A DNA stretch of 64,000 nt from contig NC_042997.1 in assembly GCF_006345805.1 (NCBI RefSeq), positions 207,638,001 through 207,702,000 of the forward strand. The letters are read 5' to 3'. Source of the DNA: Octopus sinensis (lineage: Eukaryota). A program made the translations under genes and the position numbers. Position 1 is the first letter of the stretch. Each line of letters starts with the position of its first letter. Below, piece after piece: positions 1 through 64,000 of the stretch. The notes under the pieces were generated by a model that was given only the letters and a program-made list of their open reading frames with translations, was not told the DNA's origin and did not search any database.

Positions 1-490
1 AAGCCATACCTTCTCAAAGTGATGAACAGAGGTATGCACGGCTGACAAGGAATAGGATCTCTTCTGCAGGAGGAAGAGCAATTGCAACAGCCCAGAGAAG
101 CAGCTTTGAAATATGATCCAGGAGTTCATTGTGCAGATGACACTAGAGTTTCCATTGGTGCGCGGACAACTGAGTGCATGCATTGTAAAGCAAGGATGTG
201 GCCTGGAGAGACACTTGCACTGTGCTGCTGTTAAAACTCCCTGCAATCCCCAACCTTCAGAGCCATTGAAGGGTCTGTTGTCATCAATGACCAAGATTCC
301 AAGCACTTCCAAAACAGAAATAGTCAATGCAATGCTGCCCATATAGATCACTTGGAGCCGCAAGAGATTCATCTGAGCGAGGATTCATGCAAACTTTCAA
401 GATCCAAGGTCAGATTTATCCTTGGATTGGCTCTCTACTACCCTCTGTCAAATGAATCACCAGAATCAGCCTTTCATTGTGTATAATCTG
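1..490 (+). mobile_element. Helitron Rep/helicase N-terminal fragment (frameshifted)
   Basis: Translates across frameshifts to AALKYDP..IGARTTECMHCKARMWPGETLALCC, PSEPLKGLL, SKHF and GFMQTFKIQGQIYPWIGSLLP (from 381), matching the Helitron N-terminal Zn-finger and FKIQGQIYH.IGSLLP motifs. Confidence 0.8.
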
Positions 491-749
491 TACCTGTTTT
501 TTGGTTACAAATAAGCTACACAAAATGTGTTTTTGAATTACGTGTCTTTACTTTATATATACATGACTTGAAAATTTCTTTTGACATTTCACTTAACGTC
601 TGTGTTCCATGCTGGCATGGGTTGGAGAGTTATTAATGTAGAAAGTTGGGATCGCAGCAATTAGAAGTTGACACTTGCATAATCTAGACAGTGTTTTTAA
701 ATTTCATTATTCTCTTTAACCTGGGCAGCGCCAAGTATTTCTGCTAGAA

Positions 750-783
750 TATATATATAATATATTATATATATATATATATG

Positions 784-819
<36 letters not shown>

Positions 820-827
820 TGTATGTA

Positions 828-889
<62 letters not shown>

Positions 890-890
890 T
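750..890. repeat. (TA)n/(TATG)n microsatellite
   Basis: Direct inspection. Confidence 0.95.
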
Positions 891-1011
891 AAAAGTAAAG
901 TTGTAAGGTACTGCACGAGTGAAAATATATATGAAAGGAGGTTTGAAAATGCAATTTTAAAGATATTTATTCACTTTAAAATTACATTTCAAACCTTTTT
1001 TCATATATATA

Positions 1012-1190
1012 TATCATCATCATCATCATTTAACGTCCGCTTTCCATGCTAGCATGGGTTGGACGGTTTAACTGGGGTCTGGGGAGCCCGAAGGCTGCAC
1101 GAGGCCAGTCAGATCTGGCAGTGTTTCTACAGCTGGATGCCCTTCCTAACGCCAACCACTCCGAGAGTGTAGTGGGTGATTTTATGTGAT
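1012..1190 (-). mobile_element. RTE LINE 3' tail fragment ending in (GAT)n
   Basis: Same sequence as the 3' end of the RTE at 19214-20000 (ggatgcccttcctaacgccaaccactcc, (CAT)n on +). Confidence 0.85.
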
Positions 1191-1339
1191 ATATATGCAT
1201 ATATATATATATACATGTATATATATATATATATATATACACACACATATAGATATGCGTGTATATATATATATATATATATATAATAAAAATAAGCAAG
1301 GATATCCAGAGGTAATGCAGTACGATCGTTTCGTGCAAC

Positions 1340-2280
1340 TCCATATGATACCAGATTCCATCACGTGCCAGGGGGAGAAAATAGAAGAAGTTAATAGCTT
1401 CCACTACTTAGGCAACCAAGTCTGTATTGGGTGTGGTTGCTCTGCGAATGTAGCAGCTAGAATAAGTATAGCCTGGGCAAAGTTCAGAGAGCTCCTACCT
1501 CTGCTGGAAACTAAGGGTCTCTCGCCCAGGATAAAAGGCAGACTTTATGATGCATGTGTGTGAACTGCCATGCTACACAGCAGTGAAACATGGGCTATGA
1601 CTGCTGTAGACGTGCATAGACTTGAAAGAAATGAAGCTAGTATGATCCGCTTGATGTGTAACATCAGTGTGCATACACGACAGGGTGTAAGCGCTCTGAG
1701 AGAAATGTTAGACATAAGAAGCATCAGATGTGGTTGCACTGGTATGGTCAAGTGTTACGTACGGATGAAAACAGCTGTGTGAGAAAGTACCACACCCTAA
1801 CTGTGGAAGAAACCTTTGGAAGAGGTAGACCCAGAAAGATGTGGGATGAGGTGGTGAATCATGCCCTTTGAACATTGGACCTCACAGATCCAATGGCAAG
1901 TGACCTTTGGAGATATGCTGTGAAATTGAGAAGACCTGGCAACTAAAGTCAGATTGCAGCCATGGCTGATGCCAGTGTTGCATGTCTGGCCCATTTAAGA
2001 GTACCCTTGAAGCATCAGGCAATATAATATGCTTCAAAAGACCTGTTGAGTGAAGGAAAACCAAAATCGTAGTTGGTGCCTCCTGATTGGCTTCCGTTTT
2101 GGTGGCATGTAAAATGCATCATCCAAACCTGGTTGATGCCAGCGTCCCTTGATGGGCTCCCATGGCAGTGTCATATAAAAAGCAATATCCGAACATGGTC
2201 AATGCCAGGTATACCTGACTGGGTCCCGTACCAGTGGCACACAAAAAGCACCATCCAAATGTGGTCGATGCCAGTACCCT
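1340..2280 (+). mobile_element. RTE LINE 3' portion, decayed
   Basis: GEKIEEVNSFHYLG..ARISIAWAKFRELLPLL..KGRLYDACV*TAMLHSSETW..RGRPRK, homologous to the 20042-21657 RT C-terminus. Confidence 0.9.
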
Positions 2281-2298
2281 TTGTATATATGTATGTAC

Positions 2299-2778
2299 AT
2301 AAATATAATTAAGGATTTAGCAAAAAGTTGCTTCAACGCATACCGAAAATTTAGAAATGGGCAAAAAGAAGAAAAATAACGAAATCAAACAGTCTACGAT
2401 TAACTATGTATGTCTTTCTGGATTAGAATTATACAAATTCATTTCCTTTATCGGCATAATATTTTGAGAATTATAAATTTGAAAATGCTAAAAAAATAAA
2501 GGGTAGGTTTTTTTTTAGCATTTTCAAATTTATAATTCTCGAAATATTATGTTGATGAAGGAAATGAATTTATAATTCTAATCCAGAAACGCGTCCATAA
2601 TTAATCGTAGACTGTTTGATTTCGTTATTTTTCTTCTTTTTGCCTATGTGAGTCACAAATATTGTTGTCTGTGGAGTCATATTTTGTAGATAAAAGAATT
2701 TGCTGTCTTTTGGCTGCTCTTTCTAAATTTTCGGTATGCGGTGAAGCAACTTTTTGCTAAATCCTTAATTATATTTAT
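2299..2778. repeat. Foldback (long inverted repeat), MITE-like
   Basis: Left arm ataaatataattaaggatttagcaaaaag... is the reverse complement of ...ctttttgctaaatccttaattatatttat. Pairing continues to the centre near 2500; the right arm carries an extra ~73 bp. Confidence 0.85.
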
Positions 2779-2888
2779 AATTATATAAAAATACTTTTTG
2801 TACAAGTTTTTACCGATAATGGTACTTTCCATACTAAAACTACTTGGTAAAATTTATTAATTATTAAATTAATAATTCTTTACCCTAT

Positions 2889-2930
2889 ATCTGTCCGACG
2901 AACGGCAACGCGAAACTCAGAGTAACAGGT
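2889..2930 (+). ncRNA. Degenerate type I hammerhead ribozyme motif (Penelope-type)
   Basis: atctgt-CCGACGA-acg[gcaa]cgc-GAAA-ct[cag]ag-TA-acaggt. Stems I, II and III all pair; two deviations (U4>C, G10.1>A). Confidence 0.55.
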
Positions 2931-3030
2931 TTTGTGGAATTTTCTGCTGCTTTAAATAAAGCATATTACTCTACCACTGGTATTTGAGTACTCTTTTTTC
3001 CACCTTGTTTCACATTTATGTGTTTACTCC

Positions 3031-3063
<33 letters not shown>

Positions 3064-3519
3064 TTTGACTCCAGACCTTCTAAGGTCTAGTCACTGACCA
3101 TCATCGTACTCAGCTATGGGGTCTTTTCATTTCCGAGGCCTGTTTTGTCAGATTTTTCTAGTTAACTAATAATTTGAAACTTCGTATACTGGTAGAGTGT
3201 CTCAAAAGGAAACACTAGTTTCAACTTGTTTATTTGAGAAAAATGTATTTTATAACTTTAAGGGTAGATTAAATCTGCGAATTTTAACCAATCGTATTGT
3301 TTGTTTTCATTTGAAATAATTAACTGCATTATCTTAGTGTGACGTAGAAAGCTATTTGTGACGTAGACAGCTGTGCGTAGGTCTGTGTTTTGTGTTTTTA
3401 TAGAAAACTTTGCATGATATTGTAGTACTATTGTGACTATATTGCTAATAATGGAATCTATGTATTGTTTTTCTAGTATTAGCGTTATTAATAATAATAT
3501 GAATGATGATGACTACAGT

Positions 3520-4120
3520 GCATTATTGTGCACAAGAACTGGGGATGAGCCACAGTGCAGCTGTGGATTACAACAATTATGTGCGAGAAATATGCGCGCA
3601 TGACTTGCTAATGAACCCAGTTAATAGGTGGTCCTGGAAAGATTGTCGAGATAGACGAGTCAGTCTTCTCTAGGAGGAAGTTTAATCGAGGAAGGGTGTT
3701 ACCTCAGCAATGGGTATTCGGTGGAGTGTGTCGTGAGACCAGGGAAGTTTTCCTTTATGCAGTACCTTCTCGCAATCGCGACACACTCGAAGAATGCATC
3801 CGTCACTCGATCCTCCCAGGTACCACTATATTTAGTGATCTGTGGAGGGTTTATTCGCATATTCCAGAGATCGAGGGATATATTTTCGACATAGAATGGT
3901 GAACCACAGCGTTGAGTTTGTTAACTCCGTTGACAAAACACACACCCAACAAATAGAGAGCACTTGGGCGTGTTTAAAACGGGGTAACAAGCGGCGTTGT
4001 GGTACACATCGTTCTATGATTGACTCGTATCTCTGCGAATTCATGTGGCAGCGCAGACACGAGAAAAGTGACCTTTGGGAGAAATTGCTGGCATGCATTA
4101 GAAATTTCTCCAATAAGTTA
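3520..4120 (+). mobile_element. Merlin (IS1595/IS1016-like) DDE transposase, frameshifted
   Basis: IGGPGKIVEIDESVFSRRKFNRGRVLPQQWVFGGVCRET..ILPGTTIFSDLW..VNHSVEFV..THTQQIESTW..SYLCEFMWQRRH. Confidence 0.9.
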
Positions 4121-4194
4121 ATCCTTTCTGCCCAAAATACACCCCTCATAGGTTTCAATCGAATTGTAAAATAATCATAAATATACACTAGTTT

Positions 4195-4400
4195 CATTTG
4201 AACTGGATTTATTAGCAGATCATGTGTGCCTATTCCTCGCACGTAAGTGTTATAGGCCACAACTGCATTGTGGCTCATCCCCAGTTCTACTAAGGTTGTG
4301 GGTAACCACAAGTTATTTTTTTCTTTTTTTTGTCCAGCTTCTTCACATTCTGCGTAACAGTTTGTTTCCGCAGTGATCAATTCAAATAAGTATGCTGAAA
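4195..4400 (-). mobile_element. Second, inverted Merlin transposase N-terminal fragment
   Basis: Minus strand ELGMSHNAVVAYNTYVRGIGTHDLLINPV versus plus strand ELGMSHSAAVDYNNYVREICAHDLLMNPV at about 3535-3625. Confidence 0.75.
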
Positions 4401-4744
4401 AATTGTTAATAACAAAAAATTGTTGATAAAAACATTTTTAAAGTTTTTACAACATTATGGTGTAAATTATATTGTTGCCTCTTTCAGTTTCTTCAGAATC
4501 ACTGCTTTCCCCTTTCATTCTTTTAAATATATTTGTGTAGGAATTGCCAATTTCTTCTTCATGCCTTACTTACAATTCTTAGTGCAGGTTTTTTCCCTGC
4601 TGCCGGGGTTGATAGATTAAGTACCCGTTGCTTACTGGGCACATTGTAATCGACTGGCCACTTCCTCCAAAATTTCGGAACTTCTCCCTAGACTACCAAA
4701 AAAGTAAATTAAAAATTGATTCAATCACTGTTTGTATCTTTCAA

Positions 4745-7700
4745 TGACTCTTCTCTGTATTCTTTGCATTTGCATCACTAATTGTAATATCCTGCTTGCA
4801 TCTATGTATCATGCTTCCAAATGTATTACACACCTGTTGTACAATTGCAGTGCTGCCATGGACTCTTCTTCTATTCTTTGCATTTGCATCACTAATTGTA
4901 ATATCCTGCTTGCATCTATGTATCATGCTTCCAAATGTATTACACACCTGTTGTACAATTGCAGTGCTGCCATGGACTCTTCTTCTATTCTTTGCATTTG
5001 CATCACTAATTGTAATATCCTGCTTGCATCTATGTATCATGCTTCCAAATGTATTACACACCTGTTGTACAATTGCAGTGCTGCCATGGACTCTTCTTCT
5101 ATTCTTTGCATTTGCATCACAAATTGTAATATCCTGCTTGCATCTATGTATCATGCTTCCAAATGTATTACACACTGTTGTACAATTGCAGTGCTGCCAT
5201 GGACTCTTCTTCTATTCTTTGCATTTGCATCACAAATTGTAATATCCTGCTTGCATCTATGTATCATGCTTCCAAATGTATTACACACCTGTTGTACAAT
5301 TGCAGTGCTGCCATGGACTCTTCTTCTATTCTTTGCATTTGCATCACAAATTGTAATATCCTGCTTGCATCTATGTATCATGCTTCCAAATGTATTACAC
5401 ACCTGTTGTACAATTGCAGTGCTGCCATGGACTCTTCTTCTATTCTTTGCATTTGCATCACAAATTGTAATATCCTGCTTGCATCTATGTATCATGCTTC
5501 CAAATGTATTACACACCTGTTGTACAATTGCAGTGCTGCCATGGACTCTTCTTCTATTCTTTGCATTTGCATCACAAATTGTAATATCCTGCTTGCATCT
5601 ATGTATCATGCTTCCAAATGTATTACACACCTGTTGTACAATTGCAGTGCTGCCATGGACTCTTCTTCTATTCTTTGCATTTGCATCACAAATTGTAATA
5701 TCCTGCTTGCATCTATGTATCATGCTTCCAAATGTATTACACACCTGTTGTACAATTGCAGTGCTGCCATGGACTCTTCTTCTATTCTTTGCATTTGCAT
5801 CACTAATTGTAATATCCTGCTTGCATCTATGTATCATGCTTCCAAATGTATTACACACCTGTTGTACAATTGCAGTGCTGCCATAGACTCTTCTCTGTAT
5901 TCTTTGCATTTGCATCACTAATTGTAATATCCTGCTTGCATCTATGTATCATGCTTCCAAATGTATTACACACCTGTTGTACAATTGCATTGCTGCCATA
6001 CACTCTTCTTCTATTCTTTACATTTGCATCACAAATTGTAATATCCTGCTTGCATCTATGTATCATGCTTCCAAATGTATTACACACCTGTTGTACAATT
6101 GCAGTGCTGCCATACACTCTTCTTCTATTCTTTACATTTGCATCACAAATTGTAATATCCTGCTTGCATCTATGTATCATGCTTCCAAATGTATTACACA
6201 CCTGTTGTACAATTGCAGTGCTGCCATGGACTCTTCTTCTATTCTTTGCATTTGCATCACTAATTGTAATATCCTGCTTGCATCTATGTATCATGCTTCC
6301 AAATGTATTCACACCTGTTGTACAATTGCAGTGCTGCCATGGACTCTTCTTCTATTCTTTGCATTTGCATCACTAATTGTAATATCCTGCTTGCATCTAT
6401 GTATCATGCTTCCAAATGTATTACACACCTGTTGTACAATTGCAGTGCTGCCATGGACTCTTCTTCTATTCTTTGCATTTGCATCACTAATTGTAATATC
6501 CTGCTTGCATCTATGTATCATGCTTCCAAATGTATTACACACCTGTTGTACAATTGCAGTGCTGCCATGGACTCTTCTTCTATTCTTTGCATTTGCATCA
6601 CAAATTGTAATATCCTGCTTGCATCTATGTATCTATGCTTCCAAATGTATTACACACCTGTTGTACAATTGCAGTGCTGCCATAGACTCTTCTCTGTATT
6701 CTTTGCATTTGCATCACTAATTGTAATATCCTGCTTGCATCTATGTATCATGCTTCCAAATGTATTACACACCTGTTGTACAATTGCAGTGCTGCCATGG
6801 ATTCTTCTTCTATTCTTTGCATTTGCATCACTAATTGTAATATCCTGCTTGCATCTATGTATCATGCTTCCAAATGTATTACACACCTGTTGTACAATTG
6901 CAGTGCTGCCATGGACTCTTCTTCTATTCTTTGCATTTGCATCACAAATTGTAATATCCTGCTTGCATCTATGTATCATGCTTCCAAATGTATTACACAC
7001 CTGTTGTACAATTGCAGTGCTGCCATGGATTCTTCTTCTATTCTTTGCATTTGCATCACAAATTGTAATATCCTGCTTGTATCTATGTATCATGCTTCCA
7101 AATGTATTACACACCTGCTGTACAATTGCAGTGCTGCCATGGACTCTTCTATTCTTTGCATTTGCATCACTAATTGTAATATCCTGCTTGCATCTATGTA
7201 TCATGCTTCCAAATGTATTACACACCTGTTTTACAATTGCAGTGCTGCCATGGATTCTTCTTCTATTCTTTGCATTTGCATCACTAATTGTAATATCCTG
7301 CTTGCATCTATGTATCATGCTTCCAAATGTATACACCTGTTGTACAATTGCAGTGATGCCATAGACTCTTCTTCTATTCTTTGCATTTGCATCACTAATT
7401 GTAATATCCTGCTTGCATCTATGTATCATGCTTCCAAATGTATTACACACCTGTTGTACAATTGCAGTGCTGCCATGGACTCTTCTTCTATTCTTTGCAT
7501 TTGCATCACTAATTGTAATATCCTGCTTGCATCTATGTATCATGCTTCCAAATGTATTACACACCTGTTGTACAATTGCAGTGCTGCCATGGACTCTTCT
7601 TCTATTCTTTGCATTTGCATCACTAATTGTAATATCCTGCTTGGATCTATGTATCATGCTTCCAAATGTATTACACACCTGTTGTACAATTGCAGTGCTG

Positions 7701-10700
7701 CCATAGACTCTTCTCTGTATTCTTTGCATTTGCATCACAAATTGTAATATCCTGCTTGCATCTATGTATCATGCTTCCAAATGTATTACACACCTGTTGT
7801 ACAATTGCAGTGCTGCCATGGACTCTTCTTCTATTCTTTGCATTTGCATCACTAATTGTAATATCCTGCTTGCATCTATGTATCATGCTTCCAAATGTAT
7901 TACACACCTGTTGTACAATTGCAGTGCTGCCATGGACTCTTCTTCTATTCTTTGCATTTGCATCACTAATTGTAATATCCTGCTTGCATCTATGTATCAT
8001 GCTTCCAAATGTATTACACACCTGTTGTACAATTGCAGTGCTGCCATGGACTCTTCTTCTATTCTTGCATTTGCATCACAAATTGTAATATCCTGCTTGC
8101 ATCTATGTATCATGCTTCCAAATGTATTACACACCTGTTGTACAATTGCAGTGCTGCCATGGATTCTTCTTCTATTCTTTGCATTTGCATCACTAATTGT
8201 AATATCCTGCTTGTATCTATGTATCATGCTTCCAAATGTATTACACACCTGTTGTACAATTGCAGTGCTGCCATGGACTCTTCTATTCTTTGCATTTGCA
8301 TCACTAATTGTAATATCCTGCTTGCATCTATGTATCATGCTTCCAAATATATTACACACCTGTTGTACAATTGCAGTGCTGCCATACACTCTTCTTCTAT
8401 TCTTTACATTTGCATCACAAATTGTAATATCCTGCTTGCATCTATGTATCATGCTTCCAAATGTATTACACACCTGTTGTACAATTGCAGTGCTGCCATA
8501 GACTCTTCTCTGTATTCTTTGCATTTGCATCACTAATTGTAATATCCTGCTTGCATCTATGTATCATGCTTCCAAATGTATTACACACCTGTTGTACAAT
8601 TGCAGTGCTGCCATGGACTCTTCTTCTATTCTTTGCATTTGCATCACTAATTGTAATATCCTGCTTGCATCTATGTATCATGCTTCCAAATGTATTACAC
8701 ACCTGTTGTACAATTGCAGTGCTGCCATGGATTCTTCTTCTATTCTTTGCATTTGCATCACAAATTGTAATATCCTGCTTGCATCTATGTATCATGCTTC
8801 CAAATGTATTACACACCTGTTGTACAATTGCAGTGCTGCCATGGACTCTTCTTCTATTCTTTGCATTTGCATCACAATTGTAATATCCTGCTTGCATCTA
8901 TGTATCATGCTTCCAAATGTATTACACACCTGTTGTACAATTGCAGTGCTGCCATGGATTCTTCTTCTATTCTTTGCATTTGCATCACAAATTGTAATAT
9001 CCTGCTTGTATCTATGTATCATGCTTCCAAATGTATTACACACCTGCTGTACAATTGCAGTGCTGCCATGGACTCTTCTATTCTTTGCATTTGCATCACT
9101 AATTGTAATATCCTGCTTGCATCTATGTATCATGCTTCCAAATGTATTACACACCTGTTTTACAATTGCAGTGCTGCCATGGATTCTTCTTCTATTCTTT
9201 GCATTTGCATCACTAATTGTAATATCCTGCTTGCATCTATGTATCATGCTTCCAAATGTATTACACACCTGTTGTACAATTGCAGTGATGCCATAGACTC
9301 TTCTTCTATTCTTTGCATTTGCATCACTAATTGTAATATCCTGCTTGCATCTATGTATCATGCTTCCAAATGTATTACACACCTGTTGTACAATTGCAGT
9401 GCTGCCATGGACTCTTCTTCTATTCTTTGCATTTGCATCACTAATTGTAATATCCTGCTTGCATCTATGTATCATGCTTCCAAATGTATTACACACCTGT
9501 TGTACAATTGCAGTGCTGCCATGGACTCTTCTTCTATTCTTGCATTTGCATCACTAATTGTAATATCCTGCTTGGATCTATGTATCATGCTTCCAAATGT
9601 ATTACACACCTGTTGTACAATTGCAGTGCTGCCATAGACTCTTCTCTGTATTCTTTGCATTTGCATCACAAATTGTAATATCCTGCTTGCATCTATGTAT
9701 CATGCTTCCAAATGTATTACACACCTGTTGTACAATTGCAGTGCTGCCATGGACTCTTCTTCTATTCTTTGCATTTGCATCACTAATTGTAATATCCTGC
9801 TTGCATCTATGTATCATGCTTCCAAATGTATTACACACCTGTTGTACAATTGCAGTGCTGCCATGGACTCTTCTTCTATTCTTTGCATTTGCATCACTAA
9901 TTGTAATATCCTGCTTGCATCTATGTATCATGCTTCCAAATGTATTACACACCTGTTGTACAATTGCAGTGCTGCCATGGACTCTTCTTCTATTCTTTGC
10001 ATTTGCATCACAAATTGTAATATCCTGCTTGCATCTATGTATCATGCTTCCAAATGTATTACACACCTGTTGTACAATTGCAGTGCTGCCATGGATTCTT
10101 CTTCTATTCTTTGCATTTGCATCACTAATTGTAATATCCTGCTTGTATCTATGTATCATGCTTCCAAATGTATTACACACCTGTTGTACAATTGCAGTGC
10201 TGCCATGGACTCTTCTTCTATTCTTTGCATTTGCATCACTAATTGTAATATCTGCTTGCATCTATGTATCATGCTTCCAAATGTATTACACACCTGTTGT
10301 ACAATTGCAGTGCTGCCATAGACTCTTCTCTGTATTCTTTGCATTTGCATCACAAATTGTAATATCCTGCTTGCATCTATGTATCATGCTTCCAAATGTA
10401 TTACACACCTGTTGTACAATTGCAGTGCTGCCATGGACTCTTCTTCTATTCTTTGCATTTGCATCACTAATTGTAATATCCTGCTTGCATCTATGTATCA
10501 TGCTTCCAAATGTATTACACACCTGTTGTACAATTGCAGTGCTGCCATGGACTCTTCTTCTATTCTTTGCATTTGCATCACTAATTGTAATATCCTGCTT
10601 GCATCTATGTATCATGCTTCCAAATGTATTACACACCTGTTGTACAATTGCAGTGCTGCATGGACTCTTCTTCTATTCTTTGCATTTGCATCACTAATTG

Positions 10701-13430
10701 TAATATCCTGCTTGCATCTATGTATCATGCTTCCAAATGTATTACACACCTGTTGTACAATTGCAGTGCTGCCATGGACTCTTCTTCTATTCTTTGCATT
10801 TGCATCACTAATTGTAATATCCTGCTTGCATCTATGTATCATGCTTCCAAATGTATTACACACCTGTTGTACAATTGCAGTGCTGCCATGGACTCTTCTT
10901 CTATTCTTTGCATTTGCATCACTAATTGTAATATCCTGCTTGCATCTATGTATCATGCTTCCAAATGTATTACACACCTGTTGTACAATTGCAGTGCTGC
11001 CATAGACTCTTCTCTGTATTCTTTGCATTTGCATCACAAATTGTAATATCCTGCTTGCATCTATGTATCATGCTTCCAAATGTATTACACACCTGTTGTA
11101 CAATTGCAGTGCTGCCATAGACTCTTCTTCTGTATTCTTTGCATTTGCATCACTAATTGTAATATCCTGCTTGCATCTATGTATCATGCTTCCAAATGTA
11201 TTACACACCTGTTGTACAATTGCAGTGCTGCCATGGACTCTTCTTCTATTCTTTGCATTTGCATCACTAATTGTAATATCCTGCTTGCATCTATGTATCA
11301 TGCTTCCAAATGTATTACACACCTGTTGTACAATTGCAGTGCTGCCATAGACTCTTCTTCTATTCTTGCATTTGCATCACTAATTGTAATATCCTGCTTG
11401 CATCTATGTATCATGCTTCCAAATGTATTACACACCTGTTGTACAATTGCAGTGCTGCCATGGACTCTTCTTCTATTCTTTGCATTTGCATCACTAATTG
11501 TAATATCCTGCTTGCATCTATGTATCATGCTTCCAAATGTATTACACACCTGTTGTACAATTGCAGTGCTGCCATGGACTCTTCTTCTATTCTTTGCATT
11601 TGCATCACAAATTGTAATATCCTGCTTGCATCTATGTATCATGCTTCCAAATGTATTACACACCTGTTGTACAATTGCAGTGCTGCCATGGACTCTTCTT
11701 CTATTCTTTGCATTTGCATCACTAATTGTAATATCCTGCTTGCATCTATGTATCATGCTTCCAAATGTATTACACACCTGTTGTACAATTGCAGTGCTGC
11801 CATGGACTCTTCTTCTATTCTTTGCATTTGCATCACTAATTGTAATATCCTGCTTGCATCTATGTATCATGCTTCCAAATGTATTACACACCTGTTGTAC
11901 AATTGCAGTGCTGCCATGGACTCTTCTTCTATTCTTTGCATTTGCATCACAAATTGTAATATCCTGCTTGCATCTATGTATCATGCTTCCAAATGTATTA
12001 CACACCTGTTGTACAATTGCAGTGCTGCCATGGACTCTTCTTCTATTCTTTGCATTTGCATCACAAATTGTAATATCCTGCTTGCATCTATGTATCATGC
12101 TTCCAAATGTATTACACACCTGTTGTACAATTGCAGTGCTGCCATGGACTCTTCTTCTATTCTTTGCATTTGCATCACAAATTGTAATATCCTGCTTGCA
12201 TCTATGTATCATGCTTCCAAATGTATTACACAGCTGTTGTACAATTGCAGTGCTGCCATGGACTCTTCTTCTATTCTTTGCATTTGCATCACAAATTGTA
12301 ATATCCTGCTTGCATCTATGTATCATGCTTCCAAATGTATTACACACCTGTTGTACAATTGCAGTGCTGCCATGGACTCTTCTTCTATTCTTTGCATTTG
12401 CATCACTAATTGTAATATCCTGCTTGCATCTATGTATCATGCTTCCAAATGTATTACACACCTGTTGTACAATTGCAGTGCTGCCATGGACTCTTCTTCT
12501 ATTCTTTGCATTTGCATCACTAATTGTAATATCCTGCTTGCATCTATGTATCATGCTTCCAAATGTATTACACCCTGTTGTACAATTGCAGTGCTGCCAT
12601 GGACTCTTCTTCTATTCTTTGCATTTGCATCACAAATTGTAAGATATCCTGCTTGCAATGTATCACACACCTGTTGTACAATTGCAGTGCTGCCATGGAC
12701 TCTTCTTCTATTCTTTGCATTTGCATCACTAATTGTAATATCCTGCTTGCATCTATGTATCATGCTTCCAAATGTATTACACACTGTTGTACAATTGCAG
12801 TGCTGCCATGGACTCTTCTTCTATTCTTTGCATTTGCATCACTAATTGTAATATCCTGCTTGCATCTATGTATCATGCTTCCAAATGTATTACACACCTG
12901 TTGTACAATTGCAGTGCTGCATGGACTCTTCTTCTATTCTTTGCATTTGCATCACAAATTGTAATATCCTGCTTGCATCTATGTATCATGCTTCCAAATG
13001 TATTACACACCTGTTGTACAATTGCAGTGCTGCCATGGACTCTTCTTCTATTCTTTGCATTTGCATCACAAATTGTAATATCCTGCTTGCATCTATGTAT
13101 CATGCTTCCAAATGTATTACACACCTGTTGTACAATTGCAGTGCTGCCATGGACTCTTCTTCTATTCTTTGCATTTGCATCACAAATTGTAATATCCTGC
13201 TTGCATCTATGTATCATGCTTCCAAATGTATTACACAGCTGTTGTACAATTGCAGTGCTGCCATGGACTCTTCTTCTATTCTTTGCATTTGCATCACAAA
13301 TTGTAATATCCTCCTTGCATCTATGTATCATGCTTCCAAATGTATTACACACCTGTTGTACAATTGCAGTGCTGCCATGGACTCTTCTTCTATTCTTTGC
13401 ATTTGCATTACAAATTGTAATATCCTGCAT
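4745..13430. repeat. Tandem satellite, 114-bp monomer, about 76 copies
   Basis: Motif tctatgtatc recurs at 4801 and 4915 (period 114). The ORF track shows exact 38-aa periodicity. Confidence 0.97.
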
Positions 13431-14809
13431 TAAAATTGATTTTCTCTTTATTTGGTTTTGTTTCTGTTTTTGTTTACATTGTGTGCATGCCTTGTTATGG
13501 TTTATGTTAGGGTTAGAGCTATGGTCTAGAATTGGCAACAGATAGCATACTAAATTGTAAATGGCCACGTTTACTGTATGCTAAACTGGCACTAGAGATT
13601 TAATGAAACCGTTTACCTATCGGAATTTAAGTCATGAAAGGGTTAGTTAGCATTGTCAACACACTTCACATTTCTCTGTTTCTGTGGGCCATGAAATAAA
13701 ACACTAGATAAGGAGTGGGTCAATATAGTTGACATTATTTCCTCCTATAAAATTTTGGCTATGTACCTTCTAAGAAATTCTTATTTGTATTAATATAAAG
13801 TGCGAGCAAGAGAACATCTGCAGGCTTCCTAAACTGTTAATGTGAATGTAGATGATGTCTTTTTCAACTTGTGTAAATTAATGTCTGATGAGAATGTGAT
13901 TCCATGTAGAAGCTGCCATTCTGGAGATAAATGATTGGCTAAAATATTTAGTTAAAGGGTTCTAGCTGTGTGAGACATGTTAAAGATGATGATGTGGGCT
14001 CAGTTTGATATAGTTTACAGCTTTACTAATTCACAGGAATAGTAGTAGGTGTTAGGGGGTTTTTTCCCATGTTTTATTTGAACAATTTGGCGGATAAAGG
14101 GGCTGTATCCTTGCTTTTGCATTCCTTCTGAGACAAGAGCTGTGCCTTCAAAACTGGTAAGATTGACGTAGTTGATCTTGAATAAAATGTGTGGATAGCT
14201 GCAGAGGAAATAACATGGACAAGGGAAATTCAGAAGATGACAATCTGGTAAGAAAGAATTTAATGCTTAGTTGCAGGTTAATTACATGCTACGTAATCTT
14301 CGAGCCTTTTGTCGCTAGATGCTGTAACATGGTTTGTATCCAATATAGTAGTACCACCACTATGCGATAATGGCCTGAAATATGTGGTACCAGTGTGATA
14401 AAATAAGATAATGCCACAGCATAACAACATAACTATCTCTCAAGAGCCAACAAATATTCCAATGAACAAACCACCCACACTCTTGAACTTCACTATGAAA
14501 TAACACAACTATTACACTCTCTCGGTTCAGTCCATCCTCACAAGAGGGTACCTTGGCTCTCATCACAACACTGAGAGTGTAAGGGGTTACTAACTTTGTT
14601 CTGCCGACAAATTTCCATTTATTTATTCTTAAGCTTCTCTTACTGCTAGAAACCACCTCTGCCTAGTACTGGCATTTATGTGAACAATGTAGACAATTGA
14701 CAAGTATCAAATGCCACAATACATAAATTCATTATTTATCAAAATTATCTTCAATTGTAGAAGTATCATAATTACTAAATGGTAATCAATTAGCATATTC
14801 AGGGCCATT

Positions 14810-15240
14810 TAGTCACCTACCAATCTGGTAGACACACTAGTCAAATTGACTACATCTTCACTAGGAAACAGGAAGACGACTACTTGTAAATGCCCAAACC
14901 TTCCCAGGTGAAGAAGTACCCCACAATATAGATTAGTAGTTAGCGACTTCAGGATCAGGGCTAAATGGATGCCCAGAAGACGACCAGAATGGAGGAGAAG
15001 GGTCTGGAAACTTAAGGATCCTGCAAAAAGAGATTGAGAGACATATTACTCAAAGCTGTGGAAGACAACTGGAGTTTTCTACAGGACAACCTTTTGAGGG
15101 CTAGTGATCAGATCTGTGGATGGTGCAAAGTCTCCTCTCAACCCAAGGTAACATGGTGGTGGAAGAATGTTGTTGAATCTGACATAGACCAGAAGGATAA
15201 CTTGGTTATGAATTGTGCTATCATCAACCTGGATAGAAAA
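14810..15240 (+). mobile_element. RTE LINE APE-endonuclease C-terminal fragment
   Basis: VTYQSGRHTSQIDYIFTRK..TFPGEE..QYRLVVSDF..RRRVWKLKD. Confidence 0.8.
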
Positions 15241-15279
15241 ATTGGTCGTTCAGAGAATTTCCACAATCTTCTTTCTCCT

Positions 15280-16132
15280 CAACAAAATTAGACATTTCAT
15301 CCTGTCTTCTTGTAATTGTGTTATTTGAAAGTGGAATTGTACTCAGAGTAGGTTCAGCATCTTTCCCAGAACCTCATTTGCACAAGCTATCATAGCAGGC
15401 TTGACAAGATTCTCACCTTAAATCTGAGGTGCTGCAACCTTGGCAATAATTTCAGAAACCAAATAACTGGTTTGAGTATCTTTACTTTTCAATATTTATC
15501 TTCTTTACAAAGTCAGGTAGTTTGATTAGCTGTATTTTCTTTTTATTCTCAAAATATTCCCGACCTTTACTAACAGATGATGGATGCCTTAATTTCTGGT
15601 GCTGCTCCAGCTTAACTTTCTTCATGAATAATTTGTCATGATGGCATTATATTCAAGATACATAGGTTTTGAGTCTACAGATACAAAACCAAACATGATA
15701 AAATCTTCTTTGCATTCTTCAGTTTTGCCTTTTTAGCAGTTGGTTCAGATATTATTACAACTGCATAAAAAATAGAAATAATAAATATTTTATTTCTATA
15801 AATTTAAAGTATCAAATTTATTATTAAACAATATTATGTAGTGATCTATTAAAAATATCGAATTTATTATGAAACTGTTGTGATTATAAAATTTAAATTA
15901 TGTAGTTCTTGATTGTAATATATCATTGATTATATATTATACATTATTGATTCTTATGGAATAATTTTGAATTTTGTTTTCTCTTATTATTATTCTGTTC
16001 ATATAAATTATTAAACTAACAGTGTCTTTATTATTGAACAATATTGTGTAGATCTGAATGGCTTCAATTTTTACGGCTACGAATTCTCTGGGGACCACTG
16101 GTAGGTTCCAGGGGACACATTGGGAATCACTG
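15280..16132 (-). mobile_element. hAT (Buster/Charlie, ZBED5/8-like) transposon 5' fragment with TIR
   Basis: Minus strand FGFVSVDSKP..KLEQHQKLRHP..GENLVKPAMIACANEVLG..IPLSNNTITRRQDEMS. TIR tgggaatcactg ends at about 16132, followed by ctttaaac. Confidence 0.8.
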
Positions 16133-17382
16133 CTTTAAACAATACTGGATGAAATGAATATTGAAATTTTACAAATTTTGTTAGTACATGAACCGTTATA
16201 ATATGCAATTCCAGTAGAATATGTGACAAAGATAATATTCCTAGCTGAAACTTATCCCCTTAATTCTTGTACCAAAAACTTCCAACCCCAGCCAATATTA
16301 ACGCCAGATAACTTACACAGGACATTTCATAATAAAGAAACAAAAAATTAAAGGCTTTGATCTTTTTCTTTTAACAAAAGAATTTTGATAAAATATATAT
16401 AAAGGATAGCTTTATGGTTGAAAAATTTGCTTCACACCCATGGGTTTCTGGGTTCAATTCTGCTGTGTAGTATATTGGGTAAGTGTCTTTTTATGTAGTC
16501 TTAGGTTGATCAATGTCATGTGAGTCAAATTGGGAGAATGATTCTATGAAGAAGCCCGCAAGATGTGTTTGTGTGTATGTGTGGTGTGTTCATTTACATG
16601 TTACTGCTCTAGTATACTAGGCTATCAAAGGTTACTTTCAATGAACAGGCATCGTTAAAATGGGACCCTGCCCTATGTTTGAAATTATCTCTAATATTGA
16701 TAGGGTCAATGAAAGACACCCAAAGACAGTGCCTGAGCATGGTCATAGCACATGACTGAAATTAATAAAACAAGAAAACAATTCTAGGTTTCAAAACATT
16801 TTTTAATGATAAACATCCAAATGTAAAGACAATATTAAATGACTTTTCTCGGTGTAAATGTATGCATACATGCATAAATGGAATTTCCTTCTAAGTAGAA
16901 GTTCACCCGAAACAAAAGTCATGAAAATTATTTGGATGAATATTCTTTGGGTGGGAGATCAGAATAAATAAAAGAATGCAAGTGAATGTGTCATGTATAA
17001 GTGGGATGGGTGGGTTGGGTGAGGTGCACGGCTGCCTTCAGAACACACAGTAAAAAATCTTTGATTTCATAATGGTTGAATCATTCGCCCAAAACAATGA
17101 GATTTGTTTCTTTTTAAGACATGTAATAGTAGACATGTAGTGGGGGAAATTTATATTAATAGGAATCATTATTATTAACAAGAAAATAATTATACATACA
17201 TATATATATGTCTGCTTACTTCAAGCCTTTCAAGACATGTGTAATTAAGAGATTCCTTATTTAAAACATAGTCAAGTGTTAATGACAGGAAAGGCATCTG
17301 GTTGTGAAAGAATACTTCATCAATATAAGTTATATATATATATATTTATGTATATATGTATAGATATATATATATATATTAG

Positions 17383-17423
<41 letters not shown>

Positions 17424-17439
17424 TACATATTAAATATAT

Positions 17440-17474
<35 letters not shown>

Positions 17475-17682
17475 ATATACATAAATATATATATAATATA
17501 TACATATAATATATATATATACATATATAATATAATATATATATATATATCTATATACATATAAATATATAATATTAGATATATATATATAATATATATA
17601 TATAAAAATAATATATTATATATATATACATATAATATATATATTATATATATATACATATAATATATATATATATATTATA

Positions 17683-17737
<55 letters not shown>

Positions 17738-17827
17738 TTATATATTAATATATATATATATATATACATATAATATATTATAATATATATATATATACAT
17801 ATAATAATATATATATATATATATATA

Positions 17828-17903
<76 letters not shown>

Positions 17904-17912
17904 ATATATATA

Positions 17913-17953
<41 letters not shown>

Positions 17954-17967
17954 TATATATATATATA

Positions 17968-18180
17968 CATCAACAATAAAGGAACGGCCATAATAGGCCT
18001 TCACCCACTAGAATAACAGCCAAAGCCTTCAACCGCAAATAAAAGTTAATTCAGTAAACCAGGAGAAATTTTAAAAAACATTTCTCCTGGTTTACTGAAT
18101 TAACTTTTATTTGCGGTTGAAGCTTTGGCTGTTTTCTAGTGGGTGAATGGCCTATTATGGCCGTTCCTTTATTGTTGATG
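17968..18180. repeat. Near-perfect palindrome (about 100-bp arms, about 11-nt loop)
   Basis: catcaacaataaaggaacggcc...ccaggagaaat paired with atttctcctgg...ggccgttcctttattgttgatg. Arms differ by 3 single-base indels. Confidence 0.92.
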
Positions 18181-18319
18181 TTGAACTTAAAAATGGTCTA
18201 TGACTATTTTAATTTTTCCTACTAGGCCGTGGTGGCAAGGAATTCTACAAAAAATTGTTTTTGCCCACCCTATATTGATTAATTATATATATATACATAT
18301 AATATATATAATATATATA

Positions 18320-18362
<43 letters not shown>

Positions 18363-18559
18363 TATATATATATATACATATAATATATATCTATATATAT
18401 ATACATATAAATATATATATATTATATAATACTATAATATATTATATATAATAATATTACATAAATATATATATATATAATATATACATATAATATATAT
18501 ATATAATATATACATATAATATATATCTATATAATATATCTACATATAATATATATATA

Positions 18560-18934
18560 CTAGCAGTATCGCCCGCGTTGCTCAGGTTTGTAAGGGAAAT
18601 AACTATATAGCTTTTTAGAGTGTTATAGCCAAAAAATAGCAAAAAAATGAAAAAAATTATGGTAAATTTTTTTTGAGATTTAAAAAAGGTGGAGTTGCGT
18701 CCCCTAGACAGTTGTGGTTCGTATTCCTGATTCTCGACACCCATGTCGAATTTATCGTTCATTTCAGAACTGGGGGGAACTTTTCAAAATTTTCGCTGCG
18801 TTAGTTTTGAATTATGACATTGGGCTAGTGTGTGTCAAGTTTCATCAGAATCGGTTGAAAGCCGTGGTCAGGGTGAGGGTACAAGCAAACAGACACACAG
18901 AAACACGCACAGACAAACTGCCGTTTATATAGAG

Positions 18935-18939
<5 letters not shown>
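18560..18939 (-). mobile_element. Complete non-autonomous Helitron (about 380 bp)
   Basis: Minus strand starts TCTCTCTCTATATAAACGGCAG and ends gcaacgcgggcgatactgCTAG. It sits between A and T with no TSD. Confidence 0.85.
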
Positions 18940-18974
<35 letters not shown>

Positions 18975-19097
18975 TATATTATATATATATTATATATATA
19001 CATATAAATATATATATATATATAATATATACATATAATTATATATATTATAATATATACATATAATATATATTATATATATATATATATACATCTA

Positions 19098-19180
<83 letters not shown>

Positions 19181-19183
19181 CAT

Positions 19184-19213
<30 letters not shown>

Positions 19214-19214
<1 letters not shown>

Positions 19215-21657
19215 CATCATCATCATCATCATCGTTTAGCGTCCGTTTTCCATGCTAGCATGGGTTGGACGGGTCAACTGGGGTCTGTGAAGCTGGAAGG
19301 CTTCGTCAGGCCCAGTCAGATCTGGCAGTGTTTCTACGGCTGGATGCCCTTCCTAACGCCAACCACTCCGCGAGTGTAGTGGGTGTTTTTTACGTGCCAC
19401 CTGCACAGGTGCCAGACAGAGCTGGCGAACGGCCACGAACGGATGGTGCTTTTACGTGCCACCGACACGGGGCGAGACAGAGCTGGCAACCGGCCACAAA
19501 CGGACGGTGCTTTTACGTGTCACCGGCACGGGGTCCAGCCGAGGCTGGCAACGGACACGGACGGATGGTGCTTTTACATGCCACCGACACGGGGCCAGAC
19601 AGAGCTGGCAAACAGCCACGAACGGATGGTGCTTTTACGTGTCACCGGCATGGGGGCCAGCTGAGGCTGGCAACGGACACGGACGGATGGTGCTTTTACG
19701 TGCCACCGACACGGGGCCAGACAGAGCTGGCAAACGGCCACGAACGGATGGTGCTTTTACGTGCCACCGACACGGGGCTAGACAGAGCTGGCCAACGGCC
19801 ACGAACGGACGGTGCTTTTACGTGTCACCGGCACGGGGCCAGGCGAGGCTGGCAACGAACACGAACGGATGGTGCTTTTACGTGCCACCGACACGGGGCC
19901 AGGCAGAGCTGGCAAACGGCCATGAGCGAATGGTGCTTTTACGTATCACCAGCACGGGTGCCAGACGAGGCTGACAGCGGACACGAACAGATGGGTCACT
20001 TAACCCCTGCTTTCTGATATATGATTTGATTTTGATTGTTCTCACTGGTCTTGCCGGGTCTTCTCACGCACAGCATACTTCCATAGGTCTCGGTCTCTGG
20101 TCATTTCCTTGGTGAGACCTAGATTTCGAACGTCGTGCTTCACCACCTCGACCCAGGTTTTCCTGGGTCTACCTCTTCCACAGGTCCCCTCAACTGCCAG
20201 GGTGTGGCACTTTTTCACACAACTATCTTCATCCATTCTCACCACATGACCATACCAGCGCAATCGTCTCTCTTGCACACAACATCTGATTCCTCTTAGG
20301 TCCAACTTTTCTCTGAAGGTACTTACACTCTGTCGACTATGAACACTGACATTACACATCCAACGGAGCATACTAGCTTCATTTCTCGCGAGCTTACGCA
20401 TGTCCTCAGCAGTCACGGCCCATGTTTCACTGCCATGTAGCATGGCTGTTCATACACATGCATCATACAGTCTGCCTTTTACTCTGAGCGAGAGGCGTTT
20501 AGTCACCAACAGAGGTAAGAGCTCCCTAAACTTTGCCCAGGCTATTCTTACTCTAGCCGTTACACTTTCAGCACACCCACCCCCACTACTGACTTGGTCA
20601 CCAAGATAACGGAAGCTATCAACTACTTCTAGTTTTTCCCCCTGGAAAGTGACGGAAGTTGTTTTCTGCAGATTTTCAGAGGTTAATGCTCCCGAGCATC
20701 TGCCACATACAAAAACCATCTTCCTAGTTAGCCTTCCTATGACATTGCTGCACCTCTTATGTGTCCATAGCTTACACTTGGTGCATCTTATAGAGTTTCT
20801 ACCTACACCTTTTCTACAGATCGAGCAGGGCCATCTACCTGAAGGCGTTTGTGATTTGTCCACCTTCCTACTTATTACGACTTTGGTTTTAGCTAGGTTG
20901 ACTCTAAGGCCCTTCGATTCTAATCCTTGCTTCCACACCTGAAACTTCTTCTCCAGTTCTGATAATGACTCAGCAATTAGAGCAAGGTCATCAGCATAGA
21001 GGAGCTCCCAGGGGCATCCTGTCTTGAATTCCTCCGTTATTGCCTGGAGGACTATGATAAATAGGAGGGGGCTGAGGACTGAGCCTTGGTGGACCCCTAC
21101 CTCTACCCGGAATTCTTCACTGTACTCATTTCCAACCCTCACCTTACTAGCAGCGTCCCTGTACATGGCTTGCACAGCTCTCACTAACCATTCTTCTATT
21201 CCTAGTTTCCTCATTGACCACCATATGAGGGATCGGGGGACCCTGTCGAAGGCTTTCTCCATGTCAACAAAAGCCAGGTACAGGGCCTTATCTTTGGCTA
21301 GGTATTTCTCCTGCAGCTGCCTTACCAGGAATATAGCATCAGTGGTACATTTCCCTGGCACGAAACCAAACTGCATCTCATCTAAACTAACTCTCTCTCT
21401 AATTAGTTGGCTTATGACCCTCTCTGTAACCTTCATCACCTGATCCAACAGCTTGATACCTCTGTAATTATTTGTATCTAGGGCATCACCTTTACCTTTG
21501 TAGCAGTTGACTATTATGCTGCTACACCAGTCATTGGGTATGACTCCTTCATGTATCACCTGATTAACTATACAGGTGACTAGGCTATAGCCGACACTAC
21601 CAGATATTTTGAGCATCTCTGCAGTGATACCTGATGGGCCTGGGGCTTTCCCTGTCT
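19214..21657 (-). mobile_element. 5'-truncated RTE LINE: RT domain with one premature stop, and a 3' UTR carrying a ~60-bp tandem array
   Basis: KAPGPSGI..YRGIKLL..QFGFVPG..FVDMEKAFD..GVHQGSVLSP..LYADDL..FRYLG. A TGA in LYDACV*TAMLHG splits ORFs 20450-21730 and 20042-20443; (GAT)n tail. Confidence 0.95.
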
Positions 21658-21659
21658 GT

Positions 21660-22620
21660 GAAAGTGCGATATTTGAGCAGTTTTGCAATTCAACTTCAAA
21701 AAAAGATGTAAAGCAGCTAAAACTGTTCATGATATCAATGAAACATTTGGTGGGGAAATGACCAGTGAGAGGTCAGCTTGAAAATGGTTTAAATGATTTT
21801 GCAGATTGTGAGCATTATGGACGCCCATCTGTCATCGATGACAGTCAAGTAGAGACTGTCATTGAGAAAGATCCATATAAAACCACTTGAGAATGGCAAA
21901 AGAACTTCAAGTTAGTCAGAAAACTGCCTGCAACCATTTTCATGCAATCAGAAAATCAAAAAAGCTCGACAAATTTGAATGAAAATCAGAAAATGCTTAT
22001 TGCTTCTTCTCCGCAACCAGACCAATCCATTTCTTGACCATATTGTAACTTGCAACGAAAAGTGGTTTTGTACAATGAAAAACGTTCTTTGCAGTGGTTG
22101 GAGCAAAATGAAGCACTGAAAACCTTCCCTAAACCCAAGCTCTTCAAAAAGAAGGTTATGGTGACTGCTTGGTGGTGTACTTTTGGAATCATCCATTATA
22201 ACTTTTTAAAATCTGGAAAAACATTACTGCAGAAACATATTGTCATGAAATTGCCAAAATGAAAGAAAAACCGCTACTCCTCTGTCCCAGACTGGTCAAC
22301 AGAAGAGGGCCAATCATTCTTCATAACAATGCTCGACTATAAATTTCACTAATGGTGCTCCAAAAGTTGAAGGAACTTGGCTATGAATTTCTTCCCCACC
22401 CAGCTTATTTCCCAGACCTTTCTCCTACCGACTACCACTTTTTCAAGCACCTTGATGGTTTCCTGAAAGAGGAGTTCAAAAATCAAACTGATGCTGAAAC
22501 TGTGTTCAAAGAGTTCATCAGCTCCAGAACTCCAGATTTTTATGTTACCAGAATAAACAAACTTGTAACTCATTGGCACAAATGTGTTGATTGTAATGGT
22601 ACTTACTTTGATGAATAAAA
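21660..22620 (+). mobile_element. Mariner transposase pseudogene
   Basis: GRPSVID..FLDHIVTCNEKW..KKVMVTAWW..LHNNAR..HPAYFPDLSPTDYHFFKHL. Confidence 0.92.
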
Positions 22621-23124
22621 TTTCCACATTGCTGAAATATATTGTGATGAATTTCATGTTTCAAAATGTTGCTTACTTTTTACTTAGCATGATAATACTC
22701 TCTGATTTTCTGTCTGAAGACTTTCTAACAGAAGATATCTTACATGTTTCTCTGTTAAATACAATTTTGTAACCCCTATTGGTAAATGAAACATGTGTAA
22801 TGGTGAATAAATAATACCAAAAATGTTTTCTTATCTCCTGTTTTGATATATGTATATGTTATATTATATACAAGATATACTGTATTATCATTAATTGATG
22901 GATGCAAAGAAATAAGAAACTTGAAGTAGTCAACTCCAAAATATAGTTGGGGTAGGTAGAGTGGGGAAGTAAATGTCAATAAGAACTAACTCAGTCTTGC
23001 CAAACAGATGCCAGGACCAAAAAGTGATGATGATAATCATCATGATATATATATATATACACACACACACACGTATATATACATGTGTGTGTGTGTATAT
23101 ATATATGATAATATGGCGTAAAAA

Positions 23125-23430
23125 AAGAAAATGGTAAATCTAGTTGAGTTCCTCATGAAGATAACATGGATGCCGCTCGAGCTCAAAAGATTGGCTGTTA
23201 TGAAAACCTCCTAGAGGAATGTGAAGACACAGGCTGGAAAGCAGAGCATTTTTCAATCAAAGTTGGATGTAGAGGGTTTGTTGGACACAGTGTGAAGTGA
23301 CTATTGCCATCATTGACTTAATTCATCATAAAGCAAATACCACTAGGAGTAATATCCAAACTACACTGGAAAAGGCAAACCACTGGATTTGGTTAGAAAG
23401 CAACAATGAGCAATGGCTAGAAGAATATTG
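23125..23430 (+). mobile_element. NeSL/Hero-like non-LTR element, restriction-like endonuclease C-terminus
   Basis: PHEDNMDAARAQKIGCYENLLEECEDTGWKAEHFSIKVGCRGFVG, resembling the ELTVPWE..K..KY..L..GW..P.EVGCRG motif. Confidence 0.7.
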
Positions 23431-23892
23431 AGTGAAACCTGATGACCAGTTGATCTAGCAAGCAGGGTCTCATTTCAGTGAGGGGTGCCCAATGATGCTG
23501 TCAAGAGATAGGTCCCGAAATGGCAGGCATTCTCTCCTAATGGCCCCATAAACTTGCTAGCATCTGGTATGCAGAGCTTTCAACAGGTAACACTTGCATC
23601 TGCATGTTGTTTGCAAAAAAATATTAAAAAATATATATTCGACCCTGTGCTTGAGGAAACCTATTGAGTCAAGTACATCAACATCAAAAATCAATGGAAA
23701 TTGTAGTTGCGATCCCTGTGCCGGTGGCATGTCAAAAGCACCGTCCGGATGTGGCCAATGCCAGCGCCGCCTTCACTGGCTTCCATGCTGGTGGCATGTA
23801 AAAACCACCAATCCAATCGTGGCCATTGCCAGCCTCGCCTGGCACCTGTGCCAGTGGCATGTAAAAAGTACCCACTACACTCACGGAGTGGT

Positions 23893-23992
23893 NNNNNNNN
23901 NNNNNNNNNNNNNNNNNNNNNNNNNNNNNNNNNNNNNNNNNNNNNNNNNNNNNNNNNNNNNNNNNNNNNNNNNNNNNNNNNNNNNNNNNNNN
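23893..23992. other. Assembly gap (100 N)
   Basis: Run of N. Confidence 1.
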
Positions 23993-24690
23993 CAATCATC
24001 TGGAATATGCCGGTTCAAACCGACAAAGAAATGACAGATAATAATAACCCAGACACAATACTAAACGATTGGAAAACAAAAAAATCACCAACTTACAAAT
24101 AGACATTGCAGTCCCTTCTGACCAAAATGTTGCTCGAAAAGAAGTGGAGAAATTGTCAAAGTACAAAGACATGGAAATTGGAGTATTCAAGATGTGGGGC
24201 ATGAAGGTGAAAACAACACTGGTAATGATTGGAGTAGTGGCCATGATACGGAAAAAAAAGAAACAAAAACAACATATGAACAAAAATATGCCTGGATCCT
24301 CAATACCATATACTATCCAAAAAATAACCCTGCTAGAAACAGCGAGGCTCTGTTAATTTAGTAATACAACCCAAAGAAAACACTCTATAAACACAAGACA
24401 CATTCCATATAACAAATATCCAATAAAATAAACAACCATCAGAAGACTGGGTACATAACTTGAATTACATACACAATACAAACACTAATACAATAAAAGA
24501 CGGCAACCAGATCCCATAAGAAAAGAAACTGGTACAGTACAATACTGGAGAGAGTTTGCACTCTCCCAACCACAAAGAAGAACACACAATGCTGCACACA
24601 CCTCAGTGACACGTGAGTGTAGCAGATGATGTAGTAGAAATTTGCCTGAAACTACCAAATGTTGAATAATAATAATAATAATAATAATAT
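23993..24690 (+). mobile_element. R4/Dong-like LINE 3' end (RLE domain, 3' UTR, (TAA)n tail)
   Basis: [47 protein letters not shown]; ends in aataataat. Confidence 0.8.
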
Positions 24691-24760
24691 AACTCTTACA
24701 TTAGCATGTAAGAGTTAATATTGCTATAATGAATCTTACCTTTATAACAATATTTAATAA

Positions 24761-25345
24761 ACCAGTGATGTTTATGGTCAATAAAAAATAAGTACCAGTT
24801 GAGCACTGGGGTTGATGTAATGACTTTGCCACTCTCCTGAAATTGCTGGCCTTGTGCCAAAATTTGAAACCAAAATTCAGTGATGTTTATGGTCAAAAAT
24901 AAGTACCAGTTGAGCACTGGGGTTGATGTAATTGACTTAGTCACTCTCCTGAAATTGCTGGCCTTGTGCCAAAATTTGAAACCAAAATTCCAGTGATGTT
25001 TATGGTCAATAAAATAAGTACCAGTTGAGCACTGGGGTTGATGTATTGAATTGACTTAGCCACTCTCCTGAAATTGTGGCCTTGTGCCAAAATTAGAAAC
25101 CAAAATCTCAGTGATGTTTATGGTCAATAAAATAAGTACCAGTTGAGCACTGGGGTTGAGGTAATTGACTTAGCCCACTCCTGAAATTGCTGGCCTTGTG
25201 CCAAAATTAAAACCAAAATTCCAGTGATTTGTTTGGTCATAAAATAAGTACCAGTTGAGCACTGGGGTTGATGTAATTGACTTAGACACTCACCTAATTG
25301 CTGGCCTTGTGCCAAATTAAAACCAAATTCCAGTGATGTTTCTAG
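24761..25345 (+). repeat. Five tandem copies (about 115 bp) of a SINE 3' half
   Basis: Unit ccagtgatgtttatggtcaataaaataagtaccagttgagcactggggttgatgtaattgac..gctggccttgtgccaaaat starts near 24762, 24879, 24991, 25110 and 25221. Confidence 0.85.
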
Positions 25346-25546
25346 ATTTATTATAATTAATAGAGATAGTGTTTACTTAGTATCAGTTAAATGCTGATTA
25401 TATTTTCCTGTTTGCTAATGTATTATAATAATAACATATAACTTTGTCTTCAAATATTTTTCTGTCTTTACCCACTGAACTCCCCAGCTCACCCCTAATT
25501 CCTCACCAACGAAATAATTTTATCTTTTTACTTTTTCATAATTTAG

Positions 25547-27234
25547 TTGTGCTGGATGTTTGTAGCAGAGATCATATACTGCAAAATGTGAAGTTAGATG
25601 TTCAACCATTCTGGGAACCATCTGAAGAAAATACCATTTCAAGCCAGCAAGTCCATGACTATTCACTACCTTCCAAGTTCCATCTGAATTTCTTAAAGAA
25701 ACATAAAATCATAGTTAATGACCAATTAAAGAAATGGGCTGAAGTAATTTGGAAAGATTCCAAGTTTAATAAACTGAAATTAAAATATTCTGAAGAAAAT
25801 TTTAAGAAAATTGAACAGTGTTTGAAAGATTTATTAAATTCCATTACTATTGAAACTATTGATGTTCCAAATGATATTTTTGAGGACATTGTTAGAACAT
25901 TTAAAAGTGAAGCCGACCAAAGGTATTTTTATTTTGATAACCGGAATTTCCAAGCTCATATTTTGGGATTTAATACAAGTTTTGTGATTAAAATGAAAAA
26001 CAGACTTTTGGATAATCTTAGAAAGAAATGTGAGTATGATTTAAATATTCACGAAAGACGTATTCTATCTGGTCTCAGATTTCGTGAGCAGGCAGAAAGA
26101 CAATCTGAAGATCTAAAAGTCAGAATTTATGGTAACAAAGTTATTTTTGAAGGCCACACTTCGAAAATAGCTAAATGTCAAAAGGATATGAATAAAATAC
26201 TTCATGATTAAAATGAAAAACAGACTTTTGGATAATCTTAGAAAGAAATGTGAGTATGATTTAAATATTCACGAAAGACGTATTCTATCTGGTCTCAGAT
26301 TTCGTGAGCAGGCAGAAGAAAGCAATCTGAAGATCTAAAAGTCAGAATTTATGGTAACAAAGTTATTTTTGAAGGCCAACTGGGTTTGCCTTTAAATACT
26401 GGAATGATCATAAATAAAAAACCAGTGAAAGAATATCTTGATGAAAACTGAGAAACAAGAAATGTATCGGTTCATGGGAAACGGGTGATGGTGATCAGTA
26501 ATACTTTATGCAAGTGATAAAACACATCTTTCACTTTTGGAAGAAATCATGAAGAAACTTTTGTTGCCAATACACTGGATTTTGTAGACAAAATTAAGGA
26601 TACTCCAAATCATGTAAAGTGGCTGACATTAGTTAAAAGTGTAAAAGCAGAGTTTCCAGATTTCCATTTTATTGGAGAAAATTCTATTGTTGCTGTTGAT
26701 GTTGTAGTTAATGATATAAAAAGCAAAATTGATAACTTTAAGCAATCTTTAACTTATGAATCTTATATATCGATGAATCTTGCACATTTCCTCTTTCTTA
26801 AAGAGTTCAAAGATCAGGAAATCAATGACTTTAGTGAGAAAAATAAAATTAAGAATGTGTGTCTCAAAGATAATAAGTTACAACTGGAAGGAACACAAAA
26901 CCAAATTAGGAAAATGGAAACATTTATAGAAAACTTAAGAAAAGATATCAGCTCAAAAGAAGAAAACTTTGAAATGTTTGGATTTCAAGAATTTCTGGAA
27001 AATGAAGGAAAGAATTTCTTATGTGAAATGCAGAAGCAATCTGAGAGCATAATATCATTAAATTCAGATTTAGGAAGTGAAACAGATGAAATAGTTAATG
27101 TTAAGTATAAGAACTGTGAAATAGTGTTGAAGGAAGGTGACATCACGACTCTGGACACAGATGCTATTGTTAATGCTGCAAATAGCAGACTGGAACACAG
27201 GGTGGGGTGGGTTGCAGCCCCATTGTGCAGAAAG
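25547..27234 (+). CDS. PARP14: PARP14/15-like large exon: RRM end, KH-like region, start of macro1 (internal duplication and frameshifts as assembled)
   Basis: Acceptor tttag then VLDVCSRDHILQNVKLDVQPFW; ends EGDITTLDTDAIVNAANSRLEH..IVQK with donor GTTAGT at 27235. Open 25547-26208 and about 26557-27200. Confidence 0.8.
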
Positions 27235-28099
27235 GTTAGTAATACCATTTTTTATAGTTAATGTTTCTTTTTAGATCCAAGTGTGGTTGAGAAGCTTGCT
27301 TCCTGACCTTGTTTTTCAGGTTCAATTCCACTCACAGCATTTTGACAAGTGTCTTCTGTTATAGGTCAATGGTTGGCCAAAGCCTTGGGAGTGGATTTCG
27401 TTGATAGAAACTGAAAGAAGCTCATCATTTATACATACATGTGTGTGTGTGGGGTTGGGTTAGGGTTAGGATTAGTAGCAGGTGTTGACAGCACACGATG
27501 GTTGTAAATCACCATCACAAGTGATGTTGTGTCTTTTCCAGTTTTCCATGAAAAACATGTCTGACCATGGGGAAAATATTCCCTCATTTGGAAACATGTG
27601 ACACTTGGCTACAAAAAGGACACCCAACCATGAACATTAAATTATGGTGGACAGACACACACACTCACACAAGATAGTGTGCATTAGCTTCATATACATA
27701 CACATGTACACACCAACACACATGAACACACACACACATAAACCGAAAGCATGGACATACATACACACATGCATAGATACTCATACACATGCACAAATTC
27801 ATAGAGTATATATATGTACGCATTAGTCTCATACACACGTATGCTCACCTACATGCCAGGTTCATAGTTGTCTCCCTTGTCACTCGTACCTCAAGTCAGC
27901 ACTCATAGATGTCTCCCTAGGTTGCCAGAGCCACTGACACCCTTCAGCAACCTCTTCCTCCTCCTCCCATCATTTCAGCTTGTAGTCACACTCTGACACA
28001 CGTTTCTTCTTTTTCTCTCTCTCTTCTAGTCTTTCTCTTTCTGTCAAAGAGTAGGCTCAAAATGTTAAACACTTCCTATTTTCTCTAAGCATAAAGTTG

Positions 28100-28380
28100 A
28101 TACACTTCTGCTGTGGAGGAGAGATCTTCTTGAGCACAGCAAGGCACCAGATATCTCAGTCCTTTGGCATCTCATCCTCAAGGGTCACCATTCAGGGGTT
28201 CTCCTTCAGTACTTCGTCCTCTGTTTTCCTGGGTCTCCCTCTTCCACAAGCCTCAACCACTTTGAATGTACGGCACTTCTTCGTGGAGCTGTCAGCATCC
28301 ATCCATATCACATGAGCAAACCAGTACTGTCTTCTCTCGCAGACTGCAACCAGTTCTTCTTCTGACGAACTCCTCTCTCA
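28100..28380 (-). mobile_element. RTE 3' ORF fragment
   Basis: CSLRE..KKCR..CGRGRPRKT-like remnant on the minus strand. Confidence 0.65.
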
Positions 28381-28582
28381 ATACACAAACACTCTGTTGC
28401 ATATACATACATATACACATGTGTGTGTGTGTGTGTGTGTACAAGTAATGTATTATATAATTAAAATGTAATATATATATTGATATAATATAACAATATA
28501 TATCTATAATAATATATAAATATATATTAACATATATTAACATGTATTAAACAAGAACATAAGAATGCAAATATCTTTGCAG

Positions 28583-28831
28583 GTGGGTTTGGAATTCAAG
28601 CTGAATCCAGTAAAATTATGAAACAAAGAAGGAGTGAACTGAAAACTGGAGAAGTAGTGTCAACTAATGCTGGTAGACTCAAATGCAAGACTATCATTCA
28701 TGCTGTTGGACCCGTTTGGAATAATGGACGAACCCATGAAGTTTTTCACCTTTCAAGAGCTGTTCAAAATTGTTTGGCATTTCTTGAAGCAAAGTCTTAT
28801 ACATCAATTGCAATTCCTGCCATCAGTACAG
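28583..28831 (+). CDS. PARP14: PARP14-like exon, macro1 core
   Basis: tttgcag|GT GGG..: GGFGIQAES..AGRLKCKTIIHAVGPVW..SIAIPAIST G|gtaag; 249 nt, phase 1 to 1. Confidence 0.92.
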
Positions 28832-29984
28832 GTAAGAATTTACCATTTTTATTCTGTTCAAATTATTTGGTATAGAAATAGTAATTACAATATTTAGTCT
28901 ATAGTAAGGCAACTATCCCTCTATTCTAACCTCTCCCCTGGCACCCATCCACTTCCCTTGGTTTCACTCCCAGTCTCAACTAAAAGTCTTTGTCTTGCAA
29001 GTAACTTGGCAACTCCACTTTTTACGTGACAGCAGCACCTGTGATGGTGTCACATAAAAAGCACCCAGTGCATTCTCTAAAGTGGTTGGCATTCTGTAAA
29101 GGAAGGGCATCCAACCATAGAACCTATACCAAAAGAGAAAATTGGTACCTGGGCAGCTCTCCGGCCTTGCCAGCATCGAAAACAGATGTGAAATGATGAT
29201 GATATTATATATATATATATTATATATATATTATGTAGAAGATGTAGCAATATGGTTAAAAGGTTGATGTTCCACATGATTTCTGGTTCAGTTCCATGGC
29301 AAGGTATTTGGGTGAGTCGTTTATTTATAGACCTGGGTTGGCCAAAGCCTTCTCAGTCGGATTTGGTGGACGGGAATTGAAAAGAGGCTGTTGTGGCACA
29401 GCTGACATTCTAGAGGTACAGTATTTGTGTTGTTGTGTGAGGGTGTGGCAGTCCTGGCACCCAAGCAGACGACTCTTCTCTGCCAACAATATATGAGTGC
29501 TTTTATGCACCAGACATCCATATGAGATGTCCTCTCACGTTAAATAACGCAGTATTTGATGCTCAAACAGCATCCACATTTAGTTGGATATAAAAATTGC
29601 CTGTTGGTATTACTATTGCTTCTGTTGCTATTAATTCTTTTTCATAGGCTTGTGGCTATTGCTAATCAGTGCCTTAACAGATACTGAAATTCTATACATC
29701 GTCAATAGATTTGGCTGTTATGTCACCACTAGATGTCTTTCTACTGAAGAGTCAGGCAGGATGAAATCATGTCATCTGGCAGTAAATAGTGATCGTAGCA
29801 GATGGTTCGTCGCCTGTTAAAAATATAAATATGAGTGCTTTATGCACCCAGGGCCCTGTGGAATTCCTCTGAGGTAAATAATGCAGTTCTCTCTGTTCTA
29901 ACATGACCTTTATGTTAAGTTGGATAATAAAGATTGCTTTTCATATTAATGCTGCTTTTGTCAATAATAATATGTATACGTAAA

Positions 29985-30293
29985 AAGCACTATATCCGAC
30001 TCGTGGCCGATGCCAGCACCCGCCTCGACTGGCTTCGTGCCGGTGGCACATAACACACCAATCCGACCGTGGCCGTTGCCAGCCTCGCCTGGCACCTGTG
30101 CAGGTGGCACGTAAAAAGCACCCACTACACTCACGGAGTGGTTGGCGTTAGGAAGGGCATCCAGCTGTAGAAACATTGCCAGATAAGACTGGAGCCTGGT
30201 ACAGCCTTCTGGCTTCCTAGATCCCCGGTCGAACCGTCCAACCCATGCTAGCATGGAGAACGGACGTTAAACGATGATGATGATGATGATGAT
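29985..30293 (+). mobile_element. RTE 3' tail
   Basis: gtggttggcgttaggaagggcatccagctgtag..ggacgttaaacgatgatgat. Confidence 0.85.
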
Positions 30294-30319
30294 GAATATA
30301 TATATATAATATATATATA

Positions 30320-31150
30320 TGGCTGTCCACTCATGACCGAGGAAGACCTTTGCTGACCTTTAGGTACATTGTGCACTCTAGGACTAACGTATATTTTGCA
30401 TTTGCGGCCCCAGTGATGGCTAATGTGCCCTGCTCTTGACAAGCATACACGACTGCAAACATTGCAAGCCAAGGTGTCCCCATTCACTACACCAGCTGTA
30501 CACTTTCGAGCAGCATGCTTAAGTTCTTCATGCTGAATACATGCTCTCTCAAAAGTGTTGACCCACACCTCCTTAACCTGCTTCCTCCATCTTTGGTGAT
30601 GACAGGCATTGTTCTCCCAGTTAGTCTCCTATTTATCACAGGTTTTTAATGAGGACTTCACACAGTCCTTAAATCGCAGCCTTGGTTTCTACCGGGGTCT
30701 TTTTCCATTCTCAAGTTCCCCATATAGCATCTGCTTAGGGATCCTGCAATTCTTCATTCTAATAAGGTGTCCAGTCCAACATAACCTATTTCTTTACTAC
30801 CCACAAGGGGCTAAACACAGAGAGGACGAACAAGGACAGACAAACGGATTAAGTCGATCATATCGACCCCAGTGCGTAACTGTACTTATTTAATCGACCC
30901 CGAAAAGATGAAAGGCAAAGTCGACCTTGGCGGAATTTGAACTCAGAACATAACGGCAGACGAAATACCGCTAAGCATTTCGCCCGGCGCGCTAACGTTT
31001 CTGCCAGCTCGCCAGTCCAACATAACCACTGCTTGTGTACCATTGCCTCAATACTCGAGATATCAACTGGTCCTCGGGACCTGTTTGTCTGGAGTTTGTA
31101 AGGTCCAGCCAACATTCAGAATATGTTTGAGATATGCTGTGTGTTTCTTT
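30320..31150 (-). mobile_element. BovB-like RTE C-terminal fragment interrupted by a SINE
   Basis: WLCWTGHLIRMKNCRIPKQMLYGELENGKRP..PRLRFKD..CNVCSRVCLSRAGHISH. Confidence 0.8.
30787..31011 (-). mobile_element. Full-length tRNA-type SINE with 16-bp TSD
   Basis: TSD ccagtccaacataacc at 30771-30786 and 31012-31027. Same family as 47040-47470 and the 24.8-kb array. Confidence 0.85.
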
Positions 31151-31537
31151 CGATAACTTCAAATATAACAAAGAATTTAGTAAAATAACTTAGTTATCAT
31201 TAAGCTAGTGTTAGGATCACAAATTGTGACTTAGTTTTGGTAAAAAATTGTAATTCAAAACTTATGAAAACAAGACATTTGTACTCAGATCCAGAGCTGG
31301 TTTCAGCCAGGTTGGTAGTGAAAAGGGTTAAGCTTATATAAAAATACCATTATTATTATTTACAGGATTGTAAAATACGGCATCAAAACAAAACCATATA
31401 TAACAAAACCATTTTCAGATGAATATGGTACTTAAGTTGAAGGCACCAGAATTTACTATGGTATTATCCATACAATTTAAAATACAGACCCATCTTCATC
31501 TTTTGTTTTTTGTAAATTCTCATATATATATATATAT

Positions 31538-31990
31538 AGGCGCAGGAGTGGCTATGTGTGGTAAGTAGCTTGTTTATCAACCACATGGTTACCGTGGTTC
31601 AGTCCCACTGCGTTGCACCTTGGGCAAGTGTCTTCCACTATAGCCTCGGGCGCGACCAAAGCCCTGTTGAGTGAGATTTGGTTAGACGGAAACTGAAGAA
31701 GCGTCGTATATATATATATATATATTATAATATATAATAATATATCTATATAATGGTGTGGGTGTTGTGGTTTGTGTGGTCTGTGTTTGTCCCCCTAGCA
31801 TTGCTTGACAACCGATGTGGTTTTGTGGTTAGTGTCCCCATTACTTAGCGGTTCGGCAAAAAAAGGGCCGATTAGAATAAGTACGGGTCTTAAAAAAGAA
31901 TAAGTCCCGGGGTCTCGAGTTACTGATTAAAGGCGGTCTCCAGATGGCCGCGTCAATGACTGAAACAAGTAAAATGAGGTAAAGAGTATA
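31538..31990 (+). mobile_element. Second SINE family, near full length (other copies at about 16415, 27285, 29250, 33120)
   Basis: ggcgcaggagtggct..gtggtaagtagcttg..ggttcagtcccactgcg..accttgggcaagtgtcttc. Many small indels. Confidence 0.75.
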
Positions 31991-32824
31991 TATATACACC
32001 ACACCACAACGTGGTTCGTGTGGTGCAGCGTATCTATATATATATATATATATAGATATATCTAATATATTATCTATATATATATAATATTACATAATAT
32101 GTGTTGTGTGTATATATATATATATATATATATACATATATATGTGTGGTGTTGTGTTTGTGTGTGCATATGCAGATTCTGTGAAAAAAGTTTTACTTTC
32201 CCTACGCTCATTAGAGTAATTTCGTTCCTTCAACAGTTTTGTCCATGTTTTGTTGTTTTCACAATGAGACCCAGTATTTTTTCAATGGCATTATTTTGTG
32301 TTTTGTTAGAATTAACGTGATGAGATGCATGTGTGTGTGAGTAGATTTCAGCTCTCTGACAATCCGAAACTCTGAGTCTTTATAACAAACAGCCACAACT
32401 AGTTGTCACATATTACTACATAATAATGTGTGTGTGTGTGGTGTGTGACTGGTATTATTATTATTATTGTTTATTTTTTAAATATTTTTTTAATGAACAC
32501 ACAAAGAAAAGAAAGTGGTCAACAAGAGAGAAACAAAGTTAGTTCTTATTAATACCATTGTAATTAATGGGGGTAAAGACCCCACTCCCGGCCATCAATG
32601 CCATGGTATTGCACCTAGAAACTTCCCCTCTGTCTATTAAAGAATCTTCTTCTAAATGATGGAATTGTATTGTTTCTTGGTATTGCAGCTGATAAATTTG
32701 CAGCTGATAAATTACTGCAATAATATCAGCTGAAATTACTGCAATAATATCACAGGTTAATTATATATATTTTGAGTAAGAACATTTGTTGGATTAAATA
32801 TGTTGTATATTTTATTTATAACAG

Positions 32825-33002
32825 GTATTTTTGGTATACCCATAGAGAAGGAACCAAATGTACAGTACAACGATAAAGAATTATCTTGATACTCACACAA
32901 ATTCTAAAATAAAGCATATTTGTCTGATTGACGTACGGAAGGAAGTAATCAGAGCTTTTAAGCTTCATCTAGAAACGGTGTTTGGAATCAGTGAAAGCAG
33001 AG
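32825..33002 (+). CDS. PARP14: PARP14-like exon, macro1 C-terminus (indels near the 5' end)
   Basis: ataacag|GT ATT TTT GGT completes STGIFG; then TTIKNYLDTHTNSKIKHICLIDVRKEVIRAFK..ESR G|gtagg. Length 178 nt is not a multiple of 3. Confidence 0.8.
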
Positions 33003-33714
33003 GTAGGACTTGTTATTTGTTTGATATTTTAGTGAAAATTTAAATGATTTATTTCAGGTGTTAATTATGATTTTTTCCTCCTCCTTCAGTCAACTTTTAT
33101 CTGATTCCTATTATTGGTTTATGGGCACAGCCATGGATTTGTGGTTAAAAAGATTAATTTCTAACCATGTTGATTCCCAATGTAAGGCAACTCAAGAAAA
33201 TATCTTCTAGTATGGCCCTGAGCCAACCAAAGCCTTGTCAACTGGTTTGGGAGATGGAAACTGATACAAGGGCCCCTCATATATGTACTGTGTGTGTTTG
33301 TACTCTTGTCTTGACATCATGTGATGGCTGTAAACGAGCATCCCCAGCATACAAGTGAGGTTGTTTGTTTCCTGTCTTCTGTGGAAACCATGTCTGGCCA
33401 GGGGGAAATATTACCTTGCTTGGAAACAGGTGAGGGTCAGCATCAGGAAGAGCATCCAGCTATAGAAAGTCTGCCTCAATAAACTAATCTGACCCATGCA
33501 AGCAGGGAACAATGGATGTGAAAACAAGGATGATGAAGATGTTTAATTTATTGCGGTTGATAAAATACTCTTGTCTCACTCTGTGAATCCTGTCTTGTAT
33601 AACTAACGAAGGATAATTATAATTATTTATCTGATACATTGTAAACATGACTATTGTTCATATTCTAATTAATACGAAGTTATAAATTGTCCAAAACAAA
33701 AAAATAGACATTGG

Positions 33715-35402
33715 AGAGTGATCAAATTGTTGGATCAGGTGATGAAAGTCATGGAGAGGGTCATAGCCCAACTAATTAGGGAGAGAGTTAGTTTAGACGA
33801 GATGCAGTTTGGGTTTGTACCAGGGAGAAGCACCACCAACGTTATATTTCTGGTAAGACAGCTGCGGGAAATAAACCTCTGTACCTAGCCAAAGATAAAC
33901 CTCTGTACTTGGCCTTCATTGACATAAAGAAAGCTTTTGACAGAGTTCCCCGATCCCTTATCTAGAGGTCACTGCAGAAACTAGGGATAAATGAAAGGTT
34001 GGTGAGAGCTGTTCAATCCATGTACAGGGGTGCTGTCAGTAAGTTGAGGGTTGGCAAGAAGTACAGTGAAAAATTTCGGGTAGAAGTAGAGGTTCACCTC
34101 AGCCCCCTCTTATTCATCATAGTCCTCCAAGCAGTAACCAAGGAATTCAAGATAGGCTGCCCCTGGGAGCTCCTCTAAGCTGATGACTTTCCTCTAATAG
34201 CTGATTGACTATCAGAACTAAAGAAGTTTCAGGCATGGAAGCAAGGTCTAGAATCAAAGGGCCTTAGAGTTGATCTAGAAAAAAAAACAAAGTTTTAGTA
34301 AGTAGGAAGGTTGACATATCACGAATTCCTTCAGGTGGGTGGCCCTGCTTGATCTGCAGAGAAGGTGTATGTAGAAACTCCATAAGATAAACCCAGTGCA
34401 AACTATGGACACATAAGAGGTGCAGCAATGTAAAAGGTAGGTTAACCGGGAAGATAGTTGTTGTGTGTGGCAGATGTATAGGTACAATAAGCACTAGAAA
34501 TGTACAGAAAATAAACTCCATCAAATGTCTGTGAGGGGGACCTAGAAGTAGTTGACAGCTTCTGCTATCTAGGTGAACAAATTAGCAGTGGAAGTGGATG
34601 CTCCAAGAGCATAGGTGCAAGAATAAGATTAGGTTGGGCAAAGTTCAGAGAGCTTTTACCTTTGTTGGTAATGAAGAGCCTCTCCCTCAGAGTGAAAGGT
34701 AGACTGTACGATACCTGTGTGCAAACAGCCATGCTATACGACAGTGAAACATGGGTTGTGGCTGCAGAGGACATGCAAAGGCTTGAAAGAAATGAAACTA
34801 GTCTGCTTCACTGGATGTGCAATGTCAGTGTGCATGTATGGCAGAGTGTAAGCATCTGGAGAGAAAAATGGTGCACAATAGGTATCAGATGTGGTGTGCA
34901 AGAGAGAAGACTGCACTGTAGAGGGGACATGTGGAAGAGATCGACCCAAGATAGACAAGGGACGAGGTGGTGAAGAATGATCCTCAAACATTGGGCCTCA
35001 TGGTGGCTATGACTAGTGGCTGAGACCTTTGGCAATATTCTGTGCTTAAGAAGACCCATCGAGCCAAGTGAAATTGTAGTTGTGGCTGATGCCAGTGTTA
35101 TGTAAAAAGTATCTTACAAACTTTGGGTCACACAGAGGTGATAAGTTTCTGAGACCCCTGGCAATTTACCATGCTTGAGAAGACTCATCAAACCAAGTAA
35201 AATCATAGACGATGCTGGTGTCACATAAAAAGCACCCATTTCACTCTTGGAGTGGCTGGCATATGGAAAGGCATCCAGCTGTAGAAACTGTGTCAAATCT
35301 GACTGGAACCTGGTGCAGCTCTCCAGCCTATCAGTTTCAGTCAAACCGTCCAACCCATGCCAGCATGGAAAGTGGATGTTAAATGACGATGATGATGATG
35401 AT
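33715..35402 (+). mobile_element. Decayed RTE LINE (RT to 3' tail)
   Basis: IKLLDQVMKVMERVIAQLIRERVSLDEMQFGFVPG..KGRLYDTCVQTAMLYDSETW; (GAT)n tail at about 35390. Confidence 0.9.
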
Positions 35403-36059
35403 TTACATTTTCTACTAATAATTCTTTAGAGAGAAATTTCTTGAAATAAGTGTTTTATTTTGTTATGTCCAATAATGTTGAACCAAGAGTTATAGCGTTG
35501 CCTGACTCTAAAGTATTTACGAGAGGCCATTTAGCTCTGGAAGCCTTCTTCAACCGAACAACCAAGTTTCTTTCCTTGAACAGGTTCCCCTCTTAGAAAT
35601 TACTTATCACATGACCATCAGCCTGAGTCATGTGATGTGGTAAGCATGTACATTGTGTGTAGCAGACAACACTGCCATATGAGTGATATATACACGAAAG
35701 ACAAATTATAAGAAAGGTTTTAAAATGCACCATATATACATACACACACACACACACATATATATAGATATCCTTAATAAAAATTTCAAAGACTACATGT
35801 TTATTATGGACTTCTGGTCACACATGTGCAATGATATACAGCAACTAGCCTGAGCATTACCTGCACCATACATACACATGTGTGTCCCAATGAATTTCTT
35901 TCGTCATAATTTAAAGAAAAGCATACTTATTTAATGAGATTTTCTATAAAGATGCTTCAGATGGTATAAATTCCAATTCTATTGGAATTTGTTGTAAAAA
36001 AAACATCTTTCAAAACAAATATCTGACATGTATCAGTATTTATGTCTGCAATTTTTATT

Positions 36060-37005
36060 TTCATCCGTATCTCTATTTATTATTATTATTTATTAATTAT
36101 TATTATTCTGATCCCCCTAGTCGCCACTCTGTTTACTATTTCAGCCTCGCCTTGTTTTTGCATATTCTGTATAATTCACTCGTTATCGTTATAGATATTT
36201 AAGATCTATCTCCCTTACAGGGCTGATTAGAAATTGGCTGCCGGTTCTTCGCGGGGTTTCTCTACCCCTCTTTTTACATTGTCTGTCTGGACTCCTCTTC
36301 CTACTCCTCGACATGGCTATGCATACTTAAGCTAGTAACCTGCCTCATTCTTGATTCCGAATTCCTTTTGCCAAGTCTGTCCGTAAACGAAGTGATCCCA
36401 AGATAAGAAATCTTTGAACTTTAATTCATCCGTATCTCTATTTATTATTATTATTTATTAATTATTATTATTCTGATCCCCCTAGTCGCCACTCTGTTTA
36501 CTATTTCAGCCTCGCCTCGTTTTTGCATATTCTGTATAATTCACTAGTTATCGTTATAGATATTTAAGATCTATCTCCCTTACAGGGCTGATTAGAAATT
36601 GGCTGCCGGTTCTTTGCGGCGCGCCCGCCCTACCCTCCCCCACCACCAATACCGGATATCTCTATTTTGCTCCAACTATACCGGATGTCGTTTCTCCCAC
36701 CATTATAGGTGTCTACTCTTTGAACCCCTCTCTTCAATACGCTATTTCACCATGCATTACCCCTCTCTCGATATCCTACGTTCTACTTGCCTAGAACCTG
36801 TCCTCTGAACCACCCCTCCCACTGGTGCTCCCCTATATTTCTGCACCCCCCCACCACCATTATAGGTGTCTACTCTTTGAACCCCCCTCTTCAATACGCT
36901 ATTTCACCATGCATTACCCCTCTCTCGATATCCTACGTTCTACTTGCCTATTACCTGTCCTCTGAACCACCCCTCCCACTGGTGCTCCTCTATATTTCTG
37001 CACCC
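36060..37005. repeat. Two local direct duplications (about 190 bp at offset 365; about 140 bp at offset about 159)
   Basis: ttcatccgtatctct..ggctgccggttc at 36060 and 36425; ccaccattataggtgtctac..ggtgctcc at 36698 and 36857. Confidence 0.85.
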
Positions 37006-38018
37006 CCCCCATAAAAAAAAGCACCATCTGAACGTGGCCGATGCCAGACCCCTCTGGCACCTGTGCAGGTGGCACGTAAAAAACACCCACTACACTCGCG
37101 GAGTGGTTGGCGTTAGGAAGGGCATCCAGCTGTAGAAACACTGCCAGACTAGACTGGAGCCTGGGGCAGTCCCGAGCTCTCCAGACCCCGGTCGAAACCG
37201 TCCAACCCGTGCTAGCGCGGAAAACGGACGTTAAACGATGATGATGATGATGATGATGATGATATCAAATTCCAATATTATCGTAATTTACAGACTCTTA
37301 AAGGTATTTGTGAAAATTTTCATTTAAAAATAACCATTTTCCCAAAAGTTCTCATCATCATCATCTTTTAACGTCTGTTTTCCATGCTAGCATGGGTTGG
37401 AAGGTTCAGCTGGTGTCTGGGAGGCCAGGAGGCTGTACCAGGCTCCAGTCTGATCTGGCAGTGATTCTACAGCTGGATGTCCTTCCTAATGCCAACAACT
37501 CCGTGAGTGTACTGGGGGCTTTTTACGTACCACTGGCACAGGGGCCAGAGGAGGCTGGCAACGGCCATGATCGGTTGGTGCTTTTTACGTGCCCAAAGGA
37601 ACCAAATTGACTGGTGTGAATTTTCTGAAACTCCTCTCTCCACTTCCTCAAAAACATTTTTTTCACAACAAATTCCGAACTTACTGGAATCTACACCATC
37701 TGAAGCCTGTTTTAATAAATGTTTTAAGAAAAAAAGGAGGAGGAAGATCACATTTTACTAACCAGTTTCACTGTTTGCAGACTCTGAAAGTTTCAAGGTA
37801 TGTTCTTCAATGTATTTTTAGTCCATGTGGTAGAAGAAACAGATGGAAATAATGTTATATAGCCTTGTCGCTATATAAAAGGTGGGGGGGGGGGTGACTA
37901 CAAGTTAGTACGTATTCTCTTGCTAAATCATATTTTCAGAAAGGAATATCATTATTATTTATATGGAATAAAGAAGTTCTTTTAAGAGAGAGAAGAATGT
38001 TTAATTGTTTATTTTCAG

Positions 38019-38155
38019 AAACCCCATCATCAAACCCATCCCTTCCTGATCCACGACAGAAAGCAACCCCTATGACACCCAGAACTAATGTGACATCCAG
38101 AGAAAATGCTGGCATCAAAATACAACTGATGACTGGTTCAATTTCTAATGTATCT
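38019..38155 (+). CDS. PARP14: PARP14-like exon, linker plus macro2 start (module A exon 1)
   Basis: ttttcag|AA ACC..ETPSSNP..GIKIQLMTGSISNVS|gtgagt; 137 nt, phase 1 to 0. Confidence 0.88.
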
Positions 38156-38436
38156 GTGAGTAAATAGATTCATGTAACTTATTTATATTTAATTGTTATT
38201 TCATTTCCAAATGAGGAATCATTACAGTTAATTAAAACATTTTCTCAGTCAAACTCAAACATTTTATTTCCTTCACATCTGATATCTTGAGTATATCTTT
38301 TGCTAACTTTAACAACCTCAAACTTACTACAGCCATTCTGTAGAGCCTTTCTTAACAACAATATCAACTGCAACAATGTATCTCTCTTCTCTCCATGGAA
38401 TGTTCCTTAGTTGTTTACCATTAATTACTTTTGTAG

Positions 38437-38664
38437 GTTGATGTCATCGTTAACAGCACCAATAAAAACCTCCAGCTTAATGATGGTTCTATCTCCAAAT
38501 TTATTCTCAATGCTGCTGGTCCCCAGATACAAAGCGAATGTAGCCAGAAATATCCTCAAGGTATTTCTACATCTAACATAGCCATTACTAAAGGATATAA
38601 CCTCAAATGTAAGAATGTATTTCATCTGGCATTACCTCCCTGGGATGAATATCCCCCTGATTCA
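38437..38664 (+). CDS. PARP14: PARP14-like exon, macro2 core (module A exon 2)
   Basis: VDVIVNSTNKNLQLNDGSISKFILNAAGPQIQSEC..LKCKNVFHLALPPW; 228 nt, AG/GTAAGT. Confidence 0.92.
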
Positions 38665-39244
38665 GTAAGTATCAATCATATGATATTGATTTATTGAAAG
38701 AGTTAATGTTTGAAGAGAACCTTATGCATGTTGTGTGAGAATCATAAAGCAAATGTCAGCATCCTGTTTAATATTTGTTCTTCCAAGTTATCATTGGAAG
38801 GAAGCAGAAGATATCGATGAACAGGACACTTTTATATATAAATAGAAGGGAAAAAGCCTCATGGCCTAACAACAGTTATGCGACTGATAAATAAGACTAT
38901 ATTCAAACATATTTCTCTGTTTTACTCTCTGTATTGGTGAGTTTTTCTCTGTCATGGCACGAGCACTAGAGAGGTTGTCATGTCCTCAACAACACTAAAG
39001 ACTCCTCTTGGGTCTGCATTGTCTCTCTTCATTCAACAACCATTTTACACGGTGGATTGGGTCTGTTTTATTGTAGCAGCAACATGAGTGAGGTTGCCTT
39101 GTCCCTTGCAGGACTAAAGAGTGATAGGAATGACAGTTGTGAGAGGAGAATATATTTATTACAACTTAATGGTTTCTTCCTGTAATAAGAAAATAATTTA
39201 ATAAAATGTCTATTACCATTTACTAGACACTTATTTTCTTTTAG

Positions 39245-39472
39245 ATTCTGGCAAACTTGACTCAAATAATAACCATTTGTCTGGAAACTGCAGAGAGAAT
39301 GGGTGCAAAGAGCCTTGCATTTCCTATATTAGGAGCTGGAAAATTGAGGTACCCCATTGAACAACTACCTGGAATTATGTATGAAGCTGTGAAAAACTAC
39401 TCAAATCAAAATTCAAGCCAGATCAAAGTTGTAGACTTTGTGGTTTATCCTCAAGACACAGAAATAGTAAAG
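39245..39472 (+). CDS. PARP14: PARP14-like exon, macro2 C-terminus (module A exon 3)
   Basis: ILANLTQIITICLETAERMGAKSLAFPILGAGKLRYP..FVVYPQDTEIVK; 228 nt. Confidence 0.92.
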
Positions 39473-41064
39473 GTTGGTTGTTATATTTGTTGTTTGTTGT
39501 TTTATGCAGCATTGGGAGGGGGAGAAGGTGCCGAAAGGAGGTGGGAGGAGGAAAGGTAGTCAGGATGGGGTGGGGGTAGTATGTGCCTATTCTGCTTTCA
39601 GGTGATAGAGGAAATGGTGGGTGTGAGGGGATGAAATGTGTGTGTATGGAGTGGAGAAGAAGGTTGACATGGCAGAGCCCGTCATTGACAAACATTATCA
39701 TTATTAGGATATCAATTCTGTTGTGGTGGGCATGTCTTCTTGAGTACAGCAATGTACCATATATCTCATCCCTTTGTCATCTCCTTCATAAGGCTCACTG
39801 TTTTGAGATTGGCCTTCAATTCTTCATCCCATGTCTTCCTGGGGTCTCCCTCTTCCACAGCTTCCAACAACATCAAATTCCAACTTGATATTTTTCGAAT
39901 TAACCCAAAACATATTCTGTAATTAATGAAGGAAATGATTATGAAGATAAAATATGGAATCAGTTTTGTAAATTTATTTGTTGGTGTCTTAGAATTCTTC
40001 AGTTGAAATGTTGGAATCTTTGATGTGTCTCATGGCCCTGTCTTCCATACTTTTAGGTTAGCTTGGTTTTCTTCAACTCTTCCATTCCATGATTTAATTC
40101 TTTGTAACTTGATATGGATTCAGTGTAGCTACCTCCTCCTCTACAACTACCACCACTACCACTACCTACCCACAACATCCTTCAACAATTCCATTTTGGT
40201 TACTGACCAACCAAAAATGTGTTAATGGCACCACCAGAACACTGATGGTTTTCTTTCATTTCTGTTCTTCAAAGTGGAACGCTTTGAAAACTCTTCCCAC
40301 AATTCTTTACATTTCTTCTCAAAGTTGGATGAATCAATTAAGGGGCTTCTATGCTGTGGCTTGACTTGCTAGTAATAGCAGCCAAGTGTCCCTGGCAGAG
40401 TTGTAAGGGGGTCAGATAGGATACCTTCTGCTATTTGTTTCATCCCTTGGCATTCTGAGCTCAAACCCTGTCATGGCCATGCTGGATTGTTAACTTAATC
40501 CGTCATTTGGTTTCACACCAACCCTCGGCACCTTGGCTATGTTTACTGGAATTATCTTTGTCACAAGCATTTCAGTGAGGTGTCTGGTTTGAGGGAATTT
40601 AAGATTTCAGCAAAGAAGGAAGGGGAAATGTTTTAACTTAATCTGAATCTAACGAAAGACTAGCTTGCTGTTTGAATTGGTCAGTGACTGAGTGAATTCA
40701 GCTGAAGATTTTTATGATGTCAACAAGTAATGTTCACAAGTATTGAAGAAAGTGATATATATAGAGAGAGAGAGCAAGGGTAAAAAGACAGAGTGTCAGA
40801 GAGAGAGAGAGAGAGGAAATACATGTGCTTTTAAGAATAGGTTCAGCATGGTGTCAGTCTGAGTGTTTTAAAGAACTGATTTCTATTATTATTATATTTT
40901 AAAAGGATGGATGTAACTCTTCTCAAAGGTAAACAGACAAGACAAAGAGCATGATGGGATTGCAATAGATATTTCATTGGTTGAATGATATTTCAGAAGC
41001 CATCTGGTTCGCCAGTCCTCAGTCAAATCGTTCAACCCATGCTAGCATGGAAAGCAGACGTTAA

Positions 41065-41128
<64 letters not shown>

Positions 41129-41349
41129 AGAAGCCTGTCTTTGTCGAGTTCAAAGGGAAAAGTGATAAAAATTCAAAATTATAGAAATTCAAATCTAAAT
41201 TATGAACGAGAGCAACCAGCATCCACACGTTGATGGAATAACATCATCAGTTTTTAAGCTTCAATTTTTGAACTGGTGAAAAGAAAAAAAAAATGAAAGA
41301 AAAAAGAAAAGGAAAAAGAAGAATATTTAATCAAACAGTTTTGTGAAAT

Positions 41350-42870
41350 TCTTTCATTTTATTCATTCATCCAGGCCATGATTTTAATAACCCACAAACA
41401 TTTCTCCTCATGCATTTTGAGTATTGAAAGTGAAACAGATTTAGAATATTTACTGAGAATATGCACTTTCTCGAGTCTTTTTCAAAATTGCAGCCATTTG
41501 ATGCAAAATGTTCAGCAAGTTCCGTCCAATTACCGTTATTGTGCCTGATGTCATATCTGTGCCCATTAAATCTTTTGTTTAATTGTTCTTTTGTGCAACC
41601 AACATAAACCAAGTTGTGTTTCGTGCATTCTGCTGCATACACCAAATGGGAATCTCTACATGTCCCACCTTCTGTATAAATCATAACATTTCTGATATGA
41701 TGCCTGATGGAATTCACTTGATTCATGTTGTACAGTGAACAGGGCTTACCTCTTTTGCGGCTGTTTTTCAGGGTACAGCATGCAGGTACCCCAATGTTAG
41801 TTTCCTTGGAGTCAAAAGTAGAGGTTAATAATTCTCTTATATTTTTTTTTTAGAAATAATTAATAGCCAGAAGGTTTATTACAAATAATTAATTGCCAGA
41901 AGGCTTATTAAAGATAATTCATATCCAGCAAGTTTATTAAAGATAATTAATGGCCAGCAAAGCTTATTAAAGATAGCACCAAGTTTTGTCAGTGAACAGG
42001 TCGCAGTTTTAAAGTGAAGGAAATATTTTGACACAAATGAAATTTAAATGTTGAAGTGAAACTAATGGTTTTTGTGTGTTCTTGAATGGCTTACAAACAT
42101 CTTCCATGCTGCAATTGTTTTGTTTCAGCACATGGTCTCAGATCAAGTCACTTGCTATGCAAGTACATCTCTGTAATAGTTAGAAGGTTTATTAAAAATA
42201 AGTCAGAAAGTTTATTAAAACTAATAACAAGGCGGCTTATTAAAGATAATGAATAGCCAGAAAGTCTATTAAAAATAATAACGATAGAAGCAGTATTAAT
42301 ACCAAAATATAATCTTTATGTCTTTCTACTGTAACAAAAAGATGAAGGAAATTTCTGTCCCCTGTCGAACTGTTTGTGAACCTTTTCCTCTTTGAATCTT
42401 TTCTCTTTTCTTTGTCATGAAGGACCACGGTCTGAATTGTCAGGTTTCCTCTCATTCTTCCTTACAATGTCAAAATAATTACCCTGTACTCCTGTTTGTT
42501 CCTGAAATAGTTTTGGACAAACAGGATGTAACAAGAAAAACCCCAAATTCAACATTCTTGATAGACATTTTGACTGCAAACACAAGATCCAACAGTTCTA
42601 ACCATGATGGTAACTGGAGAGGAAAAACAGTGGAACTTCAGCTACATGAAGACACCATTACCACATGTTTAACTGCAATGACACCACATCGGTGGCCATG
42701 TAAAGTGTGGGAGGTTTTTCTGCTGCATTCACTCTGTTACCATATTGACATCGGTCTCACATCTCTCAGAAGACAGGAAGGCCATGGATGGAGTATCTTT
42801 GATCTGAATGACAAAGTAATTTTCCTCATTTCCTTATTACAGAATAGAAATGACTCATTAAATATTTCAA
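41350..42870 (-). mobile_element. Penelope-like element remnants including a GIY-YIG endonuclease
   Basis: CRDSHLVYAAECTKHNLVYVGCTKEQLNKRFNGHRYDI..TELAEHF (41367-41726). The assignment of the 42380-42870 segment is weaker. Confidence 0.75.
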
Positions 42871-42970
42871 ATATTTTGTTTGTCTTTTGTTAAATTAAAT
42901 CTATTCTTTTTGCAAAAATGGGAAAATAAAACATAAAAATGATTCTCATTGTTTTTTTCCTTTTTAAAAG

Positions 42971-43025
42971 AAATTTTATGAATATCTCCAAAACAGACAG
43001 AAAAATGAAAGACTTCTTCCAAGAG
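42971..43025 (+). CDS. PARP14: PARP14-like linker exon (module A exon 4)
   Basis: tttaaaag|KFYEYLQNRQKNERLLPR G|gtaaac; 55 nt, phase 0 to 1; paralogous to 51576-51639. Confidence 0.8.
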
Positions 43026-43096
43026 GTAAACAATTTGTTTGTTAATATTGAATATTATGGTGCCTTGTCATGTCTTTCTCTGTTAAACATTACTGA

Positions 43097-45061
43097 TTAT
43101 TATTATTATTATTCAGTAGTTTTATTTTTATAGCGTGCTTTCACTTCACTACCGAGCGCAGCTCTGTGTGCCTTGGGTATGTGCTGTGATTTGTTGTGAT
43201 GCTCTGATGGTTACTATATTGAAAGTGTTCTGCGTAGGATGTGTGCAGTGCCTAGTAGTGCAATTTTCTGTATGTTATATGTGTTTGTAAGTCCTGGTGT
43301 TTTTGTTATGTATTTGTCTGAATATTTTTTTATCATGCCTAATGCACCTACTATGATAGGAATTGTTTCTGTTTTAGATTCCACATTCTAGTTATCTCTA
43401 TTTCCAGATCTTTGTATTTTGAGAGTTTCTCCATTTCTTTTAGAGACACGTTGTCATCTGCCGGTATTGATACATCAATTAGAAAGCATTTTTTTTTTCA
43501 TGATCTCTGATAACTATATCTGGTCTGTTGGCCTTAATTTCTCTATCTGTGTGTATCGGCATATCCCAGAGTATGGTCGCTTTCTCATTTTCTGTGACCT
43601 TTTCTGGTATGTGCCTCTACCATCTTTTTTCTGTTGTTATTCCATAATGTTGGCATAGCTTCCAGTGTATGTAGGTCCCAAATCTGTCGTGTCTGTGAAT
43701 ATATTCCTTCTCAGCCAGGACTGGGCAGCCAGAGATAATATGATTTATTGTTTCTTGTCCATCTCCACATATTCTGCAGTTACTTGTTATATTTCTTTTC
43801 ATTATATGTTTTTGGTAATTTCTGGTGGGGAGGCTTTGGTCTTGTGCTGCAATTAAAAATCCCTCTGTCTCTGCTTTTAGTCCTGAGCTTCTCAACCACT
43901 GCTGGGATTTTTCTTTGTCTATTTCTTTTGCATTTAGTTTAGTCCAATACTTGCCATGAAGGGGCTTTTTTTGCCATCATTTTATCATGGTCCGTTGCTG
44001 TTCTAGTTTTAATTTGGATTTCATTTGTTTTATAGCTTTTGTTGTTTCTTCTTCTTCATAGTTGTTAGGTGGTATGACTTCTTTTTTGCATTTGTCAGCT
44101 TCCTTAAATACTGAGAACAATTTTTTGTTTTGCTCGTGTTTTTTCCGCTATTTGTATCAGTTTTCCTTGCTTCTGAAGTAGATATTTTTGCAGTCCTATG
44201 GTGGTTATTTCATAATAGTTTTCCAGCTTTATAAGGCCTCTACCACCTTCTATACGTTGTAGCCTTTCTATGTCAGATTTTGGGTGATGCATCCTAGATC
44301 CTGTCATTATTTTTCTTGTTTTCCTATCTATTTTGGTGAGTTCATTTAGTGTCCAGTTAAGATATTGTAGCTGTAACTTATAACTGGGATGGCTAAAGTG
44401 TTAATACCTATCATCTTGTTTTTAGCATTGAGCTCTGTTTTTAGTATTGATCTAACTCGTCTATAGTATTCTTTCTTTATTTTCTCTTTCATTTGTGTGT
44501 GTTGTGTCTTATCTAGTTCATGGATTCCTAAATATTTGTAAGTTTGGCTTTGGTCTAATTCTCTTATTTCATTGGCTTTATCTAGTGTGATGTTGCTACT
44601 CTTAACTAGTTTTCCTCTTTTCAGGGTTACTTTGTCGCATTTTTCTAATCCAAATTTCATATCTATTTCTTTGTTAAATCCATGAACTGTCTTTAGTAGT
44701 GTTTCCAGCTGTTTGTCATTTGTAGTGTATAGTTTTAGGTCATCCACATATAAAAGGTGGCTAATCATTTTGCTGTAACATTTATATCCACATCCAGTTC
44801 TATGTAGCATATCAGATAGAGGTGACAGTGCCAAGCAGAAAAGGAGTGGAGAGAGCGTGTCTCCCTGGAATATTCCTCTTCTAATGGGGATGGCTTTGGT
44901 TTTCACAAGTCCCTCTTTTGTTTGGAGCTGTAACACTGTTTGCTATTTATTCATAGAGTGTCCTATGTATTTTATAATTGTTGGTGCTACTTTGTTAATG
45001 GCTAGTGTTTCGAGGATCCATGTTTGGGGGATGCTATCAAACACCTTTCTGTAGTCGATCC
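43097..45061 (-). mobile_element. R4/Dong-like LINE copy 1 (RT plus RLE, (TAA)n tail)
   Basis: GIFQGDTLSPLLF..HLLYVDDLKLY..FGLEKC..YKYLGI..KTELNAKNK; LKAETEGFLIAAQDQ..CRIC..ETINHIISGC. Confidence 0.92.
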
Positions 45062-46639
45062 TTATTATTATTATTATTATTATTCTATGTTTGACTTTTG
45101 CTTTTCATTTGTACAATTTGGCTCCAAGTCTCACCCAGAAGTTCATGTTGTTGTTATACCTAGAGTGCCATATATTTGGTTTTGTATTTAGTGTTGTACT
45201 AGTGAATGTCTAAAAAAAAAAAACCATACGAAAATTATGTTTGTTTTAAAACTAGAGATTACATAGAAAGTATTTTGCGTAGGATATGAGCACTTCCCAT
45301 GAGCACTATCTTTTGAGTTTCTGCCATTTTGGGGTTTTCCTGGTATCTGAGTTAGGTAGCAATCAGCCTCTTTTGTTATCATTCCCAGGGCACCTATGAC
45401 AACAGGTATTGTTTTAGTCTTCAGGTTCCACATTTTGCTGATTTCTATTTCAAGATCTTTATATTTGCTCAGTTTTTGGTAGGTCTTGACAGATACGTTT
45501 ATTTCGATTGGGACAGTCATATCAATGAGGAGGCATGTTCTTTGTCTGAAGTCTTTCAATATGATGTCTGGCCTAGTTGCATCTATCTTTCTGTTAGTTT
45601 TAATGGTGAAGTTCCAGAGGAGTGAGATGTGGTCATTTTCAAGCACTGGAGGTGGTTTGTGTTCCCACCAGTTTTTTTCATGGGGCAAATCCAGGTTTTT
45701 GAAAATTACCCAGTGAATATATTGTGCAGTTCTATCATGCCTGTTGAGATACTCTGTAGGCGCTAGAAGACTGCATTTAGAGACAACATAATCAATGGTT
45801 TCATTTTGTTGTTGACATACACGACATTTTGGGCTACTGCCGTTCTTTAATATGTTGGCCTGGTAGTTCCTTGTAGGTAGGCATTGATCTTGAGCTGCTA
45901 TGATAAACCCTTCTGTTTCAGATTTTAAGCCAGAGGCTATTAACCATTGATGGGTCAGGGCTTTGTCAACATCTGCATTATTCGCTCTCTTTGGTATTTG
46001 CCTTAGAGAAGTTTTTCTTGCCATTTATCATTCAGAATATCTAAGGCAGCAGTTTTAGCATGTGTTTTCATGCGCTTAGCTTTTTCTGTGCTTGTTTCTT
46101 GTGTGTCTAATTCCAAAATTTGTTGTATTCGGAATTCACTTAGATATTCCTTTGCCGGTTTTGTTACTGAGTATGATGCTTTCTTGTTTTCATGTTTTGA
46201 GACAAGTTTTAACATCCAGTCCTCAAAGTTTTTCAGGTAGGTGTCTAGGCCAATTGTAGCAATCTTCATTGTTATTGCCAGTTGTAAAAGTCCACGGCCT
46301 CCCTCTTTTCTTGGCAGATAAAGTCGTTCTATATCTGCCTGAGGGTGGTGCATTCTTTGCACTGTCAACAGTTTTCGTATTTTTCTGTCAAGATTACATA
46401 TCTCAGTAATTGACCAGTTAACGATATTGAAACTGTAAGTCACGACTGGTATGGCTAAAGCATTGATCGCTTCAATCCTGCTTCTCGCATTCAGTTCTGT
46501 CTTGAGTATTGCTCTTATTCTGCGATAACATTCTCTCCTGATCCTTTCCTTCATCACTGAATGCCATATTCCGTCCCCTTCAATTACCCCTAGGTACTTG
46601 TAGTTCTCCACTGGGTCTAACTCTTTTATGACATGCTGC
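45062..46639 (-). mobile_element. R4/Dong-like LINE copy 2
   Basis: YKYLGVIEG..KTELNARSR..RKEGGRGL; [33 protein letters not shown]. Confidence 0.92.
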
Positions 46640-46950
46640 TTATTATTATTATTATTATTATATGTTTCACTTTTGCTTTATATTTGTACAAGTTGGCTCC
46701 AAGTCTCACCCAGAGACCTCAAGAGACAACAGGTTGGAAGTTCACATTGTTGTTATGCCTAGTGTGCCATATATTTGGTTGTTTTTTTGTGTTGTACTAG
46801 TGGATGTCTAAAAAAAAAAAAATATTTGTTTTAAACCTTGAGATTACATAGAAAGTATTTTGTGTAGGATATGAGCAGTTCCCATGAGCACTATCTTATT
46901 AATTTCTGCCATTTTTGGGCTTCCTGGTATCTGAGTTAGGTAGCAATCAG
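46640..46950 (-). mobile_element. R4/Dong-like LINE copy 3 (3' end only)
   Basis: Same 3' UTR as copy 2; ADCYLTQIPGSPKMAEINKIVLMGTAHILHKILS. Confidence 0.85.
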
Positions 46951-47039
46951 CCCCTTTCTTCTTCTTCTTCTTCTTCTTCATCACCATCACCATCACCATC
47001 ACCATCACCATCATCATCATCATCATTATTATTATTATT

Positions 47040-47206
47040 AATGTGGCAAGCTGGTATTTCGTCTGCTGCTACATTCTGAGTTCAAATTCAGCCGAGGTCG
47101 ATTTTGCCTTTCATCTTTTCAGGGTCAATAAATTAAGTACCAGGTGAACGCTGGGGCTGATGTAATCAACTCACCCCTTCCCCAACATTGCTGCAAAATT
47201 TGAAAC

Positions 47207-47256
<50 letters not shown>

Positions 47257-47475
47257 GTAGTAGTAGTAGTAGTAGTGTGTTGATCAGGCAGAATCGTTAG
47301 CACACTGGATGAAATGCTTAGTGGTATTTTACCAATTGCTACATTCTGAGTTCAAATTCTGCCAAGGTCAGCTTTGTCCTTCATCCTTTCAGGGTCAATA
47401 AATTAAGTACCAGTGAAACACTGGGGTCAATGAAATACTCTCCCCCAAAATTTCAGGCTTTGTGCCTTTAGTAGA
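47040..47475 (+). mobile_element. Two SINE fragments separated by (TAT)n/(TAG)n
   Basis: ttctgagttcaaattc..gcctttcatc..agggtcaataaattaagtaccag occurs twice. Confidence 0.8.
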
Positions 47476-48537
47476 AAGGGTTATTATTCTTATATTATAT
47501 AAAGATTGACATAACCCCTCATTAAGGACCAGGTGATGCATTGTATTCTTGAGCAAAACCCTTCATTTCACGTTGCTCCAGTCCACTCAGCTGACAAAAC
47601 TGGACCCTATTCCAGCCTGGATGTTTCCAGTTTGGGGTTTTTGTTGTTTCCTCAGTTGATATCTGAGCCCTGCTTCTCCATCCTCAAGTCATGCATCCGC
47701 TTTCTATATCTTCTTACGGGGCTTCCCTCCATCATGAACAGGTTAACTCAAAAAAATAACACCCTGACAGCTGTATTCAATGCCTGAGTCCATTTTGTTC
47801 TAGCAGCTGTATAATGAAGACTGGGTCTGTGCTGCTTAGCCATGGGGCACCTGCTGGGTGACAGTCTCTCACCTGTAGTTTTGTCCTCGTTTATGCTGTT
47901 GTTTGTATTCTTTTATCCATTACTCATGCAGAAGAAAGTGTTGATAAGGTGTCACAACCCCCAGTGTTTTTATCAAGACACCATCTCTAGTGGGATCTTT
48001 TAAAAAAAGACTCAAGTGGACTCCTTCAACCCTCAAGAGTTTAAAAGAGCTATCCTTCGCTGGACACCAGCCTGGTATGCAGATAGGAGAAGTGTTAAAC
48101 ATGAAACATGGCAAACTAAGATGTAGCTAAGAGGTGGGGAGGGGGAGATTAGTGAAAGCAGAAAAAGGGATGATCGATGGAAGGGTGTGTGGACAGAGAT
48201 GATGATGCAAGTGAGGCGACTGGTATTAGCGAAAGGGTGGTGGTGGTGGTGGTGATGAATATGTGCAGATTCTGCTCTCAAATGGTTACAGCAGCAAAGA
48301 AGGACCGTAGTTAGAAGAGTAATGGAGGGATGGGTGTTAGGAAGATGAGATGTGGTGAAAGGGATGCTTCACAGGGACAGATGTGGGTGTAGGGCCCAGC
48401 ATGGGCATGAATAAGCACAATGCATTTAGGACCTCACTTTTGCTATAACAGATGTGTGTTTGTGTATCATTTTGTTCAACTTGGACCAGGATGGGATATG
48501 GACATTAAACCATGATGGGATAATGAGGATAATGGTC

Positions 48538-48569
<32 letters not shown>

Positions 48570-48570
<1 letters not shown>

Positions 48571-48845
48571 CGCCTCGACTGGCTTCCGTGCCGGTGGCAT
48601 ATAAAATACACCAATCTGACCATGGCCGTTGCCAGCCTCGCCTGGCACCTGTGCAGGTGGCACGTAAAAAGCACCCACTACACTCTTGGAGTTGTTGGCG
48701 TTAGGAAGGGCATCCAGCTGTAGAAACATTGCCAGATAAGACTGGAGCCTGGTGCAGCCTTCTGGCTTCCCAGATCCCCGGTCGAACTGTCCAACCCATG
48801 CTAGCATGGAGAACGGACGTTAAACGATGATGACGATGATGATGA
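48570..48845 (+). mobile_element. RTE 3' tail about 60 bp upstream of module B
   Basis: Nearly identical to 29985-30293. Confidence 0.85.
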
Positions 48846-48904
48846 TACACACACACACATACATGTATATATATATACAGACACAGATATTTGTTTATTT
48901 TCAG

Positions 48905-49041
48905 CAACCCCTTCACCAAACCCATCCCTTCCTGATCCACGACAGAAAGCACCCACCATGACACCCAGAACTAATGTGACATCCAGAGAAAATGCTGGCA
49001 TCAAAATACAACTATTGATTGATTCAATTTCTAATGCATCT
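48905..49041 (+). CDS. PARP14: PARP14-like exon, macro3 start (module B exon 1)
   Basis: ttttcag|CA ACC..GIKIQLLIDSISNAS|gtgagt; 137 nt. Confidence 0.88.
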
Positions 49042-49322
49042 GTGAGTAAATAGATTCATGTAACTTATTTATATTTAATTGTTATTTCATTTCCAAATGA
49101 GGAATCATTAAAGTTAATTAAAACATTTTCTCAATCAAACTCAAACATTTTATTTCCTTCACATCTGATATCTTGAGTATATCTTTTGCTAACTTTAACA
49201 ACCTCAAACTTACTACAGCCATTCTGTAGAGCCTTTCTTAACAACAATATCAACTGCAACAATGTATCTCTCTTCTCTCCACGGAATGTTCCTTAGCTGT
49301 TTAACATAAATTACTTTTCTAG

Positions 49323-49550
49323 GTTGATGTCATCGTTAACAGCACCAACGAACATCTCCAGCTTGACAGTGGTGCTATTTCCAAATTTATTCTCCATAAT
49401 GCTGGTCCTGAGATACAAGATGAATGTAGCCAGAGATATCCTCAAGGTATTTCTATGTCTGAAATAGCCGTCACTAAAGGATACAACCTCAAATGTGACA
49501 ATGTATTTCATCTGGCATTACCTGCCTGGGATGAAAATTCTTCTCATTCA
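49323..49550 (+). CDS. PARP14: PARP14-like exon, macro3 core (module B exon 2)
   Basis: VDVIVNSTNEHLQLDSGAISKFILHNAGPEIQDEC..LKCDNVFHLALPAW; 228 nt. Confidence 0.92.
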
Positions 49551-50376
49551 GTAAGTATCAATCATATGATATTGTTTTATTGAAAGAGTTGTTGTACAAC
49601 CCTAGGTAATCATTGATCCAGCATCCCTGTGGCATGAATGGAATTGTCCATAAACCTCTGCACAATCCACAGATGTGTTTTTCCAGTCATACAACACCTC
49701 CGTTTGCTTCAAGACAGTAGCATGTACTTTGATGTCCAGTGATGTACAGTTTGGGCTACAGTGTGACAGTCTGGTGTTGTGGTATTCTGTACAGTTTCCA
49801 AAGCATGGATTCTGGTTGTTTGAAATTGATGTAGACTCTATTGTAGATATTCCCTGAACATTTCGACTCAACCATAGTCTCTTGTGTGCAGTGGAGAGTC
49901 TTTTGTGCCTGTGGCACCCTGCCTTGTGGGTGGTTTTGTTGCTTCTTGCAGTATGTTCTCACCCAGATTTCCCTCTTGTAAATAATAATTAATCTCCCCT
50001 CTTCCAAATTATTGGGTTTTTTTTGTTAATTACAAAATTCCACCGGAATTACACTGTGCAACCACCAAATCTTGGAACATTTCTCTTTCCATTCATGGCA
50101 TCCATATCTTCACTCAGACCAGACTTTCTGCTATCACATGATCTATGTTGATCCTTCTGTCACATGATCTGTGTTAATCCAATGACCACATGATCTGTTA
50201 ATCCAATAATCACTAGAAGTTGTTTAATGTTATTCAAATGTCTAAAACATTTCTGTTTAGAACAACAAATTCTTTGTGGAATCTGTTAATCAAAGAATAT
50301 ATTAATTACAACTTAACGATTCCTTCCTGTAATAAAATGTTCATTATCAATTACTAAACAATTATTTTTTTTTTAG

Positions 50377-50604
50377 ATTCTGGCAAACTTGACTCAAATA
50401 ATAACCATTTGTCTGGAAAAAGCTGAGGAATTGGGAGCAAAAAGCCTTGCATTTCCTATATTAGGTGCTGGGATATTGAAGTACCCCATTGAAAACCTAC
50501 CCAGAACTATGTATGAAGCAGTGAAAAACTACTCAAATCAAAATTCAAGCCGGATCAAAGATGTTTACTTTGTGGTTTATCCTCAAGACACAGAAATAGT
50601 AAAG
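50377..50604 (+). CDS. PARP14: PARP14-like exon, macro3 C-terminus (module B exon 3)
   Basis: ILANLTQIITICLEKAEELGAKSLAFPILGAGILKYP..FVVYPQDTEIVK; 228 nt. Confidence 0.92.
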
Positions 50605-51575
50605 GTTGGTTGATGTTTTTGTTGTTTGTTGTTTTATGTTGATATTCTTGGAATTTACCAAAAAACAATATTCTACAAGAAACAAAGGAAATAAAAATGA
50701 TCCTCATTTACAGCCCTTGTTCCATTTTGTAATGGGTGCAACATTTTGACTGGCTCCAATGAGCCACAAGGGTTTATTAAACCCCAGTGTCTGCTTTGGC
50801 ATGGTTTCTATGGCTGGATGCCATTCCTAGTGCCAACCACTTCACAGCATGTCCTGGGTACCTTTCTTCATGCTACCTTTAATGCTGTTCATTATATTTT
50901 GTTGTGCTTTATCCTTTCATTATACCATTTCCCATCACCAAATTCTTGCATCTGAAATATTCCATTGTAACATTTGAAGCTAAGAATGTTTTGCTTGTTG
51001 TTGTTGTTGTATCCAAAACCAACTCTACAAGAATTGGTAACACTGAAGGACTTCTTTGCAGTTTGGCTGCTGATTTTATTGTTGTTATTTAACCCCGAGT
51101 CACATCTGATTCAGCAGATTTGAAGACAGTGATGTCTGTGTTCCTTTCACTCTTTGACACATTTCACAATGCCACACCAATAATCTCTGTCTGCCTCCTC
51201 CCCCCCCCCCCTTTCATTGTGTTTCTTGTTCTGTGTCTTTTCCAATAAAATCAATGTAATTGAGTGGAACTCAACCTCCTGTCGGAGTGGGGAAATCTCC
51301 AAAATATAAAATCTGTTACGGTCGAGAGTTCAACAAAGTAGCAGGGGTCAGCAAACCCTATTGTATTATTCTGTAAGTAAAAAATCCTCCCCAAACTACA
51401 GAATATTCAAAAGCCTGTTCCTCATAGGAAGTTATTCTATGATACAATAAATGGAAATATTAATTTAAAACAATATTTGTGATAGAAACAATGAATTAAA
51501 ACATTGCATAGTAATTAACAGAAATTAATTATTTTTTCATTGAGTGATAATGAATTATTTGCTTACTTTTAACAG

Positions 51576-51639
51576 AAATTTAAAGAATATTTCCAACAAA
51601 TGCCAGCAGATGGTTCATATGGTTCACATGTATCATCAG
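51576..51639 (+). CDS. PARP14: PARP14-like linker exon (module B exon 4)
   Basis: tttaacag|KFKEYFQQMPADGSYGSHVSS G|gtaaat; 64 nt, phase 0 to 1. Confidence 0.82.
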
Positions 51640-51673
51640 GTAAATTCTTTTGTTTTTTTTCTTATATTAAATA

Positions 51674-52000
51674 CTAGCAGAGATACCCGGCGTTGCCCGT
51701 GTTACATGCAATTGAAGAATTAGACTTTTTTTCTGTTATATTTTCTGTAATGAACTGGAATATCTATGTTTCAAATTTCAACAAAATTGCAGATGAGGGT
51801 TATTTCCCTCTTTACACACCCAAACAAAATTGTAATCGTGCCACATGTATCCCATACTACTGATTTTTATGCGCATATTCCAAAATTCCAGTCTTATAGA
51901 ACCTGTAAAAGGATTTTGCTCCTGAAAAATGAAGGTCATGAAGCTCTAACATGTGAGAGTTAAGGCCCCTGTTGGGGGTGGGTGTCTTAGTGTCAACCAG
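51674..52000 (-). mobile_element. Non-autonomous Helitron 3' end
   Basis: Minus strand ends gggcaacgccgggtatctctgCTAG; 5' limit unclear. Confidence 0.7.
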
Positions 52001-52269
52001 AGAATTTGAATTGTTGAGAATCTTTTTAACTTGGGTCTTATATCTATTGTTTGAATTTCTTTGAAATAGGAAATATATGTTCACTGGGTTTGTAAAAAAA
52101 CGCAAAGGCTACAGGAACCCAAAAGATAAATGATCACAATAAGCAGTCAGTTACACTACCCTAGTCGTTACCATTCCCAATGTAGGATTCCTCACCATCC
52201 AGGTGACAGGCACAGCTGTAAGATGCATTACGAATCTATAGCAATTGGAAGGGCGAAGACTAGAGGGAA

Positions 52270-53512
52270 ATGAAGGCCAATATACTCCATTTTATGTGCA
52301 ATGTCAGTGTGCATGTGTGAGCAAAGTACATGTTGAGAGAGATTGGCAAAAGAGGCATAAGATATGACATGCAAGAGAGAAGGCTGCAGTTGTATGCACA
52401 TGTGATATGTATGGATGAGGGTAGCTGTATTAAGAAGTGCTGGTTGCTAGAGAAGGATGGAACCAGAGTTTATTTTAATGCAGTCACCTCAGATACATCT
52501 TTACCAAGGGATACACCTAAACCAGTTGTACAGTATCCCACCCATGAGGGATTGATGCTAGATGGGTCAAAATGATTAGTGTAATGAATGAAGATTCTTG
52601 CATTGGCTGAGCGTGGCCGATACCAGTGCCACCTGTGCCGGTGACATGTAAACAGCTCAATCCAAATGTGGCCAATGCCAGTGCCACCTGACTGGCACAT
52701 AAAAAGCATGCACTACATTCTCAGTGGGTGGCATTAGGAAGGGCATCCAACTGTAGAAACCTTGCCAAATCAGATTGGAGCCTGGTGCAGCCTCCCAGCT
52801 TGCCGGTTCTCAGTCAAACTGTTCAACCCATGCCAGCATCAAAAGCAGACATCAAACGGCAATGATGATAATGATGTTGATGATATATATATTCCTGCTC
52901 AGGTATGGTCATGTGATGCATGTGGACAAAGACAGCTGTGTAAAGAAGTGCCGATCTCTAACTGTGGATGGAACCTGTGGAAGAGGTAGACCCAGGAAGA
53001 CATGGGACAAAGTGATGAAGCATGATCTTTTGATGTAAGGTCTCACAGAGGCGATGACTAGTGACTGAGACCTTTGACGATATGCTTTGCTTGAGGAGAC
53101 CCTTCAAGCCAAGTGAAATCGTAGTTGTAACTGGCACCCATGCTGGTAGCATGTAAAAAACACCTTTCAAGCATTGGACCTTATGGACACAAAATGGCTG
53201 GTGATGGTAGGATATGAAAAGCTCCTTTCAAGTTTTGGGCCTCATGGAGGCAACAACCAAGATCTTTGGCATTATGTCATGCTTCAGAAGAAGACCCATC
53301 AAGCCAAGAAAAATCGCAGTAGTGCTAGATACCAGAGTCATGCAAATTGGCACCCATCATACTCTTGGAGTGGTTGGCATTAGGAAGGACATCCAGCTGT
53401 AGAAACCATGCCAAATGCGACTGGATTCTGGTGCAGCCCCTCAGCTTACTAGCCCTGGTCAAACTATTTAATCCATGCCAGCATGGACATTGGACTTCAA
53501 ATGATGATGATG
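52270..53512 (+). mobile_element. Cluster of RTE 3' fragments and tails
   Basis: QERRLQLYAHV..; CVKKCRSLTVDGTCGRGRPRKTW; tails ending near 52880 and 53510. Confidence 0.8.
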
Positions 53513-53825
53513 AATTAGAGAGAATTTAAACTTGAATACAAAAAAAGAAGAAATAATTTTAACAACACTTGACATCGTTCACTACACAGAGTTCACTACA
53601 CTACATAGCAATAATTAAAGAGCAGTTGATATCACTCCCCACAGGGATAAGGTGATAGTCTTTTTCAGGTTAACTTCATTATTTCAGGAACTGATAACTC
53701 TTCACTAAACAGAAAAACAGAAAACACTAGAATTATTATTTAATCTTGAAGCTGCAACATAAGAAATCTTCTGCTGCTTGTTTGGTTATTTTTCATTGAC
53801 AAAATGAACATTTCTTCTATTTCAG

Positions 53826-54031
53826 ATGATGAAGATATTGATGATGAAGATGATGAAGATGAAGAAATAGAAGATAATGTCTCTGCTGGTCAAAAAGTTG
53901 TTGGTGTCACATTGAAATTCTTTGCTAAATACCAAAATCTTGACAATGCTATAGAAACTGTTAAAAAGGAGTACGATTCTCTATTAACAACTCAGGAAAT
54001 ACCATTTGATGTGGACTTGACAGAATCTCGA
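53826..54031 (+). CDS. PARP14: PARP14-like exon: acidic tract plus post-macro (KH-like) region
   Basis: tttcag|AT GAT..DDEDIDDEDDEDEEIED..VTLKFFAKYQNLDNAIETVKKE..TESR|gtaagt; 206 nt, phase 1 to 0. Confidence 0.85.
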
Positions 54032-54163
54032 GTAAGTTGTCCACAACAATACAGGGTTCTTATTTAATTATTATTGTTGTTATCATTTTCTGATTGAAAT
54101 GCATTTTATTTTCATTTTCCAACTGGGTCTCAACCAGAGCCCTAAGGTACATATATATATATT

Positions 54164-57130
54164 TGTTGCGATGAGAGTACGACACCCCTGACGAGAGTAG
54201 ACGGCACCACTTCATATAAATAGAATCTGTCTGATGTAGTCGGGAGTTCATAGTTTGGTCTTTGAAGTCCAGATACACTTTAGAGTTTGAGTTGGTGTGT
54301 TGGAAATACTGATTGTTGGTTCGTTGTGTGTTTTTTACTGCTGCTGTTTCTATTTTGTATTGTTATAACACTGTTACGGTGTAGTGTTTATCTATCATCA
54401 ACAATATTGGAGGCGTAAAGATATAACATCTCACAATGAGGATTTTTCAAAGCTCACAGAGGTTATTTGTCAATTTGAGTGTCATACAAATTGTTAAATT
54501 ATGGAGAAGCTATTAGCAGCAGTAATACAGCTTCAAGAGAAGCAACCAAAACAACTACAGGAGTTACAGAAGCAAATATTACAACAACAACAACAGTTAA
54601 TTGAATTACAGTGAAGGAAGTTTAAAAATTCGGTAAGTTCGTTTACACCAGACATCATGGCAAACTCAATTTCTGAATTCACTTATAATCCAGAGGAGGG
54701 TATTATGTTTTCTGCATACCATAGAAGGTACAAGGAAAATTTTAACAAGGGTTGCATGTAATAGTCAAAGATCATTATTTATTACATTTGCCAGAGAAGT
54801 TAACCATATGTGGGAAAATTTTAAACTTGGGGAACTCACTGAGGATATGTTTAAATCGCTTATCTTCATAGAAAGCCTTATGGCAAATGAAGATAGAGAA
54901 ATTCAGGCAAGGGTTTTCTAAAATGGAGCAAGTGAACCAAGGCTGCAATGGTCTACAGACCATTGTAGAAGAATGTCAAACAATGGTAAACCTGATGCAC
55001 TGCATGAAAAAAATTCAAGAAAAAGATTTTGCAAAAATACAGATGTGTCAACCTGGAAAGTACAACCAAAAAAGAGTGCCAGGCCTCAATCCATGTTATG
55101 GATGTGGAGGCCTACACTTCAGGAAAGAGTGTCTGTTTAAACACTAAAAATGCTGTAGGTGTCAGAAAATTGGTCGCACGAGCTCACACTGTAGGACAAG
55201 ATTACGAGAGTTGAATGCAAAATGTTCAAAGTGAATGCAACACAAAAACAAGAATATTCATACAAACAAAATTAAACAGCTGGATACGGGTAGGGATATT
55301 TCTATCATTAATGCGGATACATGGGGAAAAATTGGGAAACTGTGGTTGAGTAAACGGGCGATAAACTACATTTCATGGGTGAAATGTGTACAGACATCAC
55401 ATTTCAAGGAGAAACATACAAAGCCAAAATATTCATTGTGGAGAATACAATCAATCAGTTTGATAAAGATTGGTTGGAGTTATTTGACCTATGGTACCTC
55501 CCAATAAGTCTCTACTGCAAAAACATACATGGTTGTCCCGTTAGAAATAAATCGTCTGAGGAATTGATGAGAAAACTGAAAAAGATGTTTCCCCAAGTAC
55601 TATCAGTGGACATAGATCTATATAAAAAGACCAAAGCCTGCTTTTAAATAAGTTAAAACGCTGTGCCTATATTTAAATCTAACAGAAAAGTACCATCTGC
55701 AGCAATTGAAATCATAAATGAAGAGTTGGACAGACTGGAAAAGAGTGGAATCATCTAAAAGGTGGACTACTCTAAGTCAGTGGTTTTCAACCAGGGTTCC
55801 GCCAGTACAGTCCATGGGTTCCGCAAGAAGTTACAAAACTGCTAAAATCGGCAGTAATTTTTAATTCTCCTGTGCAGATATGTGTGCATAAGACTATTAA
55901 ATTATTTCACAAGGGTTCCTCGAGCCAGTCGAATGTTTCCTTGGGGTTCTGCTCCTGCAAAATGTTTGAAAAGCACTGCTCTAAGTGGGCGGCACCCATG
56001 TTGTACATTAAGAAGAATAATAATAATATTAGACTGTGTGCCGATTATCTCGACAGGATTAAAAGACTGCTTAAAGACATGCCACCATCCACTCCTGATA
56101 CCAGAGGACATTTTCGCAAAAATTCAATGGTGGAAAAGAATTTCTCCAAATTGGATCTGCTTGACTCTTATTTACAGATTAAAGTAAATGACAAATGCTC
56201 AAAGTGTCTGTCAATAAATGTACACAGAGGATTGTACAGACATACCTGGTTAGCTTTTGGATTAAAGGTTACACCGGCAATATTTCAACAAATCATGAAT
56301 GCTATGTTATCTGATTGTGAATTTACAGTCCCTTATTTAGACAAAATATTGATTAAAAGTAATTTATGTGAACAGCATGTTGAGCATATAAAAGCTGTGT
56401 TCAAGAAAATTAAAGAGTACAGGTTCAATTTGAGTGAAGAAAAATGCAAATTCTTTTTGCCTCAAATTAAGTACTTAGGGCAAATGATTGATAAAAATGG
56501 TAGATGGCCTGATCCATCGAGGGCAGATGCAATAAAGAATGTGCCTGCTCCGACAAATATGCCAACATTATAAGCGTTTCTACTACCAAATCTACATTCC
56601 TAACATGCACAGATTAAGAGCCCCATTGAATGACTTATTTAAAAGGAAGTAAAGTGGAATTGGTCGGTTAAATGCCAAAACACGTTTGAAGAAATAAAAA
56701 AGATTTAATTGCAGATTTGTGTCCACGGCATTTTGATCCTGAAATAGACATTGTTGTAGCATCTAATGCTTTGGCGTACGGAATTGGAGCAGTTTTGCTA
56801 CACAGGTATGAAGATGGAATTAGGAAACCAGTGATTCCTGTTTCATGTTAGCAGCAGAGAAAAAATACAGTCTGGTAGAAAAAGAAGCCCTAACGATTAT
56901 TTTCACTGTGAAAACATTTTGCAGGTTTCTACATGGTAAAGGTTTTCTGTTACAAACAGACCATCAACCATTGCTGTCAATTTATGGATCAAAGAAAGGG
57001 TTACCTACCCATACAGCAAACTGGCTACAACATTGGGGTATAATATTACTAAATTACAATTTCAAAATGCAGTATATACCATCGAAATAAATTGGCCTTG
57101 CAGACTGTTTATCGAGACTAATCTCCCAAA
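54164..57130 (+). mobile_element. Decayed Ty3/Gypsy retrotransposon: 5' LTR, gag, protease, RT, RNase H (no integrase or 3' LTR seen)
   Basis: LTR TGTT..AACA at 54164-54428 followed by a PBS-like tctcacaatgaggatt. EFTYNPEEG, CYGCGGLH, QLDTG, KLDLLDSYLQI, YSLVEKEAL, TDHQPL, LADCLSR. Confidence 0.9.
55778..55978. mobile_element. hAT-type MITE (201 bp) with 8-bp TSD inside the Gypsy RT
   Basis: TIRs CAGTGGTTTTCAA and TTGAAAAGCACTG; TSD CTCTAAGT at 55770-55777 and 55979-55986. Removal restores KVDYSKWAAP. Confidence 0.93.
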
Positions 57131-57789
57131 ATACCCATCATGACTACCCGTCTGATAAGGGTACACTAGGCACATGCATCACAACCATATGTGTGCAACA
57201 TGGTGATCTTATAGTAAAAAAGTGCATGAACTTGCAAGCAGGGCCCAGTTAGAATTTTCTTCGGCTTGAGTAGCCCATCCTGCTCAAAAGATCCTTGAAT
57301 AAGGGTTGTTTAAGGATGATGAACAAAACACCCATGTTTTCAGGGATGAATTATTCAAACTCTAAAGAATCCTGCTCAACGTATGGCTATGATGTTCCTC
57401 TCCCACTACTGCTCATGATCAGAGATGCACATATCGTCAGCCACTAAGGGACATGCTCAACTGGTTAAGGTAAAAAAACTGACAAGCAAATCTCTAGTAT
57501 TGAGCAGAATATTTGCTGTAGCCCATCTTTCACGCTAAGATCAAATATGTACGTGATGACACAGCCAATCAATTATGTTCAGAAGTCATGTGAGTCACTG
57601 CCTGGTACAGCATCAGGGCATTCTGACAAGCAAGTCTATGGTATTGAGTGGAATAATTGCTGCAACCCATCTTTTATACCAAAACAATGTACATGATAAC
57701 ACATCCAAAAGTCATGAGGGCCACTGCCTGGAAGAGCATCAGGGCATTTACTATTTTTTTTATTATTATTATTTGTTTTTCTTTCAATT

Positions 57790-59930
57790 TTGTTTCCATT
57801 TCTTGCCGAGTGTCTTCCTGACACCCAGGGGGAAAAGAAAACTCACTTTGTACATTGATAGGCAATTAAAATAAACACACCAGGTTGTTCATTTACAAAA
57901 TCAAATGAAGTTATGTAGAAAACAAAATTTACACGGATGGTTATCATTCTCATATCAACAATTTTCTACTAAACATGTAACGTATCAGTTAACACAACCA
58001 TTTGTACTTCTTGTGCTGGGGTCATTCTCATATAATTTTCAGTTCCTTTTTTGATCAGTCCAATTGTTCTTACAATCACTGGCACTGTAACCACATTTTC
58101 CAATTTCAATGAGAAAATTTTTATATTATTATTCATATATGTACAACAGATTAGACTGTTGAAAAGAAAAATTCCTAACATCAGGCTACAACAGAGTAAC
58201 CTTAGATGCCAAGAACCCTCCTAAGCATCCAAGCTGTCCCTAATAACACTGTTTTCTGGAGCTGTACTAAATTATGTGTTATGCCTATTTCCTCTATCCA
58301 TCTGTTCGAATCTTTAGCGATAGTTCCCAATGCACCTATAACTACTGGAATAGATTTTACCCGCACTTTCCATAGTCTCTGTAATTCAGTGGTTGGGTCC
58401 TGGTACTTTGCTATTTTTTTCTAAACCATTTATATTGACTTTCTCATCATTTGTGACTGTAAAGTCAATTATCTGGCACTTTCTATTCTCTTTACCTACT
58501 GCTACTAAACCAGGCCTTCTAGCTTCTATTACTCTGCCAGTCTGAATGTTAAACTCCCACAACATCTTTTATTTCTTACTTTCTAGTACCTTTATTAGGT
58601 TCATCTTCATATTATTAGTATAGTCAAATCTTAGCTTTCTACATACCTCCCTGTGGATTACTCTCCCTAGGTTATCATGTCTTTTCTTCTATTCTTTCTT
58701 TGCCATCATGTTACATTCACTTACTATATGAGTAACATTTTTCTCTTTTGATTTGCATAATCTACACTGGGAATCTACTTGGTTATTGTCTATCTTGGCC
58801 TTTATCCAATTAGTCCTTAATGCATGATTTTGTGCTGCTACTAACAAACTTTCTGTCTCCCTATTCAGCCATCCTTTAAGCAAACATAACCATGTCTCAC
58901 TACTACTATTTGCTGAAACTATCTTTGGGAATCTACCATGCAATGCCTTCTCCTGCCAGTCAGATAATTTCTGTTCCTTTTTTCTGATTTTTAACTTTGT
59001 TTGGTATTTTGGTTGGTTTCCCTATCTCTTGCTGTGTCTTTAGTAGCTCTTAATAAACTTTCTTCACTACTACTTACATAGTAGTCTATTCAATATTAGC
59101 TCTCTTTTTATTATTATTATTATCGTTATTTTCATTTTCATCTTTCAGTTCTGTTTCTATTTCTTGCTGAGTGTCTTCCTGACACCTAGGGCAGAGAAAT
59201 GTACTGTATACATCGGTAGGCCATTAAAATAAACACAGCAGATTGTTCATTTACAAAGTCATGTGATAGAGAAAAAAGAGAAGACAGAAAAAAATGAAAA
59301 AATAAACAAAGAAAATAAAGGGGAAAAAGGAAAGAAAATTCACAGCAATGATGCTCTTCTCAATATGTGTAACATACCAGTTAAGACAATCTTTAGCACT
59401 TCCTGCCTGGATGGTAATTCAGGGATCATTCATAAATAATTTTCAGTTCCTTTTTTGATCATTCCAAGTGCTCCTACAGTCACTGGTATTGTAACCATCT
59501 TGAGATGCCACATCTTTTCGATTTCAATCAGCAGATCTTTATATTTTCTGAGTTTATCAAATTCTTTTGCCGAAATATCATAGACACAAAGTACGCTCAC
59601 GTCAATCAATAAACAGACTTTATTGTTTTGGTCTTTCAAAACAATTTCTGGTTTATTTGCCTTGATGGTCACATCTGTACATACTGGGAAGTCCCAAAGA
59701 ATCATTACATTTTCTCCCTCTCTAACAGCTTCAGGGTGGTGCTTGTACCATTTGTCAGCAATTTTGATTTTATAAAGCTGATACATTATCCAAATTAGAT
59801 ATTGGTCGACACTGTCTTGATACTCTACAGGTGCTAAATCCTTACACCCAGAGATTAGGTGGTCCACTGTTTCAATCCCATCGTTGCAGTATCGGTACTT
59901 TGGGTCTACACCATTTTTTATCACAGGATT
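57790..59930 (-). mobile_element. Cluster of R4/Dong-like LINE fragments
   Basis: LNRETESLLVAAQNHALRTN..CRLCK; ILWDFPVCTD..NKPEIVL..KLRKYKDL..IPVTVGALG. Shared 3' UTR at about 57800 and 59160. Confidence 0.85.
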
Positions 59931-60245
59931 CGTTGGAGCTCCTGCAGTCTTGCATGCATAGTGGGCTGATTACCTGCAGCCAATGGTACCATGCTGGCAC
60001 CCTAGCATTAGTAAATGTGAATACAAGTTAGTACATATGTACATATTTGCGTATAGACTTAGTCAGAGTCGAGTGTGGATATTAAATTATTTTTCACATT
60101 AGGACTACAAAAATCTTCAAAAAGAAAATTAACAAATGAAGTGGAACCCACTGTGGAAAATGTATTTCTACATGGTGGTCAATTTAGGATTGTTAGAAAT
60201 ATTTATAGTGATTCTTAGTAACAGGTGTTAGCAGCAGTGGTGGTG

Positions 60246-60312
<67 letters not shown>

Positions 60313-60324
60313 ATTTTTTTTCAG

Positions 60325-60694
60325 AAGCTGCGTTTAAGGGATATTAGTAGAACAGATAAAATCCAGATTTCTGTCAGTGACACAATTACAATTTATGGCA
60401 GACAGCCTCATGTAAAAGATGCTAAACTCTCTGTCCAATCATTATTAATGGAATTCAAAGAAACTGATGAGGAGACTCTTATTAAGGAAATGGTACAATG
60501 GTCTTACTTTGAAGAAAGTTTTCCAGAAAACCTAAGAATGTTTAGTGACAAAGAAAATGCCAAGCTTGAGAAAGCATACACACTGAAAAAGAAATTCATT
60601 AATTGGAAGAAAATAAAATACAATTTTCAGAAAATGAGTTTTCGACTCGGAGGGAGGGAATTTAAAATGAAGAGGAAACAAAACATAAAGGAAG
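60325..60694 (+). CDS. PARP14: PARP14-like exon: KH-like end plus WWE domain
   Basis: tttcag|KLRLRD..ITIYGRQPHVKDAK..VQWSYFE..FSDKENAKLEKAY..KIKYNFQKM..FKMKRK G|gtatgt; 370 nt, phase 0 to 1. Confidence 0.9.
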
Positions 60695-60753
60695 GTATGT
60701 GCATATTTTTACTATAAAGACGTTCTCGTTTATTTTTTTGTTGTTTTTTTTTA

Positions 60754-60823
60754 TCTATTATAATAAAAGTGAAATTCTGTCTGTCCGTCTGGGACCTCTG
60801 TACTTCAGTCTACAAATGCTCAA
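60754..60823 (+). mobile_element. Helitron-like 5' end truncated by an RTE tail
   Basis: A|TCTATTATAATAAAAGTG..TCTGTCTGTCCG. Confidence 0.55.
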
Positions 60824-61250
60824 CATCATCATCATCATCATCATCGTTTAGCGTCCGTTTTCCATGCTAGCATGGGTTGGACGGTTCTACTGGGGTCTGT
60901 GAAGCCAGAAGGCTTCATCAGGCCCAGTCAAATCTGGCAGTGTTTCTACGGCTGGATGCCCTTCCTAACGCCAACCACTCCGTGAGTGTAGTGGGTGCTT
61001 TTTACGTGCCACCCGTACAGGTGCCAGACAGAGCTGGCAAACGGCCACGAACGGATGGTGCTTTTTATGTGCCAGGCGAGGCTGGCAACGGACACGAAAC
61101 AGGGCGGTGCTGGCAACGGACACGAAACGGGGCGGTGCTGGCAACGGTCGCGAAACGGAAGGTTCTCTTACATGCCACCGGCACTGGTAACACATCTGCA
61201 ATTTCCATTGATCGATTTCCATTGATCGATTTCGATTCTGATCCTCACTT
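60824..61250 (-). mobile_element. RTE 3' tail with short internal repeats
   Basis: Matches 19214-19450. Confidence 0.88.
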
Positions 61251-61546
61251 GCCTCAACATAGAAATATTATTACCTTTTTGGAATCAGAATGATCTGAGG
61301 ATTGAAAATCTGCCCTTTATTTGATTCTTGAACATCCAGCATTGAGATCTGATTTAAAAGTATTTGTGTTATTATTTCTAGCAGGTAAAGCAGGGCTGAT
61401 TCGCACCGTCCTGGTTGGCAGTATTTCTTGTCTAAATCTCAAAATTGACCAAGATATTCCTGTTTTTTTTTTTTTAACTTTCAATAGAAAAAGGGTTCAT
61501 AATTTTAATTCTGTTCTGAAATATTTGATTTCTGTTTGAACTCTAG

Positions 61547-61680
61547 AATTGATCCCTGATACATGGTCACCAATGGGAGACGAGGAATTATTTAAAATTG
61601 TTCCAGTCACAAATGGACCAGAATATGATGACATCCAGGCCACTTTCCGTCAGAATTTGCCTTCCTATCGTATAATCAAA
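61547..61680 (+). CDS. PARP14: PARP14-like exon, start of ART domain
   Basis: ctctag|AA TTG..LIPDTWSPMGDEELFKIVPVTNGPEYDDIQATFRQNLPSYRIIK|gtttgt; phase 1 to 0. Confidence 0.9.
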
Positions 61681-62071
61681 GTTTGTATTTTTACTTCTGT
61701 TATAAACAATATTTGATGGTTTATTGTTAAAACAAAATGTTAAGAGACATTTTGTTTGTATAAAAGACTTAAATCTCATTGTATGAACCTATTTTGGGAT
61801 GGTTCTATGTGTTTTTGGATATTCACAAGAAATCTTTGCGCAACAAAAATACCTCTGCTTTAACTTCTTGCATTGAATTGTAAATGCAACACCATTTTGC
61901 AGCTAAACTATTATGCCTTACCAAAATTTACAGCCGAATCAAAATTGGTATCAAATAAAAAAGAAAAAAAAAAGCAGATAGGGTTGGGGGGTTTTTTCAC
62001 CACAAACGTTATTTCCTTGTCAAAGAAGTGAACTGATTGTTTTTTCATAAATGTATTTCCCTTTTCTACAG

Positions 62072-62249
62072 ATTGAGAGAATTCAAAATAAAACATTGTA
62101 CCAGGGATACCAAGCATTGAAAAGAAAGTTTGAGGTAGAAAATCCAAACATTTCAAATGAAGTTGATGGCCTTTGGCATGGTACTGCTGAAGGAGCTGTT
62201 GAGGGAATAAATAAATCAGGATTCAACCGTAGCTATTGTGGTAGAAATG
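62072..62249 (+). CDS. PARP14: PARP14-like exon, ART catalytic domain (His motif)
   Basis: IERIQNKTLYQGY..LWHGT..INKSGFNRSYCGRN G|gtaagt, the PARP10/14/15-type IERIQN..HGT..GFNRSY.G.N signature. Confidence 0.95.
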
Positions 62250-62779
62250 GTAAGTATATTATAATCAACATCATCATCTACCCACCCTTCCTATTGTCCT
62301 GAGCTGGACAGACTGTCACTGTCCACATTGATTGCTGTTTAGAATCCTTTCTCACTCAGAGAGGACAGAGGATGTCATGTTGCTCACACATTCCATGTTT
62401 GGCATCGTTTCTACTGCCAGGTCCCCTTCCTAACGTCTTCTGCTCTAGAGTAAACCAGGTGTATTTTATTATTGTGGAACCAACACTTTTACTTGTTTTT
62501 CTTGCTGGATTGGGAGGAAGGGTCTGTCCCCATCCATCAATGTTCCTCTTGAACCTTTGTAAATGAAAATATTGCAGGAAAGATAAGAGAAGGGGTGGAA
62601 TTCCAGAGGGGTAATGTTATGGGAAAGAAGGAAAAAGTTTAGTGGAGAGTCTGCAAGACTGGACAGAAATATCAACAAGCGAACACCAGGCCTAGCAATC
62701 ACCATTCTGAGTTTGTCAATTATAGATATACTGAGATAATCAATACAGTGTTGTTAACTCTCATTGAAATATTCAATGT

Positions 62780-63110
62780 CTGCTACGGCCTAGAAATTGG
62801 TTAAGGGACATTTAATAACTGTACAGAAATCTGATAAACCAGCAGTGGTACCATCACAGAGGTAACTCCATTTAGATATCTCAAATGATCTTCTCTCACT
62901 AACTCTTTTATCATCTTTTGGAATTAGATTTTGATGTGTTTGCTGAATATGGATATGGGGTGAGTAGAAGAGTGGTGTTCCACAAAATGCCATCCAAACA
63001 TGTTCAGTGGTAAATATTTGCAGGGGACAGGCTTTTAATAGATCTTTTCTGATAAAGTGTTTGGAACTATTAAATGCTTGCAGAGTTTCAATGACACACA
63101 TCTGTCAACT
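62780..63110 (-). mobile_element. Possible piggyBac-like transposase remnant
   Basis: WMAFCGT..IPK..YLCDGTT loosely resembles the DE.MV.FKGR..YIP.K..LCD..T motif. Confidence 0.3.
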
Positions 63111-63334
63111 GACATGGAACTCATTCTGGAAGTTTCTGCTGACATTGCTGGGTACATAATTGGGAGAATTAACCCTGTTTGGACATCTCTAATCTCTATT
63201 GTTATTGTTAGTGACTGCTGTGTGTGTGTGTGTGTGTGTGTGTACACACATACATACAGGTCATTAAGAATGAAATGTTCACTTTTGAACTGTAAGTTTA
63301 TTTTACTTTATCTCAAAAAATGCAATGCAGCTAA

Positions 63335-64000
63335 TCAAAGTATGCACCTAAATTATCAACACAATTTTGCCATTTTATTGGTAGCTTATTTATGCTGGCA
63401 TCAAAGAATTCTGGAGAGCAAGAGGTGATGAAATCACAAAAGGCTGTTTTTACATCTTCTTCAGATTTTAAGTTTTTTCCAATGCAAAAAAGTTGTCTAA
63501 TGCCTGGAAAATGTGATATTCAGTTGGTGCAAGGTCTGGTGAATATGGTGGATGACAGAGTACTTCCAAGTTCCATTCCTGTAACTTGAGTAGTGTTCTT
63601 TGTGCAACATGTGGTCAAGTATTTTCTGGCAAGAGAATTGGCCTGTCTCTTTTGTCCAATCTCAGTTGTTTAATTGCAAGTTCACCCATCATTTCATCCA
63701 GTTGGTTGATGTATACATCCACTGTAATTGACTCATGAAGCTGTAGTAGATGACACCAGTGCTGGACCAACAAACAGATTCCATTACCTATTTTTGATGA
63801 ATATTTCTTTCTTGGGTTGTGTTTTGGCACTTCGTCTCTATCCAACCTTTGTGCAAAAACACTTGCTGTTGTTGAAAAGAATCTAATTTTTTATGACACG
63901 TAACAACACAATGCAAAAATGGTTGGCTTTTATGCCGTGACAACAAAGAACAGCAAATTTCAAGATGGCATGTCATTTGATGCTCGTTCAGTTTGTGTGG
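63335..64000 (-). mobile_element. Mariner transposase pseudogene
   Basis: PHKLNEHQ..PFLHCVVTC..NIHQK..HPPYSPDLAPTEYHIFQAL..GAYFD*. Confidence 0.9.

Follow-up and report, generated by a model that had tools for sequence, protein, structure and literature searches.

A conserved first intron between diverged exons in tandem macro-domain cassettes of a probable Octopus PARP14-like gene family

In the MHC class I and II genes, introns are homogenized and the diversity of the peptide-binding exons is kept by balancing selection together with segmental exchange, with dN above dS at the peptide-binding codons. The snake-venom phospholipase A2 (PLA2) and three-finger toxin genes show accelerated exon evolution, conservation of all introns, exon segment switching (ASSET), and dN at or above dS. 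In the gibbon L/M opsin genes, divergence at synonymous as well as non-synonymous sites is higher in exons than in introns, dN does not exceed dS, and most conversion tracts lie in introns (PMC3213168). Clusters of PARP14-like genes have been reported in lancelet and sponges as well (PMC4038475; PMC13224862), and positive selection of macro-PARPs has been demonstrated in primates (PMC4038475).

Here, we analyzed a stretch of Octopus DNA of 64,000 nucleotides (the window), which contains two tandem cassettes, modules A and B (Table 1). These are probably macro2-type cassettes of four exons each in a PARP14-like gene composed of macro1, A, B, and a PARP catalytic domain, and the host gene is probably a member of a multigene family that is clustered and radiated recently. 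Exons 1 to 3 were 137, 228, and 228 nt long in A and B alike, every splice site followed the AG-exon-GT pattern, and the splice sites and exon junctions (module A exon 1) agreed with annotated O. sinensis and O. vulgaris homologs. The first codon of module A exon 1 is completed by one nucleotide left over from the last macro1 exon. Because the cassette has phase 1-1, exon 4 of A is in frame with exon 1 of B (LLPR followed by ATPSPNPS). The window has only one N-gap, at 23893-23992.

Table 1. Features of the PARP14-like locus, in window coordinates.
Feature	Position	Strand	Description
Upstream macro1-type domain, same gene	26974-33002	+	exons at about 26974-27219, 28582-28833, and 32821-33002
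Homology block 1	A 38002-38704 = B 48888-49590	+	703 nt ungapped, 54 mismatches; homogenized block
Module A exon 1	38019-38155	+	137 nt; S/P-rich linker and first beta strand; phase 1 start
A = B stretch in exon 1	38072-38127	+	56 nt; states common to window A and B, absent from O. sinensis orthologs
Module A intron 1	38156-38436	+	281 nt; the conserved intron
Module A exon 2	38437-38664	+	N-terminal half of macro domain; VDVIVNSTN motif; ligand loop 1 NKNLQLNDGS
Module A intron 2, A-type	38665-39244	+	
Homology block 2	A 39147-39506 = B 50294-50638	+	85% identical
Module A exon 3	39245-39472	+	C-terminal half of macro domain; ligand loop 2, FPILGAGKLRYP
Module A exon 4	42971-43025	+	55 nt; linker KFYEYLQNRQKNERLLPR; spliced in frame onto module B exon 1
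Module B exon 1	48905-49041	+	
Module B intron 1	49042-49322	+	281 nt
Module B exon 2	49323-49550	+	loop 1 NEHLQLDSGA, the B-type signature, also in paralogs S4_B and S5_B
Module B intron 2, B-type	49551-50376	+	
Module B exon 3	50377-50604	+	loop 2, FPILGAGILKYP
Module B exon 4	51576-51639	+	64 nt; linker KFKEYFQQMPADGSYGSHVSS
Downstream exons, same gene family architecture	53843-62251	+	53843-54058, 60322-60693
PARP catalytic-domain exons	61546-61683, 62057-62251	+	PF00644 present in homologs

Modules A and B differed at 11 of 137 nt in exon 1 (seven replacement codons, together with the split first codon, and two silent), at 34 of 228 nt in exon 2 (19 replacement and 4 silent codons), and at 22 of 228 nt in exon 3 (11 and 8), compared with 7 of 281 nt in intron 1 (97.5% identity). 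They were identical over the first 8 codons of exon 2 and over the first 14 and last 12 codons of exon 3, and the linkers read KFYEYLQ in A and KFKEYFQ in B. A preliminary description of this DNA had reported these counts, the exon lengths, the shared linker residues, and the patchy identity, all of which were reproduced to the base. Its central observation, that the intron is far more conserved than the exons, was well beyond chance: intron 1 carried fewer differences than all exon positions (Fisher p = 3e-6) and was less diverged than synonymous sites (21 of 134, p = 2e-6), and the probability of 7 or fewer of the 54 differences of block 1 falling inside it was 7e-6. The longest identical run was 147 nt (38249-38395, p = 1e-4). 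In addition, 29 of the 34 differences in exon 2 lay within 3 nt of another difference, as against none of the seven in intron 1.

In block 2, the exon was better conserved than its intron flanks, as is ordinary in old duplicates. Between A and B, introns 2 and 3 could not be aligned by local BLAST except for short flanks, which in intron 2 were the first 40 nt (one difference) and the last ~96-98 nt (72-78% identical), and both introns sort into A-type and B-type classes. In the quartet of A and B from the window and from O. sinensis, 28 sites in the 3' flank of intron 2 and in exon 3 split A from B in both. Since introns 2 and 3 are non-homologous, the split between A and B is old, and for the same reason only the first block is homogenized between them. 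The sequence comparison supports an old tandem intragenic duplication with later homogenization of its first block, in line with the preliminary description.

At the DNA level, we sampled 11 cassette copies from three Octopus assemblies (the window, GCA_006345805.1, and GCA_951406725.2) of a family with at least 26 cassettes, and the window was taken as orthologous to O. sinensis locus L001 by collinearity at 94-98% identity. The same intron 1 was present in all 11 cassettes, spread over at least five genes, so that its conservation is not a peculiarity of A and B, as first supposed. The ten other Octopus copies were 92.5-98.2% identical to A in intron 1 and 77-93%, 85-95%, and 77-95% identical in exons 1, 2, and 3, respectively. 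The mean pairwise divergence was 3.6% for intron 1 and 10.5% for exon 2, which was the more diverged in 44 of 45 pairs. For same-type pairs with a reliably alignable intron 2, the divergence of introns 1 and 2 was 2.5/2.2, 3.9/4.0, 3.6/3.1, 5.0/5.0, 4.6/4.2, and 3.9/3.2%, and no intron 1 site separated A-type from B-type among the sampled cassettes. Orthologs diverged by 8-11% in exons 1 and 2 and by only 0.7-4% in introns, the excess in exons being mostly at sites where one ortholog has the state of the other module. These results suggest that, throughout the family, the non-coding parts of the cassette are either young or homogenized, with 2-5% difference in intron 1 between any two cassettes.

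The PHI, tract, and NG86 tests used here were simple re-implementations, not the reference programs; PHI indicated recombination in block 1 (p = 0.005) and in exon 2 (p = 0.0005), with Rm of at least 18. Of 55 pairs compared, the two intragenic A/B pairs had the strongest shared tracts. The O. sinensis tract (38304-38522; 49 consecutive polymorphic sites, p = 2e-5, Bonferroni 0.001) spans the intron-exon border, and that of the window lies in exon 1 (38074-38126, p = 0.0012). The 56-nt stretch of Table 1, whose states A and B of the window have in common while the O. sinensis orthologs lack them, is therefore a candidate tract of post-speciation conversion. Accordingly, the intragenic conversion that had been proposed holds for these tracts, but the homogeneity of the intron is not limited to A and B.

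Variable patches mostly hold two or three alternative motif states that are found throughout the family, such as NKxLQLNDGS and NEHLQLDSGA in ligand loop 1 and GKLRYPIEQLPGIM and GILKYPIENLPRTM in loop 2. The B-type signature of loop 1 was lost in O. sinensis B and kept by window B and by the paralogs S4_B and S5_B. Most amino-acid states of A and B recur in several other family proteins, and the state at window-specific sites was seen in another paralog at 15 of 20 sites for A and 7 of 15 for B. The exon differences are thus probably old reshuffled blocks, not new point changes in the window gene.

The preliminary description had also suggested that ligand-facing segments diverge, possibly under diversifying selection. 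The ligand loops were indeed among the most variable positions of 26 family modules, but evidence of positive selection did not accompany this variability. The dN/dS ratio was 0.60 between A and B (NG86), and the family-wide omega was 0.9 for exon 2, 0.5 for exon 3, and 1.03 for ligand loop 1, none of these four values being significantly above 1. Given these ratios, and with most states already existing in the family, diversifying selection on the exons is unsupported; omega below or near 1 also fits relaxed constraint.

Both modules best matched human PARP14 macro2 (87 and 100 bits for A and B) over macro3 (55 and 46 bits), rather than each falling with a different vertebrate counterpart. 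Since both are of the macro2 type, the three-macro layout arose independently, by its own route as had been proposed. Like vertebrate PARP14, PARP9, and PARP15, the octopus gene combines a macro1-type domain with additional macro domains and a PARP catalytic domain, and its family shares the lineage-specific clustered duplication and turnover of the vertebrate macro-PARPs (PMC4038475; PMC13224862). Unlike vertebrate PARP14, it carries macro1 and two macro2-type domains without a macro3-type domain, and the second and third domains are lineage-specific duplicates that are 80% identical. An immune role of the octopus genes may be suggested by this homology to vertebrate PARP14.

Like the primate L/M opsins (PMC3213168), the octopus cassettes are tandem paralogs whose exons exceed their introns in divergence at synonymous and non-synonymous sites alike, with dN not above dS, detectable conversion tracts, and a paralog signal in exons but not in introns. 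They differ in being cassettes within one gene and members of a family that numbers more than 20 cassettes, which implies many-to-many exchange and exons that are mosaics of several states, and in that A and B are homogenized in the first block only. Like the MHC genes, they form a putatively immune-related multigene family in which introns are more uniform than the ligand-binding exons, motifs form a patchwork that is re-assorted between members, and synonymous divergence is raised in the variable exons, although the octopus omega is at most ~1. As in the snake toxin genes, introns are much closer than exons among recent paralogs, the synonymous sites of exons exceed introns in divergence, and exons undergo replacement segment by segment; in contrast to those genes, introns 2 and 3 are not homologous between A and B, and omega lies below or near 1. 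Additionally, a PARP14-like gene of Argonauta hians (locus L003) is likewise laid out as two cassettes with an intron at the equivalent position, and the two cassettes show mosaic similarity to each other. They share 97-98% identity over more than 2 kb, introns included (differences of 0/228 in exon 2, 12/571 in intron 1, 9/231 in exon 3, and 5/1190 in intron 2), which points to recent large-tract conversion or independent duplication, unlike in Octopus, and the 592-nt intron 1 of the Argonauta gene bears no sequence relationship to intron 1 of Octopus.

Taken together, we favor, with a probability of roughly 0.6, family-wide homogenization of introns combined with the retention of reshuffled old exon variants. 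An old tandem intragenic duplication would have produced A and B in a family that later radiated, and short-tract gene conversion, within the gene and between genes, would re-assort the motif states of the exons. Conversion between near-identical introns would be invisible there, whereas in exons it would move clustered differences, so that exons, including their synonymous sites, would seem 3-7 times more diverged. Older exon variants may be kept not by chance but because selection opposes their loss, either as functions differentiate or as a diverse ADP-ribose-binding surface is favored; such selective retention is suggested by analogy with the case made for the L/M opsins of primates and for MHC genes. 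A neutral history, in which one or a few ancestral tracts covered intron 1 just before the radiation and exon differences survived random patchy conversion by chance, is unlikely, although the divergence of intron 1 between A and B (1.1-5.7%) equals that of introns between genes (2-5%), as fits a single event at the radiation, omega is ~0.9-1 in exon 2, several copies appear degenerate, and the O. sinensis tract crossed the exon border and wiped out the loop 1 difference. Against chance survival, variability drops within 5 nt of the junction between exon 1 and intron 1, the near-identical 5' flank of intron 2 leaves exon 2 as an island between homogenized flanks, and both states persist at many exon patches family-wide, as opposed to no intron 1 site splitting the two types. 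Recent conversion between A and B only, followed by positive selection on ligand-facing residues, would agree with the intragenic tracts, the variable loops, an omega of 0.6-1.0 that is high for an enzyme-like domain, and the recurrent positive selection of vertebrate macro-PARPs (PMC4038475). We consider it quite improbable, as intron 1 is equally similar in genes megabases away and in another species, most differing states already occur in other family members, omega is nowhere significantly above 1, and amino-acid selection alone cannot produce a synonymous divergence of 0.18, seven times that of the intron.

It is very unlikely that intron 1 is under purifying selection for a functional element, for example a small RNA, a sequence that regulates splicing or transcription, or a partner in RNA editing. 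The 281-nt length is free of indels in 7 of 11 copies (the others being 279, 280, 279, and 294 nt), and orthologous differences are 9/562 as against 34/1397 in intron 2, a difference that is not significant. However, intron 1 had no Rfam match even at E<=1 and no stable fold (z-scores of +0.96 for the sense strand, -0.36 for the antisense strand, and -0.66 when the flanking exons were included). A profile built from the 11 copies gave no match in the homologous introns of Argonauta, its best hit (E=0.59) lying at another place in the locus. Within a type, introns 1 and 2 are equally diverged, and retention of intron 1 leads to a stop codon after 3 codons. A recent expansion of the family in which exons specifically underwent accelerated evolution or hypermutation, a model put forward for snake-venom phospholipase A2 genes, would accord with the divergence between paralogous genes and even orthologs (introns 2-5%, exons 8-20%). 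It is highly improbable, given the old split indicated by introns 2 and 3, differences that form clustered blocks common to family members, an ordinary A/B substitution spectrum (39 transitions and 28 transversions, without A-to-G excess), and lineage-specific exon changes since the species split of only ~1% per lineage, the same order as in introns, once paralog-shared states are removed. Near-identical tandem and dispersed segments are error-prone in assemblies, and the frameshifts or deletions found in some O. sinensis copies may reflect pseudogenes or sequencing and assembly errors. Nevertheless, the chance that collapsed or chimeric repeats made the introns alike, as the preliminary description had considered, is negligible: the structure and the conserved intron occur at 11 places in three independent assemblies, including the orthologous O. 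sinensis locus and nine further O. sinensis and O. vulgaris copies, each with differences of its own and with flanking introns distinct from the rest. Under the favored reading of homogenized introns and retained exon variants, the octopus cassettes would be a new example of the pattern known from the L/M opsin and MHC genes.

Modules A and B are predicted to belong to one PARP14-like gene, in which the exons of an upstream macro1-type domain, the two modules, and the PARP catalytic exons succeed one another on the + strand with compatible phases. Exons 1-3 of the two cassettes had the same lengths (137/228/228) and the same phases, exon 4 of A joined exon 1 of B in frame, and only these two copies of the cassette were found within the window. 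The domains PF01661 and PF00644 occurred together in annotated homologues. Additionally, two more coding exons, located after module B and ahead of the PARP catalytic ones, matched the family proteins P0009, P0010, P0017, and P0019 at 70-90% identity. A SINE-like repeat of ~250 nt, with the end ...CCATGCTAGCATGGA..CGTTAAACGA and then a (GAT/GAC)n tail, was present in several copies near the modules, two of which formed an inverted pair (a long hairpin) adjoining module A upstream. Microsatellites were located in intron 3 of A and between the modules, and an assembly gap lay far upstream of both.

Coordinates of the features in the window
Feature	Position	Strand	Remark
Macro1-type domain, upstream of A	26974-33002	+	
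Module A, exons 1-4	38019-38155, 38437-38664, 39245-39472, 42971-43025	+	canonical AG/GT borders
Module B, exons 1-4	48905-49041, 49323-49550, 50377-50604, 51576-51639	+	canonical AG/GT borders
Two more coding exons	53843-54058, 60322-60693		
PARP catalytic exons, downstream of B	61546-62251	+	
SINE-like repeat	37010-37257	+	
SINE-like repeat	37352-37593	-	
SINE-like repeat, further copies	48598-48846, 35213-35402, 40998-41086, 52650-52886, 53350-53513		
Inverted SINE-like pair	37010-37593		
Microsatellite, A intron 3	41073-41127		long (GAC)n
Microsatellite between modules	47207-47256		trinucleotide
Assembly gap	23893-23992		100 N

Each module contained one Pfam Macro domain (PF01661), scoring 71.8 bits in A and 76.5 bits in B (cut-off 22). 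Among the solved human macro domains, the best match of both modules was PARP14 macro2 (3q71/5o2d), with 87 bits for A and 99.9 bits for B; the scores for A and B were 74 and 67 bits to PARP9, 55 and 45.8 bits to macro3 (4abk), and 53 and 50 bits to macro1 (3q6z). By similarity, A and B are both of the PARP14 macro2 type, with macro3 far behind. The preliminary description had labelled module B as macro3, which is contradicted by its macro3 and macro2 scores and by the 80% mutual identity of A and B. The upstream domain matched PARP14/PARP9 macro1 (with an O. sinensis paralogue as the query), so the octopus layout would be macro1 + macro2 + macro2, independently reached; the earlier idea that three macro domains had been assembled here by an own route was therefore borne out. 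Clustered, lineage-specific duplications of PARP14-like genes are known in lancelet and sponges (PMC13224862), and positive selection on the macrodomains of primate macro-PARPs has been documented (PMC4038475). We found no paper on this octopus PARP14-like family.

Comparison of A with B reproduced all of the counts reported initially: 11/137 differences in exon 1 (seven replacement codons plus the split first codon, and two silent codons), 7/281 in intron 1, 34/228 in exon 2 (19 replacement and four silent codons), and 22/228 in exon 3 (11 replacement and eight silent codons), as well as the runs of identical codons at the exon ends. BLAST aligned the modules in two blocks, namely block 1 (38002-38704 and 48888-49590), comprising 703 nt without gaps and with 54 mismatches, and block 2 (39147-39506 and 50294-50638) with 85% identity, and gave no alignment across the central parts of introns 2 and 3. 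The low divergence of intron 1 is beyond chance: the intron was less diverged than synonymous sites (21/134, p=2e-6), its share of the block differences was below chance expectation (p=7e-6), and the modules were identical over a 147-nt run at 38249-38395 (p=1e-4). The NG86 estimates (NG86, PHI, Hudson-Kaplan Rm, and the Sawyer-type run test were all simple re-implementations) were dS 0.176, dN 0.106, and omega 0.60, with 0.025 for the intron; silent sites were ~7x as diverged as intron 1. Exon divergence between A and B, synonymous and non-synonymous alike, exceeded intron divergence (p=2e-6), and likewise family-wide, which is the divergence signature of opsin/MHC-type intron homogenization.

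More than 20 PARP14-like proteins with 65-87% identity were detected in O. sinensis and O. vulgaris by protein search, and relatives were found in Argonauta hians too. Six family members were compared as genomic loci. The O. sinensis locus L001 (chromosome CM016859.1) ran collinear to the window across many kb, with 94-98% identity, and is therefore regarded as the orthologous locus of the window gene; L002, L004, and L005 of O. sinensis and L006 of O. vulgaris were paralogous genes. The same intron 1 was common to A, B, and all nine cassettes from the Octopus loci, with 92.5-98.2% identity to A, and the exons of these nine cassettes were 77-93% (exon 1), 85-95% (exon 2), and 77-95% (exon 3) identical to those of A. 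Among ten copies, mean pairwise divergence was 3.6% in intron 1 and 10.5% in exon 2, the latter being the more diverged in 44 of the 45 pairs. Since all sampled Octopus cassettes share this intron 1, the conserved intron is a property of the family and not of the A/B pair, and the intron/exon observation is real, robust, and family-wide.

Some O. sinensis copies carried frameshifts or deletions. In L001, exon 1 of A (9948-10066) had an in-frame 18-nt deletion, the initial ~55 nt of exon 1 of B (about 32481-32617) were non-homologous, and exon 3 of B (33948-34176) had a 1-nt insertion, with a frameshifted tail in the annotated protein P0004; these indels indicate either a decaying orthologue or assembly indel errors. 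In the paralogous locus L005, cassette exon 1 occurred in two tandem copies (26266-26394 and 26495-26622, with 89% and 83% identity to exon 1 of window A) followed by a single intron 1.

We considered whether intron 1 is a constrained element or a repeat. An Rfam scan of 37000-52500 (E<=1) gave no match in either intron 1; its only hits were a chance CrcZ match and a sub-threshold MIR6217-like match at 37203-37399 (40.9 bits vs a gathering score of 110), which is attributable to the inverted-repeat hairpin. Compared with shuffled sequence, intron 1 showed no excess folding stability (z +0.96 and -0.36 for the two strands, and -0.66 for exon 1-intron 1-exon 2). Divergence of intron 1 vs intron 2 between same-type cassettes was 2.5 vs 2.2%, 3.9 vs 4.0%, 3.6 vs 3.1%, 5.0 vs 5.0%, 4.6 vs 4.2%, and 3.9 vs 3.2%, where local BLAST values were used for intron 2 of the O. 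sinensis cassettes S5_A, S4_B, and S5_B because large insertions upset global alignment; the orthologue differences (9/562 in intron 1 vs 34/1397 in intron 2) were not significantly unequal. An nhmmer profile of 11 copies found the intron at 11 cassette positions only in ~450 kb, and found nothing at the homologous Argonauta introns, which are 592 nt long and occupy the same position as Octopus intron 1, so that the intron position is ancestral. A functional RNA or conserved non-coding element was rejected because intron 1 has no Rfam match, no stable fold, the same divergence as intron 2, and no counterpart in Argonauta; on the last of these results, deep conservation of the intron was rejected as well. 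A dispersed repeat or introner-like element was rejected on the restriction to cassette positions.

Recombination was evident in the family alignment, with PHI values of p=0.005 for block 1 and p=0.0005 for exon 2 and at least 18 recombination events (Rm). In the Sawyer-type test of 55 pairs, the top two fragments were the two intragenic A/B pairs. A and B of L001 agreed at 49 consecutive polymorphic sites, starting in the middle of intron 1 and ending in exon 2 (38304-38522; p=2e-5, Bonferroni 0.001), and exon 1 of the window pair contained a shared tract at 38074-38126 (p=0.0012). Among the four modules of the window and its L001 orthologues (the quartet), five sites were of the concerted kind, four of them in the latter tract, setting the window pair apart from the L001 pair. 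Orthologous exons 1 and 2 were 8-11% different and the introns 0.7-4% (~2%), which implies that orthology-based dN/dS is inflated by conversion here; most of the exon excess consisted of clusters in which one orthologue had the state of the other module or of other paralogues. These results demonstrate concerted evolution, or interlocus gene conversion, in the family. The gene conversion proposed in the preliminary description is thus supported by PHI and the shared A/B tracts, and only its confinement to A and B was too narrow, as the conserved intron is family-wide.

The cassettes form two classes on intron 2 and 3 sequence, an A-type (window A, S1_A, S4_A, S5_A, and S2_B) and a B-type (window B, S1_B, S4_B, and S5_B), which have no more in common than 40 nt at the 5' end and ~96 nt at the 3' end (72-78% identity). 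Within the quartet, A differed from B in both loci, an orthologous pattern, at 28 sites of exon 3 and the 3' flank of intron 2, at one site of intron 1, and at five of exon 2. The pattern at these 28 sites is that of ordinary old duplicates. No site in intron 1 split A-type from B-type across the family. In exon 2, a B-type signature of loop 1, one of the two ADP-ribose-binding loops, was present in window B, S4_B, and S5_B (NEHLQLDSG; A-type cassettes have NK(N/Q)LQLNDGS), and the 38304-38522 tract wiped it out in B of L001. Overall, A and B are old and their first block is young.

The second cassettes of L004 (48318-50611) and L005 (49914-52172), on unplaced scaffolds, differed by 1/228 in exon 2, 0/222 in exon 3, and 1.4% in intron 2; haplotigs are the probable explanation, or else a duplication of very recent date. 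In both, a B-type intron 2 adjoined an exon 3 of a strongly divergent type, 22-24% away from window B, which shows that recombination breakpoints lie inside introns too. The two cassettes of Argonauta were 97-98% identical, introns included, reflecting either concerted evolution or independent recent duplication. This pair (L003, 9397-11474 vs 22593-24649 and 13567-14396 vs 24642-25471) showed a mosaic of its own, with 0/228 differences in exon 2, 12 substitutions and two indels in intron 1, and 9/231 in exon 3, mostly amino-acid changing, vs 5/1190 in intron 2; it could stem from selection acting on exon 3 or from a third copy having served as conversion donor.

Within exon 2, 29 of the 34 A/B differences lay <=3 nt from another, and none of the seven in intron 1 did so. 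The substitution spectrum was ordinary (of 67 differences, 21 were A<->G and 18 were C<->T), and a mutation bias tied to RNA editing or specific to exons was rejected. Of the 37 amino-acid differences, most were alternatives of two motif states, each present in several other family proteins (QLNDG in seven and QLDSG in seven, AERMG in six and AEELG in four, LPGIM in seven and LPRTM in nine), and only about ten were private. In 26 family modules, placed relative to conserved macro-domain motifs by alignment to PARP14 macro2, the most variable columns included positions 25, 29, and 30 of loop 1, position 123 of loop 2 (the residue after GAG), and several others. The A/B omega by exon (NG86) was 0.81, 0.66, and 0.42 for exons 1, 2, and 3, and family-wide it was 0.9 (exon 2), 0.5 (exon 3), 1.03 (loop 1), 0.28 (loop 2), and 1.17 (hypervariable codons). 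With an overall A/B omega below 1 and a value near 1 at loop 1, the diversifying selection on ligand-facing segments suspected earlier was unsupported; near-neutral evolution or mixed pressures are just as possible as positive selection.

The best-supported account of these data combines an old duplication, homogenization of block 1, and continuing conversion. A macro2-type cassette would have been duplicated in tandem long ago, the non-coding DNA of the first block would have been homogenized at about the time when the gene family radiated, and ongoing short-tract conversion within and between genes would re-assort older exon variants. Near-identical introns hide such exchange while the exons show the moved blocks of differences, and exons, silent sites included, therefore look more diverged. 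We infer that the exon variants persist through selection against their loss, because variability changes sharply where exon 1 meets intron 1, the 40-nt flank past exon 2 is nearly identical, and many patches retain both states. An equivalent argument was made for the gibbon L/M opsins, in which exons are more diverged than introns at synonymous and non-synonymous sites and dN is not above dS (PMC3213168); the octopus exons likewise exceed the intron at both classes of sites, with omega <1. A neutral history, in which one fortuitous ancestral conversion tract left the first block alike, might also have given rise to the contrast between intron and exons.

The locus adds one more case to an evolutionary pattern that is already known, this time from an octopus gene family that had not been described before. 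It provides a clean, quantified invertebrate case of duplicates with introns more alike than exons, a signature that is not readable as positive selection without a view of the whole family, and a clustered Octopus family of PARP14-like genes, made of re-assorted macro2-type cassettes, is documented with it. A bolder, rather improbable reading is that the octopus maintains a macro-domain PARP repertoire that is diversified combinatorially, in which conversion shuffles a limited set of loop and surface motifs among >20 cassettes and diversity-favouring selection blocks homogenization; if true, this would be an MHC-like strategy for ADP-ribose readers in an invertebrate antiviral system. If selection keeps the exon variants, residue variation in both ADP-ribose-binding loops would be a sign of differing ligand or viral-target specificities, which would make the family a candidate antiviral system of cephalopods.
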